Positions 1 through 64,000 are shown, counted from the stretch's first letter. The stretch: DNA of 64,000 bases from Alphaproteobacteria bacterium (GCA_041287865.1 JBGGMV010000072.1:41978-105977); one strand, 5' to 3'. A program made the numbers and translations. Notes: generated by a model from the sequence alone, not told the origin.

Positions 1-53
1 CCTTGTCAACATCCGGATGCAGGAACAGGCCGCGAGAGCCTGAGGAGGCGACG

Positions 54-1199
54 ATGAAATCAATCGCCGTCACCGCCCCCCGCGCAGGGTTGAAAGAGGC
101 GCTGTTGAAAGTGTCATCCATCAAGCCGCAAGTGGCGATCGTTTTTGCGACGCCAGGGCTGTGGAAAGATGAAAAGGCGATGGAAGAGGCCTGCGCGACG
201 CTGCAGGGCTGCCAGGTGCTGGGCTGTTCCACCGCCGGCGAGATTTTAGGCCCTCGCGCGCGCACCGACAGCATTTCGGCGCTGGGGATGCGTTTCGATA
301 CCGCACAGGTCAAGGTGGCGGAAGCCGCGTTGAATGCGCCGGAAGAATCATTCTACGCGGGTCAGATGCTGGGCAAGGGGCTGAACGGGCCCAAGCTGCG
401 CGGCGTTTTCGTCCTCAGCCCCGGCCTGCGGGTGAACGGCTCCGCGCTTGCCAAGGGTCTCGCCGGCGCCTTTGATAAAGGTGTCGTCGTGTCGGGCTGC
501 ATGGCGGGCGACGGCACCAGTTTTGCCAATACCTTTACCCTGCTGAACGGCAGGATATCGCAGTCGCGCGTCGTTGCTTTCGGCGTTTATGGCGATCATG
601 TCACGGTGAAACACGGGTCACGCTGCGGCTGGAAATCTTTCGGCCCCTTGCGTCGCGTGACGCGTGCGGCGGGCAATGTCCTGTTCGAGCTGGACGGCAA
701 GCCCGCGCTGGCCCTTTACCGCGAATATCTTGGCGACAAGGCGGCGGAATTGCCCGCCAGCGGATTGCTATATCCGCTCTCGGTGATGAAGGGCGACAGC
801 CGGCAGGACAGCGGCATCGTCCGCACGCTGGTGAACGTCAATCCGCATGAAGGCTCCCTCGTGCTGGCCGGTGAAGTAGCGCAGGGCGCGCAGGTGCGCC
901 TGATGCATGTCGATACCGACACGCTGATCGAGGGCGCGGGGCTGGCGGGCCGCGATGCGGGTATCTGGGGCGCGGCCGGTGAAACCGCGACCCTGATGGT
1001 CAGCTGCCTTGGCCGCAAGCTCGCGCTGGGTAGCGATGTGGATGAAGAGGTTGAGGCCGTGCACAAGGCGATCGGCGGCAGTTCGGCCTGCGCCGGCATT
1101 TACGGTTACGGCGCGTTTTCGCCCACCGGCGCGCAGCACGCGCCCGAGCTGCAGAACCAGTCGATGGCTGTCACGCATATCGTGGAGGCCGGCGGATGA
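54..1199 (+). CDS. FIST-domain signal-sensing protein
   Basis: ORF 3..1199. The in-frame ATG at 54 follows GAGGAGG. Sequence pattern is typical of FIST_N/FIST_C sensors (VAIVFATP, GCSTAGEI, VSGCMAGDG, IYGYGAFSP). The stop overlaps the next start (ATGA at 1196). Confidence 0.7.
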   Translation: MKSIAVTAPRAGLKEALLKVSSIKPQVAIVFATPGLWKDEKAMEEACATLQGCQVLGCSTAGEILGPRARTDSISALGMRFDTAQVKVAEAALNAPEESFYAGQMLGKGLNGPKLRGVFVLSPGLRVNGSALAKGLAGAFDKGVVVSGCMAGDGTSFANTFTLLNGRISQSRVVAFGVYGDHVTVKHGSRCGWKSFGPLRRVTRAAGNVLFELDGKPALALYREYLGDKAAELPASGLLYPLSVMKGDSRQDSGIVRTLVNVNPHEGSLVLAGEVAQGAQVRLMHVDTDTLIEGAGLAGRDAGIWGAAGETATLMVSCLGRKLALGSDVDEEVEAVHKAIGGSSACAGIYGYGAFSPTGAQHAPELQNQSMAVTHIVEAGG

Positions 1200-2827
1200 G
1201 CCTTACCAAGAAACTCGCAAGACAGCTGCGCCGCCACTTCCCGCCGGCGGATGCCGAAGCAATCGCAACCGAAATGCGGGGACAGGGCGGCGCGCCGCGC
1301 CTGCTCTCGAACCTTCCGGCGATTTTACGCGATATCGACACGGCCTATGCCGAACTGGATAGCCGCGTGAAAATGGCGATGCGCAACCTCGACCTCAGCT
1401 CGACCGAGCTGACCGAGGCGAATGCGCGGCTTGAAATGCTAAACTCGTCGATGACCACGGTGCTCGACAGCCTTGGCGTCGGCCTTGTGTTCTTCGATGA
1501 AAAGGGGCTTTGCTCGAACGTTTATTCAAAGGCCTGCCTGTCGCTGCTGGAATCAGAGCCGGGCGGCAGGCATGTGGGCGATGTGCTGGGGCTCGACGCC
1601 GACCGCCGCGACCAGCTGCAGGGGCTGATCGACGTCGTGTTCGAGGGCGATACGACCATTTTCCCCTTCGAAGACCTGATGCGTCTGGCACCAAAGAATT
1701 TCGCACATTCAAGGGGCTTGACGGTGGCGCTGCGCTACCGGCCGATGTACGCGCCTTCGGGCCGTTTGTCGTCCATCCTGCTGATCGCCGAGGATATCAC
1801 CAAGGAAGAAGCGTCGCGCGAAGAGATCAGGCTGAAAGAGGCCCGCATCGCGCGCATGCTGCGCATTGCCAAGGACAAAATGGCCTTCGTCGGTTACCTG
1901 CGGAAGATGGAAGCCGTGCTGCTGGGCACGCCCACGGAACGCCCGCATGACGAGTTGTCACGCGACCTGCATACGCTGAAGGGCATGTCGCGCTTCTTCC
2001 ACCTCAATGCCATCGCCGGCATCATCCACGAAATGGAAACGGTGCTGGGCGGCGAGGAAAAGGTTTCCACCAAGGAAATGCTCGAGGTCTGCCGCGAAGC
2101 CATCAGCACCCTGTTCGCGGAAGCCAAAGGGTACGGCCACGAAATCTGGGGCAACAATTTCGAGATCCAGGAAGAAGTCGTCACGCTGCCGCTCCGCTAT
2201 GTCACCGATTTCGGCATCGAGCTGCGTAAGCAGGGTGCGCAAGGGCTCGCCTTCCGCTTCTTCCAGAAAATCGTGGCGCAGCAGGTGCGCGAACTGCTGA
2301 TCCCGTTTGAAACGCAGCTCAGCTTCTTCGCGGTCATGGCGGAAAAAGACATCAGCATCACCATGCCGGCCAGCGGCCAGGTCAAGGTCTTCGCGCCGGT
2401 TTACAAAACCTTCTTTGAATCTCTCGTCCATATCGCACGCAATATCGTCGACCACGCCGCCGAACCGCCCGAAGCGCGGGAGGCGGCTGGAAAACTGCCG
2501 GCGCTCAACGTGTCGGTCGATGTCGGCTTCGGCGAATTCAATTCCAAGATGGTGATCACCATCGCCGACGACGGCGCGGGCATCAATGCGGATGCTCTGC
2601 GCGAAAAACTGAAATCGACCGAAAGCCACGAAGACCTGATCCAGCATGTCTTCGACGCCAAGGTTTCCACGCGCGAATCGGTATCTGAAGACGCCGGGCG
2701 CGGCATTGGCCTCGACGCCGTGAAAGCGTCCGTGGTCGCGCTGGGCGGCACGGCCCGCGTGACTTCCGAAAAAGGGGCGGGAACGGTCTTTACCTTTACC
2801 CTGCCGATTGTCTGGGAACCGCAATAG
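1196..2827 (+). CDS. Sensor kinase with PAS-like region, HPt domain and C-terminal HATPase_c
   Basis: HPt signature DLHTLKGMSRFF. C-terminal ATPase boxes (IADDGAGI, GRGIGLDAVK, GTVFTFTLP). No HisKA H-box seen. Translationally coupled to the FIST gene. Confidence 0.65.
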   Translation: MSLTKKLARQLRRHFPPADAEAIATEMRGQGGAPRLLSNLPAILRDIDTAYAELDSRVKMAMRNLDLSSTELTEANARLEMLNSSMTTVLDSLGVGLVFFDEKGLCSNVYSKACLSLLESEPGGRHVGDVLGLDADRRDQLQGLIDVVFEGDTTIFPFEDLMRLAPKNFAHSRGLTVALRYRPMYAPSGRLSSILLIAEDITKEEASREEIRLKEARIARMLRIAKDKMAFVGYLRKMEAVLLGTPTERPHDELSRDLHTLKGMSRFFHLNAIAGIIHEMETVLGGEEKVSTKEMLEVCREAISTLFAEAKGYGHEIWGNNFEIQEEVVTLPLRYVTDFGIELRKQGAQGLAFRFFQKIVAQQVRELLIPFETQLSFFAVMAEKDISITMPASGQVKVFAPVYKTFFESLVHIARNIVDHAAEPPEAREAAGKLPALNVSVDVGFGEFNSKMVITIADDGAGINADALREKLKSTESHEDLIQHVFDAKVSTRESVSEDAGRGIGLDAVKASVVALGGTARVTSEKGAGTVFTFTLPIVWEPQ

Positions 2828-2946
2828 GCTTTTCCGGAATTTCCAGTATTAACAGCTTCTTAAGCCCAAAAAAGTAAAATCCAAGGATTGCCGCACACCG
2901 GGCGTCTAATGGATAACAGGCCGCATTTTCACCCAAGGAGATTGCC

Positions 2947-5900
2947 ATGAAAAACATCGTCATGCTGGCGCTTATCGCCCTCGTGCTGATCCCTTTGCGG
3001 GCCTTTGCCTATACCGCCGACGACATGGCGGCGGCGAACAGGTTCTACGATGAAAAATCCTATCAGCTGGCCGCGAATGAATTCGAAAAACTGCTGACGG
3101 CAGATGCCACGCCCGAGCTGAAACGCGAAGTGCAGTTCAAATGGGCTGACAGCGTGCTGAAGGCCAAGATGGAAGACAAACGCGAGACGGCAGAAAAGAA
3201 CTTGCGCGAAATGGCCGACGGCAAAGATCATGACCGGTGGTGGGCAGAGGCTGCCGTCTCTATCTCGCAGCATCTGGGCGAGCGCGATCCCTGGAGCAAC
3301 CGCGACGCGATCAAGGGCTGGCTCGACAATGCGCGTGACTGGTGGGCGGGTTCCTCCGACGTCGATCTCGCGCGCGAGAAGTTTATTTCCATCAGCTTCC
3401 AGCTGGCCGATGTGATGACGAAAAACTGGGGCTGGTACAACGTCGATATCCGCCCCATCCGCCTTGGCGAGAAATCCATCGCGCCTGTGCCTGCGGCGCA
3501 GGGCAATATGGGCCTGCAGGTGCTGTTCGAGGAAATCCTGAAGGTCGCCAAAACCGACGAAGACAAGGCGCATGCGCACTATGGTCTCGGCATGACCTAT
3601 ATGCAGGACTATTCCGGCGACGAGAAGAAGAAGCAAAAAGCCGTCGAGGAGTTCGAGGAAGTCATCGACGATTTCGAAAAGACCGAATGGGCCGATGACG
3701 CCTGGTACCAGCTGGGCACCTATTACGAGAACAAGGCCGACTACGTGAAGGCTGTTTCGACCTACAAAGATTATCTCAATCACTTCAAGGCCGGCGAATC
3801 CCAGTGGATCGACGATGTGAAGCGCAAGGTTGAATATATCGTCAACCCCACGCTCTCGGTCAGCGCCAGCAATACCTTCGTGCCGGAATCCGAAGTGCAG
3901 TTCGGGCTTAACTGGCGCAACATCGATAAAGTGAAGATCACGCTCTACCGCTTCGATATGGCGGAGGAGCTGAAATTGTTCCCCGATGGCAACGGCTATT
4001 CCGGCCACAGCGAGCTGCTGAACAACATGGTCGAGAAAACGGCGCGCTACAATTCTCTGCCCGTCGAAACCTCGTGGGAAATCGATTTGAACGACGACGG
4101 CAAGCATGTGCCGAAAAGCGAATACAAGGGCATGGCCGAATGGCGCAGGGGCGATCCCGATGACAAGGCCGACCCGAAAGCGGGCGTGCTGCCCGTCGGC
4201 GCATACCTGATGGTCGCCACGGGCGGCGGCCAGCGTGCCTATGACCTTGTGCTGGTCAGCGATCTTGCGCTGGTGACGAAAGTGGCGAAGGACAAGGCTG
4301 TATTTGTGACTGTGGACGCCAAAACCGGCAAGCCGGCGGCAGGCGCGAAGCTGCGCTATATCTATTCCTATTACGACGCCAATAACAACACCAAGTGGCA
4401 GGAGGGCGAGGCCAAAAGCGGCGATGACGGCCTTGCCGTTGTCGAGCTGAAAAATGAAAGCAACCATTCTTATTACCAGCAGCATAGTGTCTTTGCAGCG
4501 GCATCCTCCGGCGCAAAGCAGGCCTTTGTGTCGAGCAACTTCTACAGCAATTATTACAATAACAAGGGTGAATGGTGGCTATACGCGTTTACCGATCGTC
4601 CCGCCTATCGCCCGACCGAAACGGTCAGCTTCAAGGGCATCCTGCGCCGCCCCGATAAAGGCGCCTTCTCCAACCCCGCCGGCATGAAGGTCAAGGCCCG
4701 CATCTATAACGCGCAGGGCACGCAGGTGAAGGAGGGCGATTATACCCTCAATGATTACGGCGCGTTCGACGACACTCTGGTGCTGGATGAAAAAGCTGTA
4801 TTGGGTGCCTATACGCTGCAGCTTTTCACTGCCGACAACGGCAACCAGATTTCAACCGCGCAGCTGTTCCAGCTGGAGGAATACAAGCTGCCGGAATACA
4901 CCGTCAGCGTGAAGGCAAAACCGAAGTCGGACAAAGGCCCCGCTGTCTTCCGTCTTGGCGATACGCTGGAGATGGAGGTTGACGCGCAATACTACTTCGG
5001 CGGCGCCGTGGCTGATGCGCAAGTAGAGTATCTTGTCTACCAGAAACCGCTGTACCAGTACTTCCGCCCCTATCGCGCCTATCACTGGTATTACGAAGAC
5101 ATGTATCCGCAGCCCTATAACTATGGCAACGGCAACATGATCAAGACCGAAAAGCTGAAAACCGGCAAGGATGGCAAGGTCACGTTCAAGGTCGAAACGC
5201 CCAAGGACGGTGAAGACCAGCAGTATCACGTGGAAGTGCGCGTGGTGGACCAGAGCCGTCGCGAAATCCGCGGCACATCCGACATCAAGGTCACCAAAAA
5301 CGCTTTCTTTGCCTATCTTGAAGCGAAGCAGAACATATACCGTCCGGGCGACAAGGCGCAGGTGGCGATCAAGACCCTCACTGCCAATGACGAGCCGATG
5401 GCCGTCGAAGGCAAGGTTTCCGTGCTGCGCAACAGCTGGCGCGATGCCGTCATCAACGACGGCCGTCAAACGACGCCTGCCGGTTACAACGGGCAGGAAA
5501 TGTTCACTAAATTCGTGAAAACGAACGAACGCGGCGAAGCCGTATTCGAATTCGAGCCCGGCGCGAATGGCTACTACACCATCGAATTCACCGGCTTTGA
5601 CGACGGGCGCGAGGTGAAGGGCGCGGTCAACGTCTTCGTCTGCGATAACGCGGCGACGAACATCGGCTATCGCTATAGCGGGTTGCAGATTATCGCGGAA
5701 AAGGACACCTATGCGGCGGGCGATACAGCGCGCGTGATGCTGGTGGCCGACAAGCCCGATACCTGGGCCCTGTTCACGGTCGAAGCCGATGGCATCTATG
5801 ATTACCGGATGGTGCATATCGAAGGCAGCGTCAAGATGCTGGACGTGAAAGTCGCCGAAAACTTCGTGCCGAACGTCTTCCTGTCGGCCGTGGGGGCGGA

Positions 5901-8808
5901 GCAGTTCCAGCTGAAGATGAACAATCTGCAGCTGATCGTGCCGCCGCGCTCCAAATTCCTGAATGTCACGGCAACGTCTGACAAAGCCGTTTATCAGCCG
6001 CAGGAAGAAGGCGTGTTTGATGTAACGGTAACCGACGCTGATGGCAAGCCGGTCAGTGCGGAAATTTCGCTCGGCCTTGTCGATGCCTCGGTCTATTACA
6101 TCCAGAGCGAGCTGGCGCCAGATATCCGCCAGTTCTTCTACGGCGAAAAGCGTCAGTTGAGCATCCAGACGCAGGCGAGCTTCTACCAGCGGCCCTACGT
6201 GCATCTGGTGCGGGGCGATAACAACGAATTGATCAGCGACGACGAAAACACCCGCCGCCTGCGCGCCAAAGACCAGAACGGGCAGGATGGCCCCGCGCAG
6301 GAACTTAGGGATGAACTGCGCCAAGGCGCCGGCAATGCCGTGGGCAGCATGCGCGAGGAAAGGGCGGCAAGGATGCAGGCTGTGCCCTCGTCCGCCCCCG
6401 CGCCGATGCTGGCAAAATCCGTCGCCAAGGAAGGCATGATGGCAGCCGACGCTGCTTCAGGCCTTGAAGAAGACAAGAAAAAAAGCGACGCCAGCGGCAT
6501 GAAGACGCCCCAGCAAGGGGAAGCGGAAGGCGAAGCGCCCGCCGTACGCAACGACTTCCGCTCCACCGTTATCTGGCAGCCGTCGGTGAAAACAGACGCC
6601 GAAGGCAAGGCGCGCGTGACGGTGAAATATCCCGACAGCCTGACGACATGGAAGCTGACGGCCCGCGCCGTCACCACCGGCACGGCAATCGGCTCGGTCA
6701 CGCATGAAGTGAAATCCAACAAGGACCTGATGGTCCGCCTGCAGGCGCCGCGCTTCTTCACCGAACGCGACCTTGTGGCGGTTTCCGCGCTGATCGACAA
6801 CATGACCGACACAGCTGTGACCGTGATGCCGGCCATCAAGGTCGAAGGCGGGCTGGTTGTCACCGGTCTTTACCAAAACGGCCAGTTCGTGAAGGGCGAG
6901 CTGGGCCCCGTCGAAATCCCCGCCAAGGGGCAGAAACGCGTCGATTGGGCTGTTGCCGCGCAAACGGCGGGCAAGGCCACGATCACCGTGACCGCCGGCA
7001 AGGGCAAAATGGCCGATGCGATGCAGAAAACCTATCCCGTCATTCCGCACGGCATCGAAAAATTCGTGGCGCAATCCTTGGCCATGAAAAACGGCGGCAC
7101 CAAGGAGATTAAAATCTCTATCCCGAAAGAGCGCATCAAAGAGGCTACCAGCTTGCGCCTGTCACTCTCGCCCTCCATGGCCGCAAACCTGCTGGATGCC
7201 CTGCCTTACCTTGCCGATTATCCCTATGGCTGCGTCGAGCAGACGATGAGCCGCTTCCTGCCCGTCGTTATCGTCGGCAAGACGATGAAGGATCTGGGTA
7301 TTTCGGATAGCGAAGTCGAAGGGTATATCAGCGACGTACTGGAGGCACGCGGCGACCCGAAAGGCCACCCGCAACGCCGCGCCGATGCCACTTATTCGCG
7401 CCTGAAATCGATGACGGGCGACGGGCTGCAACGCCTCTACGACTTCCAGCACGCCGATGGCGGCTGGGGCTGGTGGAAAGACGGCGATAGCGACCGTTTC
7501 ATGACGGCCTATGTCGTCTGGGGCATGAGCCTTGCGCGTGACGCGGGTATCGAAATCCGCGACGGCGTTATCCTGTCCGCAGCACGGTTCCTGCAGACGC
7601 AGCTTGTCGAGGAAGAGAACAGTCCCGATAACCTCGCCTGGATTCTCCATGCACTCCCCGGCTCCAATACAGGAACAAGCGGTCTTGTAGATAAGCAGCG
7701 CGACCGCCTGTGGAATATGCGCGACAAGCTGAACCCCTATACCCGCGCCCTCTATGCGATTGCCGAGAAAAAATTCGGCAATGGCGAACGCGCGGCGACG
7801 CTTGCCCGTAACGTCATCAACGGCGTGTCGGAGGATAAAGACAATGCCACCGCGCATTGGGGCGAAAGCGGCGTGCATTATCGCTGGAGCGACGGCGGGG
7901 TGGAATCCACCGCCTTCTCGATCAGCGCGCTGGCGCAGCTTGATCCGCAAAGCGCGTACCTGGAGCCTGCGGTGAAATGGCTGACGCTCAACCGCCGCGG
8001 CGGCAGCTGGAAAAACACGCGCGACACGGCAATTGCCATTCTTGGCCTGACCGAATACCTGAAGGCCTCGAAAGAGCTGTCACCCAGCTATACGTACAAG
8101 GTGACGCTGAACGGCACGACGGTGCGCGAGGGCAAGGTTGACGCAAGCAACGTCTTCACCTTCAACCGTAATATCGACATTCCGGCCGACCAGCTGCGCG
8201 ATGGTGATAACGTTGTGACTGTGACGATGGACGGTACGGGCGCGCTCTATATGGCGGCCTATGCCAAATATTTCACGCTGGAAGAACCCATCACCAAAGC
8301 CGGCAATGAAATATTTGTCACCCGCAAATACTTCATCCAGTCGGTCAAGGAAACGCTGATGAAGGGCTATACCAACGACTGGAAAGAGCTGAAAGACGGC
8401 CAGACCGTCAACAGCGGCGACCGTATCCGCGTCGATGTGACGATGGAGGCCAAAAACCACTATGAATATCTGGTGGCAGAAGACTACAAACCGGCAGGTC
8501 TGGAAGCTGTCGAACTGAAAAGCGGCCCGGGCTATGCCGTGATGCTGGACAGGGAGGGCCGCGAAACGGGCGAGCAGACGCCGCTCTATCAGGAATTCCG
8601 TGACCAGAAAGCGGCCTTCTTCATCTCGAAGCTGAAACAGGGCAAGCACCTGTTCCGCTACGAGCTGCGTGCCGAGATCCCGGGAAAGTTCCACGCTATG
8701 CCTAACCAATCACATGCCATGTATGTTCCCGAAATTCGCGCCAGCAGCGATGAAATGCGCATCGATGTGAACGAAGCACCTGCCGAAAAGGGTTCTGTAA
8801 AGGAGTAA
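2947..8808 (+). CDS. Bacterial alpha-2-macroglobulin family protein (thioester type) with N-terminal TPR-like region
   Basis: 1953-aa ORF with a signal peptide (LIPLRAFA/YT). A low-complexity bait-like segment is followed by VRNDFRSTVIWQP. Thioester-type motif GCVEQ lies at 7231-7242. Size and domain order fit YfhM-like A2M proteins. Confidence 0.85.
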   Translation: MKNIVMLALIALVLIPLRAFAYTADDMAAANRFYDEKSYQLAANEFEKLLTADATPELKREVQFKWADSVLKAKMEDKRETAEKNLREMADGKDHDRWWAEAAVSISQHLGERDPWSNRDAIKGWLDNARDWWAGSSDVDLAREKFISISFQLADVMTKNWGWYNVDIRPIRLGEKSIAPVPAAQGNMGLQVLFEEILKVAKTDEDKAHAHYGLGMTYMQDYSGDEKKKQKAVEEFEEVIDDFEKTEWADDAWYQLGTYYENKADYVKAVSTYKDYLNHFKAGESQWIDDVKRKVEYIVNPTLSVSASNTFVPESEVQFGLNWRNIDKVKITLYRFDMAEELKLFPDGNGYSGHSELLNNMVEKTARYNSLPVETSWEIDLNDDGKHVPKSEYKGMAEWRRGDPDDKADPKAGVLPVGAYLMVATGGGQRAYDLVLVSDLALVTKVAKDKAVFVTVDAKTGKPAAGAKLRYIYSYYDANNNTKWQEGEAKSGDDGLAVVELKNESNHSYYQQHSVFAAASSGAKQAFVSSNFYSNYYNNKGEWWLYAFTDRPAYRPTETVSFKGILRRPDKGAFSNPAGMKVKARIYNAQGTQVKEGDYTLNDYGAFDDTLVLDEKAVLGAYTLQLFTADNGNQISTAQLFQLEEYKLPEYTVSVKAKPKSDKGPAVFRLGDTLEMEVDAQYYFGGAVADAQVEYLVYQKPLYQYFRPYRAYHWYYEDMYPQPYNYGNGNMIKTEKLKTGKDGKVTFKVETPKDGEDQQYHVEVRVVDQSRREIRGTSDIKVTKNAFFAYLEAKQNIYRPGDKAQVAIKTLTANDEPMAVEGKVSVLRNSWRDAVINDGRQTTPAGYNGQEMFTKFVKTNERGEAVFEFEPGANGYYTIEFTGFDDGREVKGAVNVFVCDNAATNIGYRYSGLQIIAEKDTYAAGDTARVMLVADKPDTWALFTVEADGIYDYRMVHIEGSVKMLDVKVAENFVPNVFLSAVGAEQFQLKMNNLQLIVPPRSKFLNVTATSDKAVYQPQEEGVFDVTVTDADGKPVSAEISLGLVDASVYYIQSELAPDIRQFFYGEKRQLSIQTQASFYQRPYVHLVRGDNNELISDDENTRRLRAKDQNGQDGPAQELRDELRQGAGNAVGSMREERAARMQAVPSSAPAPMLAKSVAKEGMMAADAASGLEEDKKKSDASGMKTPQQGEAEGEAPAVRNDFRSTVIWQPSVKTDAEGKARVTVKYPDSLTTWKLTARAVTTGTAIGSVTHEVKSNKDLMVRLQAPRFFTERDLVAVSALIDNMTDTAVTVMPAIKVEGGLVVTGLYQNGQFVKGELGPVEIPAKGQKRVDWAVAAQTAGKATITVTAGKGKMADAMQKTYPVIPHGIEKFVAQSLAMKNGGTKEIKISIPKERIKEATSLRLSLSPSMAANLLDALPYLADYPYGCVEQTMSRFLPVVIVGKTMKDLGISDSEVEGYISDVLEARGDPKGHPQRRADATYSRLKSMTGDGLQRLYDFQHADGGWGWWKDGDSDRFMTAYVVWGMSLARDAGIEIRDGVILSAARFLQTQLVEEENSPDNLAWILHALPGSNTGTSGLVDKQRDRLWNMRDKLNPYTRALYAIAEKKFGNGERAATLARNVINGVSEDKDNATAHWGESGVHYRWSDGGVESTAFSISALAQLDPQSAYLEPAVKWLTLNRRGGSWKNTRDTAIAILGLTEYLKASKELSPSYTYKVTLNGTTVREGKVDASNVFTFNRNIDIPADQLRDGDNVVTVTMDGTGALYMAAYAKYFTLEEPITKAGNEIFVTRKYFIQSVKETLMKGYTNDWKELKDGQTVNSGDRIRVDVTMEAKNHYEYLVAEDYKPAGLEAVELKSGPGYAVMLDREGRETGEQTPLYQEFRDQKAAFFISKLKQGKHLFRYELRAEIPGKFHAMPNQSHAMYVPEIRASSDEMRIDVNEAPAEKGSVKE

Positions 8809-8848
8809 TCTGACTTTAGTGGTTGAAGCGGTCATGGTAGATTAGGGC

Positions 8849-10426
8849 ATGACACAGCCAGCCATTAAATCCGCCGCCCCCTTCACCATCACCGCTCCCA
8901 AGACCTTGGGGCAGGAAACGATTTTGACGGCAGAGGCGCTGACCTTTCTCGCCGGCATCGAAACTGCTTTCGGTGCGCGCCGCTGCGCCCTGATGGACGA
9001 GCGCAAGAAATTACAACAGAAACTGGATAGCGGCTGGACGCCCGATTTCCTGCCCGAGACGGCAGAGGTGCGCAAAGCCGACTGGAAAGTGCGCCCCGCC
9101 CCGCCCGCGCTGCAGGACCGCCGCGTCGAAATCACCGGCCCTGTAGACCGCAAGATGGTCATCAACGCCCTCAATTCCGGCGCGTCATGCTTTATGGCGG
9201 ATTTCGAGGATTCGAATACACCCACCTGGGAAAACCAGATCAGTGGCCAGATCAACCTGCGCGACGCCAACGCGCGCACGATCGAGTTCAAGGATGCCGC
9301 TTCGGGTAAGGAATATAAATTAAAGGATAAAACCGCCGTGCTGCTGGTGCGCCCGCGCGGGTTGCATATGGAAGAAAAACATTTGCACCTGAACGGCCAT
9401 GCGATGTCGGCGAGCTTCTTCGATTTCGGCCTTTACCTGTTCCACAACCGCACAGCGCCTTATTTTTACCTGCCCAAGATGGAAGGCTGGCAGGAAGCGC
9501 AGCTCTGGAGCGATGTGATCACCCATGCCGAGGACGCGCTGAAACTGCCGCGCGGCACGGTGCGCGTGACGGCGCTGATCGAAACGATCACGGCGGCCTT
9601 CCAGATGGACGAGATGCTCCATGCGCTGAAGGACCATATCGTCGGCCTTAACTGCGGGCGCTGGGATTATATTTTCAGCTTCATCAAAAAATTCTGCAAG
9701 CATCCGCAATACGTCATGCCTGACCGGGGCGAGGTGACGATGGTGGCGCATTTCCTGCGCTCCTATAGCCTGAACCTGATCAAAACCTGCCACCGCCGCG
9801 GCGCGCATGCCATGGGCGGCATGGCGGCGCAGATACCGATCAAGAACGACGAAGCCGCCAATAACGCCGCGCTGGCCAAGGTGCGCGCCGACAAGGAACG
9901 CGAGGCCGCCGACGGGCATGACGGTACATGGGTCGCGCATCCCGCGCTGGTGCCGCTGGCGATGGAGATTTTTAACAAGGCGATGCCTGCTGCCAATCAG
10001 CTTGATAAAAAACGTGAAGACGTGTCGATTACCGCCGCCGACCTGCTGACCGCGCCGCAGGGGAATATTACCGAGGAAGGCCTGCGCCGCAACATCAACG
10101 TTGGCCTGCTGTACCTGAAAGCATGGCTGTCGGGGCAGGGCTGCGTGCCCATCCACAATTTGATGGAAGACGCCGCCACGGCAGAGATTTCCCGCACGCA
10201 GCTCTGGCAATGGCGGCGCCATCAGGCGAAGCTGAAGGATGGCCGCGTCATTGATGATGCGTTGATGAAATCCTTCCTGCAGGATGAAGCCGAAAAACTG
10301 GGCAAGGGCGATCAATACCTGAAAGACGCCGTCGAGATGTTCTCCGGCATGGTGATGGCCGAAACGCTGGATGATTTCATCACCACCAAGGCCTACGACA
10401 AGGTTCTGGAGTACGAGCGCGCCTGA
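8849..10426 (+). CDS. aceB: Malate synthase A
   Basis: 525 aa with malate synthase A motifs (DRRVEITGP, FMADFEDSNTPTW, YFYLPKMEG, LNCGRWDYIFS). Confidence 0.9.
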   Translation: MTQPAIKSAAPFTITAPKTLGQETILTAEALTFLAGIETAFGARRCALMDERKKLQQKLDSGWTPDFLPETAEVRKADWKVRPAPPALQDRRVEITGPVDRKMVINALNSGASCFMADFEDSNTPTWENQISGQINLRDANARTIEFKDAASGKEYKLKDKTAVLLVRPRGLHMEEKHLHLNGHAMSASFFDFGLYLFHNRTAPYFYLPKMEGWQEAQLWSDVITHAEDALKLPRGTVRVTALIETITAAFQMDEMLHALKDHIVGLNCGRWDYIFSFIKKFCKHPQYVMPDRGEVTMVAHFLRSYSLNLIKTCHRRGAHAMGGMAAQIPIKNDEAANNAALAKVRADKEREAADGHDGTWVAHPALVPLAMEIFNKAMPAANQLDKKREDVSITAADLLTAPQGNITEEGLRRNINVGLLYLKAWLSGQGCVPIHNLMEDAATAEISRTQLWQWRRHQAKLKDGRVIDDALMKSFLQDEAEKLGKGDQYLKDAVEMFSGMVMAETLDDFITTKAYDKVLEYERA

Positions 10427-11622
10427 TGGAAATCGATGTCACAGCATGGCTCGGCCTCGCGCTCCGCTGGTTCCACCTGATGCTGGGGATTATGTGGATC
10501 GGCGCGTCGTTCTACTTCGTGTGGCTCGATCTCGCTCTGCGCCCCGCCAAATCCAAGGCCGACCGTGACGCTGGAGTCAGCGGCGAAGTATGGGCTGTCC
10601 ACGGCGGCGGTTTTTACCACAAGAAAAAATATCTCGTCGCGCCCGAAGGCATGCCGGATGACTTGCACTGGTTCAAATGGGAAGCCTATCTGACCTTCAT
10701 CAGCGGCTTTGCGCTGCTCTGCCTGATGTACTATTTCAACGCCGATATGTACCTGATCGACAAGGCCAAGATGTCGCTGACGCCCGCGCAGGCGACCTTT
10801 ATCGGCCTGGCCTTTCTGGGAGGCGGCTGGATTTTCTATGATGAACTGTGCAAAAGCGGCCTTGGCCAGAACGTGAAGGTTTTCAGCGTGATCTGGGCGG
10901 CGGCGCTGGTGGCGGCGGCCTATTTCCTCGGCCATATCTTTACGGGGCGCGGCGCCTTCATCCATGTGGGCGCGATGATCGGCACGGCCATGACGGCGAA
11001 CGTCTTCGCCGTTATCATCCCGAACCAGAAAAAGGTTGTGGCCGCGTTGCTGGCTGGCGAGAAGCCGGACGTCAAATACGGCAAGATCGCCAAGCAGCGT
11101 TCGATGCACAATAACTATATGACTCTGCCTGTGCTGCTCATCATGATCAGCAACCATTACCCGATGCTCTATAGCGGCGAATGGGGCTGGGCGATTCTGG
11201 CGGGCCTTGGCCTGTCGTCGTGGCCCTTCCGCCATTTCTTTAACCTGAGAGATCGCGGCATCACGCAGCACCGTTGGTGGATTGTGGGCGTCGCGGGCTT
11301 CATTTTCACCATCTGCGCAGCCTCGGGCCTTTTTGCACCTGCGAAAACGGTCGAGACCGCCGTCGCCGTCACACCTGCGGAAGTAAAACAGATCGTACGC
11401 ACGCATTGCAGCGGCTGCCACAGCGACACGCCCACGCATGCCAGCGTGACCGAAGCGCCCAAGGGCACGGCCTTCGACACTATCGAACAGATAAAGCAGA
11501 ACGCGCCTCGTATTATCGAGCAGGCGGTGAAATCCGACACGATGCCTTTGGGTAATGAAACCGGCATGACGGCGGAGGAGCGGAAGAAGCTCGGCATCGG
11601 TCTGGAATTGCTTGGTAAATAG
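10426..11622 (+). CDS. puuD: Membrane urate hydroxylase (PuuD-like) with C-terminal cytochrome c motif
   Basis: Polytopic membrane protein ending in a soluble domain with the haem-binding motif CSGCHS. Sits in a purine-catabolism context. The start overlaps the aceB stop (TGATG). Confidence 0.65.
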   Translation: MEIDVTAWLGLALRWFHLMLGIMWIGASFYFVWLDLALRPAKSKADRDAGVSGEVWAVHGGGFYHKKKYLVAPEGMPDDLHWFKWEAYLTFISGFALLCLMYYFNADMYLIDKAKMSLTPAQATFIGLAFLGGGWIFYDELCKSGLGQNVKVFSVIWAAALVAAAYFLGHIFTGRGAFIHVGAMIGTAMTANVFAVIIPNQKKVVAALLAGEKPDVKYGKIAKQRSMHNNYMTLPVLLIMISNHYPMLYSGEWGWAILAGLGLSSWPFRHFFNLRDRGITQHRWWIVGVAGFIFTICAASGLFAPAKTVETAVAVTPAEVKQIVRTHCSGCHSDTPTHASVTEAPKGTAFDTIEQIKQNAPRIIEQAVKSDTMPLGNETGMTAEERKKLGIGLELLGK

Positions 11623-11650
11623 CGCTTTGCTTGACGCGCGACAGCGCCGC

Positions 11651-12136
11651 ATGATAGTTAATATGCAAATGAAAGCCGCATTCAACACCACCAGAAAGCC
11701 GCCGCACGCCGACCTCGAAGCCTTTTGGCAGGGGACGGTGAAGGGGCGTGACGATGTGGTGGTGGCGATGCTCGATAAATACGGTCCCCAGCTGCTCACC
11801 CGCCGCAACCGCGCGTGGATGAACGGCCTGATGTTCGCCGCCGCCAACGGCCATGCCAGCACCGCGCAGATATTGCTCGATCATGGCGCGGAGATCGATG
11901 CGAAGAACAAAGTCGGCGAAACCGCGTCATGGCTTGCTGCACGCAACGGTCATCAAACGGTTTCAAAACTGATCGGTATCGAAAAAACACGCCGCAGCAA
12001 AGCCGCGGAGGCTGCGGCCATCACGCAGCAAAAACTGCTGCAGGATATCGACGCGCAGGGGCAGCAGGGAATGCCGCTGCAATCCGCCATTAAACTCTGC
12101 AAAAAACTGACGTTGAAGCCTCAGCTGCCGCGATAG
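11651..12136 (+). CDS. Ankyrin-repeat protein
   Basis: ANK consensus (GLMFAAANGHASTAQILLDHGAEIDAKNKVGETASWLAARNGHQTV). The start is uncertain: TTG at 11612, or ATG at 11651, 11663 or 11669. The 3' end overlaps the convergent uraH gene by 16 nt. Confidence 0.65.
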   Translation: MIVNMQMKAAFNTTRKPPHADLEAFWQGTVKGRDDVVVAMLDKYGPQLLTRRNRAWMNGLMFAAANGHASTAQILLDHGAEIDAKNKVGETASWLAARNGHQTVSKLIGIEKTRRSKAAEAAAITQQKLLQDIDAQGQQGMPLQSAIKLCKKLTLKPQLPR

Positions 12137-12477
12137 GTGCTGTAGCCATAGGGCGATACCAGCAGCGGCACGTGGTAATGCGCGGTCGTATCCCCGATGC
12201 CGAAATGGAGCGAGATCACGTCGAGGAAGGGCACCTTCGGCAGTTTTACGCCCATGCTCTTGAAATATTTCCCGGCTTCGAATTCGAGACGATATGTGCC
12301 GGTCTTCATTTCCTTGTCGGCCAGAATGGGGCCATCGACGCGGCCATCGGCATTGGTCTTTTTCGTCACGACAAGCGTTTCGGTGCCGCCTTTGGCGACG
12401 TGGTAAAGCCGCAGCGTAATGCCCTTGCCGGGGCAGCCGTGGGCGGTGTCGAGCACATGCGTCGTGAGTTTACCCAT
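12121..12477 (-). CDS. uraH: 5-hydroxyisourate hydrolase (transthyretin-like)
   Basis: 118 aa. Starts MGKLTTHVLDTAHGCPG and ends with the family signature YHVPLLVSPYGYSTYRGS. Confidence 0.9.
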   Translation of the reverse strand: MGKLTTHVLDTAHGCPGKGITLRLYHVAKGGTETLVVTKKTNADGRVDGPILADKEMKTGTYRLEFEAGKYFKSMGVKLPKVPFLDVISLHFGIGDTTAHYHVPLLVSPYGYSTYRGS

Positions 12478-12510
12478 AATCTTCCCTTATGAAAAAATGG
12501 CTTAACTTTT

Positions 12511-12532
12511 ATATAACATCTCACAGTTATAT
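12511..12532. promoter_or_regulatory. Inverted repeat ATATAAC-N8-GTTATAT in the uraH/puuE divergent promoter region
   Basis: 7-bp perfect arms at 12511-12517 and 12526-12532, in the AT-rich 206-bp gap between divergent purine-catabolism genes. Candidate operator. Confidence 0.3.
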
Positions 12533-12683
12533 TCGAAAGACAACCAAGGGGGGATCATGGCAATTCTATCGGGGTCTGCGGGGAAACATGGCGGGCGTCG
12601 CGAGACGACGTTGCGCGGTGAAAACCAGAACAAGCGCTTCCACACATTCCCCTTGTTGCGCGTAACCGGAGTTGTAAGGCCAC

Positions 12684-13655
12684 ATGGCGAAGGCAAAAAA
12701 ACCAAAAGCTAAACCGAAAGCGAAAAAGAAATCCGCTTCCCCGCGCGATCCGCGCGATTACGTCGGCTATGGCGAACACCCGCCCCATGCCAACTGGCCG
12801 GGCGGCGCACGCGTGGCCGTGCAGTTTGTTTTGAATTACGAGGAGGGCGGCGAAAACTGCGTCCTCAACGGCGACAAAGCTTCCGAAACCTTCCTCTCCG
12901 AAATCATCGGCGCGCCGCGTATCGAGGGCCGCCATATTTCCATGGAAAGCATCTACGAATACGGCACGCGCGCCGGCGTCTGGCGGCTGCTGCGATTGTT
13001 TAAAAAATACAAAATGCCTGTGACAGTTTTCGCCGTCGCGCTGGCGCTGGAAAAATATCCTGAAATCGCCCAAGCCTTCGTGCGTGACGGGCACGAGATT
13101 TGCTCGCACGGCTACCGCTGGATCAATTATCAGGACATGGATAAAAAGACCGAGCGCGAGCATATGAAGAAAGCCATCGATATCATCAAGCGCGTCACGG
13201 GCGAACGTCCGCTGGGCTGGTACACGGGCCGCACCTCGCCCAATACCCGCGATCTGGTGATGGAGGAGGGCGGCTTTGTTTATGACGCTGACGATTACAG
13301 CGACGATCTGCCCTTCTGGGATGTGCGCGGCAATAAAAAGCAGCTGGTCGTGCCCTATACGCTCGATTCAAATGACATGAGGTTCGCAACGGCGCAGGGC
13401 TTCAACTCCGGCGACCAGTATTTCGCCTACCTGCGCGATGCTTTCGATGTATTGTATGCGGAGGGCGAAACAGCGCCCAAGATGCTGTCGGTCGGCTTGC
13501 ACTGCCGCATCGTCGGCCGCCCGGGGCGCATTGCCGCGCTGGAACGCTTTATCCAGCATATCAAGAGCCATGACCGCGTCTGGATCTGCCGCCGCATCGA
13601 CATTGCACGGCACTGGATCGCGCATCATCCCTATCTGGAGGATTCCCGTGGATAG
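12684..13655 (+). CDS. puuE: Allantoinase, PuuE (polysaccharide deacetylase) type, with Lys-rich N-terminal extension
   Basis: YVGYGEHPPHANWPGGARVAVQFVLNYEEGGE and the rest match the PuuE pattern. A 20-aa K/P/A-rich extension precedes the conserved core, and no alternative in-frame start is available. Confidence 0.8.
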   Translation: MAKAKKPKAKPKAKKKSASPRDPRDYVGYGEHPPHANWPGGARVAVQFVLNYEEGGENCVLNGDKASETFLSEIIGAPRIEGRHISMESIYEYGTRAGVWRLLRLFKKYKMPVTVFAVALALEKYPEIAQAFVRDGHEICSHGYRWINYQDMDKKTEREHMKKAIDIIKRVTGERPLGWYTGRTSPNTRDLVMEEGGFVYDADDYSDDLPFWDVRGNKKQLVVPYTLDSNDMRFATAQGFNSGDQYFAYLRDAFDVLYAEGETAPKMLSVGLHCRIVGRPGRIAALERFIQHIKSHDRVWICRRIDIARHWIAHHPYLEDSRG

Positions 13656-14181
13656 CAACGACGACCTGCCCCTGCCGCACAAGCCGGCCGACCTTGCGCT
13701 GCCCGCGTTTCTGAAGATTTACGGCGCGCTCTACGAGAAATCGCCGTGGATCGTCGAAGCCGTTTACGCGAAGAAAGACCAGAGCATCGATACGGTGGGA
13801 GAATTTCTGGCCGCGCTGCGCAAGGCTGTCGACGAAGGCGGGCGCGATAAACAGCTGGCCCTGATCCGCGCGCACCCCTATCTCGCCCCGCCGCCTGCGG
13901 AGGCCGCGAAAATGACCACACATTCCGTGTCGGAACAAAAAGGCGCAGGGTTAAACCAGTGCACACCGGCGGAGGCGAGCGAGTTCCAGAACCTCAACGC
14001 CCTCTACCAGCAGAAATTCACTTTTCCGTTTATCATCGCGGTGAAGGGGCTGACGAAATTCGATATCCTCGACGCCTTCCGCGCGCGGCTCAATAACGCG
14101 CAGGACGAGGAATTCGCAACAGCGCTGGAGCAGATTCACAAAATCGCCCGCCTGCGCCTGATGGCCGTGCTGGGGAAATAG
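13648..14181 (+). CDS. uraD: OHCU decarboxylase
   Basis: The GTG at 13648 is 5 nt after GGAGGA and overlaps the puuE end by 8 nt. Motifs: IRAHPYLA, SEQKGAGL, FPFIIAVKG. The ORF-track 5' extension (13438) is a frame overlap inside puuE. Confidence 0.8.
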   Translation: MDSNDDLPLPHKPADLALPAFLKIYGALYEKSPWIVEAVYAKKDQSIDTVGEFLAALRKAVDEGGRDKQLALIRAHPYLAPPPAEAAKMTTHSVSEQKGAGLNQCTPAEASEFQNLNALYQQKFTFPFIIAVKGLTKFDILDAFRARLNNAQDEEFATALEQIHKIARLRLMAVLGK

Positions 14182-15297
14182 TTATTCTTCTATCCCGAAG
14201 ACTTTCAATCCATGGATGCCGCCGTTGTCGTAGTGCATGTAGAGCACATGCGTCACGGGGCCGACGTCGTTCACGTCGCGGAAACGGTGAAAAGTATCGG
14301 GCGACAACGGCTCAAACGGCACAACCGCTTTCCAGGGGCAGCCCTTGGGGATGTTCAGGCGGATGCGGAAATGCTCGTTATCCTTCACGCCTTTTTCCTT
14401 CAGGTATTTCTGGTTCATCATGTAATCGCTGAAGTTGTCGGGAACGACGACTTTCTTGCCGTCAAAAACCGCGCACCATTTGGGCGCCTGTTTCATCAGC
14501 TTGTTGATGTCCTTGCCCTTGGCGTCGATGGCAAAGACATGCGCTGTCAGCGGCGCATTCAGGCGGTGCAGGTAGGTGTCGACCATCACTTCGTCGATCA
14601 CGGCGGGTTTTTTCAAATGAAACAACGCCTGTTCGCCGCAACCGGTGCGGGCCGATTCCCAGCCGTACATATACATCTGCTGGCGGTCGCCGCCGACGCA
14701 GCGATCGGGCACGCCGTAATGCACGTTTGACACATGGGTGATCTTCGCGCCCACCAGCAAATCCTTCTTTGCGGGAGGCTGCTCGACGCCGGTATCGCCA
14801 AAGAAGTTGATGCGGCTCAATCCGCCTTCGTAATAAACCTCGACATAGGCCTGTGTTGCGATCACGGGCTTGATCTTGAAAACATGCTCGCTGTCGGGTT
14901 TCAGGCTCTGGCGCTCCAGCACCTGCTGCGCGTTGCCGGTCAGCTCGTCAGTCAGGTAGACGGAAACGGCGCGCACCTGGTTGCCGGTGTACCATTTGGT
15001 GCTGATGGTGATTTTATCGATCTTGCCGCGTTTTTTCAGGCCGATCAGCATCCAGCCATGCGCGTTATGGTCGTATTCCAGTTCGTTCTCGCCCGGCACG
15101 ACCGTGGTCGCCATGTGGCGACGTGATTCAAAACCCCAGTATTTCGCGCCCATGTGCGTGAAATCGCCGCGGCAATCCTTCGGCTCGGTGGCCAGCATGG
15201 CTTCGTGCGGGTTGGTGAAATCCGATTCCGAATAAGCGATCAGGATGGCGGGAATGGGTTTTGCGGCTTTTGTCGTCGTTTTCTTTTTGGCGGGCAT
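14182..15297 (-). CDS. alc: Allantoicase-like protein (two allantoicase repeats), Lys-rich N-terminus
   Basis: Two repeats with WGFESRRH...TKWYTGNQV and YGWESART...VDTYLHRLNAP, resembling the allantoicase repeat pattern. The start is taken at MPAKKK (15297). The stop abuts the uraD stop with 0 nt between them. Confidence 0.7.
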   Translation of the reverse strand: MPAKKKTTTKAAKPIPAILIAYSESDFTNPHEAMLATEPKDCRGDFTHMGAKYWGFESRRHMATTVVPGENELEYDHNAHGWMLIGLKKRGKIDKITISTKWYTGNQVRAVSVYLTDELTGNAQQVLERQSLKPDSEHVFKIKPVIATQAYVEVYYEGGLSRINFFGDTGVEQPPAKKDLLVGAKITHVSNVHYGVPDRCVGGDRQQMYMYGWESARTGCGEQALFHLKKPAVIDEVMVDTYLHRLNAPLTAHVFAIDAKGKDINKLMKQAPKWCAVFDGKKVVVPDNFSDYMMNQKYLKEKGVKDNEHFRIRLNIPKGCPWKAVVPFEPLSPDTFHRFRDVNDVGPVTHVLYMHYDNGGIHGLKVFGIEE

Positions 15298-15375
15298 GGT
15301 GCAACCTTGGTTAAGCTTGTTTTGCTGCCCAAATTTATGCAACTATTAGCCAGCCATTGCAATCCGGAAAACATC

Positions 15376-15876
15376 ATGACAAAGCGTATTTTAAAGCCCG
15401 AACCGCTCACCGCCGCCGCCTTTGCTCCTTATGGAGATGTGCTGGAAACCGGCACAGCGCGGGAGCTGCGCAACATCAACTACGGCAATACCGAGCGCTT
15501 CCATGATCTGGCACGGCTCGATCTGGCGGCGGCGAATGGCCAGCCGCTGGTCAGCATTTTCCGCTCCAAACCGTTGCCGCGCCCGATTGCCGTCAAGGTG
15601 ATGGAACGCCACCCGATGTCGAGCCAGGCCTTTTACCCGCTCGATAACCGTCCCTTTATGGTTGTGGTGGCGCCGGGGGGCGAGTTCGATTCATCGAAGC
15701 TCCGCGCCTTTCTGGCCGGCCCGAAGCAGGGCGTGAATTACGCAAAGGGTACATGGCATCATTACAGCCTTGCGCTTGACCATGTTTCTGAATTCATGGT
15801 GATCGATCGCGGCGGGCCGGAGAAGAATTGCGACGAGGTTTTTCTTGAACAAGAAAATATCTCGATAGACTATTGA
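15376..15876 (+). CDS. allA: Ureidoglycolate lyase
   Basis: MTKRILKPEPLTAAAFAPYGDVLE at the N-terminus and a length of about 166 aa are typical of AllA. The ORF-track 5' extension was trimmed to the ATG at 15376. Confidence 0.8.
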   Translation: MTKRILKPEPLTAAAFAPYGDVLETGTARELRNINYGNTERFHDLARLDLAAANGQPLVSIFRSKPLPRPIAVKVMERHPMSSQAFYPLDNRPFMVVVAPGGEFDSSKLRAFLAGPKQGVNYAKGTWHHYSLALDHVSEFMVIDRGGPEKNCDEVFLEQENISIDY

Positions 15877-15956
15877 TATGTAAACCCCGCCTATTGCCAC
15901 GTTAACCGCGCACCCCTAAAATTCAACTAGTCATTTCAAACCGGAGGTTCGGCATC

Positions 15957-16808
15957 ATGCCGCGCGTCGTCGTTTCAAATTCAAACAATCAAGGGAACCA
16001 AGGCATGTCAGGCAGTTCTATTACGAAGATTATCCTCGTCCTCTTCCTCCTTATCGTCGGTATCTGGCTTTTCACTTCTACCATCGTCGTGGTCGATGCG
16101 GGCTTTACCGGTGTCAAGAAAACGCTCGGCAAGGTGGATGACGAAGGGTTGACGCCGGGGCTTTACATCGTCTTCCCGCTCACGACCAGTATCATCCAGA
16201 TGGACAACCGCGTGCTGCGCCTCGAAAACAATACGGCCGTCTATTCGAAAGACGTGCAGCAGGCCAATATCGCTTATGTCGTCAACTACAGCCTGAACAA
16301 GGACGCGACGGTGAAGATGTATTCCGAAGTGGGCGTCTATTGGGCGGAGAAACTGATCCCGCAGGTCATCCAGTCGTCGATGAAGAACGTCATCGGCCAA
16401 TGGAACGCGATGGAACTGATCGCCAACCGCGTCAAGGCGACCAACGACATCGAGACGATGATTTCCGCGACGCTGCATGACCGCGGCATCACGATCAACG
16501 ATTTCTCGCTCACCAACATCGATTTCCAGGACGCTTTCGAGCAAGCCGTTGAATCGAAGGTCGTCGCCGTGCAGGAAGCCGAGCGCGCCAAGAACAAGAC
16601 CGTCACCGTGCAGGAAGAAGCCAACCAGCGCGTGATCGCCGCCAAAGCCGACGCCGAAGCGATGCAGATCAAGACGGAAGCCCTGACCAAGAACCAGTCG
16701 CTCATCATGTACGAAGCCGTGCTGAAATGGGACGGCCAACTGCCCCGTATTTTCGGCGGCGGTTCGGGCGGCAACTTCCTCAACATTCCCGAAGGGATGT
16801 TGAAATGA
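15957..16808 (+). CDS. SPFH/band-7 (prohibitin-like) membrane protein
   Basis: N-terminal TM segment, an SPFH core and an Ala/Glu-rich coiled coil (EAERAKNKTVTVQEEANQRVIAAKADAEA). GGAGG lies upstream of the ATG. Confidence 0.8.
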   Translation: MPRVVVSNSNNQGNQGMSGSSITKIILVLFLLIVGIWLFTSTIVVVDAGFTGVKKTLGKVDDEGLTPGLYIVFPLTTSIIQMDNRVLRLENNTAVYSKDVQQANIAYVVNYSLNKDATVKMYSEVGVYWAEKLIPQVIQSSMKNVIGQWNAMELIANRVKATNDIETMISATLHDRGITINDFSLTNIDFQDAFEQAVESKVVAVQEAERAKNKTVTVQEEANQRVIAAKADAEAMQIKTEALTKNQSLIMYEAVLKWDGQLPRIFGGGSGGNFLNIPEGMLK

Positions 16809-17461
16809 TCCGCCGCTTTCTCGCGCTGATCTCGCTTTGCCTCGTGATGGCGGTTACCCCCGCCTTCGCGGGCGAGCGCGTGGGTGTCGTCGACGAGGTA
16901 GAGGGCAAGGTGACCGCTACCCAGTCGGGCAGCAAAGCCTCGCGCGCGCTCCATGACGGCGACGCGGTGATGGAGGATGATCTCATCGAAACGGCCAAGG
17001 ATTCTCGGGTCAAGATCGTCTTCGTCGACAAGACCGAATTCGTGCTGGCCGGCAAGGGCTCGATGCATGTCGATGATTTCGACTTCAGCCCCCGCGACGG
17101 CAAGCAGGATAAGGCGAAGCTTTCCGTCCTCGGCGCCGCCTTTTCATGGGTGAGCGGCAAGATCGGCAAGGACAAGGAGGCCGATGTCACCGTCAATGTC
17201 GACTTTGGCTCGATCGGCATCCGCGGCACCGAAGTCTGGCGCTCCATGCACAAGGGCGAATGCTGGATCTACCTGAAATCTGGAAAGATCGACGTGTCCA
17301 ACGCTGGCGGCCGCGTCAAGCTGAAGCCAGGCGAGGGAACGATCATGCGCGCAAAGGGCACCAAGCCTGACGACCCGCATGTCTGGAGCCGCCGCGAGAT
17401 CAACTGGATCAAGGGCTCTGTCGAAAGCCCGCGCAGCTGGAAGAAAAAAGGCTGGGAATAA
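16805..17461 (+). CDS. Secreted FecR-domain protein
   Basis: Signal peptide MIRRFLALISLCLVMAVTPAFA. FecR-like segment (VGVVDEVEGKVTA...DGDAVMEDDLIETAKDSRVKIVF). The start overlaps the SPFH stop (ATGA). Confidence 0.6.
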   Translation: MIRRFLALISLCLVMAVTPAFAGERVGVVDEVEGKVTATQSGSKASRALHDGDAVMEDDLIETAKDSRVKIVFVDKTEFVLAGKGSMHVDDFDFSPRDGKQDKAKLSVLGAAFSWVSGKIGKDKEADVTVNVDFGSIGIRGTEVWRSMHKGECWIYLKSGKIDVSNAGGRVKLKPGEGTIMRAKGTKPDDPHVWSRREINWIKGSVESPRSWKKKGWE

Positions 17462-17480
17462 ACAGTCATAAATATACGAG

Positions 17481-17510
17481 AAAAGGGGGCTTAACAGCCC
17501 CCTTTTCTTT
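17481..17510. terminator. Bidirectional intrinsic terminator
   Basis: AAAAGGGGGC-TTAACA-GCCCCCTTTT followed by CTTTTT, located between convergent genes. Confidence 0.75.
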
Positions 17511-18509
17511 TTATCCGTGCCGGCCCCAGAGCCAGGCCGCGCCGCGCACGCCCGATGAATCGCCGTGGCGCGCCGGTGCGATCGGGGTTTTGACGGTGTC
17601 GGAGAAAATATATTTTCCCCACAACTGCGGCAGGTCGCGGTAGAGCGCATTCACGTTGCTCATCCCCCAGCCCAGCACGATGATATCCGGATCCATGATA
17701 TTCACCACCTGCGCCAGCGCGCGGGCAAGGCGGTCGGCATAGCGGTTATAGGCTGCCTGCGCTTTCGGTTCGCCCTCGGTCGCCTTGGCGATGATATCGT
17801 GCGTCGACATATCCTCGCCGGTCACGCGCTTATAGTCGTTGCGGAATCCCGTGCCCGAAATCCATGTTTCAAGGCAGCCGCGCCGCCCGCAATAGCAGAG
17901 CGGCCCCGGATACTCGCCGGTTGCGGCATCGGTGAAGTAAAGGTCTTTCAGCTTATCCGCCACGTTGGGCGCGGCTTCAAACCCCGCAAATAATTTTCCG
18001 CCGTCAAGCCCTGCGCGCGGATAGGGCAGGGGGTTATGCCCCCATTCGCCGGCGATGCAGTTGGGCCCGCGATGCGCTTCACCCTTGAAAGCCACACCGC
18101 CACCGCAACCCGTGCCGATGATGACGGCGAATACGACATTGCGCCCCGCGCCCGCGCCGTCGGTCGCTTCCGACACTGCAAGGCAGTTGGCGTCGTTTTC
18201 CATGCGTACTTCACGGCCCAGCGCCTTGGCGACGTCTTTCTGCAACGGCTGGCCGTTCGTCCATGTCGAATTGGAATTTTTCACCAGTCCCGTTTCCGGC
18301 ACGACAGTGCCCGGGATGCCGATGCCCACCGTGCCGTTTTTCTTCATGATGCGCTCGGCGTTTTGCACCAGTTCGACCAGTGTCTTGACCGTGACGATAT
18401 AATCGCCGCGCGGCGTGGGGATGCGCTGGCGATACAGTTCCTTGCCGTTGCGTTCGTCAAGGCAGATGATTTCCGTCTTGGTGCCGCCGAAGTCGATGCC
18501 GATGCGCAT
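17511..18509 (-). CDS. ROK-family sugar kinase (N-acetylglucosamine kinase/fructokinase-like)
   Basis: [13 protein letters not shown] at the N-terminus. ROK zinc motif [15 protein letters not shown]. The ORF-track 5' extension was trimmed to the ATG at 18509. Confidence 0.8.
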
Positions 18510-18511
18510 TT

Positions 18512-18979
18512 TTACTTGTCCAGCTCTTCCAGCAGCTTCTTGTAAAGCGCAAGGCTTGCCACCACGCGCTCGTCGGCGCTTTCCTCGGTCTTGCGGCCGT
18601 TGGCGTCGTAATAGCGGTGGATGTCTTCCTCGCGGCAGATGCCGTGCTGCAGTTCTTTTACGATACAGGTGCGCTCGGTCAGGTTCGCCATACAATGCAC
18701 GCTGCCTTTGGGGATCTGGATCGTCTGGCCCGCCTGAAGCGTGATGCGCTTGCCGTCCAGTATCACGGTCAGCTCGCCCGCCATCACGCGCCAGTTTTCA
18801 CGGCGGTGGTCGTGCGACTGCAGTGACAGCGCCTGTCCCGCATTTATATGTATCTCTTTCTCGCAGCTTTCCTCGCCGGCGGCATTGACGCCGACGGCCT
18901 GCACCACATAGGTGCCCCAGGGGCGTATATCCATGTCGCCAACCGCATAGCGCGCGCCGATGGGTTTTTCAGGTTTCAT
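18512..18979 (-). CDS. Cupin-domain protein (mannose-6-phosphate isomerase type II C-terminal-like)
   Basis: Cupin motifs ([26 protein letters not shown]). The ATG at 18979 follows GGAG. Lies 2 nt upstream of the ROK kinase gene. Confidence 0.6.
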
Positions 18980-19131
18980 CCCGAACTCCTTTTCCTCTTT
19001 GAATAAAATAGCATTATCAAGGGCATGCAGGGGCGCAAAAAGCTTTGACAAGGGGTACACATATACTCTATATTTACATATCATTTATTATGGCAATTTG
19101 AGCTTCCCTTAAAAAGAGGAAACAAAATCAA

Positions 19132-21864
19132 ATGGTTAAAACCCTGCGTCTGCCCAACGGCGTGACCTGCGTTGTAGACCAGCGCCCCGAAACCGGCATG
19201 GTGGCCATGAAGATCGCCATCAAATCAGGTGCGGCAGAGGATCCAGACGACAAGCAGGGCCTTACAACCTTAATGCAGGAAGTCACCGTCGCCGGCACCA
19301 AGACGCGCAGCCGCGAGCAGATTGCCGAAGAAGTTGAATCAAAGGGAGGCGGGCTGGGCGGCAACGTGACGCAGGACGCTACGAGTTATAGCGCCATGTC
19401 GCTGGCCCGCTACACCGGTGAAACATTCGCTGTGCTGGCCGACATTATCCGCAACCCGGTCTTCGACCCCGGCGAAACCAAGAACGCCATGGAGCAGCTT
19501 GCGCAGGCCATTATCGCCTCCGGCGAAGACGCGCAGGCGATCGCCCAAAAGAAATTTTTTGAAATCGCTTTCAAGGGCCAGGCGCTCGGCCGCGACGCGA
19601 CGGGCACGCTGGAGAGTCTCGAGACGCTGACCTCCGACGACCTCAAGGCCCGCCATGCCGCGCTGCTGGCCGACCCGTCCCGCATCGTCGTTTCCTTCTC
19701 GGGCGATATCGATCCCGTAGCTGCGGAAAAAATCGTCGCACAGCATTTCGGCGATCTTGCCGGCCCGAAAATCACGACCACGCCCGTTTATACCTTTACC
19801 CCCGGCTATTATGCCGAGGAAAAAGAAAACGACCAGTTGAACATCTTTATGGGCTTCCCCGCGCCTTCACTGAGAGATCCCGACCGCTTCGCCATGATCT
19901 TGCTGAACGATCTGCTGGCGGGCGGCATGTCGACGCCGCTGTTCCAGGAATTGCGCGAAAAGCGCAGCCTCGTCTATACCCCGGGCGCGGAATACATGCC
20001 GCTCGACACCACCGGCACATTTGTCGTTGTGGCGGGCACGGGTCAGGGCAAAGCGGGCGAGCTTGTGCCCGCCGTCATGGAAATGCTGGCCAAATACGCG
20101 CGCGAAGGCTTTGACGACAAGGCGATGGAAGAGGCCAGGGGCCGCATTTTCCGCGAGCTTGCCAATAGCACCGAAACGGCGGGGCGCACCGCCTCCCAGA
20201 ATGCCGGCCACATTTTGAACAAGGGCCGCATCGTGCCCGAGGGCGAATTCAAGGCCCAGATCGAGGCCGTGACCACTGACGACATCCGCCGCGTCTGCGC
20301 GAATATGCTGAAATCGGGCCAATGCGCGCTGACCGCCGTCGGCCCGCTCGATACCCTGCCCACGCAGGACGAAATCATCGCCAAAATGGCCGAAGTGTCG
20401 AAAGACCTCGTTTCACCGCCGCGCGCGCATACCGGTGGATTGCGCGCGACCTTCGCCGCTGCCGCGGAAAAGAAGAAAGCCACGCTGCCGGAGCCGAAAA
20501 TCACCGTGCTGCCCAATGGCCTGAAAATCATCACCGTCGAACGCCCCGGCCCGCTGTCGGCCGGTGCCTGGGTCGAGGCCGGCGCCGACCACGAAACGCC
20601 GGAACTCAACGGCGCCACGCATATGAACGAACACATGATGTTCAAGGGCACGCCCAAATATGCCCCGGGCTCGATCGCCGGCATCGTCGAAGGCGAGCTG
20701 GGCGGCAGCCTCAACGCCGGAACCAGCAAGGACAAAACTTGCTACTACATGTACGGCCTCGAAGCCGGGGCTATGCCGAAAATCGTCGACATTGTCGGCC
20801 AGATGGTATTCTTCGCGAATATCGATGAAGTCGAATACGCGGGCGGCAAGGAAGTGATTAACGCCAAGGGCGAAAAAATCATCTCCAAGGGTGAACGCGA
20901 AGCTGTGTTTGAAGAAATGCGCATGTATGCCGACGACGTCTCCAGCTGCCTTGGCGAGCTTATGGACGCCCTGGCCTATCCGGGCACGGCGCACAGCCGC
21001 CCCGTGCTGGGCACGAAGGAATCGCTGATGGGTATTTCCGCCCAGATGCTGCGCGACTATCGCGACCAATATTATGCCCCGAACAAGGTCATTTTCTGCG
21101 CCGTCGGCCCCGTCAAGCACGAGGATTTCGTGAAGGAGATCGAGGCTCAATACGGCCACCTGAAGCCCATGGAAACCGCGCCGCTGCCCGTTCCGGCCTA
21201 TACCGGCGGCACGGAGGCGATCGAGAACAAAAATGCCAAGCTGGTCGCCGTGCATATCGCGGCCGAAGGGGCATCAAAGACCGATCCGGATGTCGAAGCA
21301 TGGCGCGCCTTTACCACGCTGCTGTCGGGCGGGGCCTCGGCCATCATGCAGCGCGAGATTGTCGATAAACAGCACCTCGCCCCCGGCGTCGGCGCGGGTA
21401 ACATGGCCTATCGCAACTGCGGCACGTTCCTGATGGCCTCGCAGGTCGAGGCGCAGAAAGTAAAGCCGCTTGTCAACGCCATGTACCAGTGCATACGCGA
21501 CCTCGCGGCGACTGTGACCGAAGCCGACCTTGAAAAAGTCCGCGTCAAAATGGAAATGGGCGTGCTGGCAGGGCTGGAGGCGAACCAGAAGGCCTGCAAC
21601 GCCTATGCCGTGGCAGCACAAGACAAGGGCCGCCTTGTCGTGCCGTCAGAGCAGGCGGAGGCGATGCAGAAGGTGACTGTCGCTGACGTCCGTCGTATTG
21701 CAGCCAAGGTGCTGGCATCCAACCCGACCGGCGCAATGATCGTGCCGCCCGGCACGGACAAGAGCCTGCTGCCCACGCAGGAAGAACTGATTTCGATGCG
21801 CGACGGCACATGGAAGCCCGCTGCCCCCGCGCCGAAGGCTGACGGCCCCGCTTCCGGCCGCTAG
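19132..21864 (+). CDS. Tandem M16 (pitrilysin/PqqL-like) zinc peptidase
   Basis: 910 aa made of two M16 halves. The inverted zinc motif HMNEH (20620-20634) is present only in the second half. Confidence 0.8.
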   Translation: MVKTLRLPNGVTCVVDQRPETGMVAMKIAIKSGAAEDPDDKQGLTTLMQEVTVAGTKTRSREQIAEEVESKGGGLGGNVTQDATSYSAMSLARYTGETFAVLADIIRNPVFDPGETKNAMEQLAQAIIASGEDAQAIAQKKFFEIAFKGQALGRDATGTLESLETLTSDDLKARHAALLADPSRIVVSFSGDIDPVAAEKIVAQHFGDLAGPKITTTPVYTFTPGYYAEEKENDQLNIFMGFPAPSLRDPDRFAMILLNDLLAGGMSTPLFQELREKRSLVYTPGAEYMPLDTTGTFVVVAGTGQGKAGELVPAVMEMLAKYAREGFDDKAMEEARGRIFRELANSTETAGRTASQNAGHILNKGRIVPEGEFKAQIEAVTTDDIRRVCANMLKSGQCALTAVGPLDTLPTQDEIIAKMAEVSKDLVSPPRAHTGGLRATFAAAAEKKKATLPEPKITVLPNGLKIITVERPGPLSAGAWVEAGADHETPELNGATHMNEHMMFKGTPKYAPGSIAGIVEGELGGSLNAGTSKDKTCYYMYGLEAGAMPKIVDIVGQMVFFANIDEVEYAGGKEVINAKGEKIISKGEREAVFEEMRMYADDVSSCLGELMDALAYPGTAHSRPVLGTKESLMGISAQMLRDYRDQYYAPNKVIFCAVGPVKHEDFVKEIEAQYGHLKPMETAPLPVPAYTGGTEAIENKNAKLVAVHIAAEGASKTDPDVEAWRAFTTLLSGGASAIMQREIVDKQHLAPGVGAGNMAYRNCGTFLMASQVEAQKVKPLVNAMYQCIRDLAATVTEADLEKVRVKMEMGVLAGLEANQKACNAYAVAAQDKGRLVVPSEQAEAMQKVTVADVRRIAAKVLASNPTGAMIVPPGTDKSLLPTQEELISMRDGTWKPAAPAPKADGPASGR

Positions 21865-22640
21865 GATTTCAGCAGTTTTACGCGTTCCGCCACGGCCTCG
21901 GCCGCATTGGCGGGGCTGTCGGCGATGATTTTCACCAATGCGCTGCCCACAACGATGCCATCGGCCTTGCCATTCAGCGCGCGTACGTGTTCGGGCGTCG
22001 AAATGCCGAAACCTACGGCGACAGGGCTCTTTAAAGCTGTTCTCAGGCCCGCCAGACGGTCTTCCAGCTGGCGCGGCAAGGCGGCCTGCGTACCCGTCAC
22101 GCCCTCACGTGCAACGTAATAGACAAAGCCGCTGGAGCTTTCATCCACCAGCTTCAGCCGCTCTGGCGAGGTCGTGGGGGAGCAGAGGAATACCGTCTCG
22201 AAATTATATTTTTGAGCAAGCGCACGGTATTCGCCCGCTTCTTCCGGCGGCAGGTCGACAATCAGCGCGCCCTGCGCCCCCGCAGCCTGCGCCGCCTTGA
22301 TAAAGGCCTCATAGCCCATCTTGTAGATGGGGTTCAGATAAGAGAACAGGCAGATAGGCATCTTCACGCCTTGCGCGCGTACCTGTTTCACCAGTTCCAG
22401 TACACCCGTCAGTGTCGCGCCCTTGGCCAGCGCGCGTTCCGCCGCCTGCTGCACCGTCACGCCGTCGGCGACAGGGTCGGAGAAGGGCACGCCCAGTTCA
22501 AGCGCATCGGCCCCCGCTTTTTCAAGCGCGGCAATCACCTTGGCCGAAGACGCCATATCGGGGTCGCCGGCCATGACGAAGGGGATAAAGGCGGAAGACT
22601 TTTTGTCTTTAGCCGCCTGTAATGTGCTGCGAAGGCTCAT
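21861..22640 (-). CDS. trpA: Tryptophan synthase alpha chain
   Basis: 259 aa with typical TrpA sequence ([23 protein letters not shown]). Confidence 0.95.
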
Positions 22641-23839
22641 TTCTTTCCTCCGTCGTATTTCTGGATGATGCCGATATCCTTGTCGCCGCGTCCCGACAGG
22701 TTGACGATAATCGTCTTGCTCTTGTATTGCGCGGCCACCTTGCAGACATGGGCGATTGCGTGGGAGCTTTCGAGTGCGGGGATAATGCCTTCGGTGCGGG
22801 CCAGCAGGTGAAAGGCCGTCACGGCCTCGTCGTCGCTGACGTTGGTGTAGCTGGCGCGTTTCAGCGCGTGCAGATAGGCATGCTCCGGCCCGACACCGGT
22901 ATAATCGAGGCCCGCCGACACCGAATGCGTCGGCATCGCCTGTCCGTCATTGTCCTGTAATATAAATGTCTTCATGCCCTGAAAAATGCCAGGCGTGCCG
23001 CCTGCGAAACGCGCCGCGTGCTCGCCGGGTTTGATGGCCGTGCCGCCGGCCTCGACGCCGATCAGTTCAACGCCCTTGTCATCGACGAAGCCCGAGAAAA
23101 TGCCGATGGCATTGCTGCCGCCGCCCACGCAGGCGATCACGGCGTCGGGCAGCTTGCCTTCATGTTCCAGTATCTGCGCGCGCGCCTCCTTGCCGATGAT
23201 AGCCTGAAAATCGCGCACCATGCGCGGGTAGGGGTGCGGGCCCAGCGCGGAGCCCAGCAGGTAATGCGTATCCGCGATATTACTGACCCAGTCACGCATT
23301 GCCTCGCTCACCGCGTCTTTCAGTGTACGCGAGCCTGCATTCACCGCCACGACCTCCGCGCCCAGCAGGCGCATGCGGAAGACGTTCATCTCCTGCCGCG
23401 CCATATCTTCGGAGCCCATATAGACGACGCATTTAAGGCCGAATTGCGCGGCGGCGGTTGCGGTCGCTACGCCGTGCTGTCCTGCGCCCGTCTCGGCAAT
23501 GATACGCGTCTTGCCCATATGCCGCGCTAGCAAAATCTGGCCGATGGCATTGTTGATTTTATGCGCGCCGGTATGGGCGAGATCTTCGCGTTTCAGGTAA
23601 ATCTTCGCACCCTTGAGGTGATCGGACAGCCGCGCCGCATGCTGCAGCGGCGTTTCGCGGCCGATAAAGTTTTTCAGCAGGCTATGGTATTCGGCCCAGA
23701 AAGATTCTTTTTCGGATAGTTCGTTATAGGCCTTCTCCAGCTCCAGCAGCGGGGCCATCAGCGTATCGGGAACAAACCGCCCGCCGAAATCGCCGAAATA
23801 TCCGCGGTCATCCGGATTGCTCCGTGCGTTGGTTTTCAT
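22637..23839 (-). CDS. trpB: Tryptophan synthase beta chain
   Basis: 400 aa. [15 protein letters not shown], the [12 protein letters not shown]-lysine motif, and GGGSNAIG. Confidence 0.95.
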
Positions 23840-24465
23840 GCTGCCATGCCTTTCAATGCGCCAAACAGCGCCTTCAGTTTTTCAGGATCTTTCACGCCCG
23901 GGCTTGCCTCCACCCCGCCCGCAAGGTCGCAGGCAAAGGGATGCGCCGCCATGGCGGATTGAATATTTTCCGGCCCGATCCCTCCCGCGAGGATCACGGG
24001 AATGCCGTATGTTTTTGCTTTGCCGGCCAGCGACCAGTCGCCCGTCTGCCCCGTGCCGCCATATTGCCCCGCAACCGCGGCATCCAGCAGGATGTAATCC
24101 GCAATGCCTTTATAGGCAGCGATTGCCTCGAGATCGGATTCTTTTTCAGGCCGCAGCGCCTTGATCAGCAACCCGCCGAAATTGTCGCGCACGCGCTTGC
24201 ACTCATCCGGCGTTTCGTCGCCGTGCAGCTGCAGGCCTTTCAGCACCAGATCATTACCAACGGCAACAGCCTCCAGTGTCTGGTTGACAAACACGCCGAT
24301 CGGCTGCGCGGCGGCGGGCAGGGAGGCGATAACGGGTTTCGCGGCGGCGGGCGTGATATAGCGTTTCGATCTGGGATAGAAAATAAATCCCAGCGCCCAG
24401 GCGCCCAGTTCCTGCGCCATGCGCGCGTCCTCCGCGCGTGTCAGCCCGCATATCTTTACGCGCAT
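23836..24465 (-). CDS. trpF: Phosphoribosylanthranilate isomerase
   Basis: [10 protein letters not shown] at the N-terminus, 209 aa, overlapping starts and stops within the trp operon. Confidence 0.9.
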
Positions 24466-25247
24466 AATTGGCCCCGCAGTTCTTCGAGCGCACGGCCGGG
24501 GTCTGGCTTTTTCATGAAGGACGTCCCCATCAGGAAACCGTCGTAGCCCCGCGCGCGCATATCCCGCAGGTCGTCAGCCGTGGATAGCCCGCTTTCGCAG
24601 ATAAAGGCGGCATTCTTCGGTTTCTTCAACGCTAGGCGGCGGCTGGTGTCGAGGTCTGTCTTCAACGTCTTGAGGTTGCGGTTATTGACGCCGATAAAAT
24701 CGGCACCCAGTGCAATCGCGGCATCCAATTCTTCGTCGTCATGCACTTCGACAAGGGGCGAGAGCTTCAGCGCGCGCGCGGCGTCGAACAAATCCTTTGT
24801 CAGCTTTGCATCCGTCATGGCGACGATCAGCAATATCGCATCCGCGCCCCATACTTTCGCCTCCAGCAACTGGTATTCATCGACCATGAAGTCCTTGCGC
24901 AGCAGCACGGCATCGGGGCGTTTCTGCCGTACGGCCTGCAGATAGGCGGGTTCGCCCTTGAAATACTGCGGCTCGGTCAGGATCGACAGCATTTTCGCGC
25001 CAGCCTTCAGGTATCCCTCCGCAATCGGCACAGGGTCTGATGCCGGATGGATGCTACCCTCCGATGGGCTGGCGAATTTGATTTCGGCGATGATATTGTA
25101 GCCGTCTTGTAAAAACGCGGCCTTTGCATCATGCGTCGTGCGGCTGAACAGCGGGCTGGCCTCAAGCGCCGCGGCAGGCGTCGTCTTCTTGGCAGCGGCG
25201 ACGCGCTCCCGCGTAATATCGGCGATTTTCTGAAGGAAACCGCTCAT
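24456..25247 (-). CDS. trpC: Indole-3-glycerol phosphate synthase
   Basis: IIAEIKFASPSEG, LSILTEPQYFKG and IGVNNRNL motifs. Confidence 0.9.
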   Translation of the reverse strand: MSGFLQKIADITRERVAAAKKTTPAAALEASPLFSRTTHDAKAAFLQDGYNIIAEIKFASPSEGSIHPASDPVPIAEGYLKAGAKMLSILTEPQYFKGEPAYLQAVRQKRPDAVLLRKDFMVDEYQLLEAKVWGADAILLIVAMTDAKLTKDLFDAARALKLSPLVEVHDDEELDAAIALGADFIGVNNRNLKTLKTDLDTSRRLALKKPKNAAFICESGLSTADDLRDMRARGYDGFLMGTSFMKKPDPGRALEELRGQLCA

Positions 25248-26230
25248 CCTGCGCCTTTCATGGCCTGCAGTTTTTTCAGCGCGAGGCCATCGGCGATCAC
25301 TTGTTGCGCGCGCGCAAGACCGGCCTTCAGGTCGGGATCTTTGCCTGCCGTGACGAAGCCTGCGGCGGCATTAAGGCAGATGATGTCGCGCGGTGCGCCT
25401 TCCGCGCCCTCGAAAACCGTCTTGATAATGGCGGCGTTCTGCTCAGCCGTGCCGCCCTGCAGCTTGTCGAGCGGGGTGGTGGTCAGGCCCACGTCTTCGG
25501 GGCAGATGATGCTTTCCTCTACCTTGCCCTCGCGCACGCGCACGATACGGGTAAGGTCGCTCAAGGATATCTCGTCAAGACCGTCTTCGCTTTTAACCAC
25601 CATCATATCGTTGCGGCCAAGGCGCTTGCCGGCATCGGCCACTTCGTCCTGAAAACCATAGACGCCGACCAGCTGACGCGAGGTGCGCGCGGGGTTGCAG
25701 AGAGGGCCCAGCAGGTTCAGGAAAGTCGGGCGGCCCAGCGCCTTGCGCACCGGCGCCAGCGATGCCAGCGACGGATGAAAGGCGGGGGCGGAAACGAAGC
25801 ACAGACTATGCTTCTGGTGCTGCATCTTTGCCATGGCGGCGTTGGTGGCGACAGGAATTTTCAGCGCGGCCAGTACGTCGCTTGATCCGCTGATTCCGGA
25901 CACAGCGCGGTTGCCATGCTTGATAACCGACACGCCGCCCGCTGCCACCACGAAGGCGACGGCGGTAGAGATATTGAACGTCTTGACGTTGTTCTTGCTC
26001 TTGTCGCCGCCGGTGCCGCAGACGTCGATGCCCTTGAGGTCGAGCGCAAGGGCGCGGTGCATCAGCGCGCGGGCGCAGGAGGCCAGCATTTCGCCGGTGA
26101 TGTCTTCGTCCTTCACGTTTTGCAGCACTTGGGCCTTGCTGGCGGCGGGGAAGCTCTCGTCGCAGAGCTTTGCCATCACCGCTTCCCATTTCTTGTCGAC
26201 TTCGTCGGCGTGGTTCTGTTTCGGCTTCAT
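25244..26230 (-). CDS. trpD: Anthranilate phosphoribosyltransferase
   Basis: CGTGGDKSKNNVKTFNISTA, HGNRAVSG and the remaining TrpD pattern. Confidence 0.9.
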   Translation of the reverse strand: MKPKQNHADEVDKKWEAVMAKLCDESFPAASKAQVLQNVKDEDITGEMLASCARALMHRALALDLKGIDVCGTGGDKSKNNVKTFNISTAVAFVVAAGGVSVIKHGNRAVSGISGSSDVLAALKIPVATNAAMAKMQHQKHSLCFVSAPAFHPSLASLAPVRKALGRPTFLNLLGPLCNPARTSRQLVGVYGFQDEVADAGKRLGRNDMMVVKSEDGLDEISLSDLTRIVRVREGKVEESIICPEDVGLTTTPLDKLQGGTAEQNAAIIKTVFEGAEGAPRDIICLNAAAGFVTAGKDPDLKAGLARAQQVIADGLALKKLQAMKGAG

Positions 26231-28347
26231 GCTTTCCCCGCAAGGTGTTTCATGACGTTTTCGATCATCCGGTGCCCGGCATATCCAGACATCGACAGGA
26301 CGGATTCGGGATGGAACTGCACCGCCCAGATCGGCAGTTTCTTGTGCGCCAAGGCCATGATGACGCCATTGTCGTTAGTGGCGATCACTTCGAGATCATC
26401 GGGTAGGGTCGAAACAAGGCCGTGAATGGAATGGTAGGCGCCGACAGTGCACGGGGCCGCAATGCCCTCGAACAACAGGTGGCTGGTATGCTTGATGCTC
26501 CAGGTTTTGCCGTGGTGCGGGTTTTGCAAATAGCCCAAAGTTCCACCAAATGCTTCAAAGGTTCCTTGCAGTCCGAGACAAACGCCGAATTGCGGAATGC
26601 CGGCCTCCGCCACGCGCTTGACCATGCCGGGCACGTCGAATTGTTCGGGCATGCCGGGGCCGGGCGAATGAACGATCAGGTGCGGCTTGTGCGCTTTTAT
26701 TTCCTCCAGCGGCGTGCCGTGACGGTAAGTGACGGCGGTCGCGCCCGTCTGGCGGATATAATCGGCCAGTGTATGGACGAAGCTGTCCTCGTTGTCGATC
26801 AGGACGACGGTTTTGCCTTCGCCCGTACGCTGCGCGGTGCGATCGGTAGGCGGCGCGACGTCGCCTGCAAGGATGCGCTTGAACGATGTTGCCTTGGTAT
26901 GGGTTTCGGCGGCTTCTTCTTCGGGCACAGAGTCGTAAACGATGCTGGCGCCGGCCTGATAGTTGGCGACGCCGTTTTTCAGGTGCAGTGTGCGGATGGT
27001 GATGCCGGTGTTCACGTCACCACTGAAATGCAGCGCGCCCACGGCCGCGCCATAGAATTCGCGCGCGGCAGGCTCGAAATTCTCGATGATCTTGGAGGCT
27101 TCGTTTTTTGGCGCGCCGGTCAGCGTCACCGCCCACATATGCGAGAGGAAGGCGTCGACGCCATCGAAGCCTTCGCGCAATGTGCCCTCCACATGGTCGA
27201 CGGTGTGGTAAAGGCCAACATAAGCCTCGATCTGCCTGCGGGCCAGCAGCTTTACCGACCCCGGCACGCAGATACGCGCCTTGTCGTTGCGGTCGACGTC
27301 GGTGCACATCGTCAATTCGGCTTCGTCTTTTTTAGAGTTCAGCAGTTCCTGCAAAATCTTCGCGTCTTCGATCACGGCGGCCTGCCCGGGCGTCTTGCTG
27401 CGCCGCGCGGTGCCTGAAATGGGGCAGCTTTCGACGCGCTTGCCTTCCACCCGCACGAACATTTCGGGAGAAGCGCCCACCAGCTGTTCGCCGCCCATCT
27501 GGATTAAAAATTCATAAGGGCTGGGGTTGATGCGGCGGATATTGCGGAACAGCGTTGACGGCGGCGTTGTGCAGGGCGAGGTGAATTTGCGGCTCAGCAC
27601 AACTTCGAACACATCGCCTTTGCGGATATGCTCGCCCGCGCGGGTCACCATATCGGCATAGCCTTCGTCGGAAAGGTTGCTGGTGATCTCGGGTTTCACA
27701 GCGGCGGGCGCGTTCGCTTTTCGTGTTGCGGGACGCGGCTGGCCTGCCGTGGTCAAACTGCCATGACTGAATTCATAGTCACGGCGGAAAACCGTTTCCT
27801 TGCGGCGGTCGAGCAGGTGGATAGTATCGGGCAGGTAAAGATGGAAGACCGATGAATCCTCGCCGCGCTTGTGCTTCAGCGGCACGGGGTTGAAGCAGAA
27901 CAGCAGGTCGTATTTAAACGCGCCGTAAAACCCGGCGAAGCCCTCGCCCGATTGTGTCAGCTTCATCAGGTGGCGGAGCGGCGAGAGAGGGGAGGGCTGG
28001 CGCGAACGTTCCTCCTCCGCAAAGCGGCGCGCGGGCGGCGATATGCGGCACGTCAGCACCTTGCCGTCATCCACGGTGAACGAGGCGTCAGGGTTTGCCT
28101 TGAACAGCGCCGCGATGATTTTCACGATCGTCTCGCCGCGGGCGTTCAGCGCCCTGAATTCGGTGCGGTCCGCGAAGCCCAGAATCTCCACCGGCGGCGC
28201 GGCGAAGCCGATGTCCCAGCGCGAGTAGCGGCCGGGGTAATCGGTGTCGGAGGCCATATAGACGCCCTTCTCGGCATCCAGCTGGTCGAGCAGGAAGCCG
28301 ATTCCGTCGTTAAAGGGCAGGGTGGCGTCGGTATGGGCGATTTTCAT
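26227..28347 (-). CDS. trpE: Anthranilate synthase, fused component I and glutamine amidotransferase (TrpE-TrpG)
   Basis: 706 aa. A TrpE core (GASPEMFVRV, GTARR) is followed by a GATase domain (GVCLGLQ, VQFHPES). Confidence 0.9.
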   Translation of the reverse strand: MKIAHTDATLPFNDGIGFLLDQLDAEKGVYMASDTDYPGRYSRWDIGFAAPPVEILGFADRTEFRALNARGETIVKIIAALFKANPDASFTVDDGKVLTCRISPPARRFAEEERSRQPSPLSPLRHLMKLTQSGEGFAGFYGAFKYDLLFCFNPVPLKHKRGEDSSVFHLYLPDTIHLLDRRKETVFRRDYEFSHGSLTTAGQPRPATRKANAPAAVKPEITSNLSDEGYADMVTRAGEHIRKGDVFEVVLSRKFTSPCTTPPSTLFRNIRRINPSPYEFLIQMGGEQLVGASPEMFVRVEGKRVESCPISGTARRSKTPGQAAVIEDAKILQELLNSKKDEAELTMCTDVDRNDKARICVPGSVKLLARRQIEAYVGLYHTVDHVEGTLREGFDGVDAFLSHMWAVTLTGAPKNEASKIIENFEPAAREFYGAAVGALHFSGDVNTGITIRTLHLKNGVANYQAGASIVYDSVPEEEAAETHTKATSFKRILAGDVAPPTDRTAQRTGEGKTVVLIDNEDSFVHTLADYIRQTGATAVTYRHGTPLEEIKAHKPHLIVHSPGPGMPEQFDVPGMVKRVAEAGIPQFGVCLGLQGTFEAFGGTLGYLQNPHHGKTWSIKHTSHLLFEGIAAPCTVGAYHSIHGLVSTLPDDLEVIATNDNGVIMALAHKKLPIWAVQFHPESVLSMSGYAGHRMIENVMKHLAGKA

Positions 28348-28390
28348 GGTGCAGCGGTCCTGTAAAACTCAGGTGGATATTATAGCATTG

Positions 28391-28435
28391 ATAAAATTGG
28401 GAAAAACAGGGTAAAGGGGGCTTACGCCCACCACC
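28391..28435 (-). terminator. Candidate trp attenuator terminator
   Basis: Minus-strand hairpin GGTGGTGGGCG-TAAG-CCCCCTTTACC (28410-28435, with some G-U pairs and mismatches), followed by CTGTTTTTCCCAATTTT. Confidence 0.45.
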
Positions 28436-28475
28436 GGGTCGAGGACAGCACAGAAATGCGACGCGCGTTCTTCAT
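28422..28475 (-). CDS. trpL: trp operon leader peptide (17 codons, tandem Trp)
   Basis: Minus-strand ATG AAG AAC GCG CGT CGC ATT TCT GTG CTG TCC TCG ACC CGG TGG TGG GCG TAA gives MKNARRISVLSSTRWWA. It lies 75 nt upstream of trpE(G). The Trp codons (28428-28433) sit in the 5' arm of the downstream hairpin. It is too short for the ORF track. Confidence 0.6.
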   Translation of the reverse strand: MKNARRISVLSSTRWWA

Positions 28476-28636
28476 ATGTATATATGAGCACTTCGGCCCG
28501 TTTGAGTCAAAGAAACTGTAGGGGCATGATGTTTGCAGGGCACTCGCCCGAAATAAATCGCCGAAAAGGGCTTGGCGGGTTTGAAACTTGAACAGTCGTA
28601 GCTATATTCGCGCAAGCGGTTGCATGGAGATAAAAA

Positions 28637-29884
28637 ATGGCGAGCCGGGCTCCTAAAATATTACTTTTCATAATTATTATCGGTTGCTTCGGTTTTCTGG
28701 GGTACCGGAAGTATATGGCTATGCACCCGCCGGGCCCGCCCGCTGAAATGATGGGCGGCGGCGGCGTGCCGGTCGATGTGGCCGAGGTGCAGGAAAAAGA
28801 AGTGCTGATGTGGCACGAATTCTCCGGCCGTCTTACGGCGTTCGAGCAAGCCGTGGTGCAGCCGCGCGTTAGCGGACAGGTTGAAACGATTCATTTCAAG
28901 AACGGCGCGATGGTGAAGAAGGGGGATATCCTCTACACACTCGACCAGCGCCCCTACCGCGCCGAGCTGGAACAGCATGAAGCCGCTTATTCATCGGCCG
29001 AGGCAAGCGCGAAGCTGGCGCAGACCGAATTCACCCGCGCCGAAGCTCTGTTCAAGGACAAAGCGGTTTCCCAGCGCGAATACGACACGCGCCAGAACGC
29101 GCTTAACGTGGCCGCGGCCGGGCTGAAAAGCGCCGCTGCCGCGCTCGACCGCGCAAAACTCGACATGGAATATACCGAGGTGAAAGCTCCCATCGACGGT
29201 CGCGTCGGCCGCGCGGAGGTCACCGTCGGCAACATGGTGCAGGCCGGCAACATGGGCATGGCGACAACGCTCACCACCATCGTGTCGGAAGACCCGATCT
29301 ATGCCGATTTTGAAATGGATGAAGTGACCTACCTGCAATACGCCCGCCAGAAAGAAGGCGAAGCCCCCATCCCCGTGAAACTGGGCCTCTCGTCTGAAAA
29401 AGACACACCGCACGAAGGCCGCATTGAATCTTTCGACAACAAACTGGATGCCGGCAGCGGCACGATCCGCGTGCGCGCCGTGTTCGACAATCCTGACGGC
29501 AAGCTTGTGCCCGGCCTCTTCGCGCGTATCCGTATTGGCGGCGATGCGAAGGAAAAGGCATTGCTGATTAACGACCGCGCTGTCGGCACCGATCAGGACA
29601 AGAAATTCGTGCTGGTGCTGGGCGAGGGCAACATGCTGCAATACCGCCCCGTGCGCCTTGGCGGCCCCGTCGAGGGCCTGCGCGTCGTGACCGAAGGCCT
29701 GCAGCCGGGCGACAAGATCGTCATCAGCGGGTTGAACATGAAGGTGCATCCGGGCATGCCCGCGACGCCGAACATGGTGCCGATGGATGCCCCTGCGTCA
29801 TCACCGCCTGCCGAAGCGCCTCCGGCTGACCCGTCAGCCGCACCTGCTGAAACACCCAAAGAAGGTGAAGGCAAAAGCCAGTAA
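28637..29884 (+). CDS. RND efflux membrane fusion protein (AcrA/MexA-like)
   Basis: N-terminal TM anchor, a biotinyl-lipoyl-like hairpin and coiled-coil pattern (QPRVSGQVETIHF, APIDGRVGRAEVTVGNMV). Immediately precedes the RND pump gene. Confidence 0.85.
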   Translation: MASRAPKILLFIIIIGCFGFLGYRKYMAMHPPGPPAEMMGGGGVPVDVAEVQEKEVLMWHEFSGRLTAFEQAVVQPRVSGQVETIHFKNGAMVKKGDILYTLDQRPYRAELEQHEAAYSSAEASAKLAQTEFTRAEALFKDKAVSQREYDTRQNALNVAAAGLKSAAAALDRAKLDMEYTEVKAPIDGRVGRAEVTVGNMVQAGNMGMATTLTTIVSEDPIYADFEMDEVTYLQYARQKEGEAPIPVKLGLSSEKDTPHEGRIESFDNKLDAGSGTIRVRAVFDNPDGKLVPGLFARIRIGGDAKEKALLINDRAVGTDQDKKFVLVLGEGNMLQYRPVRLGGPVEGLRVVTEGLQPGDKIVISGLNMKVHPGMPATPNMVPMDAPASSPPAEAPPADPSAAPAETPKEGEGKSQ

Positions 29885-32800
29885 ATGAATATCTCGCGCT
29901 ATTTCATCGACCGCCCGATCCTTGCCAGCGTGCTGTCGCTGCTGATTTTCATTGCCGGCCTTGCGTCGGTATTCCGCCTGCCGGTTGCGGAATACCCCGA
30001 AGTCGTTCCGCCCTCCATCTCCGTCATCGCCAACTACCCGGGCGCAAACCCGCAGGTGATCGCCGAAACGGTGGCAACGCCGCTGGAACAGCAGATCAAC
30101 GGGGTGGAGGACATGCTTTATATGTCCTCGCAAAGCACCTCCGACGGCGCGATGAACCTGACGGTGACGTTTAAAATCGGCACCGACCCCGACCATGCGC
30201 AGCAGCTGGTGCAGAACCGCGTGAACCAGGCCCTGCCGCGCCTGCCCGATATCGTGCGCCAAATTGGTGTCACGACGATCAAGGCGATGTCCGACCTTGC
30301 GTTGGTCGTCCACGTGCTGTCGCCCAACCAGCGTTACGACATGCTCTACCTTGGCAACTACGCCATGCTGAACATCCGCGACCGGTTGCAGCGTGTGCCC
30401 GGCGTCGGCAACGTGATGGTCTTCGGCGCGTCCGACTACGCGATGCGCGTCTGGCTCGACCCCGAAAAAGTCGCCGCGCGCGACCTCAACGCTGGCGACG
30501 TGGTCAACGCCATCCGCGGCCAGAACCTGCAGGTCGCCGCAGGCATCATCGGTGCGCCGCCGTCGCCCCCCGGCACAGCCATGCAGTTGAACGTGAACGC
30601 GCAGGGCCGCCTGATCACCGAGGAAGAATTCGCCAATATCATCGTCAAGACATCGCCCGATGGCGCGATCACGCGCCTGAAAGACCTCGCGCGGATCGAA
30701 CTGGGCTCGACCAACTATGCGCTCCGCTCCCTGCTCGATAACAAGCCCGCCATCGGCATCGGCATTATTCAGGCACCGGGCTCTAACACCATCGCCGTTT
30801 CCGACGGCGTGCGCGCAGCCATGGCCGAGCTGAAGGCCGATTTCCCCGAGGACGTGGATTACAGCATCGTCTACGACCCCACGACCTTCGTGAAAGAATC
30901 GATCCGTGCCGTCGTGCATACGCTGCTGGAGGCGATTGCGCTGGTGGTGCTGGTCGTTATCGTCTTTTTGCAGACCTGGCGCGCCTCCATCATCCCGCTG
31001 CTGGCCGTGCCGGTTTCCATCGTCGGCACTTTCGCGCCCATGCTGGCCATGGGCTTTTCGATTAACGCGCTGACGCTCTTCGGCCTTGTTCTATCCATCG
31101 GCATCGTGGTCGACGACGCCATCGTTGTGGTCGAAAACGTGGAACGCAATATCGAGGAAGGCAAGAGCCCCCGCGAAGCGACATATCAGGCGATGCGCGA
31201 GGTTTCAGGCCCCATTATCGCCATTGCGCTCACGCTCATCACCGTTTTCGTGCCCATCGCTTTTGTTAGCGGGCTGACAGGCCAGTTCTACCGCCAGTTC
31301 GCGCTCACCATCGCGATCTCGACCGTTATTTCCGCCTTCAATTCGCTCACGCTCAGCCCTGCCCTTACCGCCATCCTGCTGAAAAGCCACGACGCGCCGC
31401 CCGACAAGCTGACAGTCGGGATGGAAAAAATTCTCGGCTGGTTCTTCACGCGCTTCAACACCTTCTTCAAGAACTGGTCGACCAGCTATTCCGGCCGCGT
31501 GCGCCGTACTGTGGGCCGCAAGACCTTTGCGATGGTGATCTATTTCGTGCTGATCGGCTTCGCCTGGCTGGGTTTCCACACGGTGCCCACCGGCTATATT
31601 CCGCAGCTGGACAAACAATACCTGATCGGCTTCACCCTGCTGCCCGATGGCGCGACGCTGGACCGCACCGAAGATGTCATCCGCCGCATGTCGGAAAAAG
31701 TCATGGCGACGCCAGGCGTGGCGCATGCGGTCGCGCTGCCGGGTCTTTCCATCAACGGCTTTACCAACAGTTCAAACGCCGGCATCGTCTTCGTGACGCT
31801 GAAACCCTTCGAGGAACGCGAGGGCCCCGGCATGTCGGCCGTGGAAATCGCGGGCCAGCTGATGGGTGAATTCGGCGGCTATAAAGACGCATTCGCTGTC
31901 ATGTTCCCGCCGCCGCCGATTATCGGCCTCGGCACGACCGGCGGCTTCAAGGTGCAGGTCGAGGACAAGGGCGACCTCGGCAACGAAGCGCTTTATGGCG
32001 CTGTACAGGGCGCACTGAACAAGATGCGCGCAGACCCGCATTTCATCCCCATGGCGACCTACAGCGGCTATGAAATCAACGTGCCGCAGATTTACGTCGA
32101 CATCGACCGCACGCGCGCGATGCAGTTGGGCGTGCCGATCAATGCCATTTTTGAAACCATGCAGGTTTATCTGGGCTCGCTCTACGTCAATGACTTCAAT
32201 AAATTCGGGCGCACCTATCAGGTCATCGCGCAGGCCGACGGGCCCTACCGCGCCAAGGCGGAGGATATCGCGAAACTGAAAGTCCGCAATCTCGCGGGCG
32301 AGATGGTGCCGCTGGGTTCTTTCCTGAAAATCAAACAGAGCTATGGCCCCGAACGTTCCACGCGCTATAACGCCATGCGCTCCGCCGACATCAACGGCAC
32401 GGCCAATTTCGGCGTCTCCAGCGGCGATGCCCAGAGCGCGGTCGAGAGAATCCTGAAAGAAAGCCTGCCCAAGGGCATGACCTTCGAATGGACGGAGCTG
32501 ACCTACCAGCAGATTTTGGCCGGTGACTCGACGCTTTATATCTTCCCGCTCTGCGTCATTCTGGTCTTCCTTGTGCTGGCCGCGCAGTATGAAAGCCTTG
32601 TGCTGCCGCTGGCGGTGATCCTGATCGTGCCCATGTGCCTGCTCTGCGCTATCTTCGGCGTCTGGCTCGACAGCCTTGATAACAACATCTTCACCCAGAT
32701 CGGCCTGATCGTCCTGGTCGGCCTTGCGTGCAAGAACGCGATTCTGATCGTCGAATTCGCGCGCGAGCTGGAACTGGAAGGCAAAACGCCTGTCGAGGCG

Positions 32801-33061
32801 GCGGTCGAATCCGCTCGCCTTCGCCTTCGCCCCATCCTGATGACGTCATTCGCCTTTATCATGGGCGTGGTGCCGCTGGTGCTGTCGTCCGGTGCTGGCG
32901 CTGAAATGCGCCATGCGATGGGTGTGGCGGTCTTTTCGGGGATGCTGGGCGTGACCTTCTTCGGTCTTTACCTCACGCCGGTGTTCTACGTGCTGCTGCG
33001 CGAGCTGTCAGGCAAGAAGCTGACTTCTGTCGTGCCGCCGCAATTGCACAGCCACGGTTAA
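29885..33061 (+). CDS. RND multidrug efflux transporter (AcrB/MexB-like)
   Basis: 1058 aa. Starts MNISRYFIDRPILASVLSLLIF and shows 12-TM RND organisation. Confidence 0.9.
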   Translation: MNISRYFIDRPILASVLSLLIFIAGLASVFRLPVAEYPEVVPPSISVIANYPGANPQVIAETVATPLEQQINGVEDMLYMSSQSTSDGAMNLTVTFKIGTDPDHAQQLVQNRVNQALPRLPDIVRQIGVTTIKAMSDLALVVHVLSPNQRYDMLYLGNYAMLNIRDRLQRVPGVGNVMVFGASDYAMRVWLDPEKVAARDLNAGDVVNAIRGQNLQVAAGIIGAPPSPPGTAMQLNVNAQGRLITEEEFANIIVKTSPDGAITRLKDLARIELGSTNYALRSLLDNKPAIGIGIIQAPGSNTIAVSDGVRAAMAELKADFPEDVDYSIVYDPTTFVKESIRAVVHTLLEAIALVVLVVIVFLQTWRASIIPLLAVPVSIVGTFAPMLAMGFSINALTLFGLVLSIGIVVDDAIVVVENVERNIEEGKSPREATYQAMREVSGPIIAIALTLITVFVPIAFVSGLTGQFYRQFALTIAISTVISAFNSLTLSPALTAILLKSHDAPPDKLTVGMEKILGWFFTRFNTFFKNWSTSYSGRVRRTVGRKTFAMVIYFVLIGFAWLGFHTVPTGYIPQLDKQYLIGFTLLPDGATLDRTEDVIRRMSEKVMATPGVAHAVALPGLSINGFTNSSNAGIVFVTLKPFEEREGPGMSAVEIAGQLMGEFGGYKDAFAVMFPPPPIIGLGTTGGFKVQVEDKGDLGNEALYGAVQGALNKMRADPHFIPMATYSGYEINVPQIYVDIDRTRAMQLGVPINAIFETMQVYLGSLYVNDFNKFGRTYQVIAQADGPYRAKAEDIAKLKVRNLAGEMVPLGSFLKIKQSYGPERSTRYNAMRSADINGTANFGVSSGDAQSAVERILKESLPKGMTFEWTELTYQQILAGDSTLYIFPLCVILVFLVLAAQYESLVLPLAVILIVPMCLLCAIFGVWLDSLDNNIFTQIGLIVLVGLACKNAILIVEFARELELEGKTPVEAAVESARLRLRPILMTSFAFIMGVVPLVLSSGAGAEMRHAMGVAVFSGMLGVTFFGLYLTPVFYVLLRELSGKKLTSVVPPQLHSHG

Positions 33062-35625
33062 CCCGTATTCCTCATCCCTGCCGAGATGCCGCCAATGGTA
33101 AGCGCCAGTGTGCGGCGCAGATCGCGCGGCGGGCGCCTCATGCTGCGGTATTCCTTCAGCAAATGCGCTTGCAGAATATTCAGCACATCGACATAGGGCG
33201 TACGCAGGCGGATAGACCTTGCCAGCACCTGCTTTTCCGCCAGCAGTTCCTCGCGCCCCGCAACCTTCAGCAGCATCTTGCGCGTATCGGCAAGGCGTTT
33301 CAGGTATTCCTTCGTCAGCCACTGCAGGCGTGGCTCCACCAGCAGCGCCGAATAGTATTCGGTGATGGCGGGGTCGGCCTTCGCCACGGTCATTTCGACA
33401 AGGTCGATCATCGCGTTAAAGAAAGGCCAGTCCTTGTACATCGCCTGCAGCGTGCCGAGGTTTCCGGACTTTATTTCGTCCTGCAGCGCGTCGGCGACGC
33501 CCAGCCATGCGGGCAGCAGGGTGCGCGATTGTGTCCAGCCGAAAACCCAGGGGATAGCGCGCAAGGATTCCAGACCGCCGTCTTTCTTGCGCCTGCCCGG
33601 GCGGCTGCCGATTTTAAGCAGGCCCAGCTCGGCGGTGGGTGTTAACTGCGTATAATGCGCCATGAAATCCGGTTCTTCGTAAACAGATTTGCGGAAGGCG
33701 GCGGAAGAGGTGCGGGCAAGGCGCTCCATCACCTTCATCCATTCCGGCGCGATTTTGGGTGGCGGCAACAAAATGGCTTCCATGAAGCCGGACAGGTAAA
33801 GCTCCATCGTGCGCTGCGCGACGCCGGGCAGGCCGAATTTCGCCTCGATCGCCTCGCCCTGTTCCGTCACGCGGATTCGCTTCGTCAGGTGCGGGCGGGG
33901 CAGGGCCAGAAGCGCGGTTTCAATCGGCCCGCCGCCCCGCGCGACGCTGCCGCCGCGCCCGTGGAAGAATGTCGTGCGGATGCCATGTTTCTTGCCGATG
34001 ACCAGCAGGTCGGACTGCAGCCGGTAAATCTCCCATGCCGCGCCGATATAACCGCCGCGCTTGGCGCTGTCGGAATAGCCCAGCATGATCTGCTGTTCCT
34101 TGCCAACGTGCTTGCGGTAGGCGGGCAGGCGGTAAAGGCTCTCCATCACCTCCCGCGCGCTCTCTAAACTGGCGGGGGTTTCGAACAGGGGGCAGATGGG
34201 CACACCGCTGTCCACGCCTGCGGCCTTCATCAGGAACATAACGCCCAGCAGGTCGGAGGCATGGGACGCCATCGAGATAATATAAGGCCCTAAAAATTCA
34301 TGCGGCATATCGCGGTAAAGCCGCAGCGTGTCCAGCACCTCCGCTGTCTTCTTTGAAACCCGCGACGGTTTTTGCCCGCGCTTCAGCGCCGAGGAAATAA
34401 GCCGTATTTTATGGGCTTCGCCAGCCTGCGCATATCCCGGCAGCAGTTCCGCCAGCGCGGCCGCATGGATATCCGCGCTCTGGCGAATATCCAGTTTCAG
34501 GAAGCACAGGCCGAAAATACGCACGCGCCAGATCAGTTCCTGCAAGGGCGTGCGGATAAAGGCCTCGGCCCCGCTTTCCTTCAAAAAATCCTGCAGGCTA
34601 TACAACCGGTCAAGGAAGTCGCGGCGCGTAAAGCTGCCGGTGTCCTTCCTGAAGGCGCGGAGCTTTTTTTCCATGCCCGCGATGCGGTTCAAACATCCTT
34701 TTTGCACCTTTGCGCCGATGCCTTCATGATCGAGCGGGAAGGCCTCGCGCAGTTCTTTCAATGCGGCAAGATAACGCGATGTCGCGGCCTTAGTCGTTTC
34801 CTGCAGAACGCGGCGCGTCGTTTTCGCCGTCACGCCGGGATGCCCGTCGCGGTCGCCGCCCATCCATGACGCGAAACGGATCGGGCGGGGGAAGAGGTCG
34901 GACATGTCGCCGACGGCGATTTTATACGCGGCGGACATCTGGTGATGGAAATCGGTCACCGCGCGCCAGAGGATGCGCTCCGCGAATTCAAGACCGTAAC
35001 GGGCTTCATCAACCGGCGTGGGTTTGCGTTCGCGCACCACGCCTGACAGCCATAATTGCGTAATGATGGAGCGCACATCGCGCAGCATCAGTTCTTTTTC
35101 GGTTTCGTCATGTTCGGGGCTGCCGAGTTTCAGCAGGGTGAACGACAGGTCGCGGTAGGCGCGGATAGCCTGCGGCATCATGGCTTCAGTCGGATGCGCG
35201 GTCATCACCAGTTCGATCTGCGCATCGCGGAGCGCGGCTTTGATCGCGGCGGGCGCAACGCCGCTTTCGCGCAGGCGCGTGAAGGTATCGAGCGGCGAAG
35301 CGCGCTGCGCCACCGAACCACCGACGCGGTGTGCCTGACGGCGGCGGATGCGGTGCGTTTGCTCGGCTAAATTCGCAAGGCGCAGGAATTCGGTATAGGC
35401 CTTGGCGACTTTATATTTTTGCGTGTGGGAGAGGCTTTGCAGCTCTTTCTCGATGCCGCGGTGCGCCTGCTTGTCGCCAAGCCGCGCTTTCTGCGCCAGC
35501 TTGCGCATGCGTTCTACCTTGTCGAGCAACGGCTTGCCTTCGAAGCGCTCGATCACCTCGCCCAATATGCCGCCCAGCAGGCGGATGTCTTTTGCCAGTT
35601 CTGCCTGTGTTGCGCTAAATGCCAT
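33058..35625 (-). CDS. ppc: Phosphoenolpyruvate carboxylase
   Basis: 855 aa. VMTAHPTE, GYSDSAKRGG and FHGRGGSVARGGGP motifs, and the C-terminal GMRNTG. Confidence 0.95.
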   Translation of the reverse strand: MAFSATQAELAKDIRLLGGILGEVIERFEGKPLLDKVERMRKLAQKARLGDKQAHRGIEKELQSLSHTQKYKVAKAYTEFLRLANLAEQTHRIRRRQAHRVGGSVAQRASPLDTFTRLRESGVAPAAIKAALRDAQIELVMTAHPTEAMMPQAIRAYRDLSFTLLKLGSPEHDETEKELMLRDVRSIITQLWLSGVVRERKPTPVDEARYGLEFAERILWRAVTDFHHQMSAAYKIAVGDMSDLFPRPIRFASWMGGDRDGHPGVTAKTTRRVLQETTKAATSRYLAALKELREAFPLDHEGIGAKVQKGCLNRIAGMEKKLRAFRKDTGSFTRRDFLDRLYSLQDFLKESGAEAFIRTPLQELIWRVRIFGLCFLKLDIRQSADIHAAALAELLPGYAQAGEAHKIRLISSALKRGQKPSRVSKKTAEVLDTLRLYRDMPHEFLGPYIISMASHASDLLGVMFLMKAAGVDSGVPICPLFETPASLESAREVMESLYRLPAYRKHVGKEQQIMLGYSDSAKRGGYIGAAWEIYRLQSDLLVIGKKHGIRTTFFHGRGGSVARGGGPIETALLALPRPHLTKRIRVTEQGEAIEAKFGLPGVAQRTMELYLSGFMEAILLPPPKIAPEWMKVMERLARTSSAAFRKSVYEEPDFMAHYTQLTPTAELGLLKIGSRPGRRKKDGGLESLRAIPWVFGWTQSRTLLPAWLGVADALQDEIKSGNLGTLQAMYKDWPFFNAMIDLVEMTVAKADPAITEYYSALLVEPRLQWLTKEYLKRLADTRKMLLKVAGREELLAEKQVLARSIRLRTPYVDVLNILQAHLLKEYRSMRRPPRDLRRTLALTIGGISAGMRNTG

Positions 35626-35628
35626 GGC

Positions 35629-37449
35629 TTATCCGTTCGCCGCAATAGGCAGTTCGGCAGGAAGGAAGCCGCCCGCCTGCAGGCGCCAGAGCCGCGCGAA
35701 GATCCCGCCCTTGGCCATCAGCTCATCGAACGATCCATCCTCCAGCACCTTGCCGTGTTCCATCACGATAATCCTGTCCATGCGCGACAGGGTGGAAAGC
35801 CGGTGTGCGATCACCAGAGTCGTGCGTCCCTCCATCGCCGTCAGCATCGCCTGCTGGATGGCCTTCTCGGTTTCGCTGTCGAGGGCCGATGTGGCCTCGT
35901 CGAGCACCAGTATCGGTGCGTTCTTGATAATCGCGCGGGCGATTGCGACCCTTTGACGCTGACCACCCGACAGCTTCACGCCACGTTCGCCCACCAGCGT
36001 GTCGTAGGATTTGGGCAGTATGGCGATAAAGCCGTCGGCCTCCGCCGCTTTCGCGGCTGCATGGACTTCCTCGTCCGTTGCGCTCAAGCGGCCATAGCGG
36101 ATATTTTCGCCCAGCGTGCGGTGGAACAGCACGGGTTCCTGCGGAATGACGGAAATGGCGGTGTGCAGGCTGTCCTGCGTCACTTCGGCGATATTCTGAC
36201 CGTCGATATAAATGCCGCCGCCCCGCACATCATGCGCGCGTAAGAGAATCTGGCAGAGCGTGCTTTTGCCCGCGCCGCTGACGCCGACCAAGCCAACCTT
36301 CTGCCCTGCCGGGATGCGCAGGTTAAGTTTTTCGAACACCGGCTGCCCCGGGATGTAGCTGAAATCGACGTCGCGGAATTCAATCTCGCCCTTCGGCACC
36401 TGCAAATCCGGCGCGTCTTTTGCATCCACCACCGACAAGGGCGTGGAGATTTTATGCAGCGCCTCGTGCAAAATGCCGACATCGTCGAATTTCGATGACA
36501 GCAAGCTGACCGTCCCCGCCAGCGCGCCGAACATGTTCATCGCAAGGCCGACCGTCATGGCCAGCTGCGCCGTATTCACCTGCCCCTGTTGCCAGCCATA
36601 GACGACCAGCGCCATAAAACCGCAGAGGAAGAAGGTCATGATCGTATCGAAAGTGCCCCAGAACCAGCTGACGTAACGATATCTGTCTAGAAAGGTCTGC
36701 GTCATGCCTTCCTGCGCGAAATCCAGCCGCCCCAGTTCCTCCCGCCAGCCCGCGTTTTGCTGCACGATGGTCAGGTTGGTGGTGCTGTCGACGATATAAC
36801 CCGTCAGCTGCGATGATTTTTCGGCATGGCGGGTGGATAGTGCCGTCCATTTCGGCGCGGTTAGCAGGGCACAGATAGCGCCGGAGACGATAAAGGCCGG
36901 GATGAACAGCGCGAAGATCGGCGTAATGCTCCACAGCAGGATACCGCCGGTGATAAAACGCACGATCAGCGAAATGATGTTGTACTGCAGCTTGTCGCGC
37001 AGGCTGCTGATGACGTCGCCCGCGCGGCGCACATGGTTGGCCAGCACGCCCGCGAAGTTCGCGTGCAGGAAGGCCTGGCTCTGCTGGATCAGTCGCGCGA
37101 AGAGCAGCGCGCGGGTGGTATTCAGCAGCTCGGGCACATAGCGCCGCTCCATCCACTCGCGCCCGCGGTATGCGGCGTTGCGCAGCATCCAGAGTCCGGA
37201 GAGCAGCAGCAACTCGTACCCCACCCCCGCCCACAGTTCTTCAGGCTTCGCGGCCGTCACTACGCCGACGATGCGGCCCAGCACCCAGGGCACCATGGTG
37301 TCGGATGCCGTGGCCACGACTTCGAACATCAGGCAGATCAGCGCCTGAATCTTCATGCGGCGCGAGCAATGTTTCAGCACATAGCCGATAAAGGCCAGCG
37401 GCTTGTCGGGCGTGCGGGGGATTCGCTTTGGCATCGCGGCGGCGGTCAT
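35629..37449 (-). CDS. ABC exporter, fused permease and ATPase (MsbA-like)
   Basis: Six-TM N-terminal half. Walker A GVSGAGKST, signature LSGGQRQR, Walker B ILVLDEATSALD. Confidence 0.85.
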   Translation of the reverse strand: MTAAAMPKRIPRTPDKPLAFIGYVLKHCSRRMKIQALICLMFEVVATASDTMVPWVLGRIVGVVTAAKPEELWAGVGYELLLLSGLWMLRNAAYRGREWMERRYVPELLNTTRALLFARLIQQSQAFLHANFAGVLANHVRRAGDVISSLRDKLQYNIISLIVRFITGGILLWSITPIFALFIPAFIVSGAICALLTAPKWTALSTRHAEKSSQLTGYIVDSTTNLTIVQQNAGWREELGRLDFAQEGMTQTFLDRYRYVSWFWGTFDTIMTFFLCGFMALVVYGWQQGQVNTAQLAMTVGLAMNMFGALAGTVSLLSSKFDDVGILHEALHKISTPLSVVDAKDAPDLQVPKGEIEFRDVDFSYIPGQPVFEKLNLRIPAGQKVGLVGVSGAGKSTLCQILLRAHDVRGGGIYIDGQNIAEVTQDSLHTAISVIPQEPVLFHRTLGENIRYGRLSATDEEVHAAAKAAEADGFIAILPKSYDTLVGERGVKLSGGQRQRVAIARAIIKNAPILVLDEATSALDSETEKAIQQAMLTAMEGRTTLVIAHRLSTLSRMDRIIVMEHGKVLEDGSFDELMAKGGIFARLWRLQAGGFLPAELPIAANG

Positions 37450-37650
37450 GGCTGATATCCTAAGGGTCGGGAAAAGCAGGGCTTTTCAGTCTAGCGCGGG
37501 GCGGGGGGGCGTCAATCGCCTGACTATAATATAAAGGGCTGCCGCTGCGCCGGGGACAAAGGCAGAACGGGCCCTTTAGGCGCAAATTTAATTAGTCCTT
37601 CAATTTCAGCCGCTTAATTTTTGTAATCGCGCGTCAAATGAACTCGATGA

Positions 37651-37705
37651 TTGACATAACATTAAAACCATCCTAAAAAGTGTCGCGCTCGATTGGTTAT
37701 GTCAA
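37651..37705 (+). promoter_or_regulatory. Promoter-like TTGACA-N17-TAAAAA embedded in a 10-bp perfect inverted repeat
   Basis: TTGACATAAC (37651-37660) and GTTATGTCAA (37696-37705) are exact reverse complements 35 nt apart. The first arm contains the -35 hexamer, and TAAAAA lies at 37674-37679. Confidence 0.4.
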
Positions 37706-37739
37706 ACGGGCAGCGTGTCACTTTTTAGGAGTGTGTCCA

Positions 37740-39275
37740 GTGTCCTATTATTCTTCCTTCGGCAGTAACAATTCAATTTCCAGCATCAACAGAACGGTCG
37801 GCGAACTGATCGAAGATCAGGAAGCGGGTATCCGCACGCTCGAATCCGCAGCCTCCAACGTTGCGAGCGACAAGCGCTCCGCGCGTTCGCTGATGGAGCA
37901 GAGCATCCGCGCGCTGGTGAAGGTCGATGATAAAGACCGTTACGCCGAGCTGACCGCCGCCGCAAAAGCCGCGAACATCGGCCAGGATTACACCGCGACA
38001 GTCGCGGAATGGACGCGTCTCGACATCGTCAATCGCGACGAGAAAACCGGCCTCGTGAAAGCCTGGGGCAGCCGCACCGAAGTCGGCCAGAAAGCCGCCG
38101 ATGTTCACTCCGAAATCACGCTCATCAGCACGGCCCTTGCCGATATTTCGCCGCAGATCGACGCTTTCGACCTGACCACCGCGAAAATCAAGGCGCATAA
38201 CGAAAAATATAAAGAAAAGCCGAACGCGCAGATCACCGAAGAAAACCACGACGGCTTCGAAAAATTCAAGTTCGGCGCTTTCTGCAAGTGGGTGGTCGGC
38301 TGGTGCTTCGGCGCATGGGGCGGCGAATACAACGCCTACCGCGTCATCAACGGCTATACCAAGCAATATGGCGACTATTACGAAAGCGCCACCATCATCG
38401 CCAAGCAGCGCAAGAACGAAGAGAAACTGGAAGGCGACAAAGCCGAGAAGACCAAGGACTACAACCAGCTCTCCGGCATCTGCAACCGCATGGACCAGCT
38501 GGACGGCAGCTACAAAGGCCCGACGGGCATCGCCGAGGGCATCCGCTCCGCCATCATTTCGGCCCTGACCGGCAACCGCAACCTCGGCCAGGCGCTGATC
38601 AACGAAACGAAAACGGTTGAAGCCACCAACGCCACGCTCGGTCTCGAAAAACTGCTGGCGCTGGAACCGGTCGCCAAAGTCGCTTCCAGCCAGCTGGAGC
38701 AGGCCAAAGCAACGCTCCGCGATCTCGCGGATGTGAAGGACGACCTGCAAAGCGCCGTCGGCCGCGTCGGCAACCAGACGGTCAACTACGACCTCGACAA
38801 CCTGTCACGCAAGGTCAGCGCTGCCGCGAAAACCGCGCGCCGCACGGCCTCCAGCGTCAACGAAGCCAGCGACGCCATCGAGGTTTATCAGGTGCAGCAA
38901 GGCGCCAGCCAGTCCGGCATGGCCGATGCGTTGAAATCGAAAGGCGCGCTGGAATACACCAGCAACGCCCTGTCGCTCGATTTCGGCGGCCTGAAAACGG
39001 CCGTCTATAACGAAGTGCAGGAATACGAGCGCGAGCAGGCCCGCCTGCGCGAACTCGAGCGCCAGCGCCAGGCCGCGATCGAGGCCGAACGCCAGCGCAA
39101 GATGCAGGAGACCTTCAACGACATCGCCCGCGCGCAGGCCAACGCCGCCCGCAACAACCACCCCACGGTGTCCACGCCCAGCTACAACAACAGCAATGAT
39201 GACGACATCAGCTCCTCGACCTCCTCGCGTCGCGGCAATGATGACGACATCAGCGCAGGCCCTGCCCGCCGTTAA
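37740..39275 (+). CDS. Hypothetical long helical/coiled-coil protein with a central Trp/Gly/Cys-rich hydrophobic hairpin
   Basis: ORF 37680..39275. The start was moved to the GTG at 37740, 8 nt after TAGGAG. Hydrophobic segment FGAFCKWVVGWCFGAWGG lies at 38271-38324. Heptad-like Ala/Glu/Gln/Lys-rich sequence flanks it. The C-terminal tail carries a duplicated NDDDIS motif. No family was recognised. Confidence 0.6.
   Translation: MSYYSSFGSNNSISSINRTVGELIEDQEAGIRTLESAASNVASDKRSARSLMEQSIRALVKVDDKDRYAELTAAAKAANIGQDYTATVAEWTRLDIVNRDEKTGLVKAWGSRTEVGQKAADVHSEITLISTALADISPQIDAFDLTTAKIKAHNEKYKEKPNAQITEENHDGFEKFKFGAFCKWVVGWCFGAWGGEYNAYRVINGYTKQYGDYYESATIIAKQRKNEEKLEGDKAEKTKDYNQLSGICNRMDQLDGSYKGPTGIAEGIRSAIISALTGNRNLGQALINETKTVEATNATLGLEKLLALEPVAKVASSQLEQAKATLRDLADVKDDLQSAVGRVGNQTVNYDLDNLSRKVSAAAKTARRTASSVNEASDAIEVYQVQQGASQSGMADALKSKGALEYTSNALSLDFGGLKTAVYNEVQEYEREQARLRELERQRQAAIEAERQRKMQETFNDIARAQANAARNNHPTVSTPSYNNSNDDDISSSTSSRRGNDDDISAGPARR
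39193..39254 (+). repeat. Perfect 20-nt direct repeat inside the CDS (GCAATGATGACGACATCAGC x2)
   Basis: Copies at 39193-39212 and 39235-39254, with a 42-nt period. They encode the duplicated peptide NDDDIS. Confidence 0.9.
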
Positions 39276-39329
39276 CAAAATTACTTAAAAATACTCGAAC
39301 AAACCAACACAGAAGAAGGAAACGACAAC

Positions 39330-40610
39330 ATGGCTAACGAACCCACCAAGAGAGACGAGACGATTGCCAAGGTTTTCGCTGCCACCGCCGGCAACGACAA
39401 CGCGAACAAGTTTTATGAAGACGTCGTCAACTATGCGACCGCCGATGCAGATGCCAAGGCCCGCATGGACAAGCTGATCGCCACCATCGACAGCAAAGAC
39501 CTCAACACCATCACCATCTTCGCGAAAGAACCGACCGACGCTCTCAGAAAATCGTCGGAAGACATCGTGAAGCGCGCGCAGGGTGCAACCTCGTTCCTCG
39601 GCGCCTTCGGCTCGATCAAGGACAAGCTCGCCAACTTCGACTTCAACACCGTCGGCAAGATGGCAGGCGACTACGCGAAAATGGTCGACCGCAAGCTCTC
39701 GATGGCGGCTATTTCCTTCTGGAACAGCCCGATCAAGAAAATCTGGTACGCCATCACCGGCGTTACCGGCCGCAACGCCTCGATGGACAAGATTTCCCAC
39801 GAAATCGACAAGTCCCTCATCCAGCTGGGCGACGTGATGGCCGACCTGGAACAGTCGAAAGACAAGATCCCGGGCGTCCAGACCGACCTCAACACGCTGG
39901 AAGCGGCTCGTCTTGCTTCCTACAGCGAATACGGCCTCTACCTCGGCGCCGCGCTGGAAAAACTGCGCCGCGTGCAGGAAGAACTGCCGAAACTGCAGGA
40001 AGAAGCAGGCTCCAGCCCGCTGAAACAGGCTGAATACCGCAACGCGAAAATCGCGATGACGGTTCTCAACGCCAAGTGCACCGACATGGACAGCTTCCAC
40101 AAGACGAGCCTTGTGCAGCTGAAAACCATCGACGACCTGCAGGAAGCGCTTGCCATGTGCTCGCTCAAGATCGACAGCCACCTGACGATCTCGCAGGGCC
40201 AATGGACGGCGCTGCTGGCCGAAGCCGCAACTGCGGTCCAGATCGGCAACATGGCGCAGACCGTTGCCGCTGCTGACGCCTTCGGCGACAAGATCTTCGA
40301 ACAGACCCAGTCGCTCGCCGACATGACGAAGGCGCTTGCCCGTTCGTCCTTCGGCCATGGTACGCTGGATCCGGTGAAGGTTGTCCAGCACCTGCAAAAA
40401 CGCACGCAGGACATCAAGGACGACATGGTCTTCATCGATCAGTTCAACGCCAAGATGGTCGAACAGCGCGCGCAGCTTGATGAAGCCGGCCGCCAGTTCC
40501 GCCTTGCTGCAACGAAAGTCTACGATCCTGCTGCTACCAAGCAGGTTGCTGACGACGCCATCAAGGCGCTGCCGGCACCCTCCGCAGCTTCGAAGCAGCC
40601 CAGCCTCTAA
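39330..40610 (+). CDS. TelA-like (toxic anion resistance family) helical protein
   Basis: 426 aa. Its order of conserved patches resembles TelA/KlaB/YceH as I remember it: DLNTITIFAKEPTDALRKSSEDIV, LEAARLASYSEYGLYLGAALEKL, TISQGQWTALL, GTLDPVKVVQHLQKRTQDI. The RBS is GAAGGA. Confidence 0.5.
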   Translation: MANEPTKRDETIAKVFAATAGNDNANKFYEDVVNYATADADAKARMDKLIATIDSKDLNTITIFAKEPTDALRKSSEDIVKRAQGATSFLGAFGSIKDKLANFDFNTVGKMAGDYAKMVDRKLSMAAISFWNSPIKKIWYAITGVTGRNASMDKISHEIDKSLIQLGDVMADLEQSKDKIPGVQTDLNTLEAARLASYSEYGLYLGAALEKLRRVQEELPKLQEEAGSSPLKQAEYRNAKIAMTVLNAKCTDMDSFHKTSLVQLKTIDDLQEALAMCSLKIDSHLTISQGQWTALLAEAATAVQIGNMAQTVAAADAFGDKIFEQTQSLADMTKALARSSFGHGTLDPVKVVQHLQKRTQDIKDDMVFIDQFNAKMVEQRAQLDEAGRQFRLAATKVYDPAATKQVADDAIKALPAPSAASKQPSL

Positions 40611-40636
40611 ACCTAAAACGGCAGGAGCCGACCGTC

Positions 40637-42088
40637 ATGGCATCAGATCAGAACCCCGTCAGCAAGTTGTTCAACAGCGGCGCCAACGCGCCCCTTGCAA
40701 AACGGGCCCGAATCGATGGCCGGACGGTCGGCTTCACGCCTGAGGGCGAGAATTCCGACGTTGTCGAATGGATGGGCATGACGCCCGTTCCCGGCAACAA
40801 GCACGGCTGGTACGTCATCACCGTGCAGGAAGAACCGAACAAGTATAACAAGAGCGTGCCGCAGGGCGAGGTTATTGTTCGCGTCGTCAAGACGCTCGGC
40901 ACCGACAAGGAAGGCCCGCTGACCTTCGAAAAAGCGGTGGAGTATCTGGCCGTGTGGGAATTGGCCCGCATGGCGAAGGGCGCTTCGCCCATTCCCGGCA
41001 ACGACCGCGCCGGCGTGGGCCGTCACCACTTCAAAGACATCCTGATGCGCAAGAATTGCCTTGTCAGCATCACGGGCCAGATCGCCGAAGTGGCCGACAT
41101 CTATCCTGCCAACGAGGGCAAGTTCCTGAAAGCCGACCTCGACGCGCTGCAGCAGTTCCAGGAAGGCCTGCGCGGCGAGAATATCCTGAACGAGCTGATC
41201 CACAGCAAAGATCCCCTGTTCGTCTCCGAAACCTCGCTCGACGACGACCTCGACAGCTTCGGCGAAATCAGCATGTTCGAAAACATGGCTTTCTTCACCG
41301 ATATCCTTGTTCATTACGCCGGCGTGAAGCTGGAACAGGTGCAGAAGTTCTTCGAAGACCCGACCCGCAAGGATCAAATTGATCTTCCGGCAGCCATGTC
41401 GCAGGACAAGTTCTTCACGCCCGAGAAAATCGCCAAGATCAACGAGCTGAAGGCCGAGCTGGCCGACGGCATCTTCCGCGCCTGCCATGTCGCGCGCGAA
41501 GACTGGGATAGCACGATCGACCTGAACAGCCGCCAGGTGCGCGTTGAGCTGATGAAAAACCCCGAAGCCGTCGAGACGCTGCGCTATCTCGACCACAAAA
41601 TCGGCTATCCGCTGAAAGAAGCCGATGTCGACAGTATCCTGTTTACCGCCGCCCGCGGCCTCGATTATTTCCGCCAGCTGCTTGCCGACAGCAAGCAGAA
41701 GGACCTGATGGAGCGCAAGGGCGTTTACAAGCAGGGCGATATCGACGACCTGCTCAACTACCTCGACTTGCTCGACCTGAAATACGAATACAAGAACCTG
41801 GCCGAGCGCGCCGTGACGCTGCCCGGCACCAAGCGTTCCGCCGAGCTGGAAGAGAAAAAAGAAGCCTTCAAGATCATGGTCGAGGAATTCAAGCAGACCC
41901 TGAAACGCGGTCAGGATTACTCCCCCGCGATGGAAAAACAGGTCGACGATTTCATCCGCGCCGGCACCCCCGTCTATCTGCTCGACCGCATCGCCACGAT
42001 GCCCGAGCGGATGGACAAGGCGAAGCAGTTCGTGCGTGACCGCCTGTTGCCGCCGCCGGTCAAGCCGGCCACGCCGCCGAAGCCGTAA
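40637..42088 (+). CDS. Hypothetical protein (483 aa), mostly helical, Pro/Lys-rich C-terminal tail
   Basis: Long ORF with an AGGAG RBS and host-like codon usage. No recognisable catalytic or nucleotide-binding motif. Ends LLPPPVKPATPPKP. Confidence 0.6.
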   Translation: MASDQNPVSKLFNSGANAPLAKRARIDGRTVGFTPEGENSDVVEWMGMTPVPGNKHGWYVITVQEEPNKYNKSVPQGEVIVRVVKTLGTDKEGPLTFEKAVEYLAVWELARMAKGASPIPGNDRAGVGRHHFKDILMRKNCLVSITGQIAEVADIYPANEGKFLKADLDALQQFQEGLRGENILNELIHSKDPLFVSETSLDDDLDSFGEISMFENMAFFTDILVHYAGVKLEQVQKFFEDPTRKDQIDLPAAMSQDKFFTPEKIAKINELKAELADGIFRACHVAREDWDSTIDLNSRQVRVELMKNPEAVETLRYLDHKIGYPLKEADVDSILFTAARGLDYFRQLLADSKQKDLMERKGVYKQGDIDDLLNYLDLLDLKYEYKNLAERAVTLPGTKRSAELEEKKEAFKIMVEEFKQTLKRGQDYSPAMEKQVDDFIRAGTPVYLLDRIATMPERMDKAKQFVRDRLLPPPVKPATPPKP

Positions 42089-42114
42089 TAAGAAAAGTTT
42101 AGAGGGAGTTCATT

Positions 42115-43134
42115 ATGCCTTTCAAATTCAATCCGAATAAAAAAAGCGACGACAAGGGCCTCGGCAAGATCAATATCGAGGGCGACGGCACGGCGCAGAG
42201 CAATGCCGACAAGCAGGTTGCAGCCGAAAACGCCGCAGCCGCGACACGCAAGAAATGGATCATCGGCGGCGGCGTTGCGGGCCTCGCGCTCGTCGTCGGC
42301 CTGACGGCTGTCTTCTCGGGTGCGTCGAAGAACGACAACACGCCCCCCGCGCCGCAGCCCACGCAGCAAACCCAGCAACAGCAACCCACGCAGCCGCAGT
42401 ATCAGGAGCCGCAGGGCCAGTACACCGCGCCCGCCGCAACGGCCAGCCAGCTGCTGCAGCAGAGCGTCCGTGCCAAGGAAAGCGTCATTTACCGCGACGA
42501 GTCAGCCGTCTTCCACGACAAGGCTGGCCGCCCCGCAGAGGCCTACCTGACCGTTGACGGCCGCGAAGTGCAGAAGGGGCAGGATTTCGCTGTCCATGCC
42601 GCGCTGTTCAACAAGGGCGGTTTCAGCCTGCTCATCGCCTCCGGCCCCTATGCCGGCACGCGCCTCGAAGTGTTCCCCGTCAACAACAACGGCGGCTCGC
42701 GCTTCACCTACACCAAAACCGGTCAGGAAGCTGTCGGTTCTGATGGTCGCACCGTTGTTTTCAACGCTACGCCCGCATCGCAGCGCCTGACGCAGACTGT
42801 GTCCATGAAATCCCCCACGCAGCTGGGTTCCGGCGTGCAGGCGCCCTCCAACGGCTGGACGTTCGAGCAGATGGGTCAGGGCTCCAAAGGCTACACCCGC
42901 GCGTTCGAGCTGAAGGGCAACCCCGATGACGGCGTCTTCTCGGTCAAGCTCTGGAACGACGATACCTTTACCTTCAACCTGAAGAACGGCGAATACACAT
43001 TTGACAGCGTCTTCCTCTTCCACCCCAACTATCTGCAGACAGGGGAAAGCGTCAAAGGCACTCCGGTCGTGAATGGAGCGATGAATTTCGCCCCGGCCGC
43101 AGCACCCGTGCGCGCAAGCAAGCCGGGATTGTAA
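42115..43134 (+). CDS. Hypothetical single-pass membrane protein with Q/P-rich linker and beta-rich C-terminal domain
   Basis: GAGGGAG RBS. TM helix WIIGGGVAGLALVVGLTAVF, then the linker PPAPQPTQQTQQQQPTQPQYQEPQGQ. The C-terminal roughly 220 aa are rich in short alternating strands. Confidence 0.6.
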   Translation: MPFKFNPNKKSDDKGLGKINIEGDGTAQSNADKQVAAENAAAATRKKWIIGGGVAGLALVVGLTAVFSGASKNDNTPPAPQPTQQTQQQQPTQPQYQEPQGQYTAPAATASQLLQQSVRAKESVIYRDESAVFHDKAGRPAEAYLTVDGREVQKGQDFAVHAALFNKGGFSLLIASGPYAGTRLEVFPVNNNGGSRFTYTKTGQEAVGSDGRTVVFNATPASQRLTQTVSMKSPTQLGSGVQAPSNGWTFEQMGQGSKGYTRAFELKGNPDDGVFSVKLWNDDTFTFNLKNGEYTFDSVFLFHPNYLQTGESVKGTPVVNGAMNFAPAAAPVRASKPGL

Positions 43135-43173
43135 CTGACCCGGGGTTAACCCGAGGCCCAGATGAACTGGAAT

Positions 43174-43204
43174 TCAGGCCGCCGTAACGCGGCCTGATTT
43201 TTTT
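43174..43204 (+). terminator. Intrinsic terminator of the four-gene operon
   Basis: TCAGGCCGC-CGTAAC-GCGGCCTGA followed by TTTTTTT, located 40 nt after the stop at 43134. Confidence 0.85.
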
Positions 43205-43212
43205 GAGGCGGG

Positions 43213-44112
43213 CTAAAAGGGATAATCCGGCATCGGTTTCGACGGCGGGTTGGGCGGCTGCGGTGTCACCGGTTTCGGTGGCGTCTTGCCCGAGACGGCG
43301 TTGAAGGCCGGGCAGATGTCTTTCGCGCGGCAGAAACGGCATTGCTTGGCGGCATTGGCGTTCAGCGTCAAGTCATCCTTGTTCTTGCTGATCTGAAACA
43401 GCTTGTGCTCCGTCACCGCCTGCGCAACGCCTGCCTTGGCGTCCTTGGCGAAGGCGCGCAGCTCGGTGGCGCTGACGCTGGTCTCGCTGGTATGGCGCAG
43501 GCGCGGCATGTGGATGACCATGTTGATGGTGGTGATGTCGATATCCTTGCCGTAAGCCTCGAGCGCGCCGGCGGCATAGGTCATCAGCTGGGTGTTGTTC
43601 TTGGCGTTGATTTTAGATGACTGGCCGTACTTGAAATCCTCGACCGATATCAGGCCCGTGCCGTCCTTGAATTCCACGACGATCAGGGTATCGGCAATGC
43701 CCGACTGGCCGGGCACGCCCACCACGGGGCTGGTGTCGATGCGTTTTTCGACGTGAAGGTTCACGTTCTTGACGTTCGCATCGGCCTTGTAGGCGTCGAT
43801 GCGGTTTTTGACGTGGTCGACATAGGTCTGCGCGTGCTTGCACATTTCCGCGTCGACGGTGAATTCGTATTTCGTTTCTTGCGGCGTGCCTTTATGGCTG
43901 TGGAGCAGGATTTTCTTGCCCATATAGGCCTTGGCATCGAACCCGCCGTCGGTCAGCGCCCATTGTGCGAGCGTGTGCGCGGCATGGCCTTCGTCGGTGA
44001 AGAAAGTTTCCTTGCGCGGCACGGTTTGTTCGAGCGCGACCGAGCCCGGGCAGGCGATCACGCGGTCAAGCGTCGAGGCAGGAAAGGTCAGTCGTTTTTG
44101 CGGCTGCGCCAT
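43213..44112 (-). CDS. Cas4/RecB-family PD-(D/E)xK nuclease with four-Cys (Fe-S) signature
   Basis: N-terminal Cys (VIACPGS) plus the C-terminal CRFCRAKDIC (CX2CX5C). Nuclease motifs GIADTLIVV and VEDFKYG (DxK), and QLMTY (QxxxY). Pro-rich tail KTPPKPVTPQPPNPPSKP. Confidence 0.7.
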   Translation of the reverse strand: MAQPQKRLTFPASTLDRVIACPGSVALEQTVPRKETFFTDEGHAAHTLAQWALTDGGFDAKAYMGKKILLHSHKGTPQETKYEFTVDAEMCKHAQTYVDHVKNRIDAYKADANVKNVNLHVEKRIDTSPVVGVPGQSGIADTLIVVEFKDGTGLISVEDFKYGQSSKINAKNNTQLMTYAAGALEAYGKDIDITTINMVIHMPRLRHTSETSVSATELRAFAKDAKAGVAQAVTEHKLFQISKNKDDLTLNANAAKQCRFCRAKDICPAFNAVSGKTPPKPVTPQPPNPPSKPMPDYPF

Positions 44113-44185
44113 CGGTCTAGTCCCTAAATGCTTTAAACAATAGGGAAACTATATTATGTATAGAGATCGAAGGCAACCGATATTT

Positions 44186-44203
44186 ATACTGTAAAAACAG
44201 TAT
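44186..44203. promoter_or_regulatory. Perfect palindrome ATACTGT-AAAA-ACAGTAT upstream of the nuclease gene
   Basis: 7-bp arms in the AT-rich 101-bp gap (44113-44213), 74-91 nt upstream of the nuclease ATG. Candidate operator. Confidence 0.4.
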
Positions 44204-44213
44204 GTTATCCGCG

Positions 44214-44864
44214 TTACTCTTTCAGCTTCACGGTAATCGTGCCGTCGCCGACCTTGATATCCTCGACACCTTCCGAGAAAGCCTTCCAGAAACCCGCGTC
44301 GCCGAATTCATGCACAAGGTCGACATTTTTTAAGTTACCGAGCCAGCTGTTCGGGATAGCGACGCCCCAGACGGTCACGCCCTTCAGGATCACGATCGGG
44401 CGCCTGTCGCCGAATTTCAGCTCGAGGCCCGCGGAAATGCGCAGGATCTTGCCGCCGACAATCGGCAGCTCGGGGTCGAGCGGCACCAGCGCCTTCGCGC
44501 TGACGAGGTCAGGCGAAAGATCAATGGCGACGCGCGATGCCAGGTCGGCGTTGCCATTGGCGACCAGCGCGTTGATCTCGCGCTCGGTAAAGGTGATCTG
44601 GTGCGAGGCATTGGTCTCGGTGTATTTTTCGGGGACAAGCTCGCCTTTGGGCGTGTCGACCTTGACGGGCTCGCCGATTTCGATACCCAGCGCATGAACC
44701 TTGCTGTCCAGCGTAACCTTTTCCTTGCTGCTCAGTGTCACGGGGCTGAAGGCGGAGGGGAAGAGCCATGCATGGATCAGGAAGACAACGACAATGGTCG
44801 TGACAACCGATATGGCGACGGTCATCAGCGTGTTGTTTTTCTGCTTCGGTGCGGGTTCGGTCAT
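44214..44864 (-). CDS. Hypothetical N-terminally membrane-anchored protein
   Basis: TM helix LMTVAISVVTTIVVVFLIHAWLF followed by a soluble domain of about 170 aa. The start overlaps the upstream stop (ATGA). Confidence 0.6.
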   Translation of the reverse strand: MTEPAPKQKNNTLMTVAISVVTTIVVVFLIHAWLFPSAFSPVTLSSKEKVTLDSKVHALGIEIGEPVKVDTPKGELVPEKYTETNASHQITFTEREINALVANGNADLASRVAIDLSPDLVSAKALVPLDPELPIVGGKILRISAGLELKFGDRRPIVILKGVTVWGVAIPNSWLGNLKNVDLVHEFGDAGFWKAFSEGVEDIKVGDGTITVKLKE

Positions 44865-45385
44865 GGTTTGGGAGCCTTCGGTGTTAGCGCTTTCGGCGCG
44901 GGTTTCACGGCCAGTTTCTTCAATTCCTGCACATGCTGGTCAAGCGTCCGCCCGGCCATTTCGCCGGCAACGGCGGGTTTCAGCGTCGCCATGGCCTGCT
45001 GCGCGCCCTGCGTCAGGGCTGCGAATTCCGGCAGGCTGGTGGTGGTCTTGCCAATGTCGCGCATGGCGGCGGGCACGGACATGATAGCTTTGCGCGCATC
45101 GTCGCTGTCGGCCAGCGCGAAGGCGCGCGCGAAGGCCTGCTCCAGCGTCACCGCCGAAAGCGTCACGCGTTTCAGCGCATCGGTGTTGCTATTGGCTTCC
45201 GAGGGCAGGGGGCGCAGGCGCATCGCTTCGGCAGCGGCCAGCATCGGCTCCGCGATCGAAGGCTCTTTCGCGGCGGCGGCCTCCATCGCTTTCGCGACTT
45301 CGGTGCGAAAGACGAGGACGGACTGGTCGTAGGCGTCCATCAGTTTCTTGTCTTCGGGCGTTTTGATGTCGAAAAACAGTCCCAT
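44861..45385 (-). CDS. Hypothetical Ala-rich helical protein with Pro/Lys tail
   Basis: 174-aa ORF coupled to the downstream gene. Ends AVKPAPKALTPKAPKP. No family was recognised. Confidence 0.5.
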   Translation of the reverse strand: MGLFFDIKTPEDKKLMDAYDQSVLVFRTEVAKAMEAAAAKEPSIAEPMLAAAEAMRLRPLPSEANSNTDALKRVTLSAVTLEQAFARAFALADSDDARKAIMSVPAAMRDIGKTTTSLPEFAALTQGAQQAMATLKPAVAGEMAGRTLDQHVQELKKLAVKPAPKALTPKAPKP

Positions 45386-45397
45386 GTTTGTCTCCTG

Positions 45398-47044
45398 TTA
45401 TGCCTTGCGCTGCAGCCAGCCGCGGTAATGGACGATCAGGCCGGTCAGCGGATGCGAAATCTTGACGTCGAAATTAAAGCGCCCGTCCTGAACGAATTCG
45501 CTGCCAACCGCGCGCGGGCCCAGCCATAGCGGCAGCGGCAGGCCGAGAATACTCCAGCGGCGCAGGACAAGCAACAAGCGCCCGTTTTCCTCCACCAGCG
45601 CAAGCGCGAAGGCGAGGGGGCCGAAACGCTCTATCATCAGCCGCGCCGAACGCCCCGTGCCGGGGTAAATGCGGCTGCTGAACCGGCTGTCGCCGAAACT
45701 GCGCGTCCATTTCTCCGTCGCACCCTTGACGTCGAATCTCACGCTAATGGGCAGGTTTTCGCCCGCAGGCGGAAAGCGCATCAACAGGCAGGCGAGTTTT
45801 GCCAGCAGACCGCTGCCGCGCGCGACCGATCCGGTGCCTTCGGCCGTCGTCAGGCCTTCCACGCCGTGCATGTCGCGTAAAGCTTGCGGCAGCCTGTCCC
45901 AGGCGTCGCCGAGGATACGGCGGTGCAGCGGCAGCGCTTCTTCCGCTGTATCGTTATGCGTGCCGGTATAGATTGTGCGCGGGGAGAATTGCGCGTGATA
46001 ATCCTCCAGCGTTATATCATCCAGCGCCGCGCGTGCGCCTGCTGCGAATTTTTCACCGGCAAGGCGTCTTGCTACCAATGACGCCGCCGGCATCGAGGGG
46101 ATCAGCGGGCCATCGGCGCCTTCGGCCAGCAGGTGCCATGATTTCGTCACGCCGCCGCCAGACACTTCCACGAACATGCCGCCCCGGTGCTCGCCCCAGC
46201 TGAGCCTGCAGACCGCCCAGTACATCAGCGGCGCAAGGCGGGCCAGAGATTTGACAAGGCCAAGGCGCACCAGCCATGCAAAACCAACCAGCGACCAGTG
46301 CAGCGGCTCCGGCACCGGCCCCGCGCCCATCCAGACATGCGCGTCCGGCCAGATTTTGCGCAGGATGCGCAGGTCAGGCACATCGACCAGCGAGAACAGG
46401 CGGTTGCCGACGGGCACGCGGCCCGGCACGGCGATGGTATAGCGCATGATTTCGGTGAGGGGCCGCGCCCTGCGCCCCCCCGCATCGATATCCTGCCCCG
46501 CATAACCTGCGATCACGCGGATAACGTTCATGCCGACATTGGCGAAGGGGGAGGGCGCAATGCCGCCCTTGATGCTCTCCACCTTCGGCATATCGGCCGA
46601 CAATTGCCGCACGACGGCGGCGGTCAGCACGGGAAAACTCGACACGCCTGACAGCACGAAGACTCCTGCCGCTTTGGCCGCTGCGTCATGCGCGGAAATG
46701 CCCATGACGAAGTCGGAGCTATCGGCAAGGTCGATATAATTGATGCCGCCACGGATGCAGGCCTCGACCAGTTTATAGGCGTCGCTGCCGTAATCCTGAA
46801 ACGGGCCGCTGGCGTCCACAACGATATCGGGCTTGAAGGGCGAGGGATCTGCTCCGCGATCGAACTGCGCGGGCACCAGCTTCGCCTTCGCACCCGTGCG
46901 GGCGGCGCACCAGGCCTTGGCCTTGTCGAGCGAGCGGCCGGCAATGATGAAGGTCAGCCCCTCATGATGCTCCAGCAGCTCGACCATGCGTCCGCCGAAG
47001 GTGCCGTAGCCGCCTACAACGAGGATGGTGAGCGCGCCGGACAT
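45398..47044 (-). CDS. Saccharopine dehydrogenase-like NAD(P)-binding protein with DUF4166-like C-terminal domain
   Basis: N-terminal Rossmann motif ILVVGGYGTFGGRMVELL. The C-terminal half resembles DUF4166 as I remember it (weak). Confidence 0.6.
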   Translation of the reverse strand: MSGALTILVVGGYGTFGGRMVELLEHHEGLTFIIAGRSLDKAKAWCAARTGAKAKLVPAQFDRGADPSPFKPDIVVDASGPFQDYGSDAYKLVEACIRGGINYIDLADSSDFVMGISAHDAAAKAAGVFVLSGVSSFPVLTAAVVRQLSADMPKVESIKGGIAPSPFANVGMNVIRVIAGYAGQDIDAGGRRARPLTEIMRYTIAVPGRVPVGNRLFSLVDVPDLRILRKIWPDAHVWMGAGPVPEPLHWSLVGFAWLVRLGLVKSLARLAPLMYWAVCRLSWGEHRGGMFVEVSGGGVTKSWHLLAEGADGPLIPSMPAASLVARRLAGEKFAAGARAALDDITLEDYHAQFSPRTIYTGTHNDTAEEALPLHRRILGDAWDRLPQALRDMHGVEGLTTAEGTGSVARGSGLLAKLACLLMRFPPAGENLPISVRFDVKGATEKWTRSFGDSRFSSRIYPGTGRSARLMIERFGPLAFALALVEENGRLLLVLRRWSILGLPLPLWLGPRAVGSEFVQDGRFNFDVKISHPLTGLIVHYRGWLQRKA

Positions 47045-47055
47045 TTGGGGTCAGC

Positions 47056-47325
47056 TTATTTTTTGGGTTTGAGGAATTTCTTCTTCAGCTGCTCGAGGCT
47101 CGGGCCCTGCACGACGCCGGTCATGTCGAGCGGCTTGGCGCGGTCTTCGATGATTTCTTTCAGAATGCCCGCATACTGGCCCAGCATGGCCGCGCGATGG
47201 TCCTGGCATTCGATCTTTGCCTGTTTCGAGGCTTTGTCGAATTGTGCTTTCAGGTCGGCATCGTCGAGAACGGAGTCGAGGAAGTCTTTCACGTCTTCGC
47301 GTTGTTGTTTGTTGAAGAAGGGCAT
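47056..47325 (-). CDS. Hypothetical small charged helical protein (89 aa)
   Basis: First ORF of the minus-strand operon. The RBS is AAGGA. 11 nt separate it from the next gene. Ends KKKFLKPKK. Confidence 0.5.
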   Translation of the reverse strand: MPFFNKQQREDVKDFLDSVLDDADLKAQFDKASKQAKIECQDHRAAMLGQYAGILKEIIEDRAKPLDMTGVVQGPSLEQLKKKFLKPKK

Positions 47326-47424
47326 GGGGAATCCTTTCGTGATTCAATTGAATTGCGGGCGTAGTGTCTCTCTATTTCCACCGCCGGTCAATTCCAGAAT
47401 ATTTTTGTTTTAAGTATCTGATTT

Positions 47425-48675
47425 TTAACGATTAATAGGCGCGGATGTACCGGGTGCGGACGGCTGGCGATAGGCCAGATTGGGCGGCGCCTGCATCCAG
47501 GGAATGCCGGTTTTTCCCATCTCGTCACCCAGCGCAAATAGCTGCGACATATATTCCGGGTCGAACAGCTCCTTGGGCTTGGCATTGAAGCCCTGCGGGA
47601 TGTTGATAAGGTTATATTCGATCCCGTCGCGTTTCGCGCCCGCATACAATTTGAACAGGTCGCCGATGCCCTGATTTTTAATGAGCGTCTCGATCGACCG
47701 CTGCGAGAGGTGGATCAGGTTCGGCGTGATGGTGGCATATTCCGGCGACAGCTTGGCGTTGCGCAGAATGAACAGCTTGCGGTGGATGCCATGCTTGCTG
47801 AAAATCTCCCCCTCGTTCACTGCCGACTGCAGCGGGTAGAGAAACACTTGCGCCGTGACGCCGCCGTCGACGTGGATTTCGTTGTAACGCTTGCCGTCCA
47901 CCGTCACGTCGATGAATACCGGCTTGAAAGCGCCGGGGATAGAGGTAGAGGCCAGCATGATCTTGTGAAACAGTTCGAGCGCCTTGGGGTTGCCGGAATT
48001 CGCCAGCGTGCCGATATCCCAGATAATGCTGCGCTGGGTTTCAAGGTTGGTCGTGCCGATCAGCAGTCTGCGGCCCTTGCGGTGTTCTGCCGCGATGCGG
48101 GTAAAAATCTCGGGCGTGATTTTCTGCTCGATCATGCGCGCCAGCGGCGCATTGTCGACCAGCGACATGCCGCCCGTTAACCCTTCCCAGATGGTCGAGA
48201 AAGCGGCGATGAAAAGGCTGTTGGTGTTTAGCGTGGTATAGAATTTCCTCAGGTCCTCGTCGTATTCCTGCCCCAGGAAGGCGAAGGGGGCGATCAGCGC
48301 GCCGGTGGAAACGCCCGTGACGATGGTGAAAGCGGGGCGCTGTCCTGTCGTGCTCCAGCCGTGCAGCAGGCCCGCGCCGAAGGCACCGTTGTCGCCGCCG
48401 CCCGAAACGGCAAGATAGCTCATGGGCGGATAATCGCCATGCGCCTTGAAGTAATCTTCGTTGGCGGCCTTGTACTGGCCGATGCGCCGCTCGATGATAA
48501 AGGTCAGGTTCTCGGGCGCTTCGTCGCCCACATAGCGAATGCCGGCGGGGAAGCCGTCGACCTGCGCCCGCTGGATGCCTTCCTCGGGCACGGCGTTGTG
48601 CGCGGTCACGACGCCGCAGCCGGCAAGGGCAAGCGTTAGGCAGAATAGCGCAGCAATGCGGGTTTTGGTAAACAT
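47425..48675 (-). CDS. Patatin-like phospholipase, lipoprotein
   Basis: Lipobox LALAGC. Oxyanion motif GGGDNGAFGAG, nucleophile GVSTGA, catalytic Asp in VDGGV. Confidence 0.85.
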   Translation of the reverse strand: MFTKTRIAALFCLTLALAGCGVVTAHNAVPEEGIQRAQVDGFPAGIRYVGDEAPENLTFIIERRIGQYKAANEDYFKAHGDYPPMSYLAVSGGGDNGAFGAGLLHGWSTTGQRPAFTIVTGVSTGALIAPFAFLGQEYDEDLRKFYTTLNTNSLFIAAFSTIWEGLTGGMSLVDNAPLARMIEQKITPEIFTRIAAEHRKGRRLLIGTTNLETQRSIIWDIGTLANSGNPKALELFHKIMLASTSIPGAFKPVFIDVTVDGKRYNEIHVDGGVTAQVFLYPLQSAVNEGEIFSKHGIHRKLFILRNAKLSPEYATITPNLIHLSQRSIETLIKNQGIGDLFKLYAGAKRDGIEYNLINIPQGFNAKPKELFDPEYMSQLFALGDEMGKTGIPWMQAPPNLAYRQPSAPGTSAPINR

Positions 48676-48734
48676 GGCCGCAGTGTGTAATCAAACCATT
48701 TGAAGGTCAATATGCTTCTGGTACTATCCCGCCC

Positions 48735-50402
48735 ATGACCGAGGCATTTATTCATAAATTACAGGCCATCGTCGGCGATCGCCATGTGCTGACGGGCGAG
48801 AAAAAGACGCGCCGTTTCGCCACCGGCTTCCGCTATGGCGGGGGCAAGGTGCTGGCGGTGGCGCGGCCGGGCACGCTGGTCGAACAATGGCGGTTGCTGC
48901 AGGCCTGCACGGCCGAGGGCAAGATCGTCATCATGCAGGCCGCCAATACGGGCCTGACCGGCGGCTCCACCCCCGACGGCGAAGGCTATGACCGCGATAT
49001 CGTCATCATCAACACGCTGCGCCTTTCACAAATTCACATGATCCGTGACGGCCGGCAGGTGATCTGTTTCCCGGGCGCGACGCTCGACAGGCTGGAAAAA
49101 GAACTGAAACCGCTGGGGCGCGAACCGCATTCGGTGATCGGCTCCTCCTGCATCGGCGCGAGCGTTGCGGGCGGTATTGCGAACAATTCCGGCGGCGCGC
49201 TGGTCAGGCGCGGGCCTGCCTATACGCAACTGGCGCTTTACGCGCGCATCCATGCCGACGGGCATCTGGAGCTTGTCAATCACCTCGGCGTCGCGCTGGG
49301 CGGGGAAGCGGAAGAAATTCTGCGCCGGCTCGATCACGGCAAATTCCGCGAAAGCGACATACAGGACGGCGGCCATGCCTCCGACCACGACTATGCGGCG
49401 CATGTGCGCATGATCGACGCCGATACGCCCGCGCGCTTCAACGCCGATCCGCGCCGCCTGTTCGAGGCTTCCGGCTGCGCAGGGAAACTCGCGCTTTTCG
49501 CCGTCAGGCTCGATACCTTTGCGGCGGAAGGCACGCATAAGCTCTTTTATATCGGCTGCAACGATGCCCGCGCGCTGGCCGATATGCGCCGCCATGTGCT
49601 GGGTGAATTCAAGAACCTGCCCGTGCTGGGCGAATATATCCACCGCGACGCCTTTGATGTGGCGGAGGAATACGGCAAGGATACTTTTCTTATCATCAAC
49701 CATCTCGGCACGCGTTTTCTCGCGCCGCTCTTCGCGCTCAAGGGCCGCATCGACGGTATGTTCGGCAAGCGGTTCAGCGACCGCTGGCTGCAGCGGTTGT
49801 CAAAACTGTTCCCTGCGCATCTGCCAGCGCGCATTAAAGACTTCCGCGGTAAATTCGAGCATCACCTGCTGCTGGAAATGTCGGGCGATGGCGTGGCCGA
49901 GGCCGCTGCCTACCTCTCTTCCTTCTTTGCCAACAGCAGTGTGGGCGCCTATTTCGAATGCACGGACGAGGAAAAGAAAAAGGCCCTGCTGCAACGCTTC
50001 GCCGTCGCGGGCGCGGGCGTGCGTTACCGCGCCATGCATCCCGACAAGGTCGAGGATATCGTCGCCTTCGACATCGCGCTCCGCCGCAACGACCGCGACT
50101 GGCTGGAGGTGCTGCCGGAATCTGTTTCGTCGAAACTGGTCAAGGCGCTCTATTGCGGCCATTTCCTCTGCCATGTTTTCCATCAGGATTACATCGTGAA
50201 GAAAGGCGAGGATTGCGCCGCGCTGAAGCAGGAAGTGATCAAGCTGCTGGAAGCGCGCGGCGCGAAATATCCGGCTGAACACAACGTCGGCCATTTCTAC
50301 AAGGCGCCAGTGAACCTTGCCGAATCCTACCGCGCCCTCGATCCCTCCAACGCCCTCAACCCCGGCGTGGGCCAGACATCGAAAAAGAAGCACTGGGCTT
50401 AG
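48735..50402 (+). CDS. dld: FAD-dependent (quinone) D-lactate dehydrogenase
   Basis: 555 aa. The N-terminus and the MQAANTGLTGGSTP motif are typical of Dld. Confidence 0.85.
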   Translation: MTEAFIHKLQAIVGDRHVLTGEKKTRRFATGFRYGGGKVLAVARPGTLVEQWRLLQACTAEGKIVIMQAANTGLTGGSTPDGEGYDRDIVIINTLRLSQIHMIRDGRQVICFPGATLDRLEKELKPLGREPHSVIGSSCIGASVAGGIANNSGGALVRRGPAYTQLALYARIHADGHLELVNHLGVALGGEAEEILRRLDHGKFRESDIQDGGHASDHDYAAHVRMIDADTPARFNADPRRLFEASGCAGKLALFAVRLDTFAAEGTHKLFYIGCNDARALADMRRHVLGEFKNLPVLGEYIHRDAFDVAEEYGKDTFLIINHLGTRFLAPLFALKGRIDGMFGKRFSDRWLQRLSKLFPAHLPARIKDFRGKFEHHLLLEMSGDGVAEAAAYLSSFFANSSVGAYFECTDEEKKKALLQRFAVAGAGVRYRAMHPDKVEDIVAFDIALRRNDRDWLEVLPESVSSKLVKALYCGHFLCHVFHQDYIVKKGEDCAALKQEVIKLLEARGAKYPAEHNVGHFYKAPVNLAESYRALDPSNALNPGVGQTSKKKHWA

Positions 50403-50531
50403 TGAGCCGCTAAGTCCTTGCTCTGGCATATCTCTCTTTTAAAAACTCAAGATTATGTAAATAATATTCGCAATTATGGTTCTCACGGTATTTGCTACGC
50501 TTTGCATAACGGAAAATTTAAAGGAGATCCG

Positions 50532-51077
50532 ATGACTGCCATCATGTTCAGGCCTGTCGCCAAGAAGGAAACCGGCGAGCTGGGAACCGTGCTGAAAGAA
50601 GTCTGCGCGATGACGGCGCTCTCGAACGTCAAGCTCGCGGAAAATTGCAAGGACAAGGAATTCTATATCGCCGACGTCGCCGAAGGCACGGATATGCCTG
50701 CACTGATAAAGGCCTTGCGCGGCATCAAGGGCGTCCTGCATTTAAGGGAAGGCGCGAACCGCGACGAGCTGGAAAGCTATGTTGCGAAACATGCCGCCAT
50801 GTCAGGGATGGACCAGATAAGGGAAATGATTCTGGCCGACCCCCATTGCACGATCGGCTATATGAGCGGGAAGATGAGCTATTACAATGCGGGCGAGGTC
50901 AAGGCGCTGTTCAACCATGCCGCCGTACCGCAACCGAAAGATCTTGCGCTCGCGCCCGACGATTCAAAATACGACATTACGAAGGCGCAAAAAGCCGCGC
51001 TGATCTATAAGGCCTCCCGCAATGCGGGCGACGGCGTTATACGCAGCGCACGCGACTGGATCCGCGCGCGTTTCTAG
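50532..51077 (+). CDS. Hypothetical protein (181 aa)
   Basis: The ATG at 50532 is 5 nt after AGGAG. An AT-rich 130-bp upstream gap precedes it. Followed by its own terminator. No family was recognised. Confidence 0.5.
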   Translation: MTAIMFRPVAKKETGELGTVLKEVCAMTALSNVKLAENCKDKEFYIADVAEGTDMPALIKALRGIKGVLHLREGANRDELESYVAKHAAMSGMDQIREMILADPHCTIGYMSGKMSYYNAGEVKALFNHAAVPQPKDLALAPDDSKYDITKAQKAALIYKASRNAGDGVIRSARDWIRARF

Positions 51078-51100
51078 ACGGCATACTAGCGAAGCGAAAG

Positions 51101-51132
51101 GGCGGTCCCATGGCATGCGGGCCGCCTTTTTG
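51101..51132 (+). terminator. Intrinsic terminator
   Basis: GGCGGTCC...GGGCCGCC stem (51101-51126) followed by TTTTTG. Confidence 0.75.
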
Positions 51133-51249
51133 TTGCCTGCGTTAAAGGTTTGAAAAACAAGCGTAAACCCTGGGCGTTGTGCCCTATAAAAATCTTGCAT
51201 TATGAAAAATAATAGCTATACTGTAGCCTCAATTCAACCGGAGACGGCA

Positions 51250-51840
51250 ATGTCCCTTTATCACGGCACCAGCGCGGGTGCGGCGCTTAAAATTCTCGAG
51301 AACGGCGACGTGAAGCCGAGCAAGGATGGCTATTTCTACACCTTCGACGGCAACCGTCCCGAAAGCCTCGCGGGCGCGCTCTGCTTTGCAACCGGCGACG
51401 GGCCGCGCAATGGATCTCTGAAAGAGAAAAATTTCTTCAAGCGCTACACGCAGCTGAACCCGAACTTCCCGACAGGGCTGAAGGGTATCTTCGCCAAGGC
51501 CGCACTGAAAATGGCTGCGCGGTCATGGGCGAAAGAACAGCTCAAATCGGCCACCACGGATGCCGACCGCGCGGGCGCGATCATGGTCTATGCCGATAAC
51601 AGCCAGGCCACTGCGCGCTGCCGTGGCGGATTTGTGAATGAAATGAAACTGCCCGCCGCCGGTCTCGGTACGCTCAAGCTGGAACGCGTTTACCTCGACG
51701 ATGCCCTGCTGAAAACACCGGAAGTGCAGAAACTGCAGGCGCAGGGCATCGTGATCGAACCGCTCAGCCACTGCACCGATAAAATCTGGAAAGATTGCGC
51801 CGCCGCGAAGGCCGCTAAGAAATCAGCGCCTAAGGCTTAA
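51250..51840 (+). CDS. Hypothetical protein with candidate ADP-ribosyltransferase-fold (H-Y-E / Tpt1-like) motifs
   Basis: The ATG at 51250 is 5 nt after GGAGA. Starts MSLYHGTSAGAALKILENG, followed by DGYFYTFD and later GGFVNEMKL. Ends with a Lys/Ala tail. The fold assignment comes from motif recall only. Confidence 0.4.
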   Translation: MSLYHGTSAGAALKILENGDVKPSKDGYFYTFDGNRPESLAGALCFATGDGPRNGSLKEKNFFKRYTQLNPNFPTGLKGIFAKAALKMAARSWAKEQLKSATTDADRAGAIMVYADNSQATARCRGGFVNEMKLPAAGLGTLKLERVYLDDALLKTPEVQKLQAQGIVIEPLSHCTDKIWKDCAAAKAAKKSAPKA

Positions 51841-52267
51841 CCACGCCGTTATCAACCTCGATAACCTTTTTCACCCGGTAGTCCGCACCGATGTCGATGG
51901 CGAGTGTATCTGTGCCATCCGCCAGCTTGCCGTCGAAAATAATTTCCACCTTGCCCTGTGCGGGGGCCTTCAGGTCGGCGGGAACGGGCTTGCCCGTCAC
52001 GCGCAGAATATCCTCGCCGCCCATGTCGTCCGTCGGCGGGCCTGCCGACACCGTATATACCGGGCCATTTTCCCCGTCACGCCAGCCGATGCCGAAGTAA
52101 ACAGGCTGCGGGCCTTCTGCCACGGCCTGCTTCACGATGCCCTCCCGCGCGGGGTTATCCGGCCCCTTTGGCGGGGTGGTGGCGACAACACCCCAGACAT
52201 AAAGCCCCGTCGCCGCGACGATGACAAGCGCGACAATCCCGAGAGCAATTTTGGCGATCAGCGGCAT
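51830..52267 (-). CDS. Hypothetical membrane-anchored protein
   Basis: N-terminal TM helix IAKIALGIVALVIVAATGLYVWGVV followed by a soluble domain of about 110 aa. The 3' end overlaps the convergent gene by 11 nt. Confidence 0.5.
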   Translation of the reverse strand: MPLIAKIALGIVALVIVAATGLYVWGVVATTPPKGPDNPAREGIVKQAVAEGPQPVYFGIGWRDGENGPVYTVSAGPPTDDMGGEDILRVTGKPVPADLKAPAQGKVEIIFDGKLADGTDTLAIDIGADYRVKKVIEVDNGVVKP

Positions 52268-52275
52268 GATGCTCC

Positions 52276-53673
52276 TTACGTTTCGGGTGTCTGGCGGGCG
52301 ATCGCATAGTCAACCGCACGCCGCAGCATCGACGGCGTGATGTATTTGCGGTGCGTATAGTCGATCACCGCCATATAGAACCTGCCGAAGTTGTTTTTAC
52401 AGGAAACGCGCGTGCCCAGCGTGATGTCGGCCTGCCCTGCGCCCTTGATCTCGACCCCCACGCATGACCTGAACGTCAGGTGCTTGTCGTCGGCGCCAAG
52501 GATCACTTCCGCGCGCGTGTCGTCGCTGTTTACACGTTGGTCCAGCACCGGATACTGGTTCGCAAAAAGGTTGCTGGTGTTGGGCGACAGCAATGATGAC
52601 ACGGGACAGCCCAGCGGCGAGGTGCGCAGGCCCAGCGGCTTGACCATCAGGTTGCGTATCGCCATCAGCCGCCCGACCCCGCTGGGGGCGTTGAGCAGGA
52701 AGCCTTCCAGCACCGCGGCAAGCAGTTTCGCGGCCCCGGCGTCCTTCAATCCGGTATTCTTCACCGTCAGGCAAAACGTGTCTTCGTGATGCAGCGGCAG
52801 GCCCGCAAGCTGGTTGCTCAGCAGCGAATTTTCCAGCGGCCCGTCCAGTTCCTGCACGTGCCGTTCCGGCGCGCCCTGCGTCAGGAAGCCGCCCGCGTCT
52901 TTCCAGTCGCCCCACAGGCCGCGCAGCATGCCCGCGCCGCTGCGCACGTTATTGCAGACAAGACGGTGGAAGGTTCCTTCCGGCGCGTCCAGCGACAGCG
53001 TCGTGGTGGGAACGGCCTGCGGCGAAAAATCCTTCGCCTGCATCAGCGCGAATACTTCCGGCAGCAGCAGCTCGGTGAGCGAGGGGATATCGGCATCGTT
53101 GGCCAGCACTTTCTGCCGCAGCGCGTCGGGCAGGTTGCCGCCCAGTTCATTGGTGTGGCAGGAAAGCGCGAAGAAGACCGGATGCAGCGAATTGCGCGAC
53201 AGCGGCGAAAACTGGTGCCATGTTTCCCCGCCGAAGCGCACGGTGAACATGCAATCGGGCGGGATATTGATAAAGCGCAGCGCGCGCACGAAACTATGCG
53301 GGTCCTGCGCAATCTGCTCCCCCGAAGCCGTGGAAAAACGCAACTGCGCCCCGCCGCTGCCCGATACGGCGGTGAAAATGCGGTGCCCCGCATGGCGGTG
53401 GAAGGGGTGGCCCTTGGGCCCGACGATGAAGGAATAGAGCGCGGTTGCGTCGCCCTTTGAAAAATCAGTCGCGGCAAGCTTGGCGGATGGTTCATCCAGC
53501 TCGTCGATAAAATTGCCGTGCTGCCGCTGGCGCGAGGCGACGCTGGCGAAAAGATGGTTGCCCGCGCCGTGGCCCAGCTGCGCGATCAGCGAGACCTCCA
53601 CGGCCAGCCCGTCCGCCTGCGACGGAATGCGCACGGAAGGAAAGGTCTCGACCACTTGCGTGAAATTCAGCAT
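52276..53673 (-). CDS. Hypothetical protein, cupin-like His cluster (N-terminal) and DUF2867-like C-terminal region
   Basis: The ATG at 53673 follows GAGGTGG. GHPFHRHAGHRIF looks like a cupin metal site. The C-terminal assignment is weak. Confidence 0.45.
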   Translation of the reverse strand: MLNFTQVVETFPSVRIPSQADGLAVEVSLIAQLGHGAGNHLFASVASRQRQHGNFIDELDEPSAKLAATDFSKGDATALYSFIVGPKGHPFHRHAGHRIFTAVSGSGGAQLRFSTASGEQIAQDPHSFVRALRFINIPPDCMFTVRFGGETWHQFSPLSRNSLHPVFFALSCHTNELGGNLPDALRQKVLANDADIPSLTELLLPEVFALMQAKDFSPQAVPTTTLSLDAPEGTFHRLVCNNVRSGAGMLRGLWGDWKDAGGFLTQGAPERHVQELDGPLENSLLSNQLAGLPLHHEDTFCLTVKNTGLKDAGAAKLLAAVLEGFLLNAPSGVGRLMAIRNLMVKPLGLRTSPLGCPVSSLLSPNTSNLFANQYPVLDQRVNSDDTRAEVILGADDKHLTFRSCVGVEIKGAGQADITLGTRVSCKNNFGRFYMAVIDYTHRKYITPSMLRRAVDYAIARQTPET

Positions 53674-53720
53674 CAATCCACCTCGGGTTTTGATGGTAGC
53701 AAATGGCGGGGCATTTTTCA

Positions 53721-53767
53721 GCCAGAGGCCTGACCTTGCCTTATTTGGCATAAGTCAGGCCTCTGGC
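53721..53767. repeat. 14-bp perfect inverted repeat (stem-loop) GCCAGAGGCCTGAC-N19-GTCAGGCCTCTGGC
   Basis: Arms at 53721-53734 and 53754-53767, in the gap between the VIT-VWA gene and the downstream gene. There is no U-tract on the transcribed (minus) side. Confidence 0.6.
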
Positions 53768-53815
53768 CTTTCCGCCCGGCTACTGTATGGAGTTGAGGAG
53801 TACTATACCGGCCGT

Positions 53816-55918
53816 TTAACGCGCATGCCCGATCCTCCTGCGCCGCTGATGCAGGGCGGCAAGCAAAGCCATCAATCCGATCACGGCAAGGCCCGCGACG
53901 GTGGAAGGCTCCGGCACCGATCCGCCGGAGAAAGAGGCGATATGCTCCATGCTGCTGCCATAGGCCTTTTGCGTCACGCCTTTCACCATCGGCAGCGGCA
54001 CATTTGTCTGCTGCGCCAGCTCCGGATGTTCATTGACGATCTTTTTCGAGACGGCGACGAAGGATGTCCAGCGTGTGACGAGCCCGAAATCGAGGCCGAG
54101 GCCGGTGACTTCCGTTTTCAACGCGTCATCCGACATGCCATCGGCGCGGAAAGCGGGCGGCATGTTCAGCTGGCGCATGTCCTCGGCGATTTTCGTGCGC
54201 GCCCAGATCAGCGGGATGGGGTTGTTCGTGTCATCTGAACTGTCAGGGAAATCGACCGTGACGGGCAGCGTGGCCTTGCGGCCGTTCACCATGGCGCGGA
54301 CGGTGACGGTATGCTTACCGGGCTCCGTATATTTCCCCTGGATGCGGATCGCGCCGCCGGCGAAGAGGTCGGGGATGATCTGCGGCGTCTGGTCGGCCAC
54401 TTTCAGGCGGCCCCAGTCGAGCCTGATATCGGTCAGCACCGGCGTTTCCAGCTTTCCGGCCAGCTGTATCGCGACGTCATCGGCCTTTTCGGTCGGGTCG
54501 ATAAAGCGCGCAAAGCCGCGGCCCATGCGGCCCATTTCCTCGAGCAGGAAGCGGTTGACGGAAGTGCCGACGCCCAGCGCATAGACGCGCGCGGCCCCCA
54601 TTTTCGAGGTCATGGTATTCAGCACTTCGGATTCGTTGCCGATATAGCCGTCGGTCAGTAAAACGACGATACGCAGCGTGCCTGCCTGCGGCGGCATGCT
54701 GAAGGCCTGCACGATCGCCTTGTTCGCCTCCGTGCCGCCGTCGGCCTGCAGAGCGTTCACGTAGTCGAGCCCGCGCTGGACGTTGTCGGGCGTCGCTGGC
54801 ACGGGGCCGGTGGTGAATTCCTCGGCATTGTTACTGAAACGGATGATGCGGAAATAATCACCCGGGCGCAGCGCCGCCAGCGCATGCTTCATGAAGACCT
54901 TGCAGGTGGCGACGGGCCGACCGTTCATCGAGCCCGAGGTGTCGACGACGAAAACCATTTCGCGCGGCACGATATCGGCGCTTTCGGGCAGTACGGGCGG
55001 TTCCAGCTGCAGGCTGAAAAATCCGCCGCGCTCGCCCTTGTGCGCCAGCAGGCCCGCCTGCGGCAATGTGCCGCCAAGGCTGTAGCGCAGCACGAAATCG
55101 GCGTTGTCGATCGTCCGGCCGGAGGCGAGCCTGATCACGCGGCGGTTGTCGGAAATTCTCTCCTCGGCGATGTCATGCGTCCTGCTGCTGATGCCGGTGA
55201 TGGGCAGGCCGCTGTCGAGCCGCACCTCGATCGACACGCGGTCTTTCTCGATGGTGTCGGGAATGGTCAGCCCCGCAACAGCGGGATAGGCGGGAAGCTG
55301 CTCTACCTCCCACTGGCCGAATTTATCCTTGCTGCCGGTTTGTGTAAGCGGCGTGGGCGCAACGCCCGCGCCCTTCGGCTGGTAGCGGGGGCCCACGACC
55401 AGCGGCAGCACCAGTTCATACTGGCTGTCAACCTTGGGCAGGGCATATACATAGGTCAGGGTGACTTCGACGGGCTTGCCGGGCATCAGGTTGGCGATGT
55501 CCTGCGTGAACATGTTCGGGCGGTGCTCGACCAGCAGCGAGGCCGCCTTGCCTTCGCTCTTGGCGGTTTCGAAGACTTGTTTAGCCTCCTCGATGCGGTG
55601 GATTTTGGCTTCGACGCGTTCGTCGCCGACGATCATCACCATCTTGTGCACGGCGGCGTCGTGCTGCAGCGGGAAAAGATATGTCGCATGCAGCGGCTTT
55701 TCGTAAGGGTTGGAGAAGGTTTGCTTCACCGTCACGCTCGCAAGGTCGCCCTTGATATCGGCGACGATATCTTCCCTCAGCAGCGGGAAGCTGACCTGCT
55801 GGCCGTCCATCGCGGCCTCTATCCGTCCCCCCACGATATCGGTTGAAACATCGGCGCGGGCGGCGGGTGCGAGCAACAGCAGCGTTACGAAAAGGGATAA
55901 ATTAATGAATTTCAGCAT
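53816..55918 (-). CDS. VIT plus von Willebrand factor A domain protein with PEP-CTERM sorting signal
   Basis: Signal peptide. VWA MIDAS motif VVDTSGSM. The C-terminus VPEPSTVAGLAVIGLMALLAALHQRRRR combines a PEP motif, a TM helix and a basic cluster. Confidence 0.8.
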   Translation of the reverse strand: MLKFINLSLFVTLLLLAPAARADVSTDIVGGRIEAAMDGQQVSFPLLREDIVADIKGDLASVTVKQTFSNPYEKPLHATYLFPLQHDAAVHKMVMIVGDERVEAKIHRIEEAKQVFETAKSEGKAASLLVEHRPNMFTQDIANLMPGKPVEVTLTYVYALPKVDSQYELVLPLVVGPRYQPKGAGVAPTPLTQTGSKDKFGQWEVEQLPAYPAVAGLTIPDTIEKDRVSIEVRLDSGLPITGISSRTHDIAEERISDNRRVIRLASGRTIDNADFVLRYSLGGTLPQAGLLAHKGERGGFFSLQLEPPVLPESADIVPREMVFVVDTSGSMNGRPVATCKVFMKHALAALRPGDYFRIIRFSNNAEEFTTGPVPATPDNVQRGLDYVNALQADGGTEANKAIVQAFSMPPQAGTLRIVVLLTDGYIGNESEVLNTMTSKMGAARVYALGVGTSVNRFLLEEMGRMGRGFARFIDPTEKADDVAIQLAGKLETPVLTDIRLDWGRLKVADQTPQIIPDLFAGGAIRIQGKYTEPGKHTVTVRAMVNGRKATLPVTVDFPDSSDDTNNPIPLIWARTKIAEDMRQLNMPPAFRADGMSDDALKTEVTGLGLDFGLVTRWTSFVAVSKKIVNEHPELAQQTNVPLPMVKGVTQKAYGSSMEHIASFSGGSVPEPSTVAGLAVIGLMALLAALHQRRRRIGHAR

Positions 55919-57398
55919 AGGCGATCTCCTGGGCGTGGTGAGGGGTTAAGTCGAGGGCGGAAAAAACGGCACCGTCCCACTGCCGCGCTTCTGCGTCCGG
56001 CAGGGTGGCGGGGGTGATGCGTTGCAGGGCGTGCCATGTGGTGCCGGGGCGCTGCATCCAGCGCCAGACGGCTTCGGCGACATTGCTGGCGGTTTTGTCG
56101 CGGCCGGCATAAAAGGTCACGGCGATCCGCCATTGCGCGCCATCCGGCGATGTTGCGATATAAGTGGCGGTCGGCAGCGGGGCATAGCTCATGCCTTTAT
56201 AGTCAACGGCAAACCCCATGCCGCGCAGGCATTCATCGGGCGCATGCAGGTGGCGCAGGGGCGAGGACGTCTGGATCAGCATCACGCTGTTATCGCCATA
56301 GGCCATTTTCTTCGCCATGCCGCCGAATTGCAGGAAGTAGTCTTTCTCGCGGGCGGCAAGCTCGACAGGCCTGCCATAACTGCCATCAATTGAAAGCGGC
56401 AGTGCAATTTCAACGGGCGCGGCGGCGGCGACATCCACGGGCTTGCGCGGCAGGGCGACAATAGCGGCGGCGAGGATCAGGAACAGGCAGGCGGGCAGCC
56501 ATGTGACAGGTCTTACCTGCCGCACCGGCGCGGAGGTAACGGCGGTGCGTGCTTGCGGGATGCGGCTGCACAGGAAAATCAGCGGTGCCGCCGCCGCCGC
56601 CAGAAAGACAAGGCCGGTGATATCATGCCAGGGCTGCGCCATCACGTCGATGCCCGCAACGGGGTGCGCGATCAGCGCGGCAAGCACGGTGATGCGGAGC
56701 GCATTGGCGATCAAAACGCCCGCCAGCGTGGCAAACCCGATCAGCGCGGCGCGCGTGAAATTCGGCCTGTAAACCGCCATCAGCGACGCATAGAGGATGC
56801 AGATTAGAATCAGCATGCGCGCGCCGGAGCAGGGCAGGTCCACCAGAACGTCATGGCCGCTGACGATGATGCGCGCGCCGTTGCAGGCGACATCGTCGAA
56901 AAATCCCTTCAGCGTCAGGCAGGCGCCGCCCGCCGACACCTGCTGCAGCAGGAAACCGCCGACACGCTGCAAAATGCGCTCTAGGGGCAGGCAGAAAGCG
57001 AAGAGCAGCGCCAGCCAGCCGGGGGAGAGTGCGCGCCTGCGGCCCTTCAGCCCCGCCAGCAGCCCGAGGGCATAAACGTCGATCACCAGCGCCAGCGCGC
57101 CGATCACGTTCACCGCCAGCACCTGCCCCGCGCCCCGCACCAGCGTCGTTGCGGCAAGCAGCAGCCAGGCTTTACGGTGGTCAAGCTGCTGCGCCGTGCG
57201 CCCGCTCGACAGGCTCCAGCCAATCAACGCCACGCAGAGCGCAAAAACCCAGAGGCCTTTCGAATCATAAGCGGGATCTGTCCAGGACGCCGCAAGCCAG
57301 CGCAGCGGCTCGGCCGCCATCAGCAGCATGCCCGCGCCGATAACGGCCTTGCGGGGGTCAAATGGTAACGCGGGGGATGTGATAATTGTTTGCTGCAT
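55902..57398 (-). CDS. Exosortase fused to an EpsI-like C-terminal domain
   Basis: Polytopic membrane N-terminal part with a conserved Cys context (DLPCSGARML). Soluble C-terminal domain of about 190 aa. The stop overlaps the start of the PEP-CTERM substrate gene by 17 nt. Confidence 0.7.
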   Translation of the reverse strand: MQQTIITSPALPFDPRKAVIGAGMLLMAAEPLRWLAASWTDPAYDSKGLWVFALCVALIGWSLSSGRTAQQLDHRKAWLLLAATTLVRGAGQVLAVNVIGALALVIDVYALGLLAGLKGRRRALSPGWLALLFAFCLPLERILQRVGGFLLQQVSAGGACLTLKGFFDDVACNGARIIVSGHDVLVDLPCSGARMLILICILYASLMAVYRPNFTRAALIGFATLAGVLIANALRITVLAALIAHPVAGIDVMAQPWHDITGLVFLAAAAAPLIFLCSRIPQARTAVTSAPVRQVRPVTWLPACLFLILAAAIVALPRKPVDVAAAAPVEIALPLSIDGSYGRPVELAAREKDYFLQFGGMAKKMAYGDNSVMLIQTSSPLRHLHAPDECLRGMGFAVDYKGMSYAPLPTATYIATSPDGAQWRIAVTFYAGRDKTASNVAEAVWRWMQRPGTTWHALQRITPATLPDAEARQWDGAVFSALDLTPHHAQEIAYAEIH

Positions 57399-57490
57399 AT
57401 CCCCATGATGGCAGGCAGATATGCAGCGGTGACGGCGGGTTCAATTCAATACGGGGGCTTTTGTGTGCAAAATCTGCGCAACTAATGAAA

Positions 57491-57580
57491 TGGCGGAAGG
57501 GATGAGATTCGAACTCACGAAACCTGTTACAGTTTAACCGCTTTCCAGGCGATCGCCTTCAACCACTCGGCCACCCTTCC
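57491..57580 (-). tRNA. tRNA-Ser (anticodon GGA), CCA encoded
   Basis: The reverse complement GGAAGGGTGGCCGAGTGGTTGAAGGCGATCGCCTGGAAAGCGGT...GAGTTCGAATCTCATCCCTTCCGCCA folds as a class II tRNA. The acceptor stem is GGAAGGG/CCCTTCC, the anticodon loop is CTGGAAA, and there is a long variable arm. Confidence 0.9.
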
Positions 57581-57665
57581 GCTGGAAACGTCAATTTCGG
57601 TAAAGCAGATTACGCTGAATCACCTTGCGCGTTCAACATTAATTAAACCCTGTAATAACAGTAAT

Positions 57666-58496
57666 TTAAGCCAATTTTGCGAAGGCGGGCGGGGCCTGCG
57701 TGGCCGCAACCGTAACGATATCGCCTTTTTTAACAATACCGGCATGCATCGGCACGGCGTTCTGGCCGAAGACGACACCGGTCAGGTCGGGCGTGCGCAG
57801 CAGGCGGAAGGTCTTGAGGGTATTCAGCGGCTCGTTGCTTTGTTTTTCGCCGGTCAGCTGGTCGGTGGTGGTGACGACGCAGCGCGTGCAGGGCTTGACG
57901 ATATCGAGCGTGATGTCGCCGACTTTAATTTTTTTCCAGCTGTCCTCCGCCCATGCGCCTGCGCCTGTCACCACAATATTTGGACGGAAGCGATCCATCG
58001 GCAGAGCTGCGGGCATTTTCACGTTCAGGTCGCCCAGCGATTCCGTGACGGTGACGAGAATGGGGAAGCCGTCGGCGTAGCTCACCTGCGCATTGGCGGC
58101 ATATTTCTCCGACGCCGCGCGCGGCAGGTCGCCCTGATAGACAAGGCGGCAGGGGAGGCTTAAGTAATCGCTGAACCACGCATCCGCTTCGCCTGACGCC
58201 GCGAAGCCTTCGATATCCTGCTTCCACAATTTAACGGGCAGGCGCGGCGCGTTTGCCAGCGGTTCGGAGATGTCGATGGATTTTCCGCTACCCGCAATCC
58301 GCAGGCCCGCCGGTGTCACATGCGCGGAGAGAGTCGCCAGTTTCGGCTGTTCGCGCTGGGTGATGAATTTACCATCCATATCCACCAGCATCCAGCGGCG
58401 GTCATGGCGCAGGCCGCGCGGCGTGACTTCAGCTTCCTGAAGTTCCACCGCGCGCAATCCCTTGACCGGATAGATATAAAGCGCCGATACCTGCAC
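57666..58496 (-). CDS. MOSC domain protein (YcbX-like, no ferredoxin domain)
   Basis: MOSC N-terminal beta-barrel signature (LYIYPVKGLRAVE...RHDRRWMLVD) and the C-terminal MOSC Cys (VKPCTRCVVTT). Confidence 0.8.
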   Translation of the reverse strand: MQVSALYIYPVKGLRAVELQEAEVTPRGLRHDRRWMLVDMDGKFITQREQPKLATLSAHVTPAGLRIAGSGKSIDISEPLANAPRLPVKLWKQDIEGFAASGEADAWFSDYLSLPCRLVYQGDLPRAASEKYAANAQVSYADGFPILVTVTESLGDLNVKMPAALPMDRFRPNIVVTGAGAWAEDSWKKIKVGDITLDIVKPCTRCVVTTTDQLTGEKQSNEPLNTLKTFRLLRTPDLTGVVFGQNAVPMHAGIVKKGDIVTVAATQAPPAFAKLA

Positions 58497-58503
58497 GAAA
58501 GCC

Positions 58504-59244
58504 TTACACGCCCATCTTTTTCATGAGGTCGAGCGGCAGCGGCAGGATGATCGTATTGGTCTTGTCGTTGGCGATATCCTGGAAGGCGGAAAGATAGCGG
58601 AGCTGCATCGCGCCGGAGGAACCCAGCTTGGTCGCTGCTTCCACCAGTTTATCTGCGGCCTGCAATTCGCCCTCCGCCGAGATGATTTTCGCGCGGCGTT
58701 CGCGTTCGGCTTCGGCTTGGCGGCCGATGGCGCGGATCATGCTTTCGGCAAGGTCGATATGCTTCAGCGCCACGTTCTGCACCTTGATGCCCCACTGGTC
58801 GGTCTGGTTGTCGAGCAGTTCGCGGATGGCGGACGAGAGCTTGTCGCGCTCCGACAGCAGGTCGTCGAGGTCATGCTTGCCGAGCACTTCGCGCAAGGTT
58901 GTCTGCGACAGTTCCGACGTTGCGCGCAGGAAGTCGACGACGTTGTTCATCGCCTTTTCCGGCGCGATGACGCGGAAGTAGACCACCGCGTTGACCTTCA
59001 CCGAAATGTTGTCTTTCGAGATGATGTCCTGGCTGGGCACGTCGATGGTGCGCACGCGGAGATCAACGCGCGTCATGGTCTGCAGCACGGGGATCAGGAT
59101 GATCAGGCCGGGGCCCTTCACGCCCTGGTAACGGCCAAGCCAGTAGACCACGCCGCGCTCATACTCCTTGAGCACCCGCAGCGAATAGCCGAGGAAGATA
59201 AGGCCGAAGAGCAAGAGGATCGAAGTAATTGCAATACCTGGCAT
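58504..59244 (-). CDS. SPFH/stomatin-like protein (QmcA/YbbK type)
   Basis: N-terminal TM helix, YERGVVYWLGRY, an SPFH core and an RRAKIISAEGE coiled coil. Downstream of nfeD. Confidence 0.85.
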   Translation of the reverse strand: MPGIAITSILLLFGLIFLGYSLRVLKEYERGVVYWLGRYQGVKGPGLIILIPVLQTMTRVDLRVRTIDVPSQDIISKDNISVKVNAVVYFRVIAPEKAMNNVVDFLRATSELSQTTLREVLGKHDLDDLLSERDKLSSAIRELLDNQTDQWGIKVQNVALKHIDLAESMIRAIGRQAEAERERRAKIISAEGELQAADKLVEAATKLGSSGAMQLRYLSAFQDIANDKTNTIILPLPLDLMKKMGV

Positions 59245-59277
59245 TGGTAAATCCTTTCGTGGGGTTGAATTTGAATC

Positions 59278-60669
59278 TTATACTTTGTTTTCGGGCGCGA
59301 CGGTCAGCAACAGGCCTTCGATTTCCAGCACCTTCACCCTGTCGCCCTGCTTGATGATAAAGCCGGGCGGCGAAACCGCTTTCCACACTTCGCCGGTCAC
59401 GCGCACTTCGCCCTGTCCCTGCGACCAGCTTAAAACTTCGGCGGTCGATTGCTTCAGTTCCTCGACGCCTGTGGTAACGGCCTGCTTGTGCGCCTTGACC
59501 GCCATCGCCAGCAGCAGCGAGAAGATCGCGAGCGTCAGCAGCGTGATCGTGCCGATCAGCCAGAGGTCGATGCCGAAATTCGGGTCTGTGCTGTCGATCA
59601 ACATGGTCGCCCCCACTGCAAAAGCGATTGTCCCGCCGATGCCGAGCGCGCCGAAGCCCGCCGTCATGGCCTCCCCCGCCATCATCGCGATGCCCAGCAC
59701 CATCAGGCCAAGGCCGGTATAGTTCACGGGCAGCACGTTCATCGCGTAAAGCCCCAGCAGCAGGCAGATCGCGCCCACCACGCCCGGCAGGAAGACGCCG
59801 GGGTTCATCACCTCGTAAATCAGGCCATAGGCGCCAAGGGTGATGAGCAGGAAGGCGACGTTCGGGTCGGTAATCAGGCCCAGCAGGTCGGTGCGCCAGT
59901 CAGCCTTGAACTTGACGACCTTCGCGTCCTTGGTTTTCAGCTTCTGCGTGCGGTCGGTATCCATTTTAACAATGCGGCCGTCCAGCTGGTTCAGCAGGTC
60001 GGGGATATCCTTGGCGATGATCTCGATGATCTTTTTATCGAGCGCTTCGGAGGCCGTCACGCTGGAGGCTTCGCGCACCGCCTTTTCAGCCCATTCGCCG
60101 TTCCGCGAAAAGCGCTCGGCAAGGCCGCGGATAAAGGCGGAGGCATCGTTGATGATCTTGTGCTCCATCGCCTTCGGGACGCCGCCCGGCATGCCCGGTA
60201 TCGCATCGGGCGCGGGCATGCCCTGTTCGTTCAGGAAAACGGGCGTGGCCGCGCCGATATTGGTCGAGGGCGCCATGGCCGCCACGTGGCTGCCGTAGAG
60301 AATGTAAGTGCCGGCAGAGGCCGCGTGCGAGCCTGCTGGGCTGACGTAAGTCACAACCGGCACGGGGCTGGCGAGGATCGATTTGATGATTTCCTGCGTC
60401 GAATCAAAAAGCCCGCCCGGCGTCGACAGTTCGATGATCAGCACATCCGCATGGGCTTTGGTCGCGCCCTCGATATTGCGCTGCACCAGTTCCAGCGTCG
60501 GCGGGCCGATGATGCCGTCGATGGTGACGACATGCGCCAGCGGCTTGCCGGCGTCATCCTCGTCTGCGGCGCGCGATGCGGGTTGCATCAGCATCATGAA
60601 ACCCGCGACAACCAGCATCAGGCTCAGGGCCTGCAAAAACTTCTTGTTCAAATGGCGTAAACGACGCAT
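59278..60669 (-). CDS. NfeD-family membrane-bound ClpP-class serine protease
   Basis: The ATG at 60669 follows GGGGAGG. It has a signal/anchor, a ClpP-like domain, multiple TM helices and a C-terminal NfeD OB-fold (GEVWKAVSP...GDRVKVLEIEG). Confidence 0.8.
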   Translation of the reverse strand: MRRLRHLNKKFLQALSLMLVVAGFMMLMQPASRAADEDDAGKPLAHVVTIDGIIGPPTLELVQRNIEGATKAHADVLIIELSTPGGLFDSTQEIIKSILASPVPVVTYVSPAGSHAASAGTYILYGSHVAAMAPSTNIGAATPVFLNEQGMPAPDAIPGMPGGVPKAMEHKIINDASAFIRGLAERFSRNGEWAEKAVREASSVTASEALDKKIIEIIAKDIPDLLNQLDGRIVKMDTDRTQKLKTKDAKVVKFKADWRTDLLGLITDPNVAFLLITLGAYGLIYEVMNPGVFLPGVVGAICLLLGLYAMNVLPVNYTGLGLMVLGIAMMAGEAMTAGFGALGIGGTIAFAVGATMLIDSTDPNFGIDLWLIGTITLLTLAIFSLLLAMAVKAHKQAVTTGVEELKQSTAEVLSWSQGQGEVRVTGEVWKAVSPPGFIIKQGDRVKVLEIEGLLLTVAPENKV

Positions 60670-60809
60670 GGGTAAAACCTCCCCTTCGCGAGACAGCGCT
60701 TTTCGGCGCCTTTCGCAGATTAGCAAAATAATCAGATGTACCCCATACATTTAGGATAACGGTTAATCCATAAAATTGGGTTAACCGGATACCCCATGCG
60801 GGATTTTAT

Positions 60810-61871
60810 TTACGGAACAGGTGTTTGGGGTGATGCGGGCCCGGAAGAGGATGTCTTCGGCGCGTTCTTGCCCACGCGCGGCTCCGCGCCATGGTGCTGA
60901 ATCACGTCCGACGCCCATTTAGATCCTTGCTCGGCGGATTCAAGCGCGGTCAGGCCTTTGGCAAGGCCATAAAGGAAACCCGCCGCGAACTGGTCGCCCG
61001 CGCCATTGGTGTCGACGATCAGCGCTTTGTCTATTTTCTGCGCGGGCACCAGCGTGCAGGCGCCGTTCTTGAAAACGAAGGCGCCCTTTGCGCCCATCGT
61101 CATCGCGCCGGTCAGTCCCGTGGCGCACATGGCGTCCAGCGTTTCCTCGGTCGTGCTGGTTTTGAACAGCGCGGAGAATTCGCGCAGGTCGCCGACCAGA
61201 ATATCGGCATGGCTGGTGACAAGCGCGTGAAATTCTTTCTGGTTGTTTTCCACCAGCTTCGCGTCGTTCAGCGACACAGCGACTTTGCCGCCCGATTGCT
61301 TTGCGATGTGCGCCGCATGATGCACGGCCTCTTTGCCCGTGGGCGACAGCCAGAGGTAGCTGTCGAGATAGGTGATTTTCGCGCGCTTCAACAGCTTGTC
61401 GTCCACATCGGCAGGCGCAAGCTCGCCGCCAGCGCCGGGCGCGAAGGCGAAGGTGCGCTCGCGGTCGGGCGTAATCATCGCCAGAACCACGGTTGTCGAA
61501 GTGGATGAAAGAGTGGGCGTATAGTCGACGCCATGCGATTTCATGCGCGTGGCGATAAAGTTGCCATGATCGTCATCGCCGATGCGGCCGATCAGCGCGG
61601 CCTTGCCGCCGCGCAGAGCCACGCCTGCGACCACATTCACGCCGGGGCTGCCGGGATAGGTGGCGGGCGATTGGCCCGCGGCCAGTTTGGCAACGGTCCC
61701 GGCCGTCGTCGGGTTCGACAGGCCTTTGGCGACGCCGTGTGCTTCAAGGTGTTCGTCGGCGCATTCGATGCGCTGGTCGACGCAGATGGCGGAAAGGGCG
61801 ACGACGTCGAAGGTTTTCAGCGGCGCGGCTTTATCAAGGGCCGCCTTCAAAAAACCTTTTACGTTGTCCAT
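60810..61871 (-). CDS. PfkB-family carbohydrate/nucleoside kinase
   Basis: PfkB signature DTNGAGDQFAAGFLYG near the C-terminus, followed by a Ser/Pro tail. Confidence 0.8.
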   Translation of the reverse strand: MDNVKGFLKAALDKAAPLKTFDVVALSAICVDQRIECADEHLEAHGVAKGLSNPTTAGTVAKLAAGQSPATYPGSPGVNVVAGVALRGGKAALIGRIGDDDHGNFIATRMKSHGVDYTPTLSSTSTTVVLAMITPDRERTFAFAPGAGGELAPADVDDKLLKRAKITYLDSYLWLSPTGKEAVHHAAHIAKQSGGKVAVSLNDAKLVENNQKEFHALVTSHADILVGDLREFSALFKTSTTEETLDAMCATGLTGAMTMGAKGAFVFKNGACTLVPAQKIDKALIVDTNGAGDQFAAGFLYGLAKGLTALESAEQGSKWASDVIQHHGAEPRVGKNAPKTSSSGPASPQTPVP

Positions 61872-61882
61872 TTCTTATCTCC

Positions 61883-63004
61883 TTAAGCCGTCTTTGCGGT
61901 TTTTAGCGTGCCGTTCAGCTGGTCGATCAGGGCGGCGCCCATTTCGGTGGTGCTGAGTTTCGTGCAGCCCTCCGCCATGATATCGGCGGTACGCAGTTTG
62001 CGGTTCAGCAGCTGTTCGATGGCGTTTTCCAGCACATCGGCTTCCTTCTTCATGTCGAAGGAATAACGGAACATCATCGAAACCGACAAGATCATCGCCA
62101 GCGGGTTGGCAAGGCCCTTGCCCGCGATATCGGGGGCGGAGCCGTGAATGGGTTCATACAGTGCCGCACGTTTGCCGTCAGCCTGCAGCGCGCCCAGCGA
62201 TGCCGAGGGCAGCATGCCCAGCGATCCGGTCAGCATCGCCGCTTCGTCCGACAGAATGTCGCCGAACAGGTTGTCGGTCACGATCACGTCGAACTGCGCG
62301 GGGTTGCGCAGCAATTGCATGGCGCAGTTGTCGGCGTACATATGGCTTAAGGTTACGTCGCTGTATTCCTTGGCGTGCAGCGCGGTGACTTCTTCGCGCC
62401 ACAGCTTGCCCGATTCCATCACGTTCGCTTTTTCCGATGAACAGACCTTGTTGCCGCGCTTGCGGGCAAGTTCAAACGCCACGCGCGCGACGCGGTGGAT
62501 TTCGGATGTGGTGTAGGTTTGCGTGTTGAACCCGCGGCGTTGGCCGTCGGGCAGGGTTTCGATGCCGCGCGGCTCGCCGAAGTAAACGCCGCCGGTCAGC
62601 TCGCGCACGATCATGATGTCGAGGCCTTTGACGACCGATGCCTTCAGGGTCGAGGCTTCCACCAGCGCGTCGAACACCTTCGCGGGACGCAGGTTGGCGA
62701 AAAGATCCAGCGATTTGCGCAGTTTCAGCAATCCGGCCTCGGGGCGGATATTGTATTCCACCTTGTCCCATTTGGGCCCGCCGACGGCGGCCAACAGCAC
62801 GGCGTCGGATTTCTTGCATTGCTCCAGCGTGGCGTCCGACAGCGGAACGCCGTGCTTGTCGATCGACATGCCGCCGATATCGCCGGCCGATGTTTCGATC
62901 TTCGCGCCGTAATGCTGGTTGAACCAGCCGATGATTTTCACGGCTTCGGCCATTACTTCGGGCCCGATGCCGTCGCCTTGCAGCAGCGTCACATGTCTGG
63001 TCAT
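61883..63004 (-). CDS. leuB: 3-isopropylmalate dehydrogenase
   Basis: [11 protein letters not shown] at the N-terminus and the [26 protein letters not shown] signature. Confidence 0.95.
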
Positions 63005-63021
63005 CTGTCAGTCCTTGTCTA

Positions 63022-63261
63022 TTAGCGGCGGTAGTGGTGATGGTGGCGCGGCGGCGCGGGATGGTGATGGCCGTGCGGATAATGCGGGCGGTAAACCGGG
63101 CCATAGATCACGGGGCCGGGCACGATCACGGGCGCGGGCACGACAACGACCGGCGCGGGATAATAGGGATCCATCGGGACAATCGCGCAGCCCGTCATGG
63201 TGACAGCAGCGGCGGCGACAGCGAAGGCCTTGCAGAGGCTCTTTTTGCCGGGAAGGTTCAT
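63022..63261 (-). CDS. Small Pro/Val/His-rich lipoprotein
   Basis: Lipobox VTMTGC. The mature part is almost entirely P, V, Y and H, ending HYPHGHHHPAPPRHHHHYRR. Confidence 0.55.
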   Translation of the reverse strand: MNLPGKKSLCKAFAVAAAAVTMTGCAIVPMDPYYPAPVVVVPAPVIVPGPVIYGPVYRPHYPHGHHHPAPPRHHHHYRR

Positions 63262-63357
63262 GGTTCACACTCCTCAAAAATGTTAAGCCGCGTCAAACTA
63301 GCACCGGGGCATAGTTACGTCAATACAGGCCGGTTAATAGTCTGATAATATTGTATA

Positions 63358-64000
63358 TTATGCCATGAGCGCAGACTCTACATCGGTCACAAAACGCACC
63401 GATGACGCGAAGCTTTCGCCCTTGATCTTGCGGCGAATGCGGTGGGTTATTTTGCTCTCGCCGCAGACGAAAATTTTCCGCCCCGGCTGCGCCACCGTCA
63501 TCAGGAAGGTCTTGATGCCGAACATGCCGGTCATGTCGATCATCGGCACGGCCGAGAGGTCGATCACAAGGCGCGTCACCTCGCTGTCGATGTAATCCGC
63601 GCCCTCCAGCGTGCGGTTGATGGAACCGAAAAACAGCGGGCCTTCAAACCGGTAAACCATCGCGCCCTTCGGCACCTTGCCGTGGAAATCGTCGGGTTTC
63701 TTGTGCGACGAAATGCTGAGCGTGGAGAAATCGGCGATGCGCTTCATGAAAAGCAGCGTCGCCAGCATCATGCCCACCAGCACCCCCGCCACCATGTCGA
63801 TAAAGACAGTCAGGAAGAAACTGATCAGCATCACCGCCGTATCCGATTTCGGCGCAAGGCGGAAAATTCTGATGCATTGGTGGATATGCGACATGCGCCA
63901 CGCGACCACCAGCAACAGCGCGGCCAGCGCCGCCATAGGGATAAAGCTGATATAAGGGGCCAGTGTCAGCACATAGGCCAAAATCAGCAGCGCATGGATG
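63358..64000 (-). CDS. SulP-family anion transporter, C-terminal part with STAS domain (5' end outside window)
   Basis: The last TM helices are followed by a STAS domain (MVYRFEGPLFFGS...LVIDLSAVPMIDMTG). The reading frame is open to the window edge. Confidence 0.8.
   Translation of the reverse strand, partial: IHALLILAYVLTLAPYISFIPMAALAALLLVVAWRMSHIHQCIRIFRLAPKSDTAVMLISFFLTVFIDMVAGVLVGMMLATLLFMKRIADFSTLSISSHKKPDDFHGKVPKGAMVYRFEGPLFFGSINRTLEGADYIDSEVTRLVIDLSAVPMIDMTGMFGIKTFLMTVAQPGRKIFVCGESKITHRIRRKIKGESFASSVRFVTDVESALMA

What the first reader, a model, noticed from the sequence alone, without database searches (positions are those of the whole stretch)
43213..44112. Orphan Cas4/RecB-type Fe-S nuclease with no CRISPR, no phage genes and a proline-rich tail
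Seen: the 299-aa ORF carries the full PD-(D/E)xK set (GIADT, EDFKYG, QLMTY). It also has the Cas4/AddB cysteine pattern: one N-terminal Cys in IACPGS plus CRFCRAKDIC, which is CX2CX5C. No cas genes, CRISPR repeats, recombinase, helicase or phage structural genes occur in the window. The protein ends in a 25-aa Pro-rich tail that I do not associate with Cas4-like enzymes. The gene sits exactly where two operons of unknown function meet and has its own AT-rich upstream region with a perfect palindrome. Inference: it is either a stand-alone DNA end-processing or defence nuclease, or the effector of one of the flanking modules.
Basis: partly seen in the sequence, partly recalled or inferred. Interest (0 to 1): 0.55.

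Follow-up and report, generated by a model that had tools for sequence, protein, structure and literature searches.

The report
Stand-alone phage-type DUF2800 nuclease gene
The ORF is a real, intact iron-sulfur "Cas4/RecB-like" DNA nuclease of the well-known phage family DUF2800. It survives as a shortened single gene in the chromosome of a Micavibrio-like bacterium, is not tied to either neighbouring gene cluster, and is mildly interesting rather than new.

Summary
Observation confirmed. ORF 43213-44112 (-) encodes 299 aa with all the motifs named. D141, D159-x-K161, Q175...Y179 and C21/C258/C261/C267 are invariant in 120 homologues.

It is a clear member of Pfam DUF2800 (E 1.8e-47) and PHROG 69 "exonuclease". 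The confident AF2 model matches Cas4-family nucleases: ACE1, AdnA, Cas4, MGME1, Dna2 and AddB.

DUF2800 is a common phage protein of about 400-460 aa. It normally sits in a duf2800-gp2.5-polA replication/recombination module.

The window protein belongs to a small monophyletic clade of about 300-aa proteins (99/100 bootstrap) in Micavibrio-like Alphaproteobacteria. This clade has lost the C-terminal domain and the family's acidic [DE][DE]F tail. It carries a basic, Pro-rich tail instead.

Neighbours are conserved only within the genus. More distant members sit in unrelated housekeeping contexts. The TelA-like cassette and the upstream 216-aa gene occur elsewhere without it, so it is not an effector of either flank.

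dN/dS is 0.20 and codon usage is host-like, which argue for a maintained host gene. tRNA or integrase neighbours in some relatives point to a mobile-element origin.

The upstream palindrome is not conserved and not statistically remarkable.

Verdict: a new member of a known kind; low-moderate interest.

The parts
43213..44112 (-). DUF2800-family PD-(D/E)XK / Cas4-like nuclease gene, 299 aa plus stop
   Evidence: ORF list and sequence. Pfam DUF2800 E 1.8e-47 and PDDEXK_1 E 5.8e-7. PHROG 69 'exonuclease' E 8e-50. AF2 model pLDDT 89.4. Foldseek hits to ACE1, AdnA, Cas4, MGME1, Dna2 and AddB and to phage DUF2800 models with TMq up to 0.77.
44050..44052 (-). Codon of Cys21, the N-terminal ligand of the predicted [4Fe-4S] cluster (IACPGS)
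   Evidence: Invariant in 120 homologues.
43576..43749 (-). Catalytic core: E122, D141 (GIADT), D159-x-K161 (EDFKYG), Q175...Y179 (QLMTY)
   Evidence: All invariant in alignments A1 and A2. Mutation of the equivalent D/K pair abolishes the activity-dependent phenotype of phage Bas14 DUF2800 (bioRxiv 10.64898/2026.07.14.737667).
43312..43341 (-). C258-X2-C261-X5-C267, the C-terminal three ligands of the predicted Fe-S cluster
   Evidence: Invariant in 120 homologues. The spacing is that of Cas4/AddB (established knowledge of those families).
43216..43290 (-). Disordered basic, Pro-rich tail (residues 275-299) ending in PDYPF
   Evidence: pLDDT below 50. 11 Pro in 25 residues, net charge +2. The DYPF tip is invariant in the five closest sequences while the linker varies. 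No other subclade shares the tip.
44148..44176 (-). Sigma-70-like promoter TTGCCT-17-TATAGT
   Evidence: Consensus scan. The same arrangement, TTGCCC-17-TACAGT, is kept in the orthologous Micavibrio locus L003. Function is inferred, not shown.
44120..44146 (-). 5' leader with Shine-Dalgarno AGGGA (44121-44125) able to pair with an upstream UCCCUA
   Evidence: Sequence. Predicted hairpin in both window and L003, but the z-scores are not significant (-0.7 and -1.1).
44186..44203 (.). Perfect 7+4+7 palindrome ATACTGTAAAAACAGTAT, 11 nt after the stop of the upstream gene; probably of no regulatory meaning for the nuclease
   Evidence: 5.9% of spacer shuffles give one. Not conserved in L003.
43174..43197 (+). 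GC-rich hairpin plus T-run between the convergent genes; terminator of the + strand cluster. On the minus strand no T-run follows it.

Best explanation
The gene encodes an active, single-domain, [4Fe-4S]-containing PD-(D/E)XK DNA nuclease of the phage DUF2800 family.

Origin (inferred from the tree and the contexts):
- An ancestor of a Micavibrio-like alphaproteobacterial lineage captured it from a phage or integrative element.
- It lost the family's C-terminal domain and the acidic partner-docking tail.
- It has since been kept as a stand-alone chromosomal gene transcribed from its own promoter.

Mechanism (inferred from the fold family):
- The four cysteines clamp the N-terminal helix to the C-terminal helices around an Fe-S cluster.
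- E122, D141 and D159 hold the catalytic metal and K161 activates water.
- Q175 and Y179 position the terminal nucleotide.
- A single-stranded DNA end is threaded in and degraded, as in Cas4, AddB, AdnA and Dna2.

Without a fused helicase or an adjacent annealing protein, it most likely trims or resects free DNA ends in the cytoplasm. This could serve repair or recombination, or degradation of linear foreign DNA. It is not part of the TelA-like cassette or of the upstream cluster.

Shown: family membership, intact motifs, fold, loss of the C-terminal parts, lack of conserved neighbours, purifying selection.
Inferred: Fe-S content, substrate, polarity, cellular role.
For: Family and fold:
- Pfam DUF2800 at 162.8 bits, covering only profile positions 4-235 of 368.
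- PHROG 69 'exonuclease'.
- AF2 pLDDT 89.4 and pTM 0.84.
- Foldseek PDB hits: ACE1 4e-7, AdnA nuclease domain TMq 0.54, Cas4, MGME1, Dna2, AddB, lambda Exo, RecE.
- BFVD phage DUF2800 models at E 1e-21 to 1e-15, TMq 0.66-0.77.

Motifs: catalytic residues and the four Cys are invariant in 120 sequences.

Phage origin:
- 1367 phage records carry relatives.
- The long forms in APSE-1, BPP-1 and L010 sit next to a Gp2.5-like/Enc34 ssDNA-binding protein and a DNA polymerase (PMC8093625; PMC3424549).
- The short clade is monophyletic (99/100) and nested among long forms.

Loss of the docking tail:
- 152 of 234 other members carry [DE][DE]F in the last 30 aa, with mean net charge -3.4.
- 0 of 14 short-clade members carry it, with mean net charge +5.4.

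Host maintenance:
- dN/dS 0.20 and dS 0.58 against the Micavibrio orthologue, like the flanking genes.
- GC3 0.81, like the neighbours, with no compositional break.
- A genome whose purine-catabolism genes are 56-78% identical has the nuclease at 49% and lying next to those same genes.

Independence from the flanks.
Against: - No biochemical data exist for this protein or for any short-clade member.
- Fe-S binding and exonuclease polarity are extrapolated from Cas4, AddB and AdnA.
- Three relatives lie beside or near tRNA genes and one lies near an integrase. Repeated mobile-element transfer, rather than vertical inheritance, is therefore not excluded.
- Only about 14 sequence clusters make up the clade. 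Almost all come from metagenomes and the taxonomy of most is unknown.
- I could not see the rest of the genome. I therefore do not know whether AddAB/RecBCD, a gp2.5-like protein or a prophage lies elsewhere.
Confidence: 0.62

Rival explanations
1. It is a leftover or cargo gene of a decayed prophage or small integrative element. It has no role for the host, is still intact by chance, or spreads horizontally as a selfish or anti-defence gene.
For: - The family is overwhelmingly a phage family.
- In L009 the short-form gene lies in a 3.4-kb stretch between tRNA-Phe and tRNA-Thr, together with a tyrosine integrase.
- In L007 a tRNA-Gly lies 74 nt downstream. In L008 a tRNA-Ser lies 2.3 kb upstream.
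- The neighbours differ in every lineage.
Against: - No other phage or integrase gene occurs within 64 kb, and the nearest tRNA is 13 kb away.
- Composition is host-like.
- dN/dS is 0.20 and dS equals that of the flanks.
- All catalytic and Cys residues are kept across 48-96% identity.
- The clade is monophyletic with one shared truncation.
- No att-like direct repeats were found in L009.
Confidence: 0.22
2. It is a component of a defence system. It could act as a Cas4-like partner in the way ACE1 works with Argonaute. It could also be the nuclease effector of the neighbouring TelA-like cassette or of the patatin/DUF4166 cluster.
For: - The best solved-structure match is the Argonaute-associated Cas4-family protein ACE1.
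- There are weak PADLOC hits to Aga_Cas4-like_Nuc (E 0.0018) and Cas4 (E 0.0035).
- A patatin-like phospholipase 3.3 kb away matches PADLOC phospholipase effector models.
- TelA-family proteins have been linked to phage and colicin resistance (own knowledge).
Against: - No Argonaute, cas genes or CRISPR array in the window.
- No flank protein other than the patatin-like phospholipase hits PADLOC.
- The TelA cassette is conserved in L017, L018 and L019 without the nuclease.
- The nuclease occurs in five other contexts without the cassette.
- The 216-aa upstream gene occurs without it in M. aeruginosavorus and in L021.
Confidence: 0.08
3. It is a bona fide CRISPR-type Cas4 that has become separated from its array.
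For: Same Cys pattern and fold class as Cas4.
Against: - The Pfam Cas4 family is not hit at E <= 1, whereas DUF2800 scores 162.8 bits.
- The nearest relatives are all DUF2800 proteins of phages.
- There is no cas gene or array.
Confidence: 0.02

Closest known systems
Phage DUF2800 (PF10926 / PHROG 69) exonucleases, e.g. APSE-1 P51, Bordetella phage BPP-1 Bbp38, phage Bas14 B14T
   Same: - Same family by profile.
- 35-40% identity over the nuclease domain.
- Same invariant PD-(D/E)XK residues and four Cys.
- Same predicted fold.
   Different: - The phage proteins are about 400-460 aa. They have an extra C-terminal domain and usually an acidic [DE][DE]F tail.
- They lie in a duf2800-gp2.5-polA module (PMC8093625).
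- The window protein is 299 aa, lacks both features and has a basic Pro-rich tail.
- It sits alone among housekeeping genes.
Solo-Cas4 / pfam12705 Cas4-like proteins (Hudaiberdiev et al. 2017, PMC5704561)
   Same: A stand-alone Cas4-superfamily Fe-S nuclease outside CRISPR loci. It appears to be vertically maintained, with selection pressure like that of ordinary genes.
   Different: It belongs to the DUF2800 branch rather than to Cas4 proper. It has a clear phage ancestry.
Nuclease domains of AdnA/AdnB, AddB and RecB, and Dna2
   Same: Fold match (TMq 0.45-0.54) and the Fe-S 'staple' cysteine pattern. This is the likely chemistry of ssDNA end degradation.
   Different: Those domains are fused to helicase motors. 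This protein has no helicase, and none is encoded nearby.
ACE1, the Argonaute-associated Cas4-family enzyme (PDB 9IAB, 9IAC)
   Same: Best solved-structure hit, E 4e-7. Similar size, single domain.
   Different: Only 13% identity and TM about 0.4. There is no Argonaute in the window.
Lambda Exo / RecE type exonucleases of two-component phage recombination systems
   Same: PD-(D/E)XK exonuclease fold. In phages DUF2800 is paired with an annealing/ssDNA-binding protein in the same way.
   Different: Lambda Exo and RecE have no Fe-S cluster. Here there is no annealing-protein partner.

Membership tests
DUF2800 (PF10926) | Profile match above Pfam's gathering score | tested here: met
   162.8 bits against a cut-off of 21, E 1.8e-47. 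PHROG 69 E 8e-50.
DUF2800 (PF10926) | PD-(D/E)XK catalytic residues and four Cys conserved with the family | tested here: met
   E122, D141, D159, K161, Q175, Y179, C21, C258, C261 and C267 are invariant in 120 sequences.
DUF2800 (PF10926) | C-terminal part of the family profile (positions 236-368), which is the C-terminal domain of the 400-460 aa proteins | tested here: not met
   The match covers only profile positions 4-235 of 368. The alignment shows the domain is absent. This is a truncated member, not a non-member.
DUF2800 (PF10926) | Context in a phage replication module (duf2800 - gp2.5-like SSB/annealase - polA) | tested here: not met
   No such genes in the window. The module is present in L010, APSE-1 and BPP-1.
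Cas4 (CRISPR-associated) | Match to the Cas4 profile | tested here: not met
   Pfam lists only DUF2800 and PDDEXK_1 at E <= 1. The PADLOC Cas4 model gives only E 0.0035 and 15.7 bits.
Cas4 (CRISPR-associated) | Adjacent cas1/cas2 or a CRISPR array | tested here: not met
Cas4 / AddB-type Fe-S nuclease superfamily (PF12705 PDDEXK_1) | C-Xn-C-X2-C-X5-C ligand pattern framing a RecB-like nuclease core | tested here: met
   PDDEXK_1 at 30.1 bits against a cut-off of 22, spanning residues 12-268. The Cys pattern is invariant. Fold hits to Cas4, AddB, AdnA and Dna2.
Cas4 / AddB-type Fe-S nuclease superfamily (PF12705 PDDEXK_1) | Bound [4Fe-4S] cluster and metal-dependent ssDNA exonuclease activity | not testable with these tools
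   Needs anaerobic purification, UV-vis/EPR and nuclease assays.
Helicase-nuclease end-resection machines (AddAB, AdnAB, RecBCD) | Nuclease domain fused to, or encoded with, an SF1 helicase | tested here: not met
   299-aa single-domain protein. No helicase in the window.
Argonaute-associated Cas4-like (ACE1) | Neighbouring prokaryotic Argonaute | tested here: not met
   No Argonaute/PIWI domain in any window ORF. PADLOC Aga_Cas4-like gives only E 0.0018.
TelA-like 4-gene cassette (window 37680-43134) | Co-occurrence of the nuclease with the cassette across genomes | tested here: not met
   The cassette occurs without the nuclease in L017, L018 and L019. The nuclease occurs without the cassette in L005, the P0007 contig, L007, L008 and L009.

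The most novel reading that the evidence does not exclude
A phage replication-module exonuclease was domesticated once in the ancestor of a Micavibrio-like lineage of predatory Alphaproteobacteria. It lost its phage-partner docking domain and acidic tail and gained a basic Pro-rich tail. In the Micavibrio subclade this tail ends in an invariant DYPF-COOH tip reminiscent of the SSB C-terminal D-I-P-F peptide. The protein now serves a host function such as helicase-independent DNA end resection, processing of prey-derived or foreign linear DNA, or recruitment to SSB-coated DNA.
Probability: 0.3. Interest if true: 0.4.

Novelty: new member of a known kind. Interest (0 to 1): 0.2.

Why it matters
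If the gene really is a host-maintained descendant of a phage DUF2800 exonuclease, it is a small, clean example of a phage replication/recombination enzyme being domesticated. It would also offer a minimal 275-residue catalytic core of a very common phage nuclease that has barely been characterised. A 2026 preprint implicates one family member as the trigger of retron type IX immunity. It does not open a new class of system. The main practical value is correct annotation (a DUF2800/Cas4-like nuclease, unlinked to its neighbours) and a compact construct for biochemistry.

Tried and rejected
1. Upstream palindrome as an operator or SOS box. Rejected for these reasons:
- It is not conserved in the 83% orthologue.
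- It appears by chance in 5.9% of shuffles of the spacer.
- It is not an alphaproteobacterial GTTC-N7-GTTC box (own knowledge plus reading of the spacer).
- Only one loose second copy exists in the window.

2. Effector of the TelA-like cassette. Rejected by the two-sided neighbourhood survey.

3. Operon partner of the 216-aa upstream gene. Rejected because that family has 444 clusters across Alpha- and Gammaproteobacteria and occurs without the nuclease.

4. Sequence search of the PDB found nothing meaningful. Only the fold search did.

5. NCBIfam has no model for the protein.

6. Scans of genome contigs and metagenome contigs for close relatives gave only 2 and 0 useful loci, so the clade is rare in those collections.

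8. Search for att-type direct repeats around the integrase-linked copy in L009: none convincing.

9. The SD-sequestering hairpin in the 5' leader is present in both window and L003, but the fold z-scores are not significant.

10. One Biopython tree run timed out. It was repeated with a faster distance routine.

Full report
**1. The observation**

The window holds an ORF at 43213..44112 on the minus strand that encodes 299 aa.
- IACPGS (C21).
- GIADT (D141).
- EDFKYG (D159, K161).
- QLMTY (Q175, Y179).
- CRFCRAKDIC (C258-X2-C261-X5-C267).

In an alignment of 24 homologues, and then of 120, these residues are invariant, together with E122, H46 and R204. The motifs are therefore real and far beyond chance. 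One small correction applies. The conserved acid of the (D/E)xK motif is D159, because E158 varies in other family members.

The last 25 residues contain 11 prolines and are predicted to be disordered.

I scanned all 47 larger ORFs of the window against Pfam. They encode housekeeping, membrane and regulatory functions:
- a trp operon, PEP carboxylase, AcrB, malate synthase and a purine-catabolism cluster;
- alpha-2-macroglobulin, an exosortase and others.

No cas gene, helicase, recombinase, integrase or phage structural gene is present. There is no CRISPR-like array. The only RNA gene is a tRNA-Ser 13 kb away.

**2. What the protein is**

It is an unambiguous member of Pfam DUF2800 (162.8 bits against a cut-off of 21). 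It also passes the PDDEXK_1 threshold across residues 12-268. It matches PHROG 69, annotated 'exonuclease', at E 8e-50. NCBIfam has no model for it.

An AlphaFold2 model built on the 120-sequence alignment is confident (pLDDT 89.4, pTM 0.84).

Foldseek against the PDB returns only Cas4-superfamily and related exonucleases:
- the Argonaute-associated Cas4-family protein ACE1 (E 4e-7);
- the AdnA nuclease domain (TMq 0.54);
- type I-C Cas4, MGME1, Dna2 and AddB;
- then lambda exonuclease and RecE.

Against predicted viral structures, the best matches are phage DUF2800 proteins (E 1e-21 to 1e-15, TMq 0.66-0.77). A sequence-profile search of the PDB found nothing, so no family member has a solved structure.

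**3. What the family normally does**

DUF2800 was classified in 2012 as 'RecB-like, probable prophage proteins' (PMC3424549). It was later described as part of a conserved duf2800-gp2.5-polA module in phages of Gram-positive and Gram-negative hosts (PMC8093625).

My searches agree:
- 1367 phage records carry a relative, all below 60% identity.
- In APSE-1 (P51, 439 aa) and BPP-1 (Bbp38, 418 aa) the gene lies directly upstream of a Gp2.5-like ssDNA-binding/annealing protein and a DNA polymerase.
- A 458-aa metagenomic relative (L010) sits beside an Enc34-type ssDNA-binding protein, PolA, a VapE primase, SNF2, VRR-NUC and terminase.

A 2026 preprint shows that the DUF2800 nuclease of phage Bas14 triggers retron type IX. 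It also shows that mutating its D/K catalytic pair abolishes the effect (bioRxiv 10.64898/2026.07.14.737667).

The exhaustive representative search finds 7091 clusters at E <= 1e-3. Most of the best 150 are 390-460 aa long.

**4. How this copy differs**

The Pfam match stops at profile position 235 of 368. The alignment shows that the window protein and 13 related clusters (282-309 aa, 43-96% identity) lack the roughly 130-aa C-terminal domain.

A neighbour-joining tree of the nuclease domain places these short proteins in one clade, with 99/100 bootstrap support. The clade is nested among long forms. This points to one truncation event.

The family has a second hallmark that I noticed while checking other short members. 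152 of 234 other members carry [DE][DE]F within the last 30 residues, with mean net charge -3.4. Independent mini-forms of 239-277 aa keep this acidic tail directly after the Cys cluster.

The alphaproteobacterial short clade has it in 0 of 14 cases. Its tail is basic (mean +5.4) and Pro-rich (25%).

By analogy with acidic aromatic tails of phage replisome proteins and of SSB (own knowledge), the lost tail is probably a partner-docking peptide. Its loss fits a protein that no longer works with a phage partner.

Within the Micavibrio subclade the tip DYPF is invariant while the linker varies. The next subclade ends in NPRW, and others end differently. The tail is therefore lineage-specific.

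**5. Organism and neighbourhood**

The closest genome hit is an uncultured Micavibrio MAG with 83% protein identity. It has the same gene order: PEP carboxylase, ABC transporter, four-gene TelA-like cassette, nuclease, two small genes.

Beyond that genus the neighbourhood dissolves:
- At 65-67% identity the gene lies between cation-efflux/MFS genes and a CNNM/CorC gene.
- At about 50% identity one copy follows rpsA.
- Another lies next to a purine-catabolism cluster.
- A third lies between tRNA-Phe plus an integrase and tRNA-Thr.

The test works in the other direction too. The TelA-like cassette (about 500 aa, TelA-like 426 aa, about 488 aa, about 340 aa) is conserved in three further genomes at 44-58% identity, and no DUF2800 gene lies next to it.

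The co-directional upstream 216-aa gene belongs to a family of 444 clusters that spans Alpha- and Gammaproteobacteria. In Micavibrio aeruginosavorus and in another contig it stands without the nuclease.

No flank protein matches a PADLOC defence model except the patatin-like phospholipase. The nuclease itself gives only marginal hits to Cas4 and to the Argonaute-associated Cas4-like model.

The 'effector of a flanking module' reading is therefore not supported.

**6. Is it a living gene?**

- Composition is uniform across the region, and the gene's GC3 (0.81) equals that of its neighbours.
- Against the Micavibrio orthologue, dN/dS is 0.20 and dS is 0.58. Ten flanking genes span dN/dS 0.08-0.29 and dS 0.42-0.78. 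The gene has diverged together with its surroundings under purifying selection.
- The genome behind L008 shares purine-catabolism enzymes at 56-78% identity with the window. It has the nuclease at 49%, lying only about 1.3 kb from that cluster. This is compatible with old vertical inheritance and later rearrangement.
- A sigma-70-like promoter (TTGCCT-17-TATAGT, 44176-44148) and an AGGGA ribosome-binding site are kept in the orthologue.
- Against a purely vertical history, three relatives sit beside or near tRNA genes and one near an integrase. I found no att repeats there.

**7. The palindrome**

ATACTGTAAAAACAGTAT (44186-44203) lies 11 nt after the stop codon of the upstream gene and upstream of the -35 element. 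I give it no regulatory weight:
- 5.9% of shuffles of the 101-nt, 36% GC spacer contain a palindrome of that size.
- The window holds 53 such palindromes.
- The orthologous spacer reads GGCTGTTTTTGCTGCC, which is not a palindrome.

A loose second copy (CTGTAATAACAGTA) lies just after the stop of another minus-strand gene at 57647-57664. As RNA the first one folds better than shuffles (z -2.9). A weak post-gene hairpin is therefore possible.

**8. Mechanism**

Shown: fold class, catalytic set, Cys ligands and single-domain architecture.

Inferred from Cas4, AddB, AdnA and Dna2 (established knowledge):
- A [4Fe-4S] cluster ties the N-terminal helix (C21) to the C-terminal helices (C258, C261, C267).
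- E122, D141 and D159 bind the metal and K161 is the general base.
- Q175 and Y179 position the terminal nucleotide.
- The enzyme degrades single-stranded DNA ends.

With no motor and no annealing partner nearby, the most likely role is trimming or resection of free DNA ends in repair or recombination, or degradation of linear foreign DNA. I put 0.62 on 'functional, host-maintained solo DUF2800 nuclease'. I put 0.22 on 'mobile-element remnant or cargo without a host role', 0.08 on 'defence-module component' and 0.02 on 'true Cas4'.

**9. Comparison and novelty**

The protein is a truncated member of a named and abundant phage family. Functionally it parallels the solo-Cas4 / pfam12705 proteins discussed by Hudaiberdiev et al. 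They found those genes to be mostly vertically inherited, with ordinary selection pressure and unknown repair or defence roles (PMC5704561).

What is new is modest: a small monophyletic, chromosome-resident clade that has shed the family's C-terminal domain and acidic tail.

I rate it a new member of a known kind, with interest 0.2. The most novel reading not excluded is domestication with a new tail-mediated interaction. I give that a probability of 0.3 and an interest of 0.4 if true.

Noticed in passing
window 37680-43134 (+); also L003, L017, L018, L019: A four-gene cassette: about 500-530 aa with no Pfam hit, a 426-aa TelA-like protein, about 485 aa with no hit, and about 340 aa with an N-terminal TM segment and a Q/P-rich region. 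It is conserved as a unit in at least five genomes at 44-96% identity, in varying surroundings. The region has an unusually strong A-over-T skew (AT skew 0.19-0.32). Function unknown. It is independent of the nuclease.
   Followed up: partly
DUF2800 family at large (P0015-P0266), e.g. P0158, P0193, P0219, P0236, P0260: About two thirds of DUF2800 proteins (152 of 234) end in an acidic [DE][DE]F-type tail. Independent mini-forms of 239-277 aa keep this tail directly after the Cys cluster. It looks like a family-wide C-terminal docking peptide, and I found no description of it in the papers I read.
   Followed up: partly
window 57647-57664 and 44186-44203: Two related AT-rich palindromes with the core CTGTAAnAACAGTA. 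Each lies 1-11 nt after the stop codon of a minus-strand gene. They could be weak terminator hairpins or a small repeated element.
   Followed up: partly
window 44214-44864 (-): The 216-aa protein has an N-terminal TM segment and belongs to a large family (444 clusters). NCBI labels the family 'arginine N-succinyltransferase', yet it matches no Pfam or NCBIfam model. The name is probably a propagated misannotation.
   Followed up: partly
L009 7393-10996; L007 10974-11047; L008 7595-7686: Short-form DUF2800 genes in other genomes lie next to tRNA genes. In L009 the order is tRNA-Phe, tyrosine integrase, a 124-aa ORF, DUF2800, tRNA-Thr. This hints at a small integrative element as the vehicle.
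   Followed up: partly
window 44120-44146 (-) and L003 4655-4685: The 5' leader can pair UCCCUA with the Shine-Dalgarno AGGGA in both the window and the orthologue. This could be translational occlusion, but the fold z-scores are not significant.
   Followed up: partly
window 45398-47325 (-) versus L003 1905-3410: Local rearrangement between the two Micavibrio-like genomes. The window has a 548-aa saccharopine-dehydrogenase-like protein fused to DUF4166, with the Nif11-like 89-aa gene upstream of it. L003 has a 377-aa version for which no DUF4166 hit is listed, with the small gene downstream.
   Followed up: no
window 8849-15342 and L008 11589-17682: A purine-catabolism/glyoxylate cluster (malate synthase, urate oxidase, HIUase, PuuE-like deacetylase, allantoicase) is shared at 56-78% identity. 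In L008 it lies about 1.3 kb from the DUF2800 gene; in the window it is 28 kb away. In L008 the malate synthase gene is split into several ORFs.
   Followed up: partly
window 53816-57398 (-): A VIT/vWA protein of 700 aa is followed by an exosortase-family (EpsH) protein of 498 aa. This looks like a possible exosortase sorting-system pair.
   Followed up: no
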